NCBI GenBank assembly: GCA_030390025.1
Contig: CM059431.1
Coordinates: 94,242,001-94,306,000 of the forward strand
Direction of reading: 5' to 3'
DNA length: 64,000 nt
Source: Squalus acanthias
Taxonomy: Eukaryota
Part shown: positions 1 to 64,000 of the stretch, in pieces
How the letters are laid out: the number at the start of each line of letters is the position of its first letter
How positions within the stretch are numbered: the first letter of the stretch is position 1
Position numbers and translations under genes: made by a program
Notes under the pieces: model-generated
Databases searched by the model: none
Seen by the model: the letters and a program-made list of their open reading frames with translations, nothing else
Told to the model about the DNA's origin: nothing

Positions 1-86
1 CTACTGAATTTACGGCGGAGAGGCGCTAACTTTTTCGAGGCGCTATATTAGCGTCCCAAAAGGCGCACCACCCAATTTTTCCCCCC
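1..86 (-). mobile_element. Terminus of a PIF/Harbinger element running off the window start
   Basis: Reverse complement reads GGGGGGAAAAATTGGGT...TTTTGGGACGCTAATAT, matching the left end of the Harbinger at 52896 (GGGGGGAAAATTGGGT...TTTTGGGGCGCTAATAT); several GCGCTA motifs. Confidence 0.7.
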
Positions 87-258
87 AAGTATCTTTACCA
101 CATCAGTAGGTTCGATTGATTCCTTCCCCTCCCTCATTTCCCATCCCCCATCCCAAATATTTGTATGAGTTTGGATCTGGAGTGCAGCTTGATCCTTGCA
201 AATTATCTTCGAGCACAAATTCAGAAAACTGTGCTCAATAATCCCCTTCATCAAATAG

Positions 259-350
259 GAGGCTGAGTAATGCAGTGTGTTAGCACATTTCCTTTTACCT
301 GTGGATGTTGGGTATGAATCCAGCCAAGATGGATGGGATGAACATCTCTC
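259..350 (+). mobile_element. Degenerate tRNA-derived SINE head (LF-SINE-like)
   Basis: A-box-like start, then CCTTTTACCTGTGG...GGGTATGAATCCAGCC, resembling a SINE B-box region; short and decayed. Confidence 0.3.
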
Positions 351-369
351 TGAGAGAGAAACTCACAGT

Positions 370-499
370 AAATGTTCCCGCTAATCATTTCTGGGCTGCG
401 CGGCCCATTCAAATTACCGCGCATGTGCGGTTCTTGCCATTGGAACGCCGTTGAGCGGCCTGCAGCAGATCACAGCGAGGCCACTAAATGGGAACATTG
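370..499. mobile_element. 130-bp hAT-type MITE
   Basis: TIRs AATGTTCCC (371-379) / GGGAACATT (490-498); perfect 8-bp TSD CTCACAGT at 362-369 and 500-507. Confidence 0.85.
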
Positions 500-989
500 C
501 TCACAGTACTGTGACATTTACAGCAGTCAACTGCTCATTGTTTTAACCTGGTACAAAGGATCATTCTGTAAACAATTCTCGCAATAGTTCTATATATTTA
601 TTTACATTGTAAATTAGTATTGGCAACTGGATACAATAACATTTTGTGGTAAAAGTCATTCATCCGTTAACACAAGAAAATCTTTACCCTGTTTAATGCA
701 TTCTATTCTTCAGCATCAACATCCCTCATTATGATGATTAAAGATAGCCATATAATTGGGCAGTTGTGATAGGACTTTAACGTGTGACAACAGTGAAAGG
801 GGCAGAAACTGCTGAAGACAGGATTAAGAGGATTAGGAAATGTTAGTAGGTCTATAGCCCATGTTAAATGGTTCCTTATTTTCTCACAGGACTCAAGGAG
901 TAAGTCCTCTCTTGAGTGAATTGATAACCCAAGGATATCCTGTTTGCTCATCCATCCATGCGGTACCTTGCTAATCCATCTCTAGACTG

Positions 990-1165
990 ATATAGAATCT
1001 TACAGCAGAGAAGGAGGCTATTCGGCCCATCGTGTCTGAACCTGTTCTTTGAAAGAGCTATCAACTTAGTCCTACTCCCCTGCCCTTTCCTCATAGCTCT
1101 ACAAATTTCTCCCTTTCAAGTATTTATTCAAATCCCTTTTGAAAGTGCATTCCAGATCATAACTA
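990..1165 (-). mobile_element. CR1 LINE 3' end fragment
   Basis: ATAGAATC tail plus GGAGGCTATTCGGCCCATCG, similar to CR1 3' ends at 15397 and 26649. Confidence 0.7.
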
Positions 1166-1608
1166 AATGGTTGCCTGCTATTCGCTTGTTTTATGGTCCC
1201 TGCTATGGGCTAACCATAACCTTCATTAATTCTGCCATGATAAGCCCTCTATGAGAATTTCAGACTCCCACATATCTGCAGTTTAATGGCTACTATTACC
1301 CATCACCATCCGGTCTTAATTTCTGCAGCATTAAATTGAGATAGAGCATATAAATGTTTCTATTTGCCATTGCATAGTTCCTCAAACACATAAATTTAAT
1401 AGAAAAATGTTGGATGGTTAATCAGAAAGGTTATTATTCTTTTCGGCTGCTAAAGAGGTGTGTTAAACCTATCTGAATCACATTAAACAGGGGAAACATA
1501 GTGAGTAATGATAGTAAGCTTTTATCAGTTCAATAACATTGCTTTGTAGAGCCAACATTCTCTTTAGCAGATAGCACAGGGACACGTAACATCTCTAGCA
1601 CACACAAT

Positions 1609-2104
1609 GGCCCAGAAATTCAGCCGAATACGGGAGAGTACGCACTGTGTACTCACCCGTATTCGGTCCCGAAGTGCTGGTTTCCTGCATGCACTGCGCA
1701 TGCGTGGGAAACCGGCACTTCCGATATTGCGAAGGGGGCGGTTCCTAAGTGAACCGCGTGTGCACTACAGGCTGTGCGCACGCAGCACACTGAGGTTTTT
1801 TTTCAGGTTTGAACGCGAGGGTAAGTATGGAAGATTTTACACATGAAAAAAGGAGGCGTAAGACCCCCTTTTAAAAAGGTAAGTAATTAATCAAGTATTA
1901 TTTTTAATTTTTTTCAACAGGTTTATCTTTTTTCGAGACTTTAAAGAAAGGTAAGTTTATTTTTATAACTTTTAAAAAGAATTTAATTTTTTTCAAAAAT
2001 TTAAGTTTTTGTTTAAAGTGGTTAATTTATTTAACTATAGTTATTTTATTAATGTGATGGTTTTTAAAAAAAAATTAATTGAGGTTTAGCTGTTCTTTTG
2101 GGGG
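1609..2104. mobile_element. Truncated Harbinger MITE (relative of 15634-16375)
   Basis: AAT followed by TIR GGCCCAGAAATT; body aligns with 15634-16120; right half missing. Confidence 0.8.
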
Positions 2105-2765
2105 CAAGTTAGTAGGTATAACTTGGAGGATGTCATGCTGAACCTGTATAATACCCTGGTCAGAAAATACCTTCCAAACCGTGTCTAGTTTTGGCTGCCA
2201 AAACACAGGAAGTATTCAGGCTCTGGGAGCACTGTAGAGAAGAGGATGAGGCTGATCACTGGCATCAGTTATGAAGAAAGACTAGAAAAAATAGTGCTTT
2301 GTAGCCTTGAAAAGAGGCCTTCTTCCAGTATATAAGAAATGAAATGGTATCGATAAGGTAAATCTCAACCATTATTTCAAGATCGGCCAAGTCATTAGAG
2401 CAAGGGGACCAGAGGCAATAACTGGCTAAAGGTCAATTTAGGACTGAGGTTAGGAAGGATCTTCACCAAAACAGTGAAGAATGTTTTGAATAATCTCCAG
2501 GTTTTTTTAAATATTTATTCACAGGATGAGGGCGACACTGGCAAAGTCAAATTTATTGCCCATCCTGGGCAGTCCTGAGAATGTGGTGGGCTTTCCACCT
2601 GAAGTACTGCAGTCCTTGTGCTGGTGGTACTCCCATGATTGTGTGAGATTGGGAATTCCATGATATTGACCCAATAATGATGATGGAATAATGATGTATT
2701 CCTAATTCAGGAGAGTGCATGGATCAGGGGAAGTTGGAGGAGATGGTGTTCCCATGACATTGTGA
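2105..2765. mobile_element. Old LINE fragments (CR1 RT C-terminus on +, then 3' end of the L2/CR1-group LINE on -)
   Basis: Decayed 'MLNLY..LV...F.VQFWLP' type sequence; 2510-2765 resembles 24596-24850. Confidence 0.55.
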
Positions 2766-2802
2766 AATAATTATTCATGTTATTAGTATTAGCACATTCA
2801 AA

Positions 2803-5800
2803 GTAGCACCCAGCAATGTCACACTCGGTGCAGTACCCAGCAGTGTCACACTCGGTGTAGTACCCAGCAGTGTCACACTCGGTGCAGTACCCAGTAGTGT
2901 CACACTCGGTGTAGTACCCAGCAGTGTCACACTCGGTGTAGTACCCAGCAGTGTCACACTTGGAGCAGTACCCAGCAGTGTCACACTCGGTGTAGTACCC
3001 AGCAGTGTCACACTTGGAGCAGTACCCAGCAGTGTCACACTCGGTGTAGTACCCAGCAGTGTCACACTCGGTGTAGTACCCAGCAGTGTCACACTCGGTG
3101 TAGTACCCAGTAGTGTCACACTCGGTGTAGTACCCAGCAGTGTCACACTCGGTGTAGTACCCAGCAGTGTCACACTCGGTGTAGTACCCAGCAGTGTCAC
3201 ACTTGGTGTAGTACCCAGCAGTGTCACACTCGGTGCAGTACCCAGCAGTGTCACACTCGGTGTAGTACCCAGCAGTGTCACACTCGGTGTAGTACCCAGC
3301 AGTGTCACACTCGGTGTAGTACCCAGCAGTGACACACTCGGTGCAGTACCCAGCAGTGTCACACTCGGTGTAGTACCCAGCAGTGTCACACTCGGTGTAG
3401 TGCCCAGCAGTGTCACACTTGGTGCAGTACCCAGCAGTGTCACACTTGGTGCAGTACCCAGCAGTGTCACACTCGGTGTAGTACCCAGCAGTGTCACACT
3501 CGGTGTAGTGCCCAGCAGTGTCACACTTGGTGCAGTACCCAGCAGTGTCACACTCGGTGTAGTACCCAGCAGTGTCACACTCGGTGTAGTGCCCAGCAGT
3601 GTCACACTTGGTGCAGTACCCAGCAGTGTCACACTTGGTGCAGTACCCAGCAGTGTCACACTTGGTGCAGTACCCAGCAGTGTCACACTTGGTGCAGTAC
3701 CCAGCAGTGTCACACTCGGTGTAGTACCCAGCAGTGTCACACTCGGTGTAGTGCCCAGCAGTGTCACACTTGGTGCAGTACCCAGCAGTGTCACACTTGG
3801 TGCAGTACCCAGCAGTGTCACACTCGGTGTAGTACCCAGCAGTGTCACACTCGGTGTAGTGCCCAGCAGTGTCACACTTGGTGCAGTACCCAGCAGTGTC
3901 ACACTGGTGTAGTACCCAGCAGTGTCACACTCGGTGTAGTGCCCAGCAGTGTCACACTTGGTGCAGTACCCAGCAGTGTCACACTTGGTGCAGTACCCAG
4001 CAGTGTCACACTTGGTGCAGTACCCAGCAGTGTCACACTTGGTGCAGTACCCAGCAGTGTCACACTCGGTGTAGTACCCAGCAGTGTCACACTCGGTGTA
4101 GTACCAGCAGTGTCACACTCGGTGTAGTACCCAGTAGTGTCACACTCGGTGTAGTACCCAGCAGTGTCACACTCGGTGTAGTACCCAGCAGTGTCACACT
4201 CGGTGTAGTACCCAGCAGTGTCACACTCGGTGTAGTACCCAGCAGTGTCACACTTGGTGCAGTACCCAGCAGTGTCACACTTGGTGCAGTATCCAGCAAT
4301 GTCACACTCGGTGTAGTACCCATCAGTGTCACACTCGGTGTAGTACCAGCAGTGTCACACTCGGTGTAGTACCAGCAGTGTCACACTCGGTGTAGTACCC
4401 AGCAGTGTCACACTCGGTGTAGTACCCAGCACTGTCACACTCGGTGTAGTACCCAGCAGTGTCACACTCGGCGCAGTGCCCAGCAGTGTCACATTCGGTG
4501 TAGTACCCAGCACTGTCACACTCGGTGTAGTACCCAGCAGTGTCACACTTGGTGCAGTACCCAGCAGTGTCACACTCGGTGTAGTACCCAGCAGTGTCAC
4601 ACTCGGTGTAGTACCCAGCAGTGTCACACTCGGTGTAGTGCCCAGCAGTGTCACACTTGGTGCAGTACCCAGCAGTGTCACACTTGGTGCAGTACCCAGC
4701 AGTGTCACACTCGGTGTAGTACCCAGCAGTGTCACACTCGGTGTAGTGCCCAGCAGTGTCACACTTGGTGCAGTACCCAGCAGTGTCACACTGGTGTAGT
4801 ACCCAGCAGTGTCACACTCGGTGTAGTGCCCAGCAGTGTCACACTTGGTGCAGTACCCAGCAGTGTCACACTTGGTGCAGTACCCAGCAGTGTCACACTT
4901 GGTGCAGTACCCAGCAGTGTCACACTTGGTGCAGTACCCAGCAGTGTCACACTCGGTGTAGTACCCAGCAGTGTCACACTCGGTGTAGTACCAGCAGTGT
5001 CACACTCGGTGTAGTACCCAGTAGTGTCACACTCGGTGTAGTACCCAGCAGTGTCACACTCGGTGTAGTACCCAGCAGTGTCACACTCGGTGTAGTACCC
5101 AGCAGTGTCACACTCGGTGTAGTACCCAGCAGTGTCACACTTGGTGCAGTACCCAGCAGTGTCACACTTGGTGCAGTATCCAGCAATGTCACACTCGGTG
5201 TAGTACCCAGCAGTGTCACACTCGGTGTAGTACCAGCAGTGTCACACTCGGTGTAGTACCAGCAGTGTCACACTCGGTGTAGTACCCAGCAGTGTCACAC
5301 TCGGTGTAGTACCCAGCACTGTCACACTCGGTGTAGTACCCAGCAGTGTCACACTCGGCGCAGTGCCCAGCAGTGTCACATTCGGTGTAGTACCCAGCAC
5401 TGTCACACTCGGTGTAGTACCCAGCAGTGTCACACTTGGTGCAGTACCCAGCAGTGTCACACTCGGTGTAGTACCCAGCAGTGTCACACTCGGTGTAGTA
5501 CCCAGCAGTGTCACACTCGGTGTAGTGCCCAGCAGTGTCACACTCGGTGTAGTACCCAGCAGTGTCACACTCGGCGCAGTACCCAGCAGTGTCACATTCG
5601 GTGTAGTACCCAGCAGTGTCACATTCGGGGTAGTACCCAGCAGTGTCACACTCGGTGTAGTACCCGGCAGTGTCACACTCGGTGTAGTACCCAGCAGTGT
5701 CACACTCGGTGTAGTACCCAGCAGTGTCACACTCGATGTAGTACCCAGCAGTGTCACACTTGGTGTAGTACCCAGTAGTGTCACACTCGGTGTAGTACCC

Positions 5801-8800
5801 AGCAGTGTCACACTCGATGTAGTACCCAGCAGTGTCACACTTGGTGTAGTACCCAGCAGTGTCACACTCGGTGTAGAACCCAGCAGTGTCACACTTGGTG
5901 TAGTACCCAGCAGTGTCACACTCGGTGTAGTACCCAGCAGTGTCACACTCGGCGCAGTGCCCAGCAGTGTCACACTTGGTGTAGTACCCAGCAGTGTCAC
6001 ACTCGGTGTAGTACCAGCAGTGTCACACTCGGTGCAGTACCGACCAGTGTCACACTCGGTGTAGTACCCAGCAGTGTCACACTCGGTGTAGTACCCAGCA
6101 ATGTCACACTCGGTGTAGTACCCAGCAGATTCACACTTGTTGTAGTACCCAGCAGTGTCACACTCGGTGTAGTACCCAGCAGATTCACACTTGTTGTAGT
6201 ACCCAGCAGTGTCACACTCGGTGTAGTACCCAGCAGTGTCACACTCGGTGTAGTACCCAGCAGTGTCACACTCGGTGTAGTACCCAGCAGTGTCACACTC
6301 GGTGTAGTACCCAGCAGTGTCACACTCGGTGTAGTACCCAGCAGTGTCACACTCGGTGTAGTACCCAGCAGTGTCACAATCGGTGTAGTACCCAGCAGTG
6401 TCACACTCGGTGTAGTACCCAGCAGTGTCACACTCGGTGTAGTACCCAGCAGTGTCACACTCGGTGTAGTACCCAGCAGTGTCACACTCGGTGTGGTACC
6501 CAGCAGTGACACACTCGGTGCAGTACCCAGCAGTGTCACACTCGGTGTAGTACCCAGCAGTGTCACACTCGGTGTAGTACCCAGCAGTGTCACACTCGGT
6601 GTAGTACCCAGCAGTGTCACACTCGGTGTAGTACCCAGCAGTGTCACACTCGGTGTAGTACCAGCAGTGTCACACTCGGTGCAGTACCGAGCAGTGTCAC
6701 ACTCGGTGTTGTACCCAGCAGTGTCACACTCGGTGTAGTACCCAGCAGTGTCACACTCGGTGTGGTACCCAGCAGTGACACACTCGGTGCAGTACCCAGC
6801 AGTGTCACACTCGGTGTAGTACCCAGCAGTGTCACACTCGGTGTAGTACCCAGCAGTGTCACACTCGGTGTGGTACCCAGCAGTGACACACTCGGTGCAG
6901 TACCCAGCAGTGTCACACTCGGTGTAGTACCCAGCAGTGACACACTCGGTGCAGTACCCAGCAGTGACACACTCGGTGTAGTACCCAGCAGTGTCACACT
7001 CGGTGTAGTACCCAGCAGTGTCACACTTGTTGTAGTACCCAGCAGTGTCACACTCGGTGCAGTACCCAGCAGTGTCACACTCGGTGTAGTGCCCAGCAGT
7101 GTCACACTTGGTGCAGTACCCAGCAGTGTCACACTTGGTGCAGTACCCAGCAGTGTCACACTAGGTGCAGTACCCAGCAGTGTCACACTCGGTGTAGTAC
7201 CCAGCAGTGTCACACTCGGTGTAGTACCCAGCAGTGTCACACTCGGTGTAGTACCCAGCAGTGTCACACTCGGTGTAGTACCCAGCAGTGTCACACTCGG
7301 TGTAGTACCAGCAGTGTCACACTCGGTGCAGTACCGAGCAGTGTCACACTCGGTGTTGTACCCAGCAGTGTCACACTCGGTGTAGTACCAGCAGTGTCAC
7401 ACTCGGTGTAGTACCCAGCAGTGTCACACTCGGTGTAGTACCAGCAGTGTCACACTCGGTGTAGTATCCAGCAGTGTCACACTCGGTGTAGTACCCAGCA
7501 GTGTCACACTCGGTGTAGTACCCAGCAGTGACACACTCGGTGCAGCACCCAGCAGTGTCACACTCAGTGTAGTACCCAGCAGTGTCACACTTGTTGTAGT
7601 ACCCAGCAGTGTCACACTCGTTGCAGTACCCAGCAGTGTCACACTCGGTGTAGTACCCAGCAGTGTCACACTTGTTGTAGTACCCAGCAGTGTCACACTC
7701 GGTGTAGTACCCAGCAGTGTCACACTCGGTGTAGTACCCAGCAATGTCACACTCGGTGTAGTACCCAGCAATGTCACACTCGGTGTAGTACCCAGCAGTG
7801 TCACACTCGGTGTAGTACCCAGCAATGTCACACTCGGTGTAGTACCCAGCAGTGACACACTCGGTGTAGTACCCAGCAGTGTCACACTCAGTGTAGTACC
7901 CAGCAATGTCACACTCGGTGTAGTACCCAGCAATGTCACACTCGGTGTAGTACCCAGCAGTGACACACTCGGTGTAGTACCCAGCAGTGTCACACTCGGT
8001 GTAGTACCAGCAGTGTCACACTCGGTGTAGTACCAGCAGTGTCACACTCGGTGTAGTACCCAGCAGTGTCACACTCGGTGTAGTACCCAGCACTGTCACA
8101 CTCGGTGTAGTACCCAGCACTGTCACACTCGGTGCAGTACCCAGCACTGTCACACTCGGTGTAGTACCCAGCAGTGTCACACTCGGCGCAGTGCCCAGCA
8201 GTGTCACACTTGGTGTAGTACCCGGCAGTGTCACACTCGGTGTAGTACCCAGCAGTGTCACACTCGGCGCAGTGCCCAGCAGTGTCACACTTGGTGTAGT
8301 ACCCAGCAGTGTCACACTCGGCGCAGTGCCCAGCAGTGTCACACTTGGTGTAGTACCCAGTAGTGTCACACTCGGTGTAGTACCCAGCAGTGTCACACTC
8401 GGTGTAGTACCCAGCAGTGTCACACTCGGTGTAGTACCCAGCAGTGTCACACTCGGTGTAGTACCCAGCAGTGACACACTCGGTGTAGTACCCAGCAGAG
8501 TCACACTCGGTGTAGTACCCAGCAGTGTCACACTCGATGTAGTGCCCAGCAGTGTCACACTCGGTGTAGTACCCAGCAGTGTCACACTCGATGTAGTACC
8601 CAGCAGTGTCACACTTGGTGTAGTACCCAGCAGTGTCACACTCGGTGTAGAACCCAGCAGTGTCACACTTGTTGTAGTACCCAGCAGTGTCACACTCGGT
8701 GTAGTACCCAGCAGTGTCACACTTGGTGCAGTACCCAGCAGTGTCACACTCGGTGTAGTACCCAGCAGTGTCACACTCGATGTGGTACCCAGCAGTGTCA

Positions 8801-11800
8801 CACTTGGTGTAGTACCCAGTAGTGTCACACTCGGTGTAGTACCCAGCAGTGTCACACTCGATGTAGTACCCAGCAGTGTCACACTTGGTGTAGTGCCCAG
8901 CAGTGTCACACTCGGTGTAGTGCCCAGCAGTGTCACACTCGGTGTAGTACCCAGCAGTGACACACTCGGTGCAGTACCCAGCAGTGTCACACTCGGTGTA
9001 GTACCCAGCAGTGTCACACTCAGTGTAGAACCCAGCAGTGTCACTGTCGGTGCAGTACCCAGCAGTGTCACACTCGGTGTAGTGCCCAGCAGTGTCACAC
9101 TTGGTGCAGTACCCAGCAGTGTCACACTTGGTGCAGTACCCAGCAGTGTCACACTCGGTGTAGTACCCAGCAGTGTCACACTCGGTGTAGTACCCAGCAG
9201 TGTCACACTCAGTGTAGTACCAGCAGTGTCACACTCGGTGTAGTACCCAGCAGTGTCACACTCGGTGTAGTACCCAGCAGTGTCACACTCGGTGTAGTAC
9301 CAGCAGTGTCACACTCGGTGCAGTACCGAGCAGTGTCACACTCGGTGTAGTGCCCAGCAGTGTCACACTCGGTGTAGTACCCAGCAGTGTCACACTCGGT
9401 GTAGTACCAGCAGTGTCACACTCGGTGTAGTATTCAGCAGTGTCACACTCGGTGTAGTACCCAGCAGTGTCACACTCGGTGTAGTACCCAGCAGTGTCAC
9501 ACTCGGTGTAGTACCCAGCAGTGTCACACTTGTTGTAATACCCAGCAGTGTCACACTCGGTGTAGTACCCAGCAGTGTCACACTCGGTGTAGTACCCAGC
9601 AGTGTCACACTCGGTGTAGTACCAGCAGTGTCACACTCGATGCAGTACCCAGCAGTGTCACACTCGATGCAGTACCCAGCAGTGTCACACTCGGTGTAGT
9701 ACCCAGCTGTGTCACACTTGTTGTAGTGCCCAGCAGTGTCACATTCGGTGTAGTACCCAGCAGTGTCACACTCGTTGCAGTACCCAGCAGTGTCACACTC
9801 GGTGTAGAACCCAGCAGTGTCACACTCGTTGCAGTACCCAGCAGTGTCACACTCAGTGCAGTACCCAGCAGTGTCACACTCGGTGCAGTACCCAGCAGTG
9901 TCACACTTGTTGTAGTACCCAGCAGTGTCACACTCGGTGTAGAACCCAGCAGTGTCACACTCGTTGCAGTACCCAGCAGTGTCACACTCGGTGCAGTACC
10001 CAGCAGTGTCACACTTGTTGTAGTACCCAGCAGTGTCACACTTGGTGCAGTACCCAGCAGTGTCACACTCGGTGTAGTACCCAGCAGTGTCACACTCGGT
10101 GTAGTACCAGCAGTGTCACACTCGGTGCAGTACCCAGCAGTGTCACACTCGGTGTAGTACCCAGCAGTGTCACACTCGGTGTAGTACCCAGCAGTGTCAC
10201 ACTTGGTGTAGTACCCAGCAGTGTCACACTTGGTGCAGTACCCAGCAGTGTCACACTCGGTGTAGTACCCAGCAGTGTCACACTCAGTGTAGTACCCAGC
10301 AGTGTCACACTCGGTGTAGTACCCAGCAGTGTCACACTCGGTGTAGTACGCAGCAGTGTCACACTCGGTGTAGTACCAGCAGTGTCACACTCGGTGTAGT
10401 ACCCAGCAGTGTCACACTCGGCGCAGTACCCAGCAGTGTCACACTCGGTGTAGTACCCAGCAGTGTCACACTCGGTGTAGTACCCAGCAGTGTCACACTC
10501 GGTGTAGTACCCAGCAGTGTCACACTCGGTGTAGTACGCAGCAGTGTCACACTCGGTGTAGTACCAGCAGTGTCACACTCGGTGCAGTACCCAGCAGTGT
10601 CACACTTGTTGTAGTACCCAGCAGTGTCACACTCGGTGTTGTACCCAGCAGTGTCACACTCGGTGCCGTACCCAGCAGTGTCACACTCGGTGTAGTACCC
10701 AGCAGTGTCACACTCGGTGCAGTACCCAGCAGTGTCACACTCGGTGCAGTACCCAGCAGTGTCACACTCAGTGTAGTACCCAGCAGTGTCACACTCGGTG
10801 GAGTACCAGCATTGTCACACTCGGTGTAGTACCCAGCAGTGTCACACTCGGTGGAGTACCAGCAGTGTCACACTCGGTGTAGTGCCCAGCAGTGTCACAC
10901 TCGGTGTAGTACCCAGCAGTGTCACACTCGGTGTAGTACCCAGCAGTGTCACACTCGGTGGAGTACCAGCAGTGTCACACTCGGTGTAGTACCCAGCAGT
11001 GTCACACTCGGTGTAGTACCCAGCACTGTCACACTCGGTGTAGTACCCAGCAGTGTCACACTCGGTGTAGTACCCAGCAGTGTCACACTCGATGTAGTAC
11101 CCAGCAGTGTCACACTTGGTGTAGTACCCAGTAGTGTCACACTCGGTGTAGTGCCCAGCAGTGTCACACTCGGTGCAGTACCCAGCAATGACACACTCGG
11201 TGTAGTACCCAGCAGAGTCACACTCGGTGTAGTACCCGGCAATGACACACTTGGTGCAGTACCCAGCAGTGTCACTGTCGGTGCAGTACCCAGCAGTGTC
11301 ACACTCGGTGTAGTACCCAGCAGTGTCACACTCGGTGTAGTGCCCAGCAGAGTCACACTCGGTGCAGTACCCAGCAGTGTCACACTCGGTGTAGTACCCA
11401 GCAATGACACACTCGGTGCAGTACCCAGCAGTGTCACACTTGGTGCAGTACCCAGCAGTGTCACACTTGGTGCAGTACCCAGCAGTGTCACACTTGGTGC
11501 AGTACCCAGCAGTGTCACACTCAGTGTAGTACCAGCAGTGTCACACTCGGTGTAGTACCCAGCAGTGTCACACTCGGTGTAGTACCCAGCAGTGTCACAC
11601 TCGGTGTAGTACCAGCAGTGTCACACTCGATGTAGTACCCAGCAGTGTCACACTCGGTGTAGTACCCAGCAGTGTCACACTCGGTGTAGTACCCAGCAGT
11701 GTCACACTCGGTGTAGTACCCAGCAGTGTCACACTCAGTGTAGTACCCAGCAGTGTCACACTCGGTGTAGTACCCAGCAGTGTCACACTCGGTGTAGTAC

Positions 11801-14800
11801 CCAGCAGTGTCACACTCAGTGTAGTACCCAGCAGTGTCACACTTGTTGTAATACCCAGCAGTGTCACACTCGGTGTAGTACCCAGCAGTATCACACTCGG
11901 TGTAGTACCAGCAGTGTCACACTCGGTGCAGTACCCAGCAGTGTCACACTCGGTGTAGTACCCAGCAGTGTCACACTCGGTGTAGTACCCAGCAGTGTCA
12001 CACTCGGTGTAGTACCCAGCAGTGTCACACTCGGTGTAGTACCCAGCAGTGTCACACTCGGTGTAGTACCCAGCAGTGTCACACTCGGTGTAGTACCCAG
12101 CAGTGTCACACTCGGTGTAGTACCCAGCAGTGTCACACTCGGTGTAGTACCAGCAGTGTCACACTCGATGCAGTACCCAGCAGTGTGACACTCGATGCAG
12201 TACCCAGCAGTGTCACACTCGGTGTAGTACCAGCAGTGTCACACTCGGTGTAGTACCCAGCAGTGTCACACTCGGCACATTGCCCAGCAGTGTCACACTT
12301 GGTGTAGTACCCGGCAGTGTCACACTCGGTGTAGTACCCAGCAGTGTCACACTCGGTGTAGTACCCAGCAGTGTCACACTCGGTGTAGTACCCAGCAGTG
12401 TCACACTCGGTGTAATACCCAGCAGTGTCACACTCGGTGTAATACCCAGCAGTGTCACACTCGGTGTAGTACCCAGCAGTGTCACACTCGGTGTAGTACC
12501 AGCAGTGTCACACTCGGTGTAGTACCCAGCAGTGTCACACTCGGTGTAGTACCCAGCAGTGACACACTCGGTGCAGTACCCAGCAGTGTCACACTCGGTG
12601 TAGTACCCAGCAGTGTCACACTCGGTGCAGTACCCAGCAGTGTCACACTTGTTGTAGTACCCAGCAGTGTCACACTCGGTGTAGTATTCAGCAGTGTTAC
12701 ACTCGGTGTAGAACCCAGCAGTGTCACACTCGTTGCAGTACCCAGCAGTGTCACACTCGGTGCAGTACCCAGCAGATTCACACTTGTTGTAGTACCCAGC
12801 AGTGTCACACTCGGTGTAGTACCCAGCAGTGTCACACTTGGTGTAGTACCCAGCAGTGTCACACTCGGTGTAGTACCCAGCAGTGTCACACTCGGTGTAG
12901 TACCCAGCAGTGTCACACTCGGTGTAGTACCCAGCAATGACACACTCGGTGTAGTGCCCAGCAGTGTCACACTCAGTGTAGTACCCAGCAGTGTCACACT
13001 CGGTGTAGTACCAGCAGTGTCACACTCGGTGTAGTACCCAGCAGTGTCACACTCGGTGTAGTACCCAGCAGTGTCACACTCGGTGTAGTACCAGCAGTGT
13101 CACACTCGGTGCAGTACCCAGCAGTTTCACACTTGTTGTAGTACCCAGCAGTGTCACACTCGGTGTAGTACCCAGCAGTGTCACACTCGGTGTAGTACCC
13201 AGCAGTGTCACACTCGGTGTAGTACCCAGCAGTGTCACACTCGGTGTAGTACCCAGCAGTGTCACACTCAGTGTAGTACCCAGCAGTGTCACACTCGGTG
13301 TAGTACCAGCAGTGTCACACTCGGTGTAGTACCCAGCAGTGTCACACTCGGTGTAGTACCCAGCAGTGTCACACTCAGTGTAGTACCCAGCAGTGTCACA
13401 CTCGGTGTAGTACCAGCAGTGTCACACTCGGTGTAGTGCCCAGCAGTGTCACACTCGGTGTAGTGCCCAGCAGTGTCACACTCGGCGCAGTGCCCAGCAG
13501 TGTCACACTTGGTGTAGTACCCGGCAGTGTCACACTCGGTGTAGTACCCAGCAGTGTCACACTCGGTGTAGTACCCGGCAGTGTCACACTCGGTGTAGTA
13601 CCCAGCAGTGTCACACTCGGTGTGGTACCCAGCAGTGTCACACTCGGTGTAGTACCCAGCAGTGTCACACTCGGTGTAGTACCCAGCAGTGTCACACTCG
13701 GCGCAGTGCCCAGCAGTGTCACACTTGTTGTAGTACCCAGCAGTGTCACACTCGGTGTAGTACGCAGCAGTGTCACACTCGGTGTAGTACCCAGCAGTGT
13801 CACACTTGTTGTAGTACCCAGCAGTGTCACACTCGGTGCAGTACCCAGCAGTGTCACACTCGGTGTAGTACCCAGCAGTGTCACACTCGGTGGAGTACCA
13901 GCAGTGTCACACTCGGTGTAGTACCCAGCAGTGTCACACTCGGTGTAGTACCCAGCAGTGTCACACTCGGTGTAGTACCCAGCAGTGTCACACTCGGTGT
14001 AGTGCCCAGCAGTGTCACACTCGGTGTAGTACCCAGCAGTGTCACACTCAGTGTAGTACCCAGCAGTGACACATTCGGTGTAGTACCCAGCAGTGTCACA
14101 CTCGGTGCAGTACCCAATAGTGTCACACTCGGTGTAGTACCCAGCAGTGTCACACTCGGTGTAGTACCCAGCAGTGTCACACTCGCTGCAGTACCCAGCA
14201 GTGTCACACTCGGTGTAGTACCCAGCAGTGTCACACTCGGTGGAGTACCAGCAGTGTCACACTCGGTGCAGTATCCAGCAGTGTCACACTCGGTGTAGTA
14301 CCCAGCAGTGTCACATTCGGTGTAGTACCCAGCAGTGTCACACTCGGTGTAGTACCCAGCAGTGTCACACTCGGTGCAGTACCCAGCAGTGTCACACTCG
14401 GTGTAGTACCCAGCAGTGTCACATTCGGTGCAGTACCCAGCAGTGACACACTCGGTGTAGTACCCAGCAGTGTCACACTCGGTGCAGTACCCAGCAGTGT
14501 CACACTCGGTGTAGTACCCAGCAGTGTCACATTCGGTGCAGTACCCAGCAGTGTCACACTTGGTGCAGTACCCAGCAGTGTCACACTCGGTGTAGTACCC
14601 AGCAGTGTCACACTCGGTGCAGTACCCAGCAGTGTCACACTCGGTGTAGTACCCAGCAGTGTCACACTCGGTGTAGTACCCAGCAGTGTCACACTCGGTG
14701 TAGTACCCAGCAGTGTCACACTCGGTGTAGTACCCAGTAGTGTCACACTCGGTGTAGTACCCAGCAGTGTCACACTCGGTGTAGTACCCAGCAGTGTCAC

Positions 14801-14869
14801 ACTCGGTGTAGTACCCAGCAGTGTCACACTCGGTGTAGTACCCAGCAGTGTCACACTTGGGGCAGTGCC
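2803..14869. repeat. 27-bp minisatellite array, ~12 kb, roughly 450 units
   Basis: Consensus GTAGTACCCAGCAGTGTCACACTCGGT with variants (GCAGTA, CTTGGT, GTGCCC, and 26-bp TACCAG units). Confidence 0.99.
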
Positions 14870-15050
14870 TGACCTACATTGCTGTGCACTCCAGTGTAAT
14901 ACATTCAGAGCTTTATATTTGTTTTAAAAATCTTTACTTCTTAGAAATGCAATGTAACTCCTCAGAAACCTGTCTGTGTCCTCTGTGCATTGATTTCAAT
15001 CTGTTTCAGTTTCATTTCTACTAACAACTCATATTGTCTCCGTCTTCCAG

Positions 15051-15159
15051 CTGGAATAAATCAGATGTCCTACCTGTCGGTTGCAATTCGTGCACTATTC
15101 GGAATCGTAATTATGTCGGTGACTGGGGTTATTTGCTGCAGAAGATGTTTTTATAAAAC
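15051..15159 (+). CDS. Isolated host exon encoding a transmembrane segment with an intramembrane Arg (probable single-pass immune-type receptor)
   Basis: Acceptor TTGTCTCCGTCTTCCAG| and donor |GTAAGT; phase-1 entry gives GINQMSYLSVAIRALFGIVIMSVTGVICCRRCFYK(T): hydrophobic helix followed by a Cys/basic stop-transfer motif; lies in unique sequence. Confidence 0.8.
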
Positions 15160-15396
15160 GTAAGTATGTTGTAAAACCTGGTCGACATACATAGGCTGAA
15201 ATATATGGGCACATTAGTGGGCTTCAGGTGTACAGAAGGGATCACAGTGCCACTTCCCATGTATACTCATTGGAAGATGATCTCCGTGAAAGTACCATAC
15301 AACTTGGTTACCATGGAAACTACTTTTGCTGCAGTGCCAGCCTCTGATGGCTTTTATTGCCGTAGAGTGAAACGATAGACATTACCTGCTCTAAAC

Positions 15397-16660
15397 ATAG
15401 AATCATAGAATGATTCAGCACAAGAAAGAGTTAATTCGGCCCATCGTGCCTGTGTCGGCTCTTTGGTAAAGCTATCCAATTAATCCCACTCCCTGCTCTT
15501 TCCTCATTGCCCTGTAATTTTTTTCCCTTCATGTATTTATCAACTTCTCTTTTGAAAGTCACTATTGAATCTGCTTCCACCACCCTTTCAGGCAGTGCAT
15601 TCCAGATCACAACAACTCACTGTGTAAAACAATGGGCCGAAAATTGATCCCGGGACGCGAGAGTACGCACTGCGTACTCTCGCGTATTCCCACTCCAATT
15701 GTCGGTTTTCTGCATGCCCTGCGCATGCGCTGAAAACCGGCAATTGCTCTTCTGAAAAGGGGGCGGGTCCTGGGTGCATCGCGTGCGCGCTACAGGCTGC
15801 GCGCACGCTGTGCACTTCATGCTTTGGACGCACAGGTAAGTAGGGAAGATTTTGGAAATGTAAAAAGGAGGAGTAAGACCCGCTTTTAAGAAGGTAAGTA
15901 GTGAATGAAGTAGTTTTTTGAATTTTTTTTTACAGGTATATCTTTTTTAGAGACTTTAAAGACAGGTAAGTTTATTTTTATAACTTTTTAAAAGATTTTA
16001 AATTTTTTCAAAAATTTAATTTTTTATTTAAAATGGTTAATTTAATTAACTATACTTATTTTATTAATGTGATGGTTTTTTTTTAAATTTAATTGAGGTT
16101 TAGCTGTTATTTTGGGGGGGTGTAAGATTCATAGATTTCACAGGGTGCTGTGAAACTTATGAATGGAAGATGGTGTGCTGCCATTGGCTCTAACTGAGTC
16201 ACGTGATCCCACAGCTCGCACGAATTCACTACGCCGCTGGGATACGCAAGCCCAGCACAGCTGATCTCTAGAACATGAAGTTCGTGCGAGCTGGATCTGA
16301 AAAAGCACAAGCGAGGTGAGAGATCGCGGGAAAGCCTTACCCCCGCGGGAACAGAGCGAGATCAATTTCTGGGCCAATGTTTCCTCATGTTGCCTCTGGT
16401 TCTTTTGGCAAACACTTTAAATCAGTCCTCTGGTTACCATCCCTTCTGTCACTGGAAACAATTTCTCCTTATTTACTCTATCAAAACTATTCATGATTTT
16501 GAACACCTCTATCAAATCTCCTCTTAACCGTCTCTGCTCTAAGAAGAAAAACCCCAGCTTCTCCTGTCTCTCCACATAAATTAAGTCCCTGTTTTTGTAC
16601 TCTTTTCCTCTATTTAGAAAATCAAGGATCCTATAGGCTTTTTTAAACAGTCTTCTCAAC
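15397..16660 (-). mobile_element. CR1 3' fragment interrupted by a MITE
   Basis: ATAGAATC tail; ORF 16417-16767 contains EKLGFFFLEQRRLRGDLIEVFKIM; sequence resumes after the MITE at 16379. Confidence 0.85.
15634..16375. mobile_element. Complete non-autonomous Harbinger element (MITE)
   Basis: TIRs GGGCCGAAAATTGATC / GATCAATTTCTGGGCC; 3-bp TSD AAT (15631-33, 16376-78). Confidence 0.9.
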
Positions 16661-16990
16661 ATGTCAGGCTCCATTGCTTTGCTGGGGAGGTCTCTTCCAT
16701 CCATCAGGAGGGAAGAGGATCTCCCTGCGTGCTCTGACTCCCTCCACAAGCATGTGGAGGGAGTCATCGGAGAACCTGGGTGCAGCCCTCTGCCTCTGTG
16801 CAGTCATTTGTGCCCCTGTGTCCAGCAGTGGAAGCCAATTGCAGTGACTGCACACTCCTAGATGAACCTTTGAATGCAATATGGCCATGGTCCCTTTAAA
16901 TATACCAGCTGAAAACACATCATCGATGATGTCACTATTCCCGCTCCATTTAATTGGGCTGGGCAACACGCAGGGCAGGCTTAATAGGCT
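16660..16990 (-). mobile_element. Harbinger fragment with 5' end of a Myb/SANT gene
   Basis: AAPRFSDDSLHMLVEGVRARREILFPPDG; homologous to 41280-41560. Confidence 0.7.
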
Positions 16991-17249
16991 CTATTATCGG
17001 AAAGTCATTCTGTGGAGCGGGATGGAGGTAGCAACAGAGATCGTGTCATCAGTAAGTGTGCAACACTCACTTGACGCCCAATCTTCCAACTTCGTTACAG
17101 CCAATGAACTAAAGGGGAGTTCATTGATGTTGCAGCACCTCATTCTCATCATTGTTGGGTGTGCAGCTGCCCTGACATTCCGAACAAGAAGAAGAAGTAG
17201 AAGCAGAAGGAGAAGGAGAAGGATCCGAAGCAGTGAATAAGTTGTCGTG

Positions 17250-18386
17250 ATGGCAGATCGCCGCCCCAGGGAGAGAGCCTGGAGGTTCTCTGATGAAGCT
17301 TTGGAGACATTGTTTTTTGCGGTGGAGAGAAGGAGGACGGTCCCACCAACTGGCAGGAGGCCCTCGCCACAAGTGTTCCGCACCACGTGGAGGGAGGTAG
17401 CGCAGCATGTCACCAGCAGCACTGTGGTCCCCAGGAGCCACACCCAGTGCAGGAAGAAGTTTAACGACCTCACATGGGTGGTCAGGGTGAGTGAACCTTC
17501 AACAAATGCTGCATACCACCATCTGTACCACAAGATACACACACTGCCCAAAGCACCACACCCCCAGCACTCACCCAACAACAATCTCTACCTACCAACA
17601 CTCACACCCACATCTCAAACTTTGCACACAATGACAGCTATTCAACTATGGCAGACACATCACCCAAACACATTGCTCCACACTCACTCACACACTTTCC
17701 TTCCTCTTACAGGCCAAGGTGGCTCACAACCGGAGGGAGTAGAAGCGCACAGGCGGGGGCCAAGCCCACATTGAACATCTGAGTGACCTGGATAATTGAG
17801 TGCTGCAGATCATTGGCCGCCAGCTCGTGGGCACCATGGCCACCGGCGACATTAACCGCTTGGGGACAACAAGAGTATGTTCATCCCTACTCCTTCTTCT
17901 CCCATCCCACTTCCCCCTCAGCCCACAATTGTTTCGCACTTTCAAGTTAATCATGCTGTATGCATGCATTTCTGCCTTCCTGCCCCCCTCCCCTCACCTT
18001 AACTCGACTCTTGTGCTTTTCTGCTTTCAGATTATCAGCAAGCACCCGAGCAGCCTGTCCCTGAGGACACTGCAGAGAGCGTGACGGGAGAAGAGGAGCA
18101 GGAAGAACACACCACGGCACTGCATGTCTCACCCGCAGACACCAGCTCAGATACTGGCACTATGCGTTCTTTAGAGGCTAGTATAGTAGCGGAACCTGCA
18201 CCGTGTGAGGCACCGGGCACGAGTGGGCTGCAGCAAGGCCAGAGGGAAAGTGTAGCTCGGGAGCCAGCTCCCCGGAGGGTGAGTTCGCGCGTGAGTTCTG
18301 CTGCACAGGACTCAGATGAGGACCTCGATGGGGAGGCCTTTAGTAGAAGGGTGATGGGCATGCACACGGAAATGATAGGTGCAATG
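17250..18386 (+). pseudogene. Harbinger Myb/SANT (NAIF1/MSANTD-like) gene, spliced, copy 1, truncated
   Basis: Exon 1 17250-17486 (RFSDEALETL...WREVA...RSHTQCRKKFNDL) |GTGAGT; exon 2 17713-17874 with stop codons; exon 3 from 18031, breaks at 18386. Confidence 0.85.
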
Positions 18387-21300
18387 CCTCCGAGCAATTT
18401 TACCAAATGCGTGCTTTCTGACCCCCTTTCCATCCCGCCTCCAAGAGGCAGGATAGGCCCTTAAGGCCCTTAACAACCACTTAATTGCCTCTATTATCCC
18501 ATTTTGAGAGGCCTTTCCGATTTTTAGACATTTCCCCCATCCTACACACCTCCTCTGGAAAATGCCAGGTAATCCTGGCGGCCTCACAATTGGATTGCTT
18601 ACTAACAGCTGCAGCTCCACCATTACAAAGGAGTTTTCACCGATGATCATTTGCAGGTGGCAGAACTTTGTTGTCTCAGGTCTGGGTGAACTTTTAGCAG
18701 GCATACTCATTGTTGTGGAAGTTTGGAGCCTGACACCCATCTGGGAAACCCCTCTCCCCACCTTGACTGAGCGCTTCCTCAACTGAGGCATGGTGACCAT
18801 TAAATTCCTTTCCTCCTGGACATCAGATTTGGATGAAGACCAGCCGCGGCAGCAGCAAAACCATGAACAACAACAGCACCAACAGCAGCAGCAACAACAG
18901 GAGCATCAACAGGAGCGCCAAGCTGCTAGTCACCCACTTGAAGCTGCACAGGCCAGAAGGCACCAGCGCGCGACCACATTGCTGCCGGGATGCAAGGGAC
19001 ACACTCATCTTGGCCAGATTTGGTGAGCCTGCACAATCAAACACTTTTGTCTCGCACCTTCTTACCAGAGCATCCACAATGGACAAGAACCTGCGGATTC
19101 CTATCACTCTGACCACCATACTGACAACTGCAAGGCACCCTAAGCCCTCAATGTGAAAGTCCCATTTGCGAAATGACACAGGCCACAACTTCAACAGTTT
19201 GCCATCAAATCTGTTATAATACAATGACAATGATGGCTGGTCCAAATACAAAACATCACAGCACCCAAGTGACTACCCTTGTGACTACTTGTGCTTTATC
19301 TTCCTCTTACACGTGCTCCTACGTGGTGCTTCCCCTGTGGCTTCAGCAGATGTGGAGGCCCCTTGTTCACTCTCTTGCTGCTCCTGTCTCGACACCTTTG
19401 GCGGCCGTCCTCTGGGGTTGCGAACCTGTGCGGGCTCGCCAACAGTCTGCTGCTCCTACGACTGTGCAGGGGATGAGACGCCCATCTCAGTTGGGTGAGG
19501 ACTCTGGTGGGGCTCTGACCGAGGACTCTGCAATGGCATGGCCGTGTGAGCGCTTGGAGAGGAGTCCCCACTTCCTTGTTGTATGCCACCAACATCCCTT
19601 TCATGGGTCAGCCCCACTTCAGAGCTAGCAAGTGGCTTGGCAGCACCTTGCTGCACTTCAGGGGGGCCATGAGGATCCGTTTCTGCACTAGAAGTCCTAC
19701 TCCAGAGGATTTCCATGAAGGACCGGTTTGTATGCTCAATAGCTGCCTATCACTCCTCAAGAGATGTCATTCTATTCTGAACAATTACCATGATTTCCAT
19801 ACCCTGGCGACTAAGCTCCTCCATGGCCGTAGCCATCCTCTTCTCTACCGTAGCCATCCTCTCCTCTACGGTAGCCAGCCTTACCACAGAGTTAGTCATC
19901 CTTTCCATGGAGGTTGCCATCCTTTCCATGGTGATGCATTTATGCACCAATGCCTACACAAAGGCTCTGCTCATGTTCGTGATGGACTCTTCCATTCGCT
20001 CCACACTTGCAGCGACTCTGGAGATAAAACCTGCCAGAGACTCCTGCACCTGTTCCTGGAGTTCCAGCACCGCTCTCCTTCTGGATGGACCCGGAGGCAC
20101 AGGGTTGACATGCAGCTGAGCCGAACTGGCAGAGTCCTGCGGCCTCCGACGAGGACTCTCCACTGCTGACCCTGTCTCCACCATCTGCTGATGCTCACTT
20201 GTAAGCTGTGATACACCAGGTGACAACACTACTCTATCTCGCGAAGGTCCCACTGAGGTGTGAGTGTCTGCGCTGGTGCTGGGTGCGCTGAATTCTGCTG
20301 ACACTGCGCCCTCAGAGGTTGCAGCTTTCTCTGAGGAGTCTGGAAGCTCAGGCTCTTCCCCCGGGACAGTGGGGACGGGAGCTTTCGATGGTCCTGTGGG
20401 GGAATAAAGGAAAGAGTTAGAGATGTGAGGTCAAGGTTACATGAACATTGAATAGTGCAGATGATCATAAGTCAATCTGTTAGAGCATCAGATTCATTAT
20501 CAGTGACTCATGCAATGTCAATGAGAGAGATGCCAAACGATTCTGTCACCAGCTTGCTGTGATGCGCCCCTCTGTCTGTCCCCCACTTGGGTATCATCCT
20601 TGATCCCAGCAATTTCCAGGGCCGCCTCCTCCCAGCGGGGTGAGCTGGGCTGCTGAGGGCAGCCCTCCTCCTGTCATGGCTCTTTCCCTCTTATTGTGGG
20701 CTCTCTTTTCCTGCAATGAGGAACACAAGTGGAGTTTGAGTGAGAATGAAGGAGTGAGTGTAGAGAATCCATAGCATAGATGCTTAAAAGGAGACAAAGG
20801 GTCCTCCTCCCTGTGTGCTGTAAGTTGTTGTTGTCATTGCATCACAGTGATAGGGAGTGTGAGGGCTGCATGGTCGAATAGTTAAGTGAATGTGACCATA
20901 GAGAGAGAGGGAATGGGTAAGGGTGCAGGGATGTAAGTGTCAAGTGGGATGTGGAGGAAGAGGTTGGCAAAGCAGAGTGCTGGTGAGGAGAGGCGATAGG
21001 GATCAGATTGAGGATGATGGGAAAGTCATACTCACTTTTCCTGTGCGGAGATGTTCATGAATCTTCTTCCTGCATTGCAGCCAGGTTCTGCAGCTCATTG
21101 AAATGGAGTTCACCTCCTCGGCCACTTGCAGCCACACAGCTTTTGTCTGCTGGGATGGCTTTTTTCTCCCTGAGGAAGGGAACAGCACTTCCTTATTACA
21201 TCTGGCTCCGTGCACCAAAGCTTGGTGGGAGGGCTCATCAAACCGAGATGCACACTTTTGCTTGATCGTGGACATTGTCAGGAAATCAACACATTCATAC

Positions 21301-21535
21301 AATTTGCAAAACGTTTGCAGTCTCCAGAAGAAGCAAGGCTGCTTGCAGGCCTTAAATCCAGCAGCATTGATGATGTCATCGGAGGCGACTTGGGCCAGGG
21401 GTTCCCACATGCAGGAAATCAATTGCCCAATTAGGGGAAAATCCCACTTTTTCAACACTTCACTTAGGAGTCGGGGTTCTGACACGATTTCCACCTGACA
21501 CGCCCCAGCCCGCTCACACTGGCAAAATTCAACCC
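18387..21535 (-). mobile_element. Second-family Harbinger with Myb/SANT gene on the minus strand
   Basis: TIR-like AAAATTCAACCC ending 21535; exon 1 21275-21036 (SRFDEPS...WLQVAEEV...RTWLQCRKK), exon 2 from 20710 (EKRAHNKRERAMTGGG), exon 3 from 20393 with heptad repeats; left terminus not found. Confidence 0.75.
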
Positions 21536-24297
21536 ATTGGTTTTCGCTGTGGAGAGACGGAGGGCGATGCTCTACCCAGCAAGTTGCAGGAGGCCCTCGC
21601 CGCAAGTCTTCTGCACCATGTGGAGGGAGGTAGCGCAGCACATCTCGGGCAGCACTGTGGTCCCCAGGACCCACACCCAGTGCAGGAAGAAATTTAATGA
21701 GCTAATTCGGGTGGTCAGGGTGAGTGAAGGCTTCAACAAATGCTACAGACCACCATCTGAGCCACAATCTACACACACTGCCCAAAGCACCACACCCCCA
21801 GCATTCACCCACCAACAATCTCCACCTACCAACACTCACACCCACATCTCACACCTTGCACACAATGACAGCTATTCAACTATGGCAGGCACATCACCCA
21901 AACACATTACTCCACACTCAATCACACACTTTCCTTTCTCTTGCATGCCAAAGTGGCTCACAACCGGATGGAGCAGGAGTGCACAGGCAGGGGACAAGCT
22001 GTCACCCAACCACTGTCTGCACTGGAGAATAGAGTGCTGGAGATTATTGGGTGCCAGGTGGTGGACGCCGTGGCCACCGGCAATGTTGACCTCCTTGGGG
22101 ACAACAACGGTATGTTCATCCCTACTCCTTCCTCTCACATCCCACTTCCCCCTCACCCCACAAGTGTTTCACTCTTTCCAGCTAATCATGCTGTATGCAT
22201 GTATTTCTCTCTTCCTGCCCTCCTCCCCTCACCTTAACCCGGCTCTTGTGCCTCTATGCTTTGAGATAATCAGAAGCACCTGAGCATCCTGTCCCTGAAG
22301 GCACCGCTAGAGAACAAGGCGGGAGAAGAGGAGGAGGAAGAACACACCGCGTCACTGCATCTCTCACCCGCAGACACCAGCTCAGATACTGATACTATGC
22401 GTTCTTTAGAGGCTAGTATAGCAGTGGGATCTGCACAGGGTGAGGCACCGGGGATGAGTGGGCTGCAGCAAGGCTGGGGAAAGGGTAGCTCGGGGGCTAG
22501 CTCCCCGGAGGGTGAGTTCGTGCGTGAGTTCTGCTGCACAGGACTCAGAGGAGGACCTCAATGGGGAGGCCTTTAGTGGAAGGGTGATGGGCATGCACAC
22601 AGAGATGATAGGTGCAATGGCAAGGGTGCCCGAGAGCCTCTCGGCAATGGGAAGGAGCATGGAGGAATCCGCCTCCAATATTGCACAAAGCTCTGCACGT
22701 CTGCAAAGGATGGTAGACTCTTAGAGAGACCATGGCGACCCAGACCTGATGCCGCGTGTGATGGGCGATCTGGCAGCTTCCATTGCAGCGCAGGCGGAAG
22801 TGACGCAACGTCTTAGTGCTGTAATGGAGTCTACGCTTGGTGGCATCCGATCTCAGACTGCTCTCATGCAGTCTCAGCTTGATGCCACGCATGCTCTGAC
22901 TGCTGCCATCTTGGCTGGGTCTACCACCGTCAACCAGGGCTTTCACAGTGTCGCAGCAGGCCAGCAATCTGTGCTCTAACAAATTGCTAAGGATGCTGAG
23001 GTGCTGCCCCAGGGGAGGGACAGTGGGTCAGTGAAGCAGGAACCTGCTGTTCTCTCTCAGGATGACAGCATTCCTGTTCCAACCACTGCCACTCCACCAT
23101 TGCCCTGTCACTGCCTGTCATCCAGCCAGCCCAGACTGCTGCCATCCATGCCGAGGTGGTGCAGTCTGCAGCCGGGCCTTACAGGGCCAGAGCTGGTCGA
23201 GGGCATCCTGCAAGGCCATCTGAATCTCCCGCATGGACACTCAGCAGCCTTCCACCAGCCCTGCTGCAGCCACTGGGCCAACACTTCATAGGAGCACTAG
23301 AGTCTGCATAGGCACAGTAACAACAGGCACTAAGGGATTGCACAAGGGTGAATAGTTAATATTTTTGTTGTAAAAATGTGTTCACTGATTTTTGAAAAAT
23401 TTATTAATTCACTTAACATTCTTTTGTGATGTCACATTTCAGCTTTGGGGTGTGACACGCCCTGCGAGAGAGAATGAATGATACGGATGTGGTGAGCAAA
23501 GGGGATGTGGGCTTTTAGTCATCCTGGTGTGAGGCTGGAGGTCTGTTTGAAGGAGATGGCAGAGTTCTGTGACCACCTCCTTGGTGAGGCGGAGCCGTCT
23601 AATACACTGCTCCTTGCTTCATTGAAGGTAGGAGAAGTGCTGTCGGAATACCCTCGGAGGGTAAGGCCTCCTGGTGAGAGCCCAGATGTCCCTCCTCATC
23701 TCACTGCGTACATGCTCCCGTCTTTCTCGCTGCCTTTGCTCTCTATGTGGGTGAGGTGGCATGCGAATATAGCCCCCATTAATGTTACCAAGTGTAGCAG
23801 TTTGATTCTTTGAAGAATAAATGTAGCTACTTTTTAGTTGCCGCAAGAATCCTGATACAAAAGAACCTTGAAATTACTGAAGTAAACTGTTTTACTATGT
23901 GAAACTGACAAGAAACCACTGAAACTACACTAACCTGAGAGCTGTGAATGATTACTGATGATCCCTTTAAATAACGTTCCTCAAGCCAGCTTCCTGGTGC
24001 TTCATGCCAGCTCTACCTGTCGGTGTTTACTCCAGATGCTAAGATAAGTGGCGAAAGTCAACTGAGCAGATCGGGCGGACAGTGAGCGTTGCACACTCAC
24101 TGACATATCGATCCACCTGGCGTTGACATTCCCGGTGATACCTCTTACCGGCGGCGCTACGGGGGGTGGCAGGGGGGGGACATGGGATTTGGTGTGTGGC
24201 GCTGCAATCGCCTCGCCCCGGTGATACAGGTCTAGCGCCCCATTAGCACCATCTGCTGACGCTAACGGGAGGCGCTAAGAGGACGAATTTTCCCCCC
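21536..24297 (+). mobile_element. Harbinger, copy 2 of family A: Myb/SANT pseudogene (+), transposase 5' remnant (-), right TIR
   Basis: 21536-22620 aligns with 17310-18386; RRPYPPRVFRQHFSYL on minus (ORF 23619-23846); ends GAATTTTCCCCCC like 56536. Confidence 0.85.
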
Positions 24298-24991
24298 TTT
24301 ATCTTAGGAATCTACAACATCCACAGTTTCCAGTAAGATATGTTCAAGTAAATGCAATCCTCAAGAAAGTAAAAGAGGAACTCTGTGAGGACTTGGTTAA
24401 TATTGTTAGGAGTTAGCTAATACTAGGGGTGGGTTCATAGATTGAAGAATAATGAATCAAAAACTAAGTGAAATGTGAATCTGAGAATTACAGACCATTT
24501 TGACAAGCATCTCGAATGGAGAAAATGCTTGAGATATTTTACTGTGTGCTATCAATTATCAGCTGAAGCATGTATACACAATATAGAGGTTTTTTTTATT
24601 CAATTATGGGATGTGGGCGTTGCTAGCAAGGCCAGCATTTATTGTCCATCCCTAATTGCCCTTGAGAAGGTGTTGGTGAGCCACCTTCTTGAAACGCTGC
24701 AGTTCATGTGGTGAAGGTACTCCCACAGTGCTGTTAGGTAGGAGTTCCAGGATTTTAACCCAGCGACGATAAAGGATCGGCAATATACTTCAAAGTCAGG
24801 ATGGTGTGTGACTTGGAGGGGAACTTGGAGGTGGTGGTGTTCCCATGTGTCTGCTGCCCTTGTCCTTCTAGGTGTAAGAGGTCGCGGGCTTGGGAGGTGC
24901 TGCCGAAGAAACCTTGGCGCGTTGCTGCAGCGCATCTTGTAGATGGTACACACTGCAGCCACGGTACACCGGTGGTGGAGGGAGTGAATGT

Positions 24992-25421
24992 GGGCAACAC
25001 GGTGGCATAGTGGTTAGCACTGGTGCCTCACAGCGCCAGGGACTCCGGGTTCAAATCTGACCTCGGGTGACTGTCTGTGTGGAGTTTGCACATTCTCCCC
25101 GTGTCTGCGTGGGTTTCCTCCGGGTGCTCCGGTTTCCTCCCACAGTCCAAAAATGTGCGGGTTAGGTTGATTTGGCTATGATAAATTGACCCTTAGTGTT
25201 AGGGGGGGATTAAATATGTGGGGTTATGGGGATAGGATGGGATATGTTAGGGGGAATTAAATAAGTGGGGTTACGGGGGTAGGGTGGGATATGTGTACTG
25301 TGGGGATTAAAGCAGGGACAGGGTACTGGATTTGGATGATCAGCCATGATCGTATTGAAAGGTGGAGCAGGCTCGACGGGCCGAATGGCCTACTCCTGCT
25401 CCTAGATTCTATGTTTCTATG
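24992..25421 (+). mobile_element. HE1-like V-SINE
   Basis: tRNA-like head (GGTGGCATAGTGG; GGTTCAAATC), V-domain GTGTGGAGTTTGCACATTCTCCCCGTGTCTGCGTGGGTTTCCTCCGGGTGCTCCGGTTTCCTCCCACAGTCCAAA, CR1-type tail ending TTCTATGTTTCTATGT. Confidence 0.9.
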
Positions 25422-25876
25422 TTAAGGTGGTAGATGGGGTGCCAATCAAGTGGGCTGCTTTGTCCCGGAAGGTGTCGAGCTTCTTGAGTGCTGTTGGAGC
25501 TGCACTCATCCAGGCAAGTGGAGAGTATTCCATTACACTCCTGACTTGTGTCTTGTAGATGGCGGAAAGGCTTTGTGGAGTCAGGAGGTGAGAAACTCGC
25601 CACAGAATACCCAGCCTCTGACCTGCTCTTGTTGCCACAGTATTTATGTGGCTGGTCCAGTTAAGTTTCTGGTCAATGGTGACCCCCAGGATGTTGATGG
25701 TGGGGGATTCGGCGATAGTAATGCCGTTGAATGTCAAGGGGCGGTGGGTAAACTCTCTCTTGTTGGAGATAGTCATTGCCTGGCACTTCTGTGGTGCAAA
25801 TGTTACCTGCCACTTATCAGCCCAAGCCTGAATGTCATCCAGGACTTCTTGCATGCGGGCATGGACTGCTTCATTT

Positions 25877-26370
25877 TTCAATCCTCTCTGGCTTCAGGTG
25901 TGGTGCCAGAGGACTGGATATCAAGTATATATATCAAGGATAGTCAGCACGGATTTGTTAAGGGAAGGTCCTGTCTGACAAACTTGATTGAATTTTTGGA
26001 GGAGGTAGCAAGGAGGGTAGATGAGGGTAGTGCATTTGATGTAGTGCATATGGACTTTAGCAAGGCTTTTGATAAGGTTCCACATGGCAGACTGGTCAAG
26101 AAGTTAAAAGCCCATGGGATCCAGGGCAAAGTGTCAAGTTGGATTCAAAACTGGCTCAGAGGCAGGAAGCAGAGGGTAATGGTTGATGGGTGTTTTTGTG
26201 ACTGAAAGGCTGTTTCCAGTGGGGTTCCGCAGGGCTCAGTACTAGGTCCCTTGCTTTTTGTGGTATATATCAATGACCTAGACTTGAATATAGGGGGTAT
26301 GATTAAGAAGTTTGCAGATTATACTAAAATTTATACTGAAGAAGGAAGCTGTAGACTGCAGGAAGATATC
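25877..26370 (+). mobile_element. CR1 RT fragment
   Basis: SQHGFVKGRSCLTNL, DFSKAFDKVPH, GVPQGSVLGP, FAD; internal deletions. Confidence 0.9.
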
Positions 26371-26648
26371 TATGAAGGAGTCCTAGTAAAATTGAAGTCA
26401 ATGGGAATCAGGAGGAAAACTCTCCACTGTAGTCATACCTAGCACAAAGGAAGATGGTTGTGGTTGTTGGAGGCCAATCATCTCAGCCACAGGACATCAC
26501 TGCAAGAGTCCCTCAGGACAGTGTCCTAGACCCAACCATCTTCAGCTGCTTCAGCAGTGAACTTCCCTCCATCATAAGGTCAGAAATGGGGATGTTTGCT
26601 GATGACTGCACAGTGTTCAGTTTCATTCACCACTCCTCAGATAATGAA

Positions 26649-29600
26649 TCATAGAATCATAGAATCACAGAAAGTTACGACACGGAAGGAGGCCATTTCG
26701 GCCCATCGTGTCTGCGCCGGCCAACAAAGAGCTATCCAGCCTAATCCCACTTCCCAGCTCTTGGTCCACAGCCCTGCAGGTTAGAGCATCCCAAGTGCAC
26801 ATCCAAGTACTTTTTAAATGTGGTTGGGGTTCCTGCCTCTACCATTCTTTCAGGCAGTGAGTTCCAGACCCCCACAACCCTCTGGGTGAAGAAATTTCCC
26901 CTCAAATCCCCTCTAAACCTTCCACCAATTATTTTAAATCTGTGCCCCTGGTTTTTGACCCCTCTGCTAAGGGAAATAGGTCCTTTCTATCCACTTTATC
27001 TATGCCCCTCATAATTTTATACACCTCAATAAGGTCTCCCCTCAGCCTCCTCTGTTCCAAGGAAAACAGACCCAGCCTATCCAGTCTTTCCTCATAGATA
27101 AGATTCTCGACTCCCGGCAACATCCTTGTAAATCTCCTCTGTACCCTCTCTAGTGCAAACACATCTTTCCTGTAATGTGGTGACCAGAACTGCACGCAGT
27201 ACTCTAGCTGAGGCCTAACTGGTGTTTTTTATTCTATGCTACGGCTAATAAAGGCAAGCATTCCGTATGCCTTCTTAACCACCTTATCTACTTGGCCTGC
27301 CAGCTTCAGGGATCTGTGGACATGCACTCCAAGGTCCCTTTGTTCCTCTACACTACTCAGTGTCCTACCATTTTATGTGTATTCCCTTTCCTTGTTAGCC
27401 CTCCCCAAATGCATTACCTCAAACTTCTCCGGATTGAATTCCATTTGCCACTGTTCTGCCCACCTGGCCAATTTATTGATATCTTCCTGCAGTCTACAGC
27501 TTCCTTCTTCAGTATCAACCACACAGCCGATTTTAGTATCATCTGCAAACTTCTTAATCATACCCCTTATATTCAAGTCAAGATCGTACTTGATTCATCC
27601 GTGTCTTTCTAACTGAAGATTTATCCTGTCCTTCAGAATTCTTTCCAATAATTTTCCCACCACCGAGGTTAGGCTGACTGACCTGTAATTACTCGGTCTA
27701 TCCTTTTCTCCCTTTTTAAACAAGGGTACCACATTAGCAGTCCTCCAGTCCTCCTGCACCACACCTGAAGCCAGAGAGGATTGAAAAATGATGATCAGGG
27801 CCTCTGCTATTTCCTCTTTTGCTTCGCTTAACAGCCTGGGATACATTTCATCTGGGCCTGGGGATTTATCCACTTTTAAAGCTGCTAAACCCCTTCATAC
27901 TTCCTCTCTCTCTACGTTTATTTCATCTAATATTTAACACGCCTCCCCCCGCTGATAGCAATGTCTGCTTCGCCCCTCTCCTTTGTGAAAACAGATGAAA
28001 AGTATTCATTAAGAACCCTACTGATGTCTCCCACCTCCACACATAGATTACCCTCATGATCTCTAATAGGCCCTACCCTTTCTTTAGTTATCCTCTTACT
28101 CTTAATATATTTATAAAACATCTTTGGGTTTTCCTTTATTTCACTTGTCAAGAATTTTTCATGCTCTCTCTTTGCTTTCCTAATATCATGTTTAATTGCA
28201 CCCCTGCACTTTCTGTACTCCTCTAAAGATTCTGAAGTATTTAGCCCTCGGTGTCTGTCATACGCCTCCCTTTTTTTCTTTATCCTACCCTGCATGTCTC
28301 TAGACATCCAGGGGGTTCTATATTTGTTAGTCCCACCTTTTTTCTTTTAGAGCACATGTTTGGTCTGAACCCTCCGGATCTCCTCTTTGAATGCCTCCCA
28401 CTGCTCTGACTCTGATTTACCTTCAAGTAGCTTTTTCCAGTCCACCATGGCTAAATCCCCTCTGAGCTTAGCAAAATTTGCTTTTCCCCAATTTAGAATT
28501 TTTATTCCTGGTCTATCCTTGTCCTTTTCCATAACTACCTTATGGTCACGAGCACCAAAATGCTCCCCCACTGATACGCCTTCTACCTACCCAGCTTCAT
28601 TCCCTAAAACTAAGTCCAGAACCGCCCCCTCCCTTGTTGGGCTTGTTACATACTGGCTAAAAAAGTTCTCCTGGATGCATTTTAGGAATTCTGCACCTTC
28701 TATACCCTTCACATTAATTTTATCCCAGTTAATATTGGGGTAGTTGATATCCCCTAGTATTACTGCCCTATAGTTTTTGCACTTCTCAGAAATTTGTCTG
28801 CATATTTGTTCTTCTATCTCCCTGTCACTGTTTGGGGGTCTGCAGTACACTCCTAACAATGTGATCGCCCCTTTTTTGTTTTTCAATTCGACCCATATGG
28901 CCTCGTTTGATGATCCCCCCAACATATCATCCCTCCTCACAGCTGTAATAGTTTCTTTAATCAATACCGCGACCCCCCTCCCTTTTTATCTCCCTCTCTA
29001 TCCCGTCTGAAAATCCTGTAACCAGGAATGTTGAGCTGCCATACCTGCCCCTCTTTCAGCCACGTCTCTGTAATAGCTATAATATCATAGTCCCAAGTAT
29101 CTACCTGTGCCCTCAGCTCATCTGCCTTGTTCGCTATACTCCTTGCATTGAAGTATATACCATTTAGTACAGGCAGACCTCCTTGTTGACTACTATCTAG
29201 CCCTTGATTCCTCTGTCCTCCCAATTTACTTTCTATGTTTTGTTTTCCAATTCCAGTTTTTCTTCCCTCCCTATTGACTCTGTACTTAGGCTCCCAGCCC
29301 CCTGCCAAGCTAATTTAAACCCTCCCCAACAGCACTAGCCAACCCTCCCTCGAGGATATTGGTCCTGTTCCCGTTGAGGTGCAACCCATCTGGCTTGTAG
29401 AGGTCCCACCTCCCCCAGAAACGGTTCCAATTCCTCAGGTATCTAAAGCCCTCCCTCCTACACCATCTCTCCAGCCATGCATTCTCTGCTCTATTTTCCT
29501 ATTTCTGAACTCACTAGCATGTGGCACTGGAGATTACAACCTTTGAGGTCCTGCTTTTTAACCTCTTTCCTAGCTCCCTAAATCCAGGGAGGCAACATAC

Positions 29601-29862
29601 CATCCTGGAGTCACGTCTGCGGCCGCAGAAACGCCTGTCTGCTCCCCTAACTATTGAATCCCCTATCATTATTGCTCTCCCTCTCCTCTTCCCCCCAGCC
29701 TGTGCAGCTGAGCCTTCGATGGTGCTCTGGACTTGCCTCTAGCTGCACTCCCCAGAGGAACCATTTCCCTCATCAGTACACAGCACCGAATACTGGTTGG
29801 TGAGCAAGATGGGCTCAGGGGACTCCTGCACTACCTGCCTGGTCCTCCTCTTCTGTCTGACG
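26649..29862 (-). mobile_element. Degenerate CR1 (ORF1 remnant, endonuclease, RT with central deletion, 3' tail)
   Basis: NARSIANKADEL..ITETWL; YCRPPNS; KSPGPDEMYPRLL; FADDTK; QFWSPHYRKD; tail (ATAGAATC)n at ~26646-26668. Confidence 0.92.
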
Positions 29863-30472
29863 GTCCTTGATGCCACATTCGGTTAAATGCTGCCTTGATG
29901 TCAAGGACAGTCAATCTCACCTCACCTCTGGAATTCAGCTCCCTTGTCCATGTTTGGACCAAGGCTGTAATGAGGTTAGGAGCCGATTGGTCCTGGCAGA
30001 ACACAAACTGAGCAGCGGCGAACAGGTTATTGGTGAGTAAGTGCTGCTTGATAGCACTGTCGACGGCACCTTCCATCACTTTGCTGATGATTGAGAGTAG
30101 ACTGATGGGGAGGTAATTGGCCGGATTGGATTGGTCCTGTTTTTTGTGGACAGGACATACCTGGGCAGTTTTCCACATTGTCGGGTAGATGCCAGTGTTG
30201 TAGTTTAGCGAAAGGCGCGGCCAGTTCTGGAGCAGAAGTCTTCAGCACGACAGCTGAGATGTTTTAGGGGCCCACAGCCTTTGGGATATCCAATGCGCTC
30301 AGCCATTTCTTGATATCACGTGGAGTGAATTGAATTGGCTGAAGACTGGCTTCTGTGATGGTGGGGACCTCAGGAGGAGGCCATACTAAATCATAAGTCT
30401 AAAAGGACAAAGGATGTTATTAAAACAAGCCTAAAGGCTCTGTGTCTTAATGCAAGGAGTATCCGTAATAAG

Positions 30473-33238
30473 GTGGATGAATTGACTGTGCAAATAGATG
30501 TTAACGGATACGATGTGATTGGGATTACAGAGACGTGGCTCCAGAACAATCAAGGCTGGGAACTGAACATCCAGAGGTATTCAACATTCAGAAAGGATAG
30601 AATAAAAGGAAAAGGGGGTGGGGTAGCATTGCTGGTTAAAGAGGAGATTAATGCAATAGCTAGGAAGGACATCAGCTTGGAGGATGTGGAATCAATATGG
30701 GTTGAGCTGCAGAACACCAAAGGGCAGAAAACGTTAGTGGGAGTTGTGTACAGACCTCCAAACAGCAGTAGTGAGGTGGGGGAGGGTATGAAGCAGGAAA
30801 TCAGAGGTGCGTGCAAAAAAGGCACGGCAGTTATCATGGGTGACTTTAATATGCATATAGATTGGGCTACTCAAACTGGAAGCAATACGGTGGAGGAGGA
30901 TTTCCTGGAGTGTTTAAGGGATGGTTTCCTAAACCAATATGTTGAGGAACCAACTAGAGGGGAGGCCATCCTGGACTGGGTGTTGTGTAATGAGGAAGGA
31001 CTAATCAGCAATCTTGTGGTACGAGGCCCCCTGGGGAAGAGTGACCATAGTATGGTGGAGTTCTACATTAGGATGGAGAAGGAAACAGTTAAGTCAGAGA
31101 CCATGGTCCAGAACTTAAATAAGGGCAACTTTGAGGGTATGAGGCGTGAATTGGCGAGGTTAAATTGGCAAGCGATATTTAAGGGGCTATCAGTGGAAGG
31201 GCAATGGCAGACATTTAGAGATCGCATGGATGAACTACAACAATTGTACATCCCGGTCTGGCGTAAAAATAAAAAAGGGAAGGTGGCTCAACCATGGCTA
31301 ACAAGGGAAATCAGGGATAGTATTAAAACCAAGGAAGTTGCATACAAATTGGCCAGAAGTTGCAGCAAACCCGGGGACTGGGAGAACTTTAAAACTCAGC
31401 AGAGGAGGACGAAGGGTTTGATTAGGGCAGGGAAAATAAAATATGAAAGGAAGCTTGCAGAGAACATTAAAATGGACTGCAAAAGCTTCTATAAATATGT
31501 AAAAAGAAAGAGGTTAGTAAAAACAAACGTAGGTCCCCTGCAGTCGGAAACAGGGGAAGTCGTAATGGGGAACAAGGAAATGGCAGATCAATTAAACAAA
31601 TACTTTGGTTCGGTGTTTACTGTGGAGGACACACACAACCTGCCGGAAATAAAAGGGGTCAGAGGATCTGGTAAGAGGGAGGAGCTGAGGGAAATCCTTA
31701 TTAGTCGGGAAAAGGTATTGGGGAAATTGATGGGACTGAAGGCTGAAAAATCCCCGGGGCCTGATGGTCTGCATCCCAGAGTACTTAAGGAGGTGGCCTT
31801 GGAAATAGTGGATGCATTGACGATCATTTTCCAACATTCCTTAGACTCTGGATCAGTTCCGATGGAGTGGAGGGTGGCCAATGTAACCCCTCTTTTTAAG
31901 AAAGGAGGGAGGGAGAAAACAGGGAATTATAGACCGGTCAGCCTGACATCGGTCATGGGTAAAATGATGGAAGCAATTATTAAAGATGTCATAACAGACC
32001 ATTTGGAAAGTGGCGACATGATAGGTCCAAGTCAGCATGGATTTGTGAAAGGGAAATCATGCTTGACAAATCTTCTGGAATTTTTTGAGGATGTTTCCAA
32101 TAGGGTGGACAGGGGGGAACCAGTAGATGTGGTGTATTTGGACTTTCAGAAGGCCTTCGACAAGGTTCCACACAAGAGATTGGTGAGCAAAGTTAAAGCA
32201 CATGGGATTGGGGGTAATGTGTTGACGTGGATTGAGAACTGGTTGGCACACAGGAAACAAAGAGTAGGAGTAAATGGGTACTTTTCAGAATGGCAGGCAG
32301 TGACCAGCGGGGTACCGCAGGGTTCGGTGCTGGGACCCCAGCTGTTTACATTATATATTAATGATTTGGACGAAGGGATTAAATGTAATATCTCCAAATT
32401 TGCGGATGACACTAAATTGGGAGGCAGTGTGAACAATGAGGAGGATGCTAGGAGGCTACAGAGTGACTTGGACAGGTTGGGTGAATGGGCAAATGTATGG
32501 CAGATGAAGTACAATGTGGATAAATGTGAGGTTATCCACTTTGGTGGTAAAAATAGGGAGGCAGACTATTACCTGAATGGTGGCAGATTAGGGAAAGGGG
32601 AGGCGCAACGAGACCTGGGCGTCATGGTACATCAGTCACTGAAGGTGGGAATGCAAGTGCAGCAGGCAGTCAAGAAAGCAAACGGAATGATGGCCTTCAT
32701 AGTAAGGGGATTTGAGTACAGGAGTAGGGAGGTGATGCTGCAGTTGTACAGGGCCTTGGTGAGGCCACACCTGGAGTATTGTGTGCAGTTTTGGTCTCCT
32801 AACTTAAGGAAGGACATTCTTGCTATTGAGGGAGTGCAGCGAAGGTTCACTAGATTGATTCCTGGGATGGCCGGTCTGACATATCAAGAAAGATTGGGTC
32901 AACTGAACTTGTATCCTCTGGAGTTCAGAAGAATGAGGGGGGATCTTATAGAGACATTTAAAATCCTGACTGGTTTAGACAAATTAGATGCGGGCAGAAT
33001 GTTCCCAATGTTAGGGAAAACTAGAACCAGGGGTCACAGTCTAAGGATTAAGGGGAAGCCATTTAAGACTGAGCTGAGGAGGAACTTCTTCACCCAGAGA
33101 GTGGTGAATCTATGGAATTCTCTTCCACAGAAGGTTGTTGAGGCCAGTTCGCTAAATATATTCAAAAGGGAGTTAGATATAACACTCACAACTAGGGGGA
33201 TCAAGAGGTATGGCGAGAAAGCAGGAATGGGGTACTGA
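30473..33238 (+). CDS. CR1 LINE ORF2 (APE endonuclease + reverse transcriptase), uninterrupted, within a 5'-truncated insertion ~30384-33337
   Basis: 921 aa without stops; GITETWL, MGDFN, SDH, YRPVSLTS, LDFQKAFDKV, GVPQGSVLGP, FADDTK; tail TTCTATGTTTCTATGTTTCTAT. Confidence 0.97.
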   Translation: MDELTVQIDVNGYDVIGITETWLQNNQGWELNIQRYSTFRKDRIKGKGGGVALLVKEEINAIARKDISLEDVESIWVELQNTKGQKTLVGVVYRPPNSSSEVGEGMKQEIRGACKKGTAVIMGDFNMHIDWATQTGSNTVEEDFLECLRDGFLNQYVEEPTRGEAILDWVLCNEEGLISNLVVRGPLGKSDHSMVEFYIRMEKETVKSETMVQNLNKGNFEGMRRELARLNWQAIFKGLSVEGQWQTFRDRMDELQQLYIPVWRKNKKGKVAQPWLTREIRDSIKTKEVAYKLARSCSKPGDWENFKTQQRRTKGLIRAGKIKYERKLAENIKMDCKSFYKYVKRKRLVKTNVGPLQSETGEVVMGNKEMADQLNKYFGSVFTVEDTHNLPEIKGVRGSGKREELREILISREKVLGKLMGLKAEKSPGPDGLHPRVLKEVALEIVDALTIIFQHSLDSGSVPMEWRVANVTPLFKKGGREKTGNYRPVSLTSVMGKMMEAIIKDVITDHLESGDMIGPSQHGFVKGKSCLTNLLEFFEDVSNRVDRGEPVDVVYLDFQKAFDKVPHKRLVSKVKAHGIGGNVLTWIENWLAHRKQRVGVNGYFSEWQAVTSGVPQGSVLGPQLFTLYINDLDEGIKCNISKFADDTKLGGSVNNEEDARRLQSDLDRLGEWANVWQMKYNVDKCEVIHFGGKNREADYYLNGGRLGKGEAQRDLGVMVHQSLKVGMQVQQAVKKANGMMAFIVRGFEYRSREVMLQLYRALVRPHLEYCVQFWSPNLRKDILAIEGVQRRFTRLIPGMAGLTYQERLGQLNLYPLEFRRMRGDLIETFKILTGLDKLDAGRMFPMLGKTRTRGHSLRIKGKPFKTELRRNFFTQRVVNLWNSLPQKVVEASSLNIFKRELDITLTTRGIKRYGEKAGMGY

Positions 33239-34821
33239 GGTAGCATGTTCAGCCATGAACGCATTGAATGGCGGTGCAGGCTCGAAGGACCGAATGGTCT
33301 ACTCCTGTACCTATTTTCTATGTTTCTATGTTTCTATATGGATCATCCACTCGGCACTTCTGGCTGAAAATGTTTGCAAATGCTTCAGCCTTGTCTTTTG
33401 CACTTGTGTGCTGGGCTCCACCATCATTGAGGATGGGGATATTCTTGGAGCCTCCTCCTCCCATCAGTTGTTTAGTGGTCCATGACCATTCACGACTGGA
33501 TGTGGCAGGACTGCAGAGCTTTGATCTGATCCGTTGATTGTGGGATCGCTTAGCCCTGTCTATAGCATGCTGCTTCTGTTGTTTAGCATGCATATAGTCC
33601 TGTGTTGCAGCTCCCCAGGCTGGCACCTCATTTTTAGGTACGCCTGGTGCTGCTCCTGGCATGCTCTTCTGCACTCATTGTTGAACCAGGGTTGGTCGCC
33701 TGGCTTGGTGGTAATGGTAGAGTGAGGGATATGCCGGGCAATGAGGTTACAGATTGTGATGGAATACAATTCTGCTGCTGCTGTTGGCCCACAGCATCTC
33801 ATGGATGCCCAGTTTTGAGCTCCTAGATCTGTTCTGAATCTATCTGATTTCGCATGGTGGTAGTGCCACACAACACGATGGAGAGTGTCCTCAGTGTAAA
33901 GACAGGACTTCGTCTCCACAAGGACTGTGTGATGGACACTGCTACCAATACTGTCATAGACAGATGCATCTGCGACAGGTACTTTGGCGAGGATGGTATT
34001 CCCTCGTGTTGGTTCTCTCACCACCTGCCACAAGTGCAGTCTAGCACCTATGTCCTTCAGGACTCGGCCAGCTCGGTCAGTAGTGCTGCTACCGAGCCAC
34101 TCTTGATGGTGGACATTGAAGTCACCCACCCAGAGTACATTCTGTGCCCTTTCTACTCTCAGTACTTCTTCCAAGTGGTGGTCAACATGGAGGAGTACTG
34201 ATTCATCAGCTGAGGGAGGGCAGTAAGTAACAATCAGCAGGAAGTTTCCTTGCCCATGTTTGACCTGAAGCCATGAAACTTCAATGCCACTCCCTCCCGA
34301 CTGTATACCAGTGTGCCACCACCTCTGGTGGGTCTGTTCTGCCGGTGGAACAGGACATACCCAGGGATGGTAATGGAGAAGTCTGGAATTTTGGCTAAAA
34401 GGTATGATTCTGTGAGTATGACTATGTCAGGCTGCTGCTTGACTAGTCTGTGGGACAGCTCTCCCAATTTTGGCACAAGTCCCCAGATATTAGTGAGGAG
34501 GACTTTGCAGGGTCGACTGGGCTGGGTGTTTCTTTTTCTTTTCTGAAGCCGGTGCTGAGGTCAATGCCGGGTGGTCCGTCCGGTTTTATTCTTATTATTG
34601 TTTCCTATAGTGGTTTGTTACAACTGAGTGACTTGCTAGGCCATTTCAGAGGGCAGTTAAGAGTCAACCGCATTGCTGTGGCTCTGGAGTCACATATAGG
34701 CCAGACCAGGTAAAGACAGCAGATTTCCTTCCCTGAAGGACATCAGTGAACCAGATGGGTTTTTACGACAATCCGGTAGTTTCATGGTCACCATTACTGA
34801 TACTAGCTTTTTAGTCCAGAT

Positions 34822-35870
34822 TGTAGCAAGACTTCCTTACTCATGTACTCTAACCCCCTTGCAATAAAGGTCCACATGCCATTTGCCTTCCTATTTGCTT
34901 GCTGTACCTGCATGCTAAGTCTCTGTTTCTTGTATGAGGACACCTAAATCTCTCAACACCAACATTTAATAGTTTCTCACCATTTAAAAATATTCTGTTT
35001 TCCTATTCTTCCTACCAAAGTGAATAACCTCACATTTCCCCACACTATATTCGATCTGCCACCTTATTGCCCACTCACTTAACTGGTCTATATCCTTTTG
35101 CAGGCTCTTTGTGTTCTCCTCACAGCTTACTTTCCCACCTAGCTTTGTATCATCAGCAAACTTGGACACATTATACTCGGTCCCTTCATCTAAGTCATTA
35201 ATATAGATTATAAATAGCTGAGGCCCAAGCACTGATCCTTGCGGCACCCCACTAGTTACAGCCTGCCAACCTGAAAATGACCCATTTTTCCCTACTCTCT
35301 GTTTTCTGTCCAGTAACCAATCCTCTATCCATGCTAATACATTACCCCAACCCCATGAGCTCTTATTTTGCGTAACAACCTTTTATGTGGTACCTTATCA
35401 AATGCCTTTTGGAAATCCAAATATGTTACATCCACTGGTTCCCCTTTATCTACTCTGCTAGTTACATCCTCAAAAAACTCTAATAAATTTGTCAAACACG
35501 ATTTCCCTTTCATAAAACCATGTTGACTCTGCCTAATCACATTATGATTTTCTAAGTGCCCTGTTACCACTTCCTCAATAATGGATTCCAGCATTTTCCC
35601 GATGACTGATGTCAGGCTAACTGGCCTGTAGTTCCGTGTTTTCTCTCTCCTTCCTTTCTTGAATAGGACAGTTACGTTTGCTACCTTACAATTCGCTGGG
35701 ACCGTTCAGAATCGAGGGAATTTTGGAAGATCACAACCAATGCATCCACTATCTCTGCAGCCACCTCTTTTAGAACCCTAGGATGTAGGCCATCAGGTCC
35801 AGGGGAGTTGTCAGCTTTTAGTCCCATTAGTTTCTCAAGTACTTTTACTCTACTGATAGTAATTACTTTA
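34822..35870 (-). mobile_element. CR1 RT fragment
   Basis: GLHPRVLKEVA, SQHGFMKGKSCLTNL, PQGSVLGPQLF, FADDTK in broken frames. Confidence 0.9.
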
Positions 35871-35874
35871 AGAC

Positions 35875-38800
35875 TCACTGGGAGCAGCAGCGAGAGCGGC
35901 CCTGGGTGGAGACTGAGCGCAGAGACCAAGGATTTAAAGTGCGGGGGAGAGAGAGAGAGAGACTCCAGGAATGTATGTTGCCTCCCTAGTGCGAGGGTCA
36001 AGGATGTCACCGAGCGGCTGCAGAACATTCTGAGGGGGAGCGTGAACAGCCAGAGGTCGTGGTCCATATTGGTATCAACGACACAGGTAGAAAGAGGGAT
36101 GAGGTCCTGCAGGCAGATTTTAGGGAGCTAGGAAAGAGATTAAAAAGCAGGGCCTCAAAGGTAGCAATCTCCGGATTACTCCCAGTGCCACGTGCGAGTG
36201 AGTATAGAAATAAGGAGGACAGAGTAGATGAATGCATGGCTGGAGAGATGGTGCAGGAGGCCGGTTCTGGGGGAAGTGGGACCTGTACAGGCTGGACAGG
36301 CTGCACCTCAACAGAGCCAGTACCAATATCCTCGTGGGGAGGTTTGCTAGTGCTGTTGGGGAGGGTTTAAATTAATTTGGCAGTGGGAGTAATGTAGCAT
36401 TAGAAAGGGGAAATAAAGTGCTCAAAGGATTAGGAGAGGCAGAGAGCACTAAAGTAAGAAATAGTAAGGTATTAGGTAGGGTCCAGCTAAGAGAGAGCAC
36501 AGGATGGTCTAAGATAGGTTCACAGTGTATGTATGTGAATGCACAAAGTGCAGTAAACAAGGTAAGTGAGTGCAGGCACAAATAGCCACATGGGAATATG
36601 ATGTTGTGGCAATAACTGAGACCTGGCTCAAAAAAAGGCAGGAATAGGTTATTAAATATATCTGGTAATAAGGTGTTCAGGAAAGATAGGGAGGGAAAGA
36701 TAGGAGGTGGTGTGGCAGTATTAGTTAAGGAGAATGTTACAGTGCTGGAGAGGGGGGATGTCCTGGAGGGGTCAAGGACAGGATCTATATGGCTAGAGTT
36801 AAGAAATAATAGAGGTGCCTTTACACTACTAGGTGTATTCTATAGACCACTAAATAGTGGGAAGGATATGGAGGAGCAAATTTGCAGAGAAATTACAGAG
36901 AGGTGCAAGAACTATAGAGTAGTGATAATGGGGGACTTCAACTATCCTAATATAGACTGGGATCGTATAGTGTTAAGGGCAGAGAGGGGGAAGAACTTCT
37001 GAAGTGTGTACAGGATAACTTTCTTGGTCAGTATGTTTCCAGCACGACGAGGGAGGAAGCATTGCTGGATCTGGTTCTGGGGGATGAGGTAGGTCAAGTG
37101 GAGCAAGTGTCAGTAGGTGAACATTTAGGGAACAATGCCCATAATATCATAAGGTTTACATTAGCTATGGAAAAGGACAGGAAGCAACATAGAGTAAAAT
37201 TGTTTAACTGGGGGAAGGCCAATTTCAGTGGGATGAGAACGGATCTGGCCCTGGTAAACTTGAATCAAAGATTGGCAGGCAAAACTGTAGTGGAACAATG
37301 GGCTGCCTTTAAAAAGGAAATAGTTCAGGTACAGTTGAGGTACATTCCCACTAGGGGGAAAGGCAGGGCAACTAAAATCAGAGCTCCCTGGATGACGAAA
37401 CAGATAGAGAATATGATGAAATAGATAAAGAGCGTGTCTGACAGATGGCAGGTTGCAAATACATCTGAGAATCAGGCTATATATAAAGGTCAGAGGAGAA
37501 GTGAAAAAGAAAATAAGAGGGGCAAAGAGAGGATATGAGATTAGAATGGCAGCCAACATAAAAGGTAATCCAAAAGTCTTCTATAGGCATATAAATAGTA
37601 AAACGGTAGTAAGATGAGGGGTGGGGCCGATTAGGGACCTATGCATGGAGGCAGAAGATATAGCTGAGGTACTAAATGAGTACTTTGCATCTGTCTTCAC
37701 CATCGAAGAGGATGCTGTGAAGGAGGAGGTAGTAGAAACACTTGATAGGATAAAAATTGATAAAGAAGACGTATTTGAAAGGCTGGCTGTACTTAAAGTA
37801 GATAAATCACCAGGAGCAGATGGGATGCATCCTAGGATGCTGAGGGACTTGAGGGTGGAAATCGTGGAGGTACTGGCCATAATCTTTCAATCCTCCTTAG
37901 ATACGGGGGTGGTGCTAGAGGACTGAAGAATTGCAAATGCTACACCATTGTTCAAAAAAGGGCGTAAAGATAAACCCAACAACTGCAGGCCAGTCAGTTT
38001 AACCTCGGTAATGGGGAAGCTTTTAGAAACAGTAATCAGGGACAAAATCAACAGTTACTTGGATAGGGGTGGATTAATTAAGGAAAGCCAGCATGGATTT
38101 GTTAAAGGCAAATCATGTTTAACGAACTTGATTGAGTTTTTTGATGAGATAACAGCAAGGGTTGATGAGGGTAATGCGGTTGATGTAGTGTACATTGATT
38201 TCCAAAAGGCGTTCGACAAAGTGCCAGCAAAATTGAAGCCCATGGAATAAAAGGGACAGTGGCAGCATGGATACAAAATTGGCTAAGTGACAGGAAACAG
38301 AGAGTAGTGCTGAATGGTTTTTTTCGGATTGGAGGAAGATATACAGTGGTGTTCCCCAGGGATCGGTATGAGGACCATTGCTTTTCTTGATATATATTAA
38401 TGACTTGGACATGGGTGTACAGGGCACAATTTCAAAATTTACAGATGACACAAAACTTGGAAGTACAGTGAACAGTGAGGAGGAGAGTGATAGACTTCAG
38501 GAAGACATAGACAGGCTGGTGAAATAGGCAGACATGTGGCAGATGAAATTTAATGCAGAAAAGAGTGAAGTGAAGCATTTTGGTAGAAGGAATGAGGAGA
38601 GGACATATAAACTAAATGGTACAATCCTCAAGGGGGTGCTCGAACAGAGAGACCTGAGGGTATGTGTGCATAAATCGTTGAAGGTGGCAGGGCAGGTTGA
38701 GAAAGCAGTTAAATCGGCTTATGGGATACTGGGCTTCATGAATAGAGGTATAAAGTACAAAAGTGTGGAAATTATGATGAACCTGTATACAACACTGGTT

Positions 38801-39266
38801 AGGCCCCAACTGGAGTACTGTGTCTAATTCTGGGCACCGCACTTTAGGAAGGATGTAAAGGCCTTAGAGAGGGTGCAGAAAAGATTTACAAGAATGATTC
38901 CAGGAATGAGGGACTTCAGTTACATTGATAGACTGGAGAAGCTGGGGTTGTTCTCTTTTGAGCAGAGAAGATTGAGAGGAGATTTGATAGAGGTGTTCAA
39001 AATCATGAGGGGTCTGGACAGGGTAGATAGAGAGAAACTGTTCCCATTAGCAGAAGGCTTGAGAACCAGAGGACACAGATTTAAGGTGATTGGCAAAAGA
39101 ACCAAAGGCGACGTAAGAAAAAACTTTTTTACACAGCGAGTGGTTCAGATCTGGAATGCAATGCCTGAAAGGGTGGTGGAGGCAGAATCAATTTTATCTT
39201 TCAAAAGGGAGTTGGATAAGCATGTAGGAAAAAAAATTGCAGGGCTACAGGGAAAGGGCAGGCCTA
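35875..39266 (+). mobile_element. Degenerate near-full-length CR1
   Basis: ORF1 esterase remnant (CCLPSARVKDV, VHIGINDT) followed by endonuclease and RT pieces with many stops and frameshifts. Confidence 0.92.
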
Positions 39267-40152
39267 TGTGGCTGATAATGAAAAAGAAAGCTGTAGACTG
39301 CAGGAAGATATCAATGAACTGGTCAGGTGGACAGAACAGTGGCAAATTCAATCCGGAGAAGTGAGAGTTATGCATTTGGGGAGGGCTAACAAGGAAAGGG
39401 AATACACATTAAATGGTAGGACACTAAGTAGTGTAGACGGACAAAGGAACCTTGGAGTGCAGGTCCACAGATCCCTGAAGGTAGCAGGCCAAGTAGATAA
39501 GGTGTTAAGAAGGCATACGGAATGCTTGCCTTTATTAGCCGTGGCATAGAATACAAGAGCAGTGGGGTTATGCTTCAACTGTATAAAACACTAGTTAGGC
39601 CTCAGCTAGAGTACTGCGTGCAGTTCTGGTCACCACATTACAGGAAAGATGTGATTGCACTCGAGAGGGTACAGAGGAGATTTACGAGGATGTTGCCTGG
39701 ACTGGAGAATTTTAGCTACAAGGAAAGATTAGATAGGCTGAGTTTGCTTTCTTTGGAACAGAGGAGGCTGAGGGGAGACCTTATTGAGGTGTATAAAATT
39801 ATGAGGGGCCTAGACAGAGTGGACAGGAAGGACCTATTTCCCTCAGCAGAGGGGTCAACAACCAGGGGGCACAGATTTAAAGTAATTGGTAGGAGGTTTA
39901 GAGGGAATTTGAGGGGAAATTTCTTCACCCAGAGGGTGGTGGGGGTCTGGAACTCACTGCCTGAAAGGGTGGTAGAGGCAGAGACCCTAACCACATGTAA
40001 AAAGTGCTTGGATGTGCACTTGGGATGCTCTAACCTGCAGGGCTACGGACCAAGAGCAGGAAAGTGGGATTAGGCTGGATAGCTCTTTGTCGGCCGGTGC
40101 AGACACAATGGGCCGAAATCGCCTCCTTCCGTGCTGTAAATTTCTATGATTC
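39267..40152 (+). mobile_element. CR1 3' fragment
   Basis: ORF 39522-40073 (LVRPQLEYCVQFWSP...GKWD); tail TTCTATGATTCT; same subfamily as 26649-27590. Confidence 0.92.
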
Positions 40153-40155
40153 TAA

Positions 40156-41705
40156 GGCCGCGAATTTAATCGCGCTGAGGGGGCGGGTTTGGAGGCGGGA
40201 CCGCTGTCAAAATCACAAAGATTGACAGCGGGTAGGAAACCCCCAACACCAAGCGGCGGGGGAGACAATTCTGGTACTTAAATTACTTGTTAACAGCCAA
40301 TTTAAGAGGATTTTAAGGCTTACCTATAATTTTAGCTTCTCCCCCACTGGTTACCTGCTTTTCGAAGAACACGCCAGCTCAACCTGGTGTGTTGTGAGTC
40401 TGCTCTGATGTTTGTGTAAAGCTGACAGCTGCAGAAGTGGTGTCAAGGATGCCATGTTGCAGATGGTGAGTTTCAGAGCCCAGGAAATGTTGGTTACTTC
40501 ATTTTTCATACATATAGAGATTTCTTTAGCTTACAAGTTTTTAAATCCATCTGTATGTCCAGTGCCACCTCATTGGGAGAACCTCTCTCACCAGTGACAG
40601 ATCGCTTCTGTCATCTCACCTGCAGCTGCCATCTATTCCAGCAACATCGGAGCCATTGAAACAATCAGACCTTGGTCCACCGAATCCTTCCACAATCAGT
40701 CCCAACACCAACATCACCAACCTCATCACCAACCTTCTCCGCCATCACCTGATGCTGCACTGGACACAGGGCATCAGCCCTTGACAAAATTGCTGGCCAT
40801 GAGGCCATCGATGGCATCACCATGGCCAGAATTTCTTCACTTGACGCTGTAAACCTTGGCTGGCGCATGATGCGCCAGGTTGACACCATCCCACACCAGC
40901 ACCGTGAAGCATCCCTTTAATGTCCAATCCATTCCATGCACACACATCATTATAGCGGGGTAGGGGGTGGGGGGGTGGCGGTGGCTAGTTATGACTGAAC
41001 AATCACTGGAACTCAGTAAGACAGTTCTCAATGTGCGCTCAGATCTCTCCAATAAGTGGCACTTTTGGAAAAAGATATTACACTGTATGACAACACTTTA
41101 CCAGAAACTTCACATGGACATTGGCTAAACCATTCAAGTGCCTACCCTTGTGTGTTGTTAGTTGGTATGCTTGCAGTTGGAAGAGGGTTAGTGTGAGGGG
41201 TGGCTAGTGAGATGGGGAAGTGATAAAGTAGATAGAGAGGGTTGGGTGCAGGTGCAAGGTAAGTTGGTGTACTGGGGAGGTCTCTTCCACCCTGGGGAGG
41301 TCTCTTCCACACTGGTGAGGTCTCCTCCGACCTTGGAAGGGAAGAGAACCTCCCTGCGTGCTGTGACTCCCTCCATAAGCATATGGAGGGAGTCATTGGA
41401 GAGCCTGGGTGCAAGTGTTCACCTTTGTGCAGTGATTGTCAATGTTTGCAGCACCTCAATGCTGTCAAACACTGACAGAACAACTGTCAAACTCCATGTG
41501 GATATGGTCCCTTTAAGGAAACTGGCAGATGACACGTCATCAAATGATGTCATCAGACCCGCTTCCTGTTAATTGTCCGGTAAGTCTTAACAAGGCCAAT
41601 CAAGGGAAAATCATGTCTGCAGAGCGAAGGCAGCTGGGGACGGGACCGGAACCCGGAAACCAGCTGAACTGCCCCCATCCCGCCTTCAGAAATAAAATCG
41701 TGGCC
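40156..41705 (-). mobile_element. Internally deleted Harbinger element
   Basis: TIRs GGCCGCGAATTTA / TAAAATCGTGGCC; flanks TAA/TAT; Myb/SANT 5' remnant at 41280-41420. Confidence 0.7.
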
Positions 41706-42019
41706 TATGAGTGGGACTAGCTGAGTGTTGGCACCTGCTCGACGGGCCGAATGGCCTTCTTTCGTGCTGCAACCATTCTATGATTCTATGATGTTCCTCA
41801 CTCTAATTAGCCCCTTGGTTCCCCACTATTTTGGTAGGCTTTTTATCTCATCTACTGTGAAGACAGATGCATTGGTCCAAAAATTGGGCTACTTACCGCC
41901 ACCCGTTAGCACTGGAATCAATGTGAAAAATGGCGGCTGCCACTCTTACGCCAGTCCCTGGTGCGGGACTCGGTGGCCACCATTTTTGTAAGGGCCTTAG
42001 CACTGCCAATAGGGTCACC

Positions 42020-42270
42020 CATTTAAAATGGAGATGAGGAGGAATTTCTTCTCTCAGCGGGTCATGAATCTTTGGAATTCTCTACCCCAGAGAGCTGTGG
42101 AGGCGGAGTCATTGAATATATTTGAGCTACAGGGGAGCCAAGGGTTATGGGGAGTGGGTGGGAAAGTGGCGTTGAGGCCAATATCAGATCAGCCATGATC
42201 TTATTGAATGGCGGGGCAGGCTCAAGGGGCCGAATGGCCTACTCCTGCTCCTATTTCTTATGTTCTTATG
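42020..42270 (+). mobile_element. CR1 3' end fragment
   Basis: FKMEMRRNFFSQRV; GGCCGAATGGCCTACTCCTGCTCC; TTCTTATG tail. Confidence 0.85.
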
Positions 42271-42279
42271 TTGTTCTTA

Positions 42280-42950
42280 TGTTGGCAGGCCTGTCAGAAA
42301 GCCTAAATGCAATGTCAAGGAGCATGGAGGAGTTCAGCTCCAGTCTTGCACAGGGCTTTGCGCGGAGCTTGGAGCCCATCATTTCCAGCATGGAAGAGGA
42401 GGCCAGATTCATTAACGCACTTGTGGACCCAACCATCATGCCGTGTCTGATGGCCAAAGTCTCAGCTTCCATTGCAGCACAAGCAAAAGCCACCCAATGT
42501 CTGAGTTTTGCAATGGAACCTCAGACTGAAGTCATGCAAGCGCAGCTTGCTGTCACACAAGCACAGACTGCTGCCATCATGGCTGGTTTGCAGGGTGCAA
42601 CAGCAGTCCAGCAGCCTGTACTCCATCAGATTACTAGGATTGTTGAGGCGCTATCCCAGGGGAATGGCAATGGATCCATGGAGTTTCACTGCAGGTCTGG
42701 TTGCAAGAGGTGGCAGAGTTCAATGAGCCTCCTTTGTAAAGCGCAGACACGTCAGACACTGCTCCTGCCTCAGACTGCGGTAAGAGAAATGCTCTCAGAA
42801 GACCCTAGGTGGGTAAGGCCTCCTGCTAAGAGCCCTTCTGCTCCTCCCTGTGCGAGCAGCTTGTCCTCTTCTTTGTTGCCTCTGCTCCAGCTCCTAGTCA
42901 TGCTGCAGGCCAAGGGGGATGACAACTAGAGCACCCATGACCAATGTTCC
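42280..42950. mobile_element. Harbinger internal remnants (Myb gene exon 3 on +, transposase 5' on -)
   Basis: LSESLNAMSRSMEE..ASIAAQA homologous to 22620-22980; 42690-42830 homologous to 55840-55980. Confidence 0.7.
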
Positions 42951-43963
42951 CTTTAAGCCGTGCGGCCAGTGCGGCTTCTAAATAGAAAAACAGTGCATGC
43001 GCCGAATTTTGAATGGACCACACACTTAACATTGCCTGTGACTGGGAGGAAGTGGTCTGACCAGAAACCTTGACGTCAGAAGCATGGCCTTCTCCACTTG
43101 CAGCACCACTTCCTGTCATCTCACTAACTTTAACGAACTCAAAAATCTCCAAACAGTTGCACAAACTTACACAGAGCCAGTAGAAATCAAAAAGCAAGTT
43201 ACCTTTAAATAGCAAAATGGGCACTACGCGACCAAAGTTCTAAGCCTAAGCAAAACAACTCATCTTAAGTTGTTACCATGGCGTCAGCTTGGTGGGTTTA
43301 CTAATGACTAAGAGATAAGACCAGAGATGCGTACATGAAGAACGAAGCATCCAAATAGTATAAAGACACGCCATACTGCACCCAAAAATTAGACCTCTTG
43401 GCACAGTCGGAGGTCCATAACCTTGATGGCAGCCCATGAAGGTCAAGTCTGATCACCTTGAAATCCGCGGGTAAGCCAGGCTGTATTAATTGCTTTTCAT
43501 TTAATGTAATGCTGTAGAGCAGTTGTGTAAAAACAATACTGTTATAAGTCAATATATATAAAATCTTGTTGTTTAAAACCACTTGGGCCAAAGCCACGCG
43601 GAATTTTTTGTTGCAGGGCTAACAACCCTTTATTGTGACAATAACCACGGGAAATCCGCTTTCAGAAAGTAATTTACTGGCTGTGAAACACTTTGTAGAT
43701 ATGATGTGCTGGATTCCACTCCAAGTCAGGTGAGATTGTGGCAGAATTGGTGGGAAAATGGAGTGATGAGGTCCATTGCTGCCTCTATCTTGATCTCAAT
43801 TTCCTCCTTTCACTAGGACTGCCACTGACGAACACTTACCCAATCAACCACATGCACCTCCTAAATTCCTGATGGATTATCCTGCTATCTGCCCCAGTTA
43901 CCGTCACTCCCGGAACTGCCTGGTGAAACGTGACAGTAGGCCTGGGTATCAGCAGTAATGGAC

Positions 43964-44746
43964 TGTAAGATTCTAAAAACTATAATAAAACCGCTGCTAC
44001 CGTGTGGAGATTGAAGTTCAGAATGAATTGTGAAATGGTTATGGAATACTCGGAAGTCAGCATGTTCCTTTGTTTGTGAAGACACAAAATGGCAGAAGTC
44101 AGCAGGGGGTCCTTTGCCTGGTGGTCAGTATGGTCCTTTGTGTGTAAGACCACATGGACAGGAAAGAGAAACATGAGTGACAAGGAAGTCCCGCCCCCAC
44201 ACACATCACAGGAACATGAACATCTCATGCAGAAGGAACTCCAGTCAGGGAAAGTTTGGAGTGAAACTGACATATCAGAGGGAGGCAGACAGTGATATAC
44301 GAGTGGGGCCGGCAGAAAGGCCCGATAAAATAATTGACCCAGAGGCGGGAAATTCAGAACAAAGAAAGAAGTATGGATGAACAGATGAACAAAGAAAGCT
44401 GGCCAGTCTATGTTTCAACTTACGACTTTTCCTGGACAGATCACCCAGAGATAAAGGAGCATGTATAAAAGTTGGACATAAGAGCTTAGATATTGTTAAA
44501 GTGTACTTTTATGTACGGTTGACTTGGGATATAAATCGCCAGAAGGTAGCATATAAGTTGCTGGGGTGTACTTTTATGTACAGTAAATTGGAAGCATATT
44601 GATTACGAGAGAATGCTTCTATGTACACTTGAAATTTGAACTATAGTGTAAATAAAGACCAATTTTATTGATCACATACTTATCTGTCATTGTTACGCTT
44701 ATTTGTAATTCTCAAAGTCTGAACAGTAGTAAGAGAATGGCTTACA
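43964..44746 (+). repeat. 5' LTR
   Basis: Direct repeat of 49776-50558; TATAAAA at ~44465; AATAAA at ~44651. Confidence 0.95.
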
Positions 44747-44750
44747 TAAA

Positions 44751-44768
44751 TGCCGATCATGAAGGGAC
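44751..44768 (+). promoter_or_regulatory. Primer binding site, probably tRNA-Arg(TCG)
   Basis: TGCCGATCATGAAGGGAC versus TGGCGACCACGAAGGGAC (complement of the vertebrate tRNA-Arg-TCG 3' end as recalled), 15/18 match, 4 nt after the LTR. Confidence 0.65.
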
Positions 44769-44798
44769 TTTGAGGGGAAAAAGCTTTTTTTTATAACA

Positions 44799-45795
44799 AT
44801 GCCGGACAAGAAAGTGAGAAGTATGGAGGATTTGGTAGCAAAATATATTAATGGAAAAATCGATAGAGATAAACCATGGGTTAGAGATATTGTGCAGAAC
44901 GATGACCCTGTACAAAAACTAAAGGAATGGATGGAAGGTCTGTTAGGAAAGGTGCCATGGTATAAAGCGATGTGGCTGTTAGCCTATCAAAGACAATTAG
45001 TTCAAAATAAGAAAGTGATGGATGAACAATCCAGAGAGATTGAGCAACTGAAACGAAAGGTGAACGACAGGGAAGTGGAGATGGACCACCAGTTAAAAGA
45101 GTTAGAGGAATTAAAAGAACAGAGACAAGCTGAAAAAGTGAAAGGGGAAAGTAACGTGGAATACTTGCAGTGTCAGGTGATGGAGTGTTCGAGGAGAGCT
45201 GATGAATGGGAGAAAAAAAGCCATAAGCAACATCGGCAGGCAGCCTCGGCTGAGGAAGTGTTAAGCAATGTAAAAACAGCATTGAAGGTGTAGCGGCAAC
45301 AAAAAGAGGGCGAAGCTGGTCACACTAAATGCCGAAAGGAAATTGAGCGATTGAAAGCTCGTCTATCAGTAGAGAAGGGGGATAATATGCTTGATGACCC
45401 CAGAGGAAGGAGATATGGAGGAGGAAGTAGAGGGGGAAGGAAAGTGGTCTGAGGATGAAACACAATACGGGGAATTGAGAATCCCGCCGGAAGTACCGGA
45501 ACCCCCGGTCCCACCGCCATTGAATCCTATGAGGCAGCAGAAATTTGGTTCCCCTGTCAGAGGACAGAACAGAGGGGTGTTAGAAAGTGATTATACCATA
45601 CCGTATAACACGACGCCATTGAAAGAAATGCTGGGTGATTTAGGGAAACTAGAAATGGGAGGTGAACTCCAAGGACATTTCATTGCAGTCGAACAAAGGG
45701 CAGCTGTAAGTGAAATGGATGAAGATGTAAAAATGAAGTTAACCCCGCCAGAAAAGGGAGGGAGACAGAATAAGTTGCTGAGGCAATTTAAGTGA
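44799..45795 (+). pseudogene. gag: gag-like gene, truncated
   Basis: ATG just after the PBS; long E/K/Q-rich coiled coil, stop at 45291, frameshift, Pro-rich linker, then PMR...YTIPY resembling a capsid N-terminus. Confidence 0.65.
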
Positions 45796-46879
45796 AGGAA
45801 AAAAAGGGGAAAATTAAAGTTTTACCGACACGAAGCTATTAGTTTCTGGCCAAAACAAGTAAAACACAGGAATTGCTGAGTGAAAGGAACCTTAAAAGAA
45901 TGTTGGAATTTCAGTTTTAGTGAAAGTGTGTGTTAAAAGTGTGGAAGTTTTCTGTTTCTTGAAAGAAGGTGTCTGGTGTGTTTGTTTCAGCTCCACCCAC
46001 TTTTCTGTACTGAGAGCTAGAAGTTGTTCAACCTTTTGTAGTCTTTTCTTGAATGATGGACAAGCGTGTGCTATTTTAAGTTTGTTAATTAAAATTCAAT
46101 TTAAGTTTGTGAATTGTTTTACAAAAGATAAGCTTCAGCCTTGAAGTTACAGTTGCCAATTTGAATGTTTACAAAGTATGTGTGAATGTTTCTTTGTTAG
46201 TGTGGCTTCTTCCTTTGTTTTTCAAGTGATACTGGTGAGTTTAAAATATTGGTTTGAATTGAATTGGAGTTATTGAGGTTAATTAACCTGTTAAAACCAG
46301 ACTTTTATTGTGGCCACGGTAAAATTCTGGTTGGTGTAAATTTGTGTGATAGCCTCTAGTTCTGGATATGAGGCAAAAACACATCAACACTTTTTGAAAT
46401 TTTTGACCAATTACAAGTATGGGTGTCCAGGGGGAAAAAAAGGAAATGCTATTTATTGTGTGGAGTTGCTTCACAGAATGTTTAGGATGTCTGATGCTTT
46501 TACGTGCTGAAGTGAATTGATCAGGATCTTAACAAAGATTTTAAAGGTACAAAGACTTTGCAAAAAGTAAAGATTTACTTGAAAGCTGTGAGAAGTTGTG
46601 TGAGAAAATCTGACAGTGATTGATGTCTGTGTTTGTCTTCTATTGAAATGCAAAAGTAAGAAGTTAACTCTTTTCACAAGCAGCTGTGAACTCTGTTTTT
46701 AACTCCACAACCAGATGTGGTTTTTGTAAACATTTTGGGCATTGTTTTAAATTTGAGTGGATGTTTCCCCACATTGACAGAAGGGCGTCGGAAATTGACG
46801 AATTCACCCATTTGGCTGTTCGGAAAGCCGCAATGGATTGTCTGTTTTTTCTTTTAAGCAGGGGGCCAGATGAGTGTTG

Positions 46880-47400
46880 ATGGTGCAAGATTACCAGCTG
46901 GGTAGAAGTCATCTCATGCAAGTCAGCCACGGCCAAGACCCTAGTTGAAGGGGTATTCTACAGATGGGGATGTCCTCCGTGATAGGGTCAGGCCAGGGAA
47001 GTCTTTTTACAGGTCAGGTAATGCAAGCCACTCTGAAATTGCTAGGAATTGAAGGGAAATGGCATGTAACCCACAACCCACAATCATCGGGGATTGTGGA
47101 AAGAATGAACTGTACATTGAAGTTGGCCCTGCGAAAGGAATTAAACGAACAACACACTAAGTGGGATAAGGGACTTTCCCTAATCCTTATGGGGATACAC
47201 AGTAACAGATCCAAAGGATCGGGTCATTCCCCTCATGAATTGGTAACGGGGAGACCCATGCGAACCCCCACATACCTGTTGGTTCCCACTCTGACTGATA
47301 AACAAACTAAGGAGGTGGCTCAGGACAAATTCCTGAGCGACCTGTGGGGATCTTTAAAGGAACTGAACTTGAGCCGCCCGTAACATTGGGAACAACATCG
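46880..47400 (+). pseudogene. pol: Integrase catalytic core remnant
   Basis: WVEVI..SATAKTL..RWG; SGQGSLFTG..LGI..HVTHNPQSSGIVERMNCTLK..WDKGL..SPHELVTGRPMRTP (rve motifs). Confidence 0.9.
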
Positions 47401-47505
47401 GCAACCTTGGGAGGAGGTGGGAGCAAACCAAAAAGGAAATGATGTTGAATGTGTGAATAAGAGAATGTGAATATTAACTGTGTTGTGTGTTACAGAAGCT
47501 CCAGG

Positions 47506-49600
47506 ATGGGGAAACTCCTCTACGCATTGAACGCTTTGATGCTCGTAATGGTTGGGATTGAACTATATCAGGAATCACAGCAGCTTGGAAACAGCACCAA
47601 TGGAACCATAACCTCACTGGATACAGGGTTTTCTGTTGTAAATGAGATGAATGTAACAATTAAAAATCAAACTATAACATGTTATAATTGGACAGTGAGA
47701 GTAACGGAGCAGAGGGTGCACGAGGGGCAAGGGATTTGTTTAAAATGTTCAAATGAGACCACTCCAAACGAGACAATCCTAGAACTTCGGTTTGCACCGG
47801 GTTAGACCACAAATAACTTGAGATTGAGGAAGGCAAGATAAATCGTAGCTACCCCGTTAATTGATGGGACAAGTTACTGTTGGACAAATTTCTGGTCAAG
47901 TAATCACACAGGAATATATATGTGTGTAAACAGAAATTTCTCCCATGATGATCCTCAAATTAAAAATTGTTATGATAATATTCAATGCCCTGATCAGTCC
48001 AAAGAAGCCATTCAATTAAAGGCGAAAGAGAAACCAGGGCCACCCGATGAAAGGAGTGAAAAGTGCCCCACCCCATTCCTTGCTCCAGTTAACGGATTGG
48101 TGTTGGTTCTGAGTGAGTTGTCAATGTTACATGATGTTGTATTAGATGCGAGGGAGGTTATTATCAATATGTCTAGTCTTGCCTTGCCAACATGGTACAG
48201 TGAACACACTAGAAACTGGTTAAGAGATAAAAAAGTGCAGTTAATAAAAACCTTTTGGAAGGAAAATAGTGATCAGGTCCCGAAATCATTGGTACAGAGG
48301 AGAAAGCGCAGTGTGCTTAATAATATAGCAACAATGTGGAATAGGATTGGTAAATACAGGGGATATTATGAGCCTGAACTATCAATTGGGAAAATTGAGA
48401 GAAAAGGTACAGCAGGCATTAAGAAACCAGAATAGCATAGGTAAAGTACAATTAGAAGCAGAATTGACCTTGATAATTCACATGCAAGGGTTGGTCAAAT
48501 TGTTGGAAAATCAGGCACAGGCCATAAACAATTTGACAAGGGAGGATAGAAACGCCTCTGATCAGGCAGCACGAAATGATGCATGCACGATGATGAGTTC
48601 TTGGATTCTACAGGACATAGGGAGGAATTTGAATAGAATAGCTGAGGGAAGGGTTCCAATTTGGATGGAAGATAAACACCTTAAGGCAGCAGAAAGGTAT
48701 CAGTCAAACTTGACAGTGTGTCAGTTGCAGTGTCTTCATTGTGGTACGTGTCGTGCCACATGAATGTAATCAGACTAACGATGATAGTTTGATAGGAATC
48801 ATATTAAGCATGCCCGTAATGTCCAAACCTTGGGCACCACTGCAGGTGTATAAGGTAGCCAATATGGGTTTCCTGAAAGAAGGTGTTTTAGATAAATATA
48901 CATCATTGCCTGGATATGTTGTTAAATATAACCAATCTCTCTATGAGGTAAAATTACATCTATGTAAGACCCAAGGAAGAACCACCATGTGTATGTATAA
49001 TGTCTTGGACGATGAAGAGCCGTTATGCGGATTTAACTTGACAAGGATGTCTAAGTATCAGTGTCAGGTCACTGCCGTAAGGTCGAAACAATATACCACC
49101 ATTGTTTATAAGGAACAGGGGGTATTGTTGGACCACCACAGAAACAAAGTATAAATATGGGCAAAAGAATGCTACAATATGTCTGGTATCTAACAGTACT
49201 ATGTGTATTAAACCTAAAAGGATGGTAAAAATCAGGAACAGGACTATTCTGCCTTTAATGGATCAGAATCCAATGCATGTTAAGGCATCAACCGGGGTAG
49301 ACGATATGGAGAAATACGTGTCCAAATTTGGATATGGGTTGCCTTGGATAAATTAAAATCTCACTGAGTTTGTGAAACAGATTGGAGAAGTGGGAAGGAC
49401 ATTCTCAGTATTAATGCCAGAATAATAACCTCGTTAATGAACGAGGCGACTTCTTGGTGGGATTTGAGATATAATCGTATAGACTTAGCTCCGTGGATAA
49501 GACTGTGCTCACAAGCTCTGCTATGGTTACAGCTAATGTGTGTGATTGTGCTTATGTGGGAATGCGGGCAAGACATAAACAAAGAGAGAACAAGTGAAGA
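47506..49600 (+). pseudogene. env: Envelope/fusion glycoprotein gene with stops and frameshifts
   Basis: Signal peptide MGKLLYALNALMLVMVG; many N-x-S/T sequons; furin site RRKR at 48298-48309; heptad region; Cys-rich region; C-terminal hydrophobic anchor WIRLCSQALLWLQLMCVIVLMW; candidate splice acceptor TTACAG ending 47495. Confidence 0.85.
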
Positions 49601-49775
49601 CAATTTAAGCGTACGAGGGAATTGTTATGGGATCAGCTTTAATAATGTGAAATGGGGGTATAGATATTGTATTATAGGGGATAAAAGGGGACTATGTCCG
49701 ATCGGAATACATACTGCTCCAACTCTGGTGAAATGTCTGCACATGAATAAACATGAGAGACATTGAAGGGAGGAC

Positions 49776-50558
49776 TGTAAGATTCTAAAAACTGTAATAA
49801 AACCGCTGCTACCATGTGGAGATCAAAGTTCAGCATGAATTGTGAAATGGTTATGGAATACTCGGAAGTCAGCATGTTCCTTTGTTTGTGAAGACACAAA
49901 ATGGCAGAAGTCAGCAGGGGGTCCTTTGCCTGGTGGTCAGCATGGTCCTTTGTGTGTAAGACCACATGGACAGGAAGGAGAAACATGAGTGACGAGGAAG
50001 TCCCGTCCCCACACACATCACAGGAACATGAAAGTGTCATGCAGAAGGAACTCCAATCAAGGAAGGTTTGGAGTGAAACTGACCTATCAGAGGGAGGCAG
50101 ACAGTGATATACAAGGGGGGCCGGCAGAAAGGCCCTATAAAAGAATTGACCCAAAGGCGGGAAATTCAGAACAAAGAAAGAAGAACGGATGAACAGATGA
50201 TCAAAGAAAGCTGGCCAGTCTATGTTTCGACTTACGACTTTTCCTGGACCGATCACCCAGAGATTAAGGAGTATGTATAAAAGTTGGACATAAGAGCTTA
50301 GATATTGTTAAAGGGTAGTTTTATGTACAGTTGACTTGGGATATAAATCGTCAGAAGGTAGGGTATATGTTGCTGGGGTGTACTTTTATGTACGGTAAAT
50401 TGGAAGCATATTGATTGCGAAAGAATGCTTCTATGTGCACTTGAATTTTGAACTATAGTGTTAATAAAGACCAATTTTATTGATCACATATTTATCTGTC
50501 ATTGTTACGCTTATTCATAATTCTCGAAGTCCAAACAGTAGTAAGAGAAGGGCTTACA
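49776..50558 (+). repeat. 3' LTR
   Basis: Preceded by polypurine tract GAAGGGAGGA; same length as the 5' LTR. Confidence 0.95.
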
Positions 50559-51293
50559 GGCCCCGATGTACTCAAGTGGAGGGAGAAAGCCTAGTGTAGG
50601 CCTCTTCTCTCTCCATTTGGGTTCAACCTACTTACTTTAGTCCTCAGTTGGTCAAGGCCTAAAAGTGAATGTTCCCTTTTCCTCTTTGGGGCTCTTCTGC
50701 CTCTTTAATTCGCAGGCCACCTCTTCTGGTACTCCACCAGCAGTCCTGCTCCAGCACCACTGGGATATTCCATCATTAGCAGTGACAGGCTCCCTCTTGT
50801 GGTGGTGGTCTTGCCTGGAGACCACCTTATATGCAAAATAAGCCCTGGCCCAAGGAAATGGATTAGTGTTGTAGTGGTGTGAAGGCGGCAAGCGGAAGTC
50901 CTGCCCTGTCCCACCATGATATCACTACAAAGAGGAAAATACAACACAAGTCATGACAACAACCCAACAAGTTCTTCTTTCTTTAAATACTTTCTTTTTG
51001 CCAATCATCTCCCCTGTCCCTAATATGCCTGGGGATAGTTCGACAAGTTCAAACTTCCAGGGGTCTCGCCCAAGAGGCTGCTGTTTGTGAGCCAAAAATA
51101 AAACCCACACCAACGATCAAACCGAGCGATGGCAAACTACGGCTGTTTCAGCTTTGTCACAAAATAACTAAACAAACAACTTCATCACAATTTAAAAAAA
51201 TTACAAGTCTGAGTTTATTTTGGACTTAGAAGGTCATCACTCCTTTGTGTATGTGGATTCTCTGGAGCGGGGAAAGTTTTTGAGGATGCGCTG

Positions 51294-51661
51294 TGTTGTG
51301 GAGTAATTTGAAATACTCAACACAAGTCTGATATCGAGAGTTCAAGCATTCTTTATTCGCACGCGTGGGGAGACAGCCTGCTTCTGTCTAGGCCAAGCTT
51401 CTCCCAATTGTTCCAGCAGTGGTCAGATATTTATACATCCAAATGGTGCGTTATACATTGTTCCCGCCTCTTTTCTAGGACATTCTATGTTACAACGTCG
51501 TTTGTCCCAGTTCCTGTTAATACCAGGTGGCGCACCCTTGCCCTAATTTTGAGAATTGGTAACTCCATGTCTATTGTGGCCCGACTCATTGTCAGCTGCC
51601 TAAGTCATGTGGTTCCTATTGCGGTTCTCCGTCTGCACAGATACATTATCTTGCAACAACA
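51294..51661 (-). mobile_element. Probable solo LTR
   Basis: TGTTGT...ACAACA termini; flanks GCTG/GCTC; minus-strand TATAAAT (~51430) and AATAAA (~51352). Confidence 0.5.
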
Positions 51662-51985
51662 GCTCTTTTGCCATGTCTGTTAACCAGAACATTTTTAGTT
51701 TCTTGCAGCGTTTGCAATCCTGTGGTTACATCCCGTGATTATGTCTGGCAATGTTGCACCCTGCTCTCCTTGACCATTGTCTGTATAGAACCAAGCCCCC
51801 GTCACACAACACTACTCTACACTAACTTTACTTTTCCCCTTTCACGCTGGCTCAAGTCAACTTCACTCACTGCCCACATATATGGGAAATACGTAGGTTG
51901 GCGGGGTTTCCTATCACCAGTTAGTTCTTGGACAATTTTCCTCTTTGTGTCAGCTTGTCTCCATCAGTGGCACTATTACTTGTAG

Positions 51986-52335
51986 CTTAGAAGGTCATTA
52001 GTTCAAGCCCCACTTAAAATACTTGAACACACAATCTTGGCTGGCATTTCTGTGCAGAATTTAGGGAGTGCTACAGTGTCGTCTTTTAGATGAAATGTTA
52101 AACTGAGGTTCTGTCTGCCTGTTCAGGTGGATGTTAAAGATCCCATGGCACTTTTTGAAGAAGTGCTTAATGATCTCCCAGTGTCATGACCAACATTCTT
52201 TCCTCAACCAACATCGCCAAAAATGCATAGTGGGGCCTTGCTGTACACAAAATGGCTGCCGTATTTGCCTCCATAACAACATCGACTGCACTTCAAAAGA
52301 TCATTTGTTGGGTATGACGCACTTTGGGATGGTGC
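51986..52335 (+). mobile_element. DeuSINE (SacSINE1/AmnSINE1-like)
   Basis: GTTCAAGCCCCACT head, then GTCTTTTAGATGAAATGTTAAACTGAGG...CAGGTGGATGTTAAAGATCCCATGGCACT, matching the Deu domain as recalled. Confidence 0.75.
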
Positions 52336-53088
52336 ATCCTCAAAATATTTCCCCACTCCAAAGAATCCGTGCACACGAAAGAGTGATGACCTTCTCTGTC
52401 CACAAAAATCACAGACCTGTAATTCTATTGTGATAAAGTGCTGTTGAAATGCGATGTTCTTTCTTTGAATAATGTATTTGGGGAATTAATCCCACTGTGG
52501 CCCATGATTCAGTCACCTGCCATCATATTATCAGGCCCATTATATTCCACAGTATCTGAACATTACTTATAACTGGACTTATTTCACCAGCTCCACTTCA
52601 TAAACAGTTAAGAAACACAATTTGAACCAAATGAATATCTCTGTTTCACACATAAGACATCAAAAATTACTATTAGTTATGTTTGCTACAGAGGCTGAGG
52701 ATATACATAACAATCTAGAAAATTAACATAAACTGACAAATAGCTTTAAAAGACCTGACACAGCCCCACATAAATGACAACTCAAAAATGGCCTTCAAGC
52801 TCTGAGAGGTGAAAACAAATAATTGCTGCAGTGAAAGTGCAGTAGGATACCACTGTCGGTAAAACCAACATTCCTTCAGTCATATTGGAGACAATGGGGG
52901 GAAAATTGGGTCTTGCCAATTTTGGGGCGCTAATATCGGCCGGGCACAAAGCTTAGCGCCGAGTGCGAAATTCGCCTCTATCGCCCCTGGAGGTGATTTG
53001 AGCGCTAAATCAGGCGCTACACACCTCTCTTAAGGTGCTAACATCGGGGAGCGAGGCGCTACCTCAGAACGCTACCGAAGCTCAGGCG

Positions 53089-53340
53089 ATGGGAGGCACA
53101 TCTGCCAAACACATGGCTGCACACAATAACGGCTATTCAACTATAGGAGGCACAACAGCCAAACACATGACTGCACACAATAACAGCTATTCAACTATGG
53201 GAGGCACATCAGCTAAACACATGGCTGCACAGAATAACGGCTATTCAACTATGGGAGGCAAATCTGCCAACCACATGGCTGCACACAATAACGGCTATTC
53301 GACTATGGGAGGCACATCAGCCAAACACATAGCTGCACAC
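53089..53340 (+). repeat. 54-bp tandem repeat, ~4.6 copies
   Basis: ATGGGAGGCACATCTGCCAAACACATGGCTGCACACAATAACGGCTATTCAACT, units starting 53089, 53143, 53197, 53251, 53305. Confidence 0.95.
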
Positions 53341-53369
53341 TCACTCAGACGCTGTCCTTTTTCTCGCAG

Positions 53370-54647
53370 GCCAAGCTCTCTCATAACAGGTGGGAGCAGC
53401 AATGCACGGGAGGAGGACTGGCTGACCTATACCCGCTGACCGATTTGGAGGCCAGAGTGCACAGGATCGTTGCCAGCCAGGTCACAGGTGCCGTGGCCAC
53501 TGGAGAGATCCACCCCCTTGGAGACAGCAATGGTATGTTCATCAGCTTTTTCTCCTCTCTCATACCACTTGCCTCTCACAACACCAGCCTTTTACACTTT
53601 CAATCCAACTAACAGTTTCTAGCCCTTGCTCCCTTCCTGCCCCCCCACTAAAGCCACTCTTGTATCTTCCTGCTTTCAGATACTGAACCACCAGCTGACC
53701 AGCCTGTCCCTCAACCTGCCAGTGGCAGCGATGTGCCAGACAAGGAGGAAGAGGAAGCCGGAGGCTCACCGCCTGCGTGTCCCGAGGATGACACATCCGA
53801 CACTGGGGCCACGCCTTCCCTGGAGGGGAGCAGGGGGTTAGGGTCTGATGAGGGCATGCACACTGAGCTCATGGGTGCAATGGCAAGGGTGTCCGACAGC
53901 ATGGATACACTGGCTAGGAGCGTGGAGGAGTCCACCGCCAGCACAGCTGTCATCTATGCGCAAACCCTTGAACCCATCCTTGCCTCGTTGCAGAGGATGG
54001 TGGAATTGCAGGGAGACTGTGGTGATCCAGGGCCCATGCCGCGTGTAATGGGTGAGGTGGCAGGATCCATTGCAGCACAGGCCAACGCAACGCAACGGTT
54101 TAGTGCTGCAATCGAGTCATTGGCTGGTGCCATCCAGTCTCAGACTGCTCTCATGCAGTCTCAGATTGATGTCAAGCAAGTGCTGACTGCTGCCATCCTT
54201 GCTGTGTCGCCCACAGTCCCACGGGGATCTCATGGTACCACAGCAGGCCAGCAATCTGTGCTCGAGTAGATTGCTCCGGATGCTGAGGTACTGCCCCGGG
54301 GGAGTGACAGTGTGTTGGTCGAGCAGGAAGGTGCTGTCCTCTCTCAGGATGACAGCATTCCTGCTCCCACCACTGCCACTTCCCCATTGCACTTGTCATG
54401 GCCTGCAACACAGCCAGCCCAGACTGCTGCCGCCCATGCAGAGTTGGTGCAGTCTGCAGCCGGGCCCTCCAGGCCCAGAGCTGGTCGAGGGCGTCCTTCA
54501 AGGCCATCTGCAGTCTCTGGATCCAGAACTCAGCAGCCTTCCACCAGCCTTGCTGCAGCCACTGGGGCCACATTACAGAGGAGCAGTAGGGTGGGAAGGG
54601 CGGAAGTGCGCAAGGGATGGAGATCACCCTCGAAGGCCCAGCAGTAG
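53370..54647 (+). pseudogene. Harbinger Myb/SANT gene exons 2-3 (exon 1 missing)
   Basis: Acceptor TCGCAG|GCCAAG; donor GTATGT ~53533; acceptor CTTTCAG ~53679; homologous to 22270-23290. Confidence 0.8.
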
Positions 54648-54954
54648 AATCTGTAAATAAATGGGGGGAATGTTTGTAAAAAAGTTCGAGGTTGTTGTTA
54701 TTATATTTGTTTACTATTTTGCCGTTTATCTTCATGTTGTGAGAACGAGTTTTGTTAGTTCATGAATTGTTGGGTTTGTTTCTAATTGTTTGTCCTGAAT
54801 AAATGACACAGAGTGTGTAATATAAATACATTTTTTTATTGTTACTTTACATCTTTGGTGATTTGACTCATTGCCGCTTTTCCCGGCATAGGGGGTGCGG
54901 GATGCTTTCGATGATGCGCTTCTTCATCCCAGAAGCCATCTTCTCTGTAAAGGG

Positions 54955-56085
54955 TTAGAATCGGTGTCTTATGAGCTGTTCACGGACGGCCCTTGCAGTG
55001 GCAACATTGTGCGCCTCCCTCCCATGTTGGTGCTGCTGATCCTCCTCTTCATCCTCCTCTTCCTCTTCTCCCTCTTCCTCCTCCTCCTCAGGTGGTCCAC
55101 CAATCCCTGGTGGCAATGGTTGGATCCTCATGATTGCAATGTTATGCAGCACACAACAATGAAAAGGGAGACTCGCTCGGGAGAGTACTGCAGGGCTCCT
55201 CCTGAGTGGTCCAGACACCGGAACCGTTGTTTCAACACGCCGATCGTCTGCTCTATGAGGTTCCTGATGGCGCTATGGCTCTCATTATATTGCAGTTTGG
55301 CAGGGGTGTTGGGGGTTATGGAGCGGTGTCATCAGTCAGGTGCAGAGTGGGTAACCCTTGTCCCCGAGGTTGACGTGGTGCTTGGAAGAGGTCTGCGACA
55401 CCAGTCTGGCACAGGATGAAAGCATCATGGCTGCTGCCAGGATAACGGGCATTGACGGCAAGTATGAGCTGTCTGTGGTCACAGACAAACTGGACATTCA
55501 AAGAGTGGAAGCCCTTGTGGTTTTGGAAAACCTCTGCATTCTCATGAGGTGCCTGCAATGCCACATGCGTGCAGTCAATGGCGCCCTGAACCACGGGGAA
55601 GCCTGCTATCCTAGCGAAGCCACATGCGCATTCGCACTGTTTGTCCTGGGTCATGGGGAACGAGATGTACTGGCGGCTCCTTTTTTGTCACCTCCCGGAT
55701 GCAACAATGAACGGCGAACTGGGAGATATTCACTATGTCTCCAGTAGAAGCCTGAAAGGAGCCACTGGCATAAAACTTGAGAGCCACCGTCACCTTCATT
55801 GCCACGACAGAGATGTCCTGGTCCTGAGCTGAGGCTGCAGATCTGGTTGCAGGAGGCGGCAGAGCTCAGTGACCACCTCCTTGCTGAAGTGCAGTCTGCG
55901 GAAACACTGCTCCTCGGACAAATGAATATAGGAGAATTTTACCCGGAATACCCTGGGAGGGTAAGGTCTCCTGTGCAGAGGCTTGTTGGCCCTCCTTCTG
56001 GCCACATTTGTCACACTCTCTCTCTGCGCCTCTGCTGCCTCCGAAGGTGAAGCTGGACATCGCCCCAAGTTAGTACAGCCCCCAT
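54955..56085 (-). pseudogene. Harbinger (HARBI1-like, DDE_Tnp_4) transposase, frameshifted
   Basis: RRPYPPRVFR; VALKFYASGSFQ; GFPVVQGAIDCTHV; KGFHSLNVQFVCD; YPGSSHDAFIL; DKGYP; IEQTIGVLKQRFRCL; CVLHNIA. Confidence 0.93.
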
Positions 56086-56833
56086 AGAAGCTTCTAAATA
56101 TGGTAAATATGAAGGTGAAATAAATATTAACCTCCAAAGTGGTTCTCAGGACACAAAACTCCTTAGAGCAGCGTCAAATCTCTCCAGACGTCTCTCTCCC
56201 TCTCAACCTGCATGTTCCAAAAATTTTGCCGACAAGAAAAGGCAGGAAGCGCCCCCAGCCCCTTCCCGACTTGAAAACGTTCCTAGCGGCAGGCGGTAAG
56301 GCAGGGGGTGTGACTCAATTTCCAGTCTGGGGCGCTACCGGGGCGTTACACACTCGACTGACATCACGATCTATGGGTGCAGAAGATCGTGGCGGTAGTG
56401 TTTGGCGCCAGTGCAAAATGACGTCAATTTCCCGAGCGGTGCTATAATCGCTGTGCTCAGGCGCTAATTTCCTAACGCCCCGTTAGCGCCCCCGGAGGAG
56501 CTAACGGGAGGCGCTAACCAACTGAATTTTTCCCCCAATAAACCTCAAAGAAGATTTTCCTTTTTAGCACTGTGATGTAAAGCTTTGTCTGGGCAGAATG
56601 CATAGAAGAAAATGTTGGATGGTGAGGATCACATGACTGTAATGGAGGCCTCCCAATTTTACATGCGTTTAAATGAATAGATGGAAAATCACATGAGCTC
56701 AACGTTCTGCCCAGGCAATGCTTTACTCCCAAGCATTAAAGCAGAAACCTGCCCCAATGGTTTATTTTACGATTCCTTGATCCCAACATGCAGCCAAATG
56801 TGACAGGAACACAGGCTAGAAAATCAAAAGTAT

Positions 56834-57573
56834 GGGCCAGAATTTTCTATCAAAATAACGGTGCGGCTACTGCTGCTCATCTTTATTTAGCAACGTCAGG
56901 TGAGGAGCAGATGCGCAGTTAAATGCAAGTATCCAAAAGTTGCTGTCTGAGTTGTGCTGCTCCGCTGGTAGCTTTGTGAAAACGGCATTTCGCTGTGTGC
57001 CTCACCATTGACATGCATTGAATGTAGCTGCATTTACACGGCAGATACGAACTAAACCTGTCCCAGGTACTTAGGGCTTGGTAGCCTAAATACACTTTTA
57101 ACAACGTGATAATTGTTAATTATTGTCAATAAACCTCTATGGCACTTAAAATGAATTATTACAAATGTGGAGTCTCATTCCTTCAGGCTTTGAATTTTTT
57201 GGGGAGATTTTTAAAAAATTAATTAAAAAAATGTTTTCTTACTTTTCCTTTCTGTATCTTTTATCTTTCTCTTAAACCAATCTTTTCCCCCCTCTCTTTA
57301 TTTCTCTTTCTGTATCTGAATTGACATTGAATTCACCCTTTTAATTCACCCTTCTTCTCAGTCCTTCCTGTGCTTATTTCATTGGTTAAGGAGATACACT
57401 GTTGGTTTCCCTGTTCACTCAGGTTCCAGATGCCCTGTTTCCCTCGCTGCACCGTTATCAGCTCGCACTTTCACCAACATTGTGAGCAAATATCTTTTGA
57501 GCTGAAGGGTGCAGGGGCAAGTCTAACTAATGGCAGACGCCATTAGATGCCCTGATGCAGCCAATTCTGGCCC
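56834..57573. mobile_element. Harbinger MITE
   Basis: Perfect 11-bp TIR GGGCCAGAATT / AATTCTGGCCC; TSD TAT. Confidence 0.88.
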
Positions 57574-58353
57574 TATAATGTTGTAGTTCTACTTCCAATA
57601 TACTTGTGGATCCAGCTTGGGATCCCTGAATTTACCCTTATCAGTCTAAAGGATACAATTGTTGAAGAATCAAAGTTTATTTTCTAGAAGGGGGTTCTAG
57701 GACCATGTCTGGCCCCAGACAATTTAGATTTTTTACTATTTTATTTGGTGCGTTTTCCAGCATTTTGAGGTGTGCAATGAGTAAAGGCATTGAGGTTCTT
57801 TTTAATAATAAATTAAAAGGGCTTTTGCTTGATTCTGTTGAAAACTACACTCTATTTCACATTTAGGAATTTAAAAAAAAATATATATATATTCTGAAGC
57901 TTCTTTCTCCCAGTAACAGCAGAATATCCATTACTGGGACAAAAAGCTTTAATTTTTTTTAATTACTTATGGGATTCAAACCTGATCTTATTGACAATTA
58001 TATCATTCAAATTAGGACTGCAGAAAAAATGCAAAATTGAACTACTTCCAAATGTTGCCCTCATCTACACCCAGCCGCCCACCCCCACCTCTTGAAGATA
58101 GTGGTGAATTCCAGAGTGAGCTGGGGACATTGCTCCCCCCTGGAAAATGTTGCATTTTTAGATTAATGCTGGATTATGATAAATGTTAAACATATTTTAC
58201 TTTGCAATTGAAAAGATCTTTAATCTAACAAAGGAAAGGTAAGTGACATTTGGGATTTCATCAGATCATCACATCCACTGAAGTTTCCTCAACTTTTCCC
58301 CCTTCACAGAGATAATCTCTCCCTGTAGTTCCTTCTCAAACTTCACAACAGCA

Positions 58354-61300
58354 TGTGAAGGAATAAGCCATATAACCTATTCAGAAAAATACACCATCTT
58401 ATGAAAGAATTCTGGCCTTATTAAAACATGACAAACTTTGGAAATTTAGAAACCTAACTATGAAATAGCTATGAAAGCATTCTGGCTATTGAGATAAGAT
58501 AGTTGTTGACCCTAAATAAATAACCTTATTGAAACAGAAGGTTAAGGGCTCCGACAGGCTGAACTTTTTGGAATGAAACAATGGTTCACCCTGGATAAGG
58601 TGTTCTAATTTACACTTCGTAAAGGAGCACATAAAGTAAGGAACATCTGTCCTCATAAAGATGACATAAAGTAAGAAACATCTGCTGTCACACCGTTTTT
58701 TATATGGTAAACTTAGAACACCTCGAGATGAGACATGAGTCTGGCAGAGGTCAGCAGAAAAATGACCAGAGATAATTAGCTTACATCAGCAGAAAACCTT
58801 AAAGGAAATACCAATGGAAAAGGGTATAAATATTGAACTCTCAAATGGGATAACAGACTCACTTTAATCGGGCAAAGCGATTCTCGGCTTCAGAGGTGGC
58901 TCTGTAAGTCTCCAACTCTTTGTACCTCGGGGATCAAGGGTATTTGATTTTGGTGGATATCCTGTAGAACACTAAGAACTAGAAAATTGTAGCAAAGTTA
59001 AGATTTGAAAGTAAGGTTCTCTGATAATAAGATTGTAAGCTTTCTCTTTTTGAAACTGTTAATGTTGCGATTGAATCACCAACTGTAAACTGCATGTCGG
59101 TTCTTTAATAAATCTATAGTTTGACAGTTAAGGTTAATAGTTTATAAAGTTTAGAAGGTCTTAATTTTGAGGTTATAGTTTCGAAGGTCTCTATTGTGTA
59201 GCGGGGAGTGCGAGTAAACAAGGGCCCTTGAGTACATCATTTAATTGTAGTTTAATTAGTGATATTGATTTGACTTAATTTAATTTAAATTAATTAAAGG
59301 GTAAGTCATGGTAGCACAGCTCGGCCCCATGGCATGCTCCTCCTGCACTATGTGGGAAATCAGGGACACTTCCTGTGTCCCTGACAACAATGTGTGCGGG
59401 ATGTGTATCCAGCTGCAGCTACTGGCAGACCACATTGTGGCGCTGGAGCTGCGAATGAATACATACTGGAGCATTTGTGATGCTGAGGACATCGTGGATA
59501 GCACGTTTAATGAGTTGGTCACATCGCAGGTAAAATCTGCACAGGCAGGAAGGGAATGGGTGACCGTGGGGCAGAGAAGTAGGCGTAGGCAGGTAGTGCA
59601 GGGGTCCCCTGTGGCCATCCCCCTCTCAAGCAGATATACCGCTTTGGATATTGTTGAGGGAGATGGCTTATTGGGGGAAGGCAACAGCAGCCAACTTCCT
59701 GGCACCATGGGTGGTTCTGCTGCACAGGACGGGAGGAAAAAGAGCGGGAGAGCTATGTGATAGGGGATTCGATTGTAAGGGGAATAGATAGGCATTTCTG
59801 CGGCCGCAAACGAGACTCCAGGATGGTATGTTGCCTCCCTGGTGCAAGGGTCAAGGATGTCTCGGAGCGGCTGCAGGGCATTCTGGAGGGGGAGGGTGAA
59901 CAGCCAGTTGTCGTGGTGCATATAGGTGCCAACGATATAGGTAAAAAATGGGATGCGGTCCTAAAAGCTGAATATAGGGAGTTAGGAGGTAAATTAAAAA
60001 ATAGGACCTCAAAGGTAGTAATCTCAGGATTGCTACCAGTGCCACGTGCTAGTCAGAGTAGAAATAGAAGGATATTTCAGATGAATACGTGGCTAGAGGA
60101 ATGGTGCAAGGGGGAGGAATTCAAATTCCTGGGACATTGAACCAGTTCTGGGGGAAGTGGGGCCAGTACAAACTGGACGGTTTGCACCTGGGCAGGACCG
60201 GGACCGATGTCCTCGGGGGAGTTTGCTAGTGCTGTTGGGGAGGATTTAAACTAAAGTGGCAGGGGGTTGGGAACCTGTGCAGGGAGACAGAGGAAAGGGA
60301 AGCAAGGATAGAAGCAAAAGACAGGAAGGACAAAAGCAAAAGTGGAAGTCAGAGAAATCAAGGAAGTAAATCAAACATGGCCACAGTAAACAATAATTCT
60401 AAAAGGCCTAAGAGTGTTAAAAAAACAAGCCTGAAGGCTTTGTGTCTTAATGCGAGGAGCATTCGTAATAAGGTGGATGAATTAGCTGCGCAAATACATG
60501 TAAACGGATATGATATAATTGGGATTACGGAGACATGGCTCCAGGGTGACCAAGGCTGGGAATTCAACATCAGGGGTATTCAATATTCAGGAAGGACAGG
60601 CAAAAAGGAAAAGGAGGTGGGGTAGCATTGCTGGTTAAAGAGGAGATTAACACAATAGTAAGGAAGGATATTAGCTCTGATGATGTGGAATTTGTATGGG
60701 TAGAGCTCAGAAATACCAAGGGGCAGAAAATGTTAGTGGGAGTTGTATACAGACCCCCAAACAGTAATGCTGAGGTTGGGGATGACATTAAATGGGAAAT
60801 TAGAGACGCGTACAATAAGGGCACAGCAGTTATCATGGGTGACTTTAATTTACATATAGATTGGGCTAACCAAATTAGTAACAATACTGTGGAGGAGGAA
60901 TTGCTAAAGTGTATATGGGATGGTTTCCTGGACCAATATGACGAGGAACCAACCAGAGATCAGGCCATTTAGACTGGGTATTATGTCATGAGAAAGGATT
61001 AATTAGCAATTTAATGTGCGAGGCCCCTTGGGGAGGAGCGATCATAATATGATAGAATTCTTCATTAAGATGGAGAGTGAAGTAGTTGACTCAGAGACTA
61101 GGGTCCTGAATTTAAATAAAAGAAACTACAATGGTATGAGGTGCGAGTTGGCTAGGATGGATTGGGGAATGTTACTTAAAGGGTTGATGGTGGATAGGCA
61201 ATGGCAAACATTTAAAGATTGCATGGATGAACTACAGAATTTGTTCATCCCTGTTTGGCATAAAAATAAAACAAAAAAGGTGACTCAACCGTGGCTAACA

Positions 61301-63656
61301 AGGGAAATTAGGGATAGCATAAGATCCAAGGAGAGGACATATAAATCGGCCAGAAAAAGCAGCAAACCTGAGGATTGGGAGCAGTTTAGGATTCAGCAAA
61401 GGTGGACAAAGGGATTAATTAAGATGGGGAAAATAGAGCATGAGAGTAAGTTTGCAGGGAACATAAAAACTGACTGTAAAAGCTTCTATAGATATGTGAA
61501 GAGAAAAAGATTGGTGAAGTCAAGCGTAGGTCCCTTGCAGTCAGAATCAGGGGGATTTATAATGGGGAACAAAGAAATGGCATACCAATTAAATACATAC
61601 TTTAGTTCTGTCTTCACAAAGGAGGACACAAATAACCTCCCAGAGATGTCGGGGAACATAGGGTCTAATGAGAGGGAGGAACTGAATGAAATCAGTATTT
61701 GTAGGGAAATGGTGTTAGGGAAATTGATGGGATTGAAGGCTGATAAATCCCCAGGGCCTGATAATCTACGTCCTAGGGTGCTTAAGGAAGTGGCCCTAGA
61801 AATAGTAGATGCATTGCTGGTCATCTTTCAAAATTCTATAGACTCTGGAACAGTTCCCATGGATTGGAGGGTAGCTAATGTAACCCCACTATTTAAAAAA
61901 GGTGGTAGAGAGAAAACGGAGAGCCTGACATCGGTAGTGGGGAAAATGCTAGAGTCCATTATAAAAGATGTAATAGCAGAGCACTTGGAAAACAGTGACA
62001 GGATCGGACAAAGTCAGCATGGATTTACAAAAGGTAAATCATGCTTGACTAATCTACTGGAATTTTTTGAGGATGTAACTGGTAGAATAGATAAGGGAGA
62101 ACCAGTGGATGTGGTGTATTTGGACTTTCAGAAGGCTTTTGATAAAGTCCCGCATAAGAGATTAGCGTGCAAAGATAAAGCACATGGGATTGGGGGTAAG
62201 GCACTGACTTGGATAGAGAACTGGTTAGCAGACAGGAAGCAAAGAGTTGGAATAAACGGGTCTTTTTTCCAAGTAGCAGGCAGTGACTAGTGGGGTACCG
62301 CAGGGATTGGTGCTAGGACCCCAGCTATTCACAATATATATTAATGATCTAGACGAGGGAACTAGATGTAATTTCTCCAAGTTTGCAGACGACACAAAGC
62401 TGGGCCGGCGTGTGTGCTGTGAGGAGGATGCAGAGAAACTCCAGTATGATTTGGACAGGTTGGGTGATTGGGCAGATGCATGGCAGATGCAGTATAATGT
62501 GGATAAATGCTAGGTTATCCACTTTGGTGGCAAAAACAGGAAGACAGATTATTATCTGAGCGGCAATTGATTGGGAAAAGGGGAAGTGCAACGAGACCTT
62601 TGTGTCCTTGTGCACCAGTCGCTGAAGGTAAGCATGTCGGTGCAGCAGGCGGTTAAGAAGGCAAATGGTATGTTGGCCTTCATAGTGAGAAGATTTGAGT
62701 ACAGGAGCAAGGATGCCTTGCTGCAGTTGTACAGGGCCTTGGTGAGACCACACCTTGAGTATTGTGTGCAGTTTTGGTCGCCTTATCTGAGGAAGGATGT
62801 TCTTGCCATGGAGGGAGTGCAGCGAAGATTCACCAGACTGATACCTGGGATGGCAGGAATGACATATGAAGAGAGATTGGGTCGATTAGGCTTATATTCG
62901 CTAGAGTTTAGAAGAATGAGAGGGGATCTCATTGAAACTTATAAAATTCTAACAGGACTAGACAGACTAGATGTAGGAAGGATATTCCCGATGGCGGGGG
63001 AATCCAGAACCAGGGGTCACAGTCTAAGGATAAGGGGTAAGCCATTTAGGACCGAGATGAGGAGGAATTTCTTCACCCAGAGAGTGGTGAACCTGTGGAA
63101 TTCTCTACCACAGAAGGCAGTTGAGGCCAATTCATTAAATATATTCAAGAAGGAGTTAGATATATTTCTTAAGGCTAAAGGGATCAAGGGATATGGGGAG
63201 AAAGCAGGGACAGGGTACTGAAATGGATGATCAGCCATGATCTCATTAAATGGCGGGACAGGCTCGAGGGGCCGAATGGCCTACTCCTCCTCCTATCTTC
63301 TATGTTTCTATATATTTTTAGAATTGTCTCACATAAGACTTCTGTATCAAAAACTCGCGAACTCAATCTCTGTACACTCTTTGGTGAGGAGTTGTAGAAT
63401 TCTGAGGGAGTTTTCCGGACCCTCATAATATCCGGAACGTTACAGTCTAGCTAAACTTATTAAAAGCGGTATCTGGAGGACGGTAACATTCTTGGGTTCT
63501 TCCTTTCCTTTAGGGAGATATAGTCTGGACCTTTAGACCCAATTAAGCGTCTTTAGGATTCGACTACCTCAAACTTTAGTTGAAAGTGAACGTCTTGAGA
63601 AATAGGCCTGATCCGGGGTAGCCCTAAAGGGTCTAAGACTAGTAATTAACCCTTCA
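58354..63656 (+). mobile_element. Probable ~1.2 kb solo LTR split by a CR1 insertion
   Basis: (TG)TGAAGG at 58354 and CCTTCA ending 63656, both flanked by AGCA; TATAAATA ~58825; AATAAA ~59108. Confidence 0.55.
59195..63312 (+). mobile_element. Near full-length CR1 LINE (ORF1 zinc finger/leucine zipper + SGNH esterase; ORF2 EN/RT), disabled
   Basis: ORF1 59308-60260 (CSSC..CGMC; IGDSIVRG; VVHIGANDI); ORF2 60377-63221 in four or more frames; TTCTATGTTTCTAT tail. Confidence 0.95.
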
Positions 63657-63744
63657 AGCATTCTGTCCCCCAACTCTGCCACCCCCAGATCATAGACACA
63701 CAGCACCCTCCCCACCCCCAGTCCTCCCAGTTCACAGAGACACT

Positions 63745-64000
63745 GAGGGGAATTTTAACATGGTGGAGCACGTGGGTTGGGTGCGGGTAGGGGTTTAAAT
63801 CCATGGAAAATGTTAGCGAGTCGGGAAGTCGGCTCCAACCCACAGACTTCCACATTTTACTCGAACACGTTAGGCTGCGTGCGTGCAACCTCCTCGGGAG
63901 AAGTGAGTTGCCAATTAACAAATGTTAATTGCTCAATTAGAGAGATATTTACACACACCTTTGAGTTTAACGTCGGGCCTCTGGGTTTCCCGGGCTTCCT
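63745..64000. mobile_element. Probable start of another Harbinger-like element
   Basis: GAGGGGAATTTT TIR-like start; GC-rich subterminal region resembling 40156-40350. Confidence 0.45.

Follow-up and report, generated by a model that had tools for sequence, protein, structure and literature searches.

Lokiretroviruses are defined by the phylogeny of their reverse transcriptase (RT). Their Env matches the Pfam family PF00523 at E 2.2e-7 and is laid out as signal peptide, RXKR site, fusion peptide, coiled coil and anchor, and their integrase groups with CGIN1 genes and not with the integrases of foamy viruses (relevant sections of PMC7947760). The Env of foamy viruses is F-like too, with F domains I-III, HRA and HRB (as excerpted from PMC11468914). 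In teleost foamy-like endogenous retroviruses (ERVs), env-like ORFs of ~718 residues were recognised only by their anchors and furin sites, including RKAR (section on these elements in PMC5210030). For cartilaginous fish, clade III RT loci are described as most numerous, with 2843 in 6 genomes (excerpt of PMC11089739), and the Gag and Env domains of the catshark 'ERV-Spuma' as undetectable (excerpt of PMC10699275). How does an env-bearing shark element compare with these systems? In the window, the whole 64,000-nucleotide stretch analysed here, the plus strand carries a real retrovirus-like element, which is an old and defective copy. It is probably a germline-fixed member of a multi-copy shark-type ERV family whose env once encoded a class I F-like fusogen.

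The element is bounded by two LTRs of 783 bp, at 43964-44746 and 49776-50558, exactly the limits given in an earlier note on this DNA. They align without gaps over 783 bp at 93.87% identity, and their termini are TGTAAG..CTTACA, of the TG..CA type. The 5' LTR has TATAAA at 44464 and 44530 and AATAAA at 44651. The flanking 4-mers, GGAC (43960-43963) and GGCC (50559-50562), agree at three of four places and form a possible target-site duplication; GGAC also ends the purine tract before the 3' LTR. This polypurine tract, GAAGGGAGGAC, lies at 49765-49775 directly 5' of the 3' LTR, as had been described. The primer-binding site of the earlier note has to be dropped: the leader at the expected position (44747-44798) opens with TAAATGCCGATCATG and has no TGG start, no tRNA-type site follows the 5' LTR, and no tRNA genes for comparison were found within the 64-kb window.

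Only 5029 bp separate the LTRs. No protease, RT or RNase H was found there with Pfam families in six read-through frames, and where protease and RT would be stands an unrelated non-coding, very-high-copy repeat (45840-46407), in which no coding frame was found. Two gag-like ORFs precede it. The first (44799-45290) has 164 codons from its ATG and is coiled-coil rich; the second (45373-45792), in a different frame, is proline-rich and then cut off. They lie at the right place for the gag claimed earlier, but this identity is positional only: Pfam gives sub-threshold coiled-coil families for the first and no family for the second, neither has a PDB relative, and a capsid is not recognisable in them. 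The claimed integrase is present as a remnant of the catalytic core at 46949-47383, namely the C-terminal half, in which the ..GIVERMN.. glutamate region lies, so that about half of the core remains in the copy. Its identity is supported by the search tools over 46964-47272 (query residues 6-108). The top PDB match is prototype foamy virus integrase (E 2.7e-10, 43.6 bits); other matches are lentiviral (3.6e-9 to 1e-5) and deltaretroviral (1.1e-5) integrases, and the best 60 are all retroviral integrases with no Ty3 chain. A stretch in another frame (46884-46982) looks integrase-like by eye and gave no integrase match in the search.

The env of ~2.1 kb in the earlier note exists as a region of that size (47506-49766), but not as an open gene: it carries three in-frame stops, at 47803-47805 and 47839-47841 in the surface part and at 49354-49356, and at least four frameshifts, near 48340, 48740, 49075-49120 and 49400-49430. 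The surface part (47506-48309) begins with a hydrophobic signal-type segment (47509-47565), contains a minimal furin-type site, RKAR (47827-47838), and ends in the furin-type site RRKR (48298-48309), 268 codons past the first env ATG. The fusion subunit starts at 48310 with the first long heptad or helical region (HRA, to 48730), which is followed by a beta-rich, Cys-rich region between the heptad regions (48750-49353). The C-terminal part (49357-49763, stop at 49764-49766) comprises the second heptad region (about 49357-49470), the anchor (49503-49559, with the top 19-residue hydropathy of 1.93 at 49503) and the cytoplasmic tail. About 417 codons lie between RRKR and the end of the anchor; the earlier estimates of ~265 codons before the furin site and ~400 residues after it were thus close. 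Neither CX6CC nor an LQNRR-type immunosuppressive-domain motif occurs in any forward frame, and TLV_coat has no Pfam match in the six read-through frames or in 13 family members, which upholds the view that this env is not of gamma type. No ORF lies between env and the 3' LTR.

Which proteins are related to this Env? Among 1,835,955,588 representatives, five proteins reached E <= 0.001, and three of them are true relatives, all shark proteins. The other two are repetitive false matches. The true relatives come from four shark species only, which supports the probable shark genome of the earlier note; they are uncharacterised proteins, 25-38% identical to the env pieces. A second search kept 8 of 819 candidates (three from sawshark, one from cloudy catshark and four from JGI/Logan). 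By blastp, four of the six env pieces are collinear with the relatives. Residues from 48064-48195 are 34% identical to shark protein P0009 over 44 residues; the piece 48329-48763 matches P0003, P0007, P0008 and P0009 (32-36% identity, 83-100 bits) and is collinear with P0007 residues 45-175; and the Cys-rich region matches P0002 at E 2.2e-9 and is collinear with P0007 residues 183-375. Nine cysteine columns are conserved without exception in the sequences that span them, the env pieces here among them. The C-terminal part of env resembles the C-termini of P0010-P0012 by eye, at a blastp E that did not reach 0.01. No full-length Env relative qualified among 3302 candidates or among 1771. The family itself is multi-copy. 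In run X1 the summed contig depth, which by the tool's own warning is not copy number, is 234-906 for env bins versus 26 for the flank bin 50952-51235, and 8,800-18,900 for the inserted repeat versus 230-1,200 for gag and env bins, and as many as 29 contigs carry a single variant site. The integrase bin stands several-fold above the env bins in the same contig depth, so the integrase is common to more abundant relatives.

Was this Env an F protein by descent? In its fusion subunit, a long N-terminal heptad, a beta domain rich in disulphides, another heptad and an anchor follow one another, which is the plan of F1 in paramyxo- and pneumoviruses and likewise of TM in the Env of foamy viruses. 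PF00523 (Fusion_gly), the sole Pfam virus family matched, hits the Cys-rich region at E 0.0018 with 17.1 bits versus a cut-off of 29.8, over profile positions 270-357 of 487; it was found in one of 13 family members and one of six read-through frames. The match falls between the heptad regions, as expected, and, measured from the cleavage site, presumably at the place of domain I/II in the F0 layout. For P0007, the first ESM Atlas neighbour scores 0.92, in a calibration where 4-10% of shuffled proteins reach 0.9, and shares 201 of 256 features, the range that the tool gives for true family members; its cluster is 83% PF00523. Of the named clusters, the nearest 30 include 13 with the same PF00523 family set as the first match, 8 of Baculo_F and 4 of Baculo_F+Gypsy. 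The Atlas's own model of P0007 reaches a TM of 0.58 with a Baculo_F cluster and of 0.55 with one of 874 residues that is confined to Chordata, and the env piece 48714-49154 gave no usable Atlas match. The F fold that the earlier note expected from AlphaFold and Foldseek appeared in part: the PDB matches listed to rank 23 are without exception F proteins (of RSV, hMPV or measles virus) or the Env of foamy viruses, whose postfusion chain stands at rank 12 and prefusion chain at rank 23. None of them has an E below 6e-3, and their TM is 0.08-0.15. But the model has a pLDDT of 37.5 and a pTM of 0.20, and BFVD does not reproduce the result. There a torovirus spike fragment comes first (E 2.1e-3), and the best 50 contain F0 proteins at ranks 16 and 49 only, amid phage fibres and polyproteins. 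The family profile retrieved no F or foamy Env from PDB sequences; the best of its five matches is a MAP kinase (E 0.025).

The heptad regions of P0007 are predicted to form a six-helix bundle. Its residues 31-146, the part equivalent to HRA, are predicted helical, and three copies of residues 31-150 with three of residues 372-419 gave a complex score of 0.68 versus 0.02 for the best of three controls, on a score whose mark 51 of 78 solved complexes attain, against 2 of 108 mismatched pairs. At least 64% of contacts are common to the runs, the partner pLDDT is at least 51, and the contacts are antiparallel (residue 90 with 387, 76 with 405). Note that the prediction concerns the relative P0007, not the copy in the window, and that the pass may reflect likeness to solved six-helix bundles. 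Judging by its signal peptide, RRKR site, heptad regions, nine cysteines and anchor, Env would have been a class I fusogen, and it may belong to the F superfamily. The F-type env of the earlier note fits in layout and size and has three weak-to-moderate lines in agreement; its F-type affinity is moderately supported, by evidence that lies below every curated threshold.

To which retroviral lineage could such a family belong? An F-like Env fits a loki-like element and a spuma-like shark ERV alike, because foamy Env is also F-like, a property that the earlier note left out of account. A spuma-like ERV is at least as likely as a loki-like one, since the integrase is closest to that of foamy viruses and their Env is F-like. 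We tentatively consider a spuma-like (class III, foamy-like) shark ERV, perhaps in or near the published cartilaginous-fish endogenous foamy viruses. The top PDB match of the integrase, its occurrence in more abundant relatives, the foamy Env chains in the Foldseek list and the abundance of clade III loci in Chondrichthyes all agree with it, as does the Pfam outcome, which is the same as in catshark. RKAR at 47827 and RRKR at 48298 recall the teleost foamy-like ERVs, and a 4-bp target duplication, to be compared with the 3/4 agreement here, is typical of foamy viruses (as given in PMC5210030). However, Foamy_virus_ENV (PF03408) and Gag_spuma match none of 13 family members at E <= 10 and none of six read-through frames at E <= 5, and Foamy_virus_ENV is listed with none of the 30 nearest named clusters of an Atlas that may hold no such cluster. 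The surface part has about 240 residues here versus about 445 in foamy viruses, and env starts with an ordinary signal-type segment, with neither a long leader peptide nor a WXXW motif. No tRNA-Lys-type primer-binding site was found after the 5' LTR, and no ORF separates env from the 3' LTR. The border of polypurine tract and LTR reads GGAC followed by TG here, versus GGGTG in teleost foamy-like ERVs and foamy viruses (same section of PMC5210030).

It is doubtful that the family belongs to the lokiretroviruses, of which it would be the first in cartilaginous fish, and that its Env is the Mononegavirales-F-like one that marks that group. The Env layout is the same, PF00523 is the only Pfam virus match and also marks the neighbouring Atlas clusters; env runs as far as the polypurine tract and no accessory ORF follows it, which fits the simple gag-pol-env plan of lokiretroviruses, and, speculatively, the coiled-coil-rich first ORF could echo the smc-like gene of some of them. 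But RT, the defining character, is absent from the copy, and the PF00523 signal is five orders of magnitude below the published one. Moreover, of the integrases with solved structures, a set that includes no loki or CGIN1 integrase, the one of prototype foamy virus is nearest to the piece here. We think it unlikely that env was a class I fusogen unrelated to F, either an unrecognised retroviral TM type or one like the coronavirus or torovirus S2, with F matched by chance. All F evidence is sub-threshold, the AlphaFold model is poor, the torovirus fragment leads in BFVD and the family profile retrieves no F from PDB; yet three unlike methods (Pfam profile, language-model features and 3Di strings against PDB) converge on the F superfamily, the PF00523 match sits at the presumed domain I/II place, and the shared Atlas features are in the range of true family members. 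The chance matches would in that case be to a long helix, a beta-rich domain and a second helix. A Ty3/gypsy-type LTR retrotransposon with a captured F-type env, like errantiviruses, is very improbable: Baculo_F and Baculo_F+Gypsy make up 12 of the 30 nearest Atlas clusters, but the best 60 PDB matches of the integrase include no Ty3 chain, PF12259 and PF07253 have no Pfam match in read-through frames or family members, and Chary and Hayashi (PMC13524379) report no homologues of invertebrate env-carrying gypsy elements among vertebrate ERVs.

How old is the copy? The LTRs differ at 48 sites (30 transitions and 18 transversions; K2P 0.064), which gives about 15 My at the rate of 2.2e-9 used in PMC7947760, 64 My at 0.5e-9, the rate that PMC10699275 takes for catshark, and ten times the ~15 My figure at the 2.2e-10 assumed by Han 2015. 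Both LTR/flank junctions are bridged at ~93-95% identity by contigs of two other organisms (X6 records 17 and 23, X8 records 24 and 30), with 68 and 50 letters inside the LTRs, so the insertion is common to more than one species. For the germline-fixed copy of a shark-type ERV that we favour, the intact family order would be LTR-gag-pol-env-LTR; this copy has lost most of integrase and all of protease, RT and RNase H, and has gained the unrelated repeat. In the ancestral Env, a signal peptide would have been followed by a surface part of ~240 residues, a furin cut at RRKR and a fusion subunit of ~420 residues up to the end of the anchor; the trimer, once cleaved and triggered, would fold back to a six-helix bundle and membranes would merge. 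Since its env is full of stops and frame changes, the copy would do nothing today beyond supplying LTR sequence. The finding is a modest extension of a known pattern.

The element is bounded by two 783-bp repeats, at 43964-44746 and 49776-50558, which were found by a direct-repeat scan and compared by pairwise alignment, and the limits that follow from them (43964..50558) are exactly those of the earlier note. The two LTRs align without gaps at 93.87% identity and differ by 30 transitions and 18 transversions (K2P 0.064). Both start with TGTAAG and end with CTTACA, and each carries TATAAA (44464, 44530) and then AATAAA (44651), the order expected for U3-R-U5. The 3' LTR is adjoined by the purine run GAAGGGAGGAC, and the border between polypurine tract and LTR reads GGAGGAC/TGTAAG. 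Outside the LTRs the 4-bp flanks are GGAC and GGCC, equal at three of four positions, and a 4-bp target-site duplication is possible. A primer-binding site had also been claimed, and this did not hold: after the 5' LTR (44746) there is no TGG start and no recognisable primer-binding site, which may have been lost through decay. ARAGORN found no tRNA gene in the 64-kb window, so there was none to compare with the primer-binding region, and no Rfam family lies in or near the element.

The internal part between the LTRs is only 5029 bp long. Its 11 ORF pieces (at E <= 1) and six read-through frames with stops taken as X (at E <= 5) gave no Pfam match to protease, reverse transcriptase (RT), RNase H, rve, Gag, TLV_coat or Foamy_virus_ENV. 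Two ORFs stand at the position of gag, one coiled-coil rich (44799-45290) and one proline-rich (45373-45792); since both are without Pfam or PDB relatives, the gag that had been read here keeps its name by position only. The stretch between about 45840 and 46407 is non-coding. In sequencing run X1 contigs cover it to a summed depth of 8,800-18,900, against a few hundred for the bins of gag and env and 26 for the flank bin 50952-51235; in each of the four runs it is 10-70 times as deep as other parts of the element, with 16,600 in the run guessed to be RNA. No second copy was found within the 64-kb window. This stretch is an unrelated high-copy repeat at the place where protease and RT are expected.

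Further downstream is the remnant of an integrase core (46949-47380), recognised by PDB sequence matches. At E <= 10, 116 PDB sequences match, and the best 60 of the 116 are all retroviral integrases: prototype foamy virus integrase comes first (E 2.7e-10, 43.6 bits, query residues 6-108), followed by lentiviral (3.6e-9 to 1e-5) and deltaretroviral (1.1e-5) enzymes. The claimed integrase stands as a retroviral-type core, but just the C-terminal half is left, with G where the second catalytic aspartate is expected. By sequence, the remnant is similar to the DDE core of Retroviridae-type integrases. An integrase-like stretch seen by eye upstream, in another frame, gave no integrase match and nothing in Pfam. 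As a separate observation, contigs cover the integrase-core bin 46976-47259 4-10 times as deeply as the bins of env in each of the three DNA-type runs, so that integrase sequence at least 80% alike is carried by more copies or families than the window's env.

What is left of env itself? The gene runs from an ATG at 47506 to a stop at 49764-49766 and lies in six pieces: 47461-47802 and 47842-48432 (both frame 1), 48329-48760 (frame 2), 48714-49151 (frame 3), 49081-49353 (frame 1) and 49368-49763 (frame 3). There are three in-frame stops (47803, 47839, 49354) and at least four frame changes (near 48340, 48740, 49075-49120 and 49400-49430), which were placed from the collinear matches to relatives and the reading frames. 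A signal-type hydrophobic segment (47509-47565, starting 2 residues past the first Met) is present, and so are two parts that the earlier note had recognised, the RRKR cleavage motif (48298-48309, 268 codons from the ATG) and a hydrophobic membrane anchor (49503-49559, about 417 codons past the cleavage site). It was equally right that the three forward frames hold neither CX6CC nor an immunosuppressive-domain motif of the LQNRR type. No WXXW occurs in the env ORF. The env stop overlaps the polypurine tract, and no ORF lies between env and the 3' LTR. A minimal furin-type motif, RKAR, is found at 47827-47838, about 110 codons into env and immediately upstream of an in-frame stop; it may be a second cleavage site, or chance. 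An RKAR upstream of the SU/TM site is reported for the Env of a teleost foamy-like ERV in the available part of PMC5210030. The window's copy is an ordinary dead provirus without present function, and the interest lies in its family.

The piece 48714-49154 was searched against 1,835,955,588 representatives by exhaustive HMMER, and 5 proteins were obtained at E <= 0.001. Two of the five were rejected as repetitive false matches. The other three are true relatives of 211-323 residues, all named uncharacterised or hypothetical: P0002 and P0003 of the Japanese sawshark Pristiophorus japonicus, and P0004 of the brownbanded bamboo shark Chiloscyllium punctatum, whose cluster includes XP_043564602-604 of C. 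plagiosum. A word-seeded search with P0003 kept 8 of 819 candidates. Among them are P0007, a sawshark protein of 419 residues that reaches from just upstream of an RQRR site to the second heptad region, one fragment of Scyliorhinus torazame, and four unnamed JGI/Logan fragments which add the anchor and tail. Longer proteins were sought as well, and full-length Env relatives numbered 0 among 3302 candidates of 422-1344 residues and 0 among 1771 candidates of 567-2000 residues, with none above 566 residues. Note that P0006 (XP_043564602/3/4, 317 residues), from the whitespotted bamboo shark Chiloscyllium plagiosum, has been annotated as belonging to the host, under gene LOC122559310 and three protein records. 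It spans the heptad region to the cysteine-rich domain without signal peptide or anchor, and is probably what remains of an ERV.

Four of the six env pieces are collinear with the shark relatives by blastp, at 25-38% identity and 33-100 bits: piece 2 matches P0009, another of these proteins, and pieces 3, 4 and 5 match residues 45-175, 183-285 and 293-375 of P0007. For pieces 1 and 6, blastp at E 0.01 gave no match among the relatives; by eye only, piece 6 resembles the relatives P0010-P0012 in its anchor region. Nine cysteine columns are kept in all sequences that cover them, including the window's pieces. The collinear matches and the nine cysteines together place the window's env in a family so far known from sharks only, and it is on these grounds that the host is regarded as shark-type. 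In DNA collections, a three-sequence Env alignment gave 196 pattern matches among metagenome contigs and 225 among viral contigs, and the integrase piece gave 4 among viral contigs; none of any of the three sets was confirmed.

Does this family encode a class I fusogen? An AlphaFold2 model of P0007, although poor (pLDDT 37.5), is clear in its secondary structure: residues 31-76 and 84-146 are helical, strands prevail over 179-333, and a further helix lies at 382-413. When three copies of residues 31-150 were co-folded with three copies of residues 372-419, the score was 0.68, while the best of three controls reached 0.02; of 78 solved complexes 51 attain that mark, as do 2 of 108 mismatched pairs. 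The runs share at least 64% of contacts, with a partner pLDDT of at least 51. The predicted contacts are antiparallel (residue 90 with 387, 83 with 391-398, 76 with 398-405), which in the model is the geometry of a six-helix bundle. Env thus has the traits of a class I fusion protein, spread over two sequences, with the RRKR priming site and the anchor in the window's own env and the bundle predicted on its relative P0007. The score of the modelled bundle may reflect likeness to solved, textbook structures.

A closer assignment, to the F superfamily, is suggested by several comparisons. The piece 48714-49154 meets the Fusion_gly profile of Pfam (PF00523) at E 0.0018 and 17.1 bits, below the cut-off of 29.8, with residues 44-133 on profile positions 270-357 of 487. 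The matched stretch is presumably the domain I/II region of F0, and it lies roughly as far from the cleavage site as that region should. PF00523 was matched in one of 13 family members scanned. In the ESM Atlas, the nearest named clusters to P0007 are PF00523 (0.92, 201 of 256 features), Baculo_F (0.92, 195) and PF00523 again (0.92, 198). Among its 30 nearest clusters, 13 carry the PF00523 family set of the first match, 8 Baculo_F and 4 Baculo_F with Gypsy. Against the Atlas's own model of P0007, a Baculo_F cluster scores TM 0.58 and a cluster of 874 residues confined to Chordata scores 0.55; the window piece 48714-49154 had no usable match there. The AlphaFold and Foldseek check proposed earlier gave a divided answer. 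With an AlphaFold2 model of P0007 built from a 13-sequence alignment and searched against 350,542 PDB chains, the matches listed to rank 23 are all RSV F, hMPV F, measles F or foamy Env (8rm1, 8rm0). However, the model is poor (pLDDT 37.5), the matches have E 6e-3 or worse and TM 0.08-0.15, and the result was not repeated in BFVD, where a mixed list begins with a torovirus spike fragment and holds F0 at ranks 16 and 49 among the best 50. One PDB sequence search gave no match to a solved F or foamy Env, and the family profile against PDB sequences gave five matches, all unrelated and none of them F or foamy Env. Taking these together, we consider it likely that env belongs to the F superfamily.

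How does it compare with known members? Paramyxo- and pneumovirus F0 (PF00523; PDB 3rrr, 5l1x, 8utf) has the same order of parts, from cleavage site through first heptad region (HRA), cysteine-rich beta domains and second heptad region (HRB) to anchor. Its fusion subunit is of similar length, and it holds the top PDB ranks in Foldseek and the top Atlas ranks of P0007. The window's env differs in lying within an LTR element rather than a negative-strand RNA genome, in a sequence score below the Pfam threshold, and in having about 240 residues upstream of the cleavage site, while about 100 residues precede it in F0. Baculovirus F and errantivirus/gypsy Env (PF12259, PF07253) include F-superfamily fusogens on reverse-transcribing elements, as would be the case for the window's env, and they are among the nearest Atlas clusters, with the TM of 0.58 to one; in contrast, the window has no match to these Pfam families, a retroviral-type integrase and a vertebrate host. 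Env-bearing ERVs with gamma-type Env have been described from 6 cartilaginous fish genomes (bioRxiv 10.1101/2021.11.23.469661). Unlike these, the window's env has no CX6CC and no immunosuppressive-domain motif, and its fusion subunit is about three times as long. TLV_coat (PF00429), a match to which the earlier note had counted against its own reading, appeared in no Pfam scan of the window's env or its relatives.

To which retroviral lineage, then, does the family belong? Foamy virus Env itself has the F fold (PMC11468914, in the part available), so an F-like env does not separate a loki-like from a spuma-like element. A spuma-like shark ERV is a serious possibility, though one to which we give less than even weight. 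The PDB sequence closest to the integrase piece is that of prototype foamy virus, among the best 60 of 116 matches. In those parts of the sources that are available, clade III RT loci are abundant in Chondrichthyes (PMC11089739), catshark "ERV-Spuma" elements are reported without detectable Gag or Env domains (PMC10699275), and env-like ORFs of teleost foamy-like ERVs are known by anchor and furin sites only (PMC5210030). Like the Env of foamy viruses and foamy-like ERVs, the window's env has a fusion subunit (about 420 residues) with HRA, beta-rich domain and HRB and without CX6CC or immunosuppressive domain; set beside foamy-like ERVs, it carries two furin-type motifs. On the other side, Foamy_virus_ENV (PF03408) and Gag_spuma were matched in none of 13 family members (E <= 10), six frames (E <= 5) or 11 ORF pieces (E <= 1). 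Distant foamy kinship is still compatible with this failure, because the teleost foamy-like env was also called by anchors and not by similarity, according to the available part of PMC5210030. There is also no GGGTG at the border of polypurine tract and 3' LTR (the motif as given in that part of PMC5210030), no tRNA primer-binding site, including tRNA-Lys, beside the 5' LTR, and no accessory ORF downstream of env. The signal is an ordinary N-terminal one and not a long leader peptide with WXXW, and the surface part is much shorter than in foamy viruses. Further points of comparison with these are the LTR of 783 bp, the target duplication, which may be of 4 bp here (3 of 4 positions matching), and a gag-like ORF that is coiled-coil rich and has no Cys-His box in its surviving part.

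The lokiretroviruses, to which the earlier note had likened the element, are described by Wang and Han (Mol Biol Evol 2021, PMC7947760), and what follows on them is from the available part of that paper. RT phylogeny defines them as a clade which, together with Odin elements, is the sister group of Retroviridae; their pol has a tether domain and RNase H, and in integrase they fall with CGIN1 genes and away from foamy viruses. Like the window's copy, they are LTR elements from aquatic vertebrates in which env immediately precedes the 3' LTR, and both Envs have a signal peptide, RXKR site, coiled coil and anchor, with PF00523 as the sole Pfam virus family touched in both. However, the published match is at E 2.2e-7, far stronger than 0.0018; the host class lies outside the published range; and the RT by which they are defined, the tether and RNase H are all missing from the window's copy. 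The integrase piece is foamy-like and not demonstrably CGIN1-like, and this ranking, which is not a phylogeny, leans against the CGIN1 grouping. We consider a lokiretrovirus-like family somewhat less likely than a spuma-like ERV, and the probability that the two leave falls to another or a new lineage. A bolder reading, which we hold to be less likely than not, is an undescribed, elasmobranch-wide retroviral lineage with a compact F-type envelope (surface part about 240 residues, fusion part about 420). In one form it would be a lokiretrovirus, the first from cartilaginous fish, and in the other a lineage distinct from both loki and foamy.

How widespread and how old is the family? Contigs from four sequencing runs with at least 80% likeness were aligned to 43000-51500, and the family is present in all four organisms. 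Single variant sites are carried by up to 29 different contigs, and summed depth over env is 9-35 times that in the flank bin. Such depth is no copy number, and depth and variants are read only as many diverged copies of the family. In run X19, whose RNA label is a guess, env contigs stand at depth 3-9, which is no evidence of transcription. Contigs of two organisms, B and C, bridge both junctions between LTR and flank. The 5' junction contigs (43176-44031) reach 68 letters into the 5' LTR with 54-55 differing letters, and the 3' junction contigs (50509-51323 or 50509-51357) reach 50 letters into the 3' LTR with 43-46 differing letters. Judged by depth, the 3' flank is close to single-copy. 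From the bridged junctions and this flank, one insertion seems to be common to species about 5% apart, in agreement with the 6% distance between the LTRs. The age of the insertion hangs wholly on the assumed rate: about 15 My at 2.2e-9 (the rate in the available part of PMC7947760), 64 My at 0.5e-9 (the rate assumed for catshark in the available part of PMC10699275), and ten times the first figure at the Han 2015 rate of 2.2e-10.

Other features were observed in the same window. At 2803-14857 there is a 12-kb minisatellite with a 27-bp unit, about 448 copies and 93% matches, open in several frames on both strands. An unbroken LINE ORF of 959 codons lies at 30359-33235 (+), with Exo_endo_phos at E 1.5e-13 and RVT_1 at E 1.3e-34, and several broken LINE fragments are spread on both strands at 25-40 kb and 59-63 kb. 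A Harbinger/PIF-type transposase fragment is found at 55319-55687 (-) (DDE_Tnp_4, E 3.5e-15). The ORF at 17241-17771 (+), and this ORF only, has a weak Myb/SANT-like match (E 3e-4); 21483-22280 (+) and 53652-54266 (+) have no family match, are like it by eye and could be further copies. A 54-bp tandem repeat at 53035-53358 holds five copies, overlapping one another, that match a 108-nt reference at 61-100% identity.

A study of Env diversity in anamniotes deals with gamma-type Env only, and PMC11089739 treats lokiretroviruses and sharks without, in its available part, claiming a lokiretrovirus in sharks. Our literature search, whose scope excludes the 2023 paper on an endogenous foamy virus, found no report of an F-type ERV Env in cartilaginous fish, and within the same scope these are the one jawed-fish group for which we found no report of such an envelope. 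The 2023 paper, in J Virol, reportedly describes an endogenous foamy virus of cartilaginous fish, and the window's family may already be covered by it.

F-like envelopes connect retroviruses, lokiretroviruses, foamy viruses and negative-strand RNA viruses, and the shark Env family bears on which group had the F-type fusogen first (PMC7947760 and PMC11468914, both in the parts available). The natural shark proteins labelled "uncharacterised", such as XP_043564602, offer a handle that can be traced to complete proviruses, and with these to RT and Env trees. If the family is indeed an undescribed elasmobranch lineage, in either form, F-type envelopes would occur in every fish-grade vertebrate class, and there would be a stronger case that retrovirus-like viruses ancestrally had an F-type fusogen as their envelope rather than a gamma-type TM.

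Follow-up and report, generated by a model that had tools for sequence, protein, structure and literature searches.

The 64,000-nucleotide stretch of the Squalus acanthias genome analysed here (contig CM059431.1, positions 94,242,001 to 94,306,000 of the forward strand; hereafter the window) contains a retroviral envelope (env) gene whose N-terminal coding region is interrupted by two stop codons, raising the question of whether this region once encoded an immunoglobulin (Ig)-like domain placed ahead of a viral fusion protein. The reading reached here, that an Ig-like N-terminal domain formed part of the surface subunit (SU) encoded by env of an old, deleted endogenous retrovirus, is fairly likely as a whole. 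The features on which it is based are as follows, in window coordinates.

43960-44746, + strand: 5' LTR, 787 bases (gap-free blastn, 93.9% identity to 49772-50558)
44763-45293 and 45373-45795, + strand: gag-like open frames, broken (ORF list)
46949-47383, + strand: putative integrase C-terminal remnant (ORF list and sequence reading)
47506-49766, + strand: env gene, ATG at 47506, with two in-frame stops and frame changes
47506-47568, + strand: start of env with a hydrophobic stretch resembling a signal peptide, residues 1-21 (translation)
47569-47682, + strand: glycan-rich N-terminal stretch, residues 22-59, sequons at 29, 32, 49 and 54
47683-48036, + strand: probable Ig-like domain, residues ~60-177 (hhalign, sub-threshold Pfam and PDB matches, AlphaFold)
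47689-47706, + strand: predicted Ig-like strand A
47734-47751, + strand: predicted Ig-like strand B
47770-47793, + strand: predicted Ig-like strand C
47803-47805, + strand: in-frame TAG at residue 100, in the loop after strand C
47839-47841, + strand: in-frame TAA at residue 112, just before strand D
47845-47859, + strand: predicted Ig-like strand D
47866-47883, + strand: predicted Ig-like strand E
47905-47931, + strand: predicted Ig-like strand F
48001-48018, + strand: predicted Ig-like strand G
48037-48297, + strand: Pro-rich linker, then conserved region before the cleavage site (EKCP at 48058, NGLVLV at 48091)
48298-48309, + strand: RRKR furin-type cleavage motif, aligned to RPRR/RSKR/RKRR of relatives
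48310-49766, + strand: fusion subunit, broken by frame changes (ORF list and motif coordinates)
from 48310 (frame 1), + strand: fusion-peptide-like stretch
from 48374 (frame 2), + strand: heptad region
48714-49154 (frame 3), + strand: beta-rich, Cys-rich region
49081-49356 (frame 1), + strand: env piece
49488-49559 (frame 3), + strand: transmembrane stretch
49772-50558, + strand: 3' LTR, pair of the LTR at 43960-44746

Analysis by blastn and the ORF list has shown that the provirus carries an internal deletion, is bounded by two 787-base LTRs and has a broken env. The LTR pair was initially noticed as a 300-base repeat. Since the paired LTRs flank remnants of retroviral genes, the element is an endogenous retrovirus (ERV). 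The gag-like frames within 44763-45795 show no significant Pfam family, and most of pol, RT included, is deleted from the window provirus. The ORF at 46949-47383 has no match in a Pfam scan; its end is 44% identical over 34 residues (E 4e-7) to an ORF upstream of the env of a sister family (family B, below), and we read it as a putative integrase remnant. In L012, another copy of the family to which the window env belongs (family A), a zf-CCHC knuckle (26 bits, cut-off 20.8) and an RVP protease (23.3 bits, cut-off 20.7) lie directly 5' of env. Because both exceed their Pfam cut-offs, the retroviral context of the gene is secure.

The ATG of env is kept in most genomic copies, and residues 1-21 that follow from it probably form a signal peptide. 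The reading shifts from frame 1 to frame 2 near 48330-48435 and to frame 3 near 48714-48763. The region 48037-48297 is a candidate counterpart of the F2 subunit, and the CP...NGL motif is maintained across lineages. Over 259 residues, the fusion subunit shares 33% identity with P0002, a shark protein. The elements of a class I architecture, namely a signal peptide, an RxKR site, a fusion peptide, a heptad region and a transmembrane stretch, were all read directly from the translation and from the alignment with relatives. In the window the gene is no longer functional, since the domain is interrupted by two in-frame stops and the reading frame shifts several times after it.

Translated from the ATG at 47506 in frame 1, the stops being given as X, the gene yields VRVTEQRVHEGQGICLKCS ... 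NHTGIYMCV. The peptides quoted in an earlier note, which had read through the two stops, are exactly reproduced in this frame, with X at 47803 and 47839. A search with the first 930 bases of env has identified at least 41 DNA copies of the env 5' part in the 3.7 Gb genome at 87-100% identity, and 30 of these at least 41 copies were fetched and aligned. A sense codon is found at the first stop position (47803) in 27 of the 30 copies, the three stops being those of the window copy and two near-identical duplicates, and at the second (47839) in 28 of the 30, the other two having a stop. These sense codons indicate that the read-through frame is the ancestral coding frame. Over residues 60-142, the 18 of 28 copies without indels (153 non-independent pairs) have a pairwise dN/dS of 0.38, and therefore part of the divergence of the family arose under purifying selection on the Ig-like domain. 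The dN/dS of the N-terminal glycan stretch is 2.15, a noisy value from 38 codons with a dS of 0.022.

The residues that define the Ig-like motif are well conserved among these copies. The B-strand Cys, C81 of LKC, is present in 26 of the 30 copies and the F-strand Cys, C140 of YMC, in 28, with a spacing of 59 residues between them; within the F-strand GxYxC motif, G136 is kept in 28 copies, Y138 in 24 and C140 in 28. The expectation that the Ig-type Cys pair and GxYxC would be conserved in other copies is thus borne out, at 24-28 of 30. C78 and C125 are each found in 26 of the 30 copies, and Cys59 of the glycan-rich stretch in 28; no copy of the 30 lacks W126 or W130. Five N-x-S/T sequons, at residues 29, 32, 49, 54 and 61, lie just upstream of the domain, in agreement with the suggestion that a heavily glycosylated stretch precedes the Ig-like motif, and four further sequons lie inside the domain, giving ~9 in and ahead of it. 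The span 47680-47935 originally assigned to the domain covers strands A to F, but the probable G strand lies beyond it, at ~48001-48018.

A HMMER scan of 1.84 billion representatives, with a natural copy whose frame stays open over 556 codons as the query, has identified 19 proteins at E <=0.001. The hosts are sharks or skates for 16 of the 17 that were looked up and Xenopus tropicalis for the other one. Most of these relatives start aligning only from query residues 156-187, which correspond to the CP...NGLVL region before RRKR. The N-terminal domain is matched by the skate protein P0008 (E 2e-5) and weakly by the bamboo-shark protein P0007 (E 0.006), whose UniRef name is 'Ig-like domain-containing protein'. 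A word-index search has found no longer relatives of the first 320 env residues, and a near-relative search has returned a single shark fragment without the N-terminus.

The same genome contains P0008-like sequences (family B; 74-79% identity, 5674 first-look candidates) and the more distant, P0007-like lineages C, D, E and F (47 matches). Among 150 scored candidates of the 5674, 34 lie in a frame that is open over 789 residues. Family B is very abundant in this genome. Families A and B have the whole cysteine pattern in common; P0007 lacks both C78 and C125, which A and B possess. In every lineage in which both the B-strand and the F-strand Cys were found, the spacing between them is 59-74 (61-74 outside family A). 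The C-strand position is occupied by Trp in family B and lineages C-E and by Leu/Phe in family A; consistently, the C-strand Trp that had been reported as not evident is absent from family A, which has Leu/Glu/Leu/Phe (ILELRF) there. Profile comparison by hhalign relates family A to family B (Prob 39.5%, P 3e-4, 88 columns) and clearly relates C to D (98.1%), and it finds no relation of A/B with C-F (Prob 1.0%), of A with C (0.7%), of A with D (1.1%) or of B with C (1.6%). Since A/B and C-F appear unrelated in this comparison, the motif common to them may reflect either deep divergence or separate acquisitions, and the Ig-like head may have been acquired more than once. The Cys-rich N-terminus of a third group, P0004/P0013, is of another type and resembles neither the A-F domains nor host Ig (hhalign 0.1-1.6%). 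One alignment of the lineages (A3) had matched the F-strand Cys of C-F to a Cys of family A further along; the W+9/W+10 spacing speaks against this match, and the alignment was rebuilt in trimmed form as A4.

Ig character is indicated by profile comparison with the host. A host Ig profile was built from 20 Ig_3 exons at 20 different places of the same genome. The combined A+B profile aligns with it over 75 columns with a Prob of 87.5% (P 3.6e-6), in register with the host exons at the B-strand Cys, in the C strand and at GxYxC (DxGxYxC in the host). The profile of all lineages gives 88.9% (P 2.4e-6, 80 columns). Taken alone, family A gives 28.2% (P 6e-4, 68 columns), D 41.4% (P 2.7e-4, 49 columns), B 1.2% (P 0.045, 22 columns) and C 2.3% (P 0.021, 37 columns), and C-F together give 1.9% (P 0.025, 38 columns). 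Reversed-profile controls reach 0.3% (A+B) and 0.6% (all lineages). In 60 column shuffles, the maximum score is 19.9 (Prob 7.2%) against 35.7 observed for A+B, and 12.8 against 37.3 observed for all lineages. The Prob of A+B ranges from 51 to 87.5% over six option sets and from 57 to 92% when the host set is halved at random ten times. A set of 20 host fn3 exons gives 0.1-0.8% for every viral profile (0.4% for A+B), and so, as far as sequence profiles indicate, the resemblance is specific to Ig as against fn3.

Searches with Pfam models and against solved structures give weak signals. No Pfam Ig model is above its gathering cut-off among 23 domain sequences, and the window's own read with X at the stops matches no Pfam family. 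Below the cut-off, Ig_3 is found in 5 of the 23 (L012 with E 0.042 and 14.8 bits against a cut-off of 30, and all four family B sequences with E 0.079-1.5) and Ig_2 in 2 of the 23 (best E 0.0048, 16.1 bits against a cut-off of 27). A PDB profile search has returned nine sequences at E <=10, of which six are Ig-type with both cysteines in register, namely CRTAM (0.27 and 0.54), HCMV UL141 (0.78-1.4) and a VHH (0.94), and the other three are transcarbamylases. The ESM Atlas gives nothing usable for family A residues 22-200; for family B it gives scores of 0.76-0.78, mostly to Ig clusters, which is a lead only.

AlphaFold was run twice, with alignments of 13 and 23 rows. Both models are of low confidence (pLDDT 54.0 and pTM 0.51; pLDDT 49.5 and pTM 0.42), and both have an all-beta core. 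Strands B (77-82), C (89/92-96), D (114-118), E (121-126) and F (134-142) are alike in the two models, and the G strand (166-171) is seen in the first model only. Foldseek finds nothing at E <=0.001 for either model (best 0.074 and 0.068), and the best Z of the VIA-wide search with the first model is 4.3, under the tool's own meaningful level. The top rows of Foldseek for both models and of VIA are almost all Ig-superfamily domains. These structure searches, made with predicted models, are consistent with an Ig fold without proving it. The earlier proposal of an Ig-like domain is supported by the hhalign profiles, and the sub-threshold Pfam and PDB matches point in the same direction, whereas the low-confidence AlphaFold models do not prove it. 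Taken as a whole, an Ig-like fold of the env N-terminal domain is quite probable.

An alternative is that the domain is a lineage-specific, disulfide-rich glycoprotein head without an Ig fold, in which V.EG..ICLKC and GxYxC arose by convergence or chance. The lack of a Pfam Ig match above cut-off, the pLDDT of ~50 and the structure searches short of significance would all be expected of such a head, as would the missing C-strand Trp of family A and the poor scores of single-lineage profiles against host Ig. However, a chance motif does not readily account for the alignment of A+B with host Ig over 75 columns at P 3.6e-6 with both cysteines in register, nor for the failure of the same profile with fn3 and when reversed or shuffled; moreover, the weak matches from Pfam, PDB, Foldseek, VIA and the ESM Atlas fall on Ig families. 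We regard a head without an Ig fold as unlikely. It is far less likely still that the domain binds carbohydrate as a Link module or C-type-lectin-like domain of the CD44 type, an idea that arises because the sole PDB phmmer matches of the natural copy are eight CD44 hyaluronan-binding-domain sequences (E 1.0-1.1) over residues 74-150, NHTGVY included. An E of ~1 is at chance level, and the PDB profile search loses CD44 and returns Ig domains instead. The Link module contains two helices, whereas both low-confidence models are all-beta over residues 74-150. Such a domain is hardly to be expected here.

The earlier suggestion of a captured host domain would, in its strong form, mean that an exon was taken up recently from a host IgSF gene that can still be identified, and capture of host Ig domains by viruses is established. 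The degree of divergence, however, argues against a recent event: hhalign puts the domain at ~20% identity with the 20 host Ig_3 exons, no solved structure in the PDB profile search does better than E 0.27, and the same domain occurs in the sister family of skates and sharks (P0008, P0021-P0023). Neither the 20 host Ig_3 exons nor the PDB profile search contains a close host donor. Since the sister family already carries the domain, any capture predates the split of the families, and recent capture is very improbable. The preferred reading remains that of an Ig-like domain at the N-terminus of Env.

The suggestion that this domain stands ahead of an F-like fusogen agrees with its position, N-terminal to CP...NGLVL and RRKR, but the F-likeness is weak, consisting of one sub-threshold PF00523 match. 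PF00523 (Fusion_gly) matches 48714-49154 with E 0.0018 and 17.1 bits (cut-off 29.8) at model positions 270-357; none of 16 relatives matches it, and no F protein chain appears in the PDB profile search. A genome scan for PF00523, with a stricter first look, has given three matches at 15.5-17.2 bits. Because the resemblance is weak, Env is described here as a class I, F-type-like fusogen without proven membership.

A plausible scheme can be drawn for the working ancestors of the window env. Residues ~60-177 would have folded into an Ig-like beta-sandwich closest to the I-set/Ig_3 type, in which C81-C140 would form the canonical B-F disulfide and C78-C125 a second one. A six-residue Trp-rich insertion (CWxxFW) would lie in the E-F turn, and the F-G loop would be long and bear cysteines. 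Within the surface subunit, this domain comes before any other folded unit, and it is followed by the Pro-rich linker, a stretch that all relatives conserve, the RRKR site and the class I fusion subunit. Judged from the sequence, the most likely role of the Ig-like domain was that of a receptor-binding head: glycosylated, it would bind the receptor and control the triggering of the fusion subunit, so that a single glycoprotein would serve both attachment and fusion. There is also a broader hypothesis, that an F-type fusogen of cartilaginous-fish retroviruses became self-sufficient through the N-terminal fusion of an anciently acquired IgSF domain, which we hold to be rather doubtful.

Lokiretroviruses, a group defined by an RT that branches as sister to all other retroviruses, are the closest described group by likeness of Env, RT having been lost from the window copy. 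According to Wang and Han 2020 (PMC7947760), lokiretrovirus Env resembles PF00523 with E 2.2e-7. Amphibians are among the reported hosts of lokiretroviruses. As described there, lokiretrovirus Env has a signal peptide, an RxKR-type site, a fusion peptide, a coiled coil and a transmembrane stretch, like the window env. The likeness to PF00523 is weak in the window env, the match being below cut-off here and found in none of the 16 relatives. The relatives of the window env come almost all from sharks and skates, with a single Xenopus protein among them. The main texts of PMC7947760 and PMC9040795 do not mention cartilaginous, shark, Chondrichthyes or immunoglobulin, and that of PMC7947760 does not mention a receptor. 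A literature search has found no Ig-like Env head described in cartilaginous-fish ERVs.

If the fold and the role are true, the ancestral Env would have been a modular, one-protein entry machine combining an Ig-type head with an F-like fusogen. This would bear on the kinship of retroviral and mononegaviral glycoproteins and on the swapping of receptor-binding modules, and would extend env-bearing ERVs of this kind to cartilaginous fishes. With the window copy a dead pseudogene, the finding is of modest use in practice and serves mainly as an annotation and an evolutionary lead.

The domain can be compared with three kinds of known system. It resembles host IgSF domains (PF13927 Ig_3, PF13895 Ig_2 and I-set) in its V.EG..v.L.C and GxYxC patterns and its Cys spacing of 59, and differs from them in that family A has no C-strand Trp, in the E-F insertion and in the long F-G loop with extra cysteines. 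Ig-like receptor-binding parts are found elsewhere in the receptor-binding domain of gammaretroviral SU, in herpesvirus gD and in HCMV UL141. In these proteins a beta-sandwich at the viral surface makes contact with the receptor, as is predicted for the window env, but they either stand alone or are linked to a different fusion machinery. The F protein of paramyxoviruses and pneumoviruses is, like the window env, a class I, furin-cleaved protein with a short N-terminal subunit before the fusion peptide. These viruses attach mostly through a separate protein (HN, H or G), and the Ig-like domain II of F sits in F1 and not at the N-terminus. Compared with paramyxovirus F, the window env has an extra domain of ~115 residues before its F2-like part, within the same polypeptide.

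The 5' part of the window env is 99–100% identical to two other loci of the same endogenous retrovirus family (family A), L002 and L003, in a DNA search of the own genome. One of these copies is on the contig of the window, about 160 kb upstream of the window provirus; the second is on an unplaced contig. Because L002 and L003 have one or both of the in-frame stops of the window env in common with it, the dead window provirus was multiplied through segmental duplication and not through reinfection. The provirus is flanked by two open frames that are paralogues of each other.

Window 42126–42929, plus strand: open frame on one side of the provirus.
Window 53652–54269, plus strand: open frame on the other side.

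Over 150 residues, these frames are 38% identical (E 1e-22), and no Pfam family matches either of them at E <= 0.01.

Ahead of env, the window provirus retains an integrase tail only. Another family A locus, L012, has gag and protease.

L012, 2820–3962, minus strand: family A copy in which about 340 bases separate env from gag and protease.

The family A copies are internal-deletion derivatives, and there is the possibility that the family spread as a non-autonomous element.

A short basic motif is found inside the Ig-like domain of the window env.

Window 47821–47838, plus strand: RLRKAR, between strands C and D.

RLRKAR fits the minimal furin motif RxxR by sequence and is thus a possible second cleavage site. 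Among 30 family A copies, Arg-111 is conserved in all, Lys-109 in 27 and Ala-110 in 26, and the motif is missing from the sister family B. The glycan-rich stretch that precedes the Ig-like domain (window 47569–47682) shows a dN/dS of 2.15 among family A copies, which may reflect diversifying change or may be noise because it is obtained from 38 codons only with a dS of 0.022.

Two sawshark database gene models, P0006 and P0023, join pieces of this env to host-like genes; their database names are "Niban 1-like" and "zinc finger protein ZFP2-like". Both fusions are probably gene-prediction artefacts spanning ERV insertions.

Family B (loci L031–L050) is very abundant in the Squalus acanthias genome, a 144-residue env probe giving 5674 first-look candidates. 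Open frames of 789 residues hold 34 of the 150 matches scored from these candidates, and this, together with the abundance, suggests recent activity of family B. All 150 scored matches are 74–79% identical to a skate protein.
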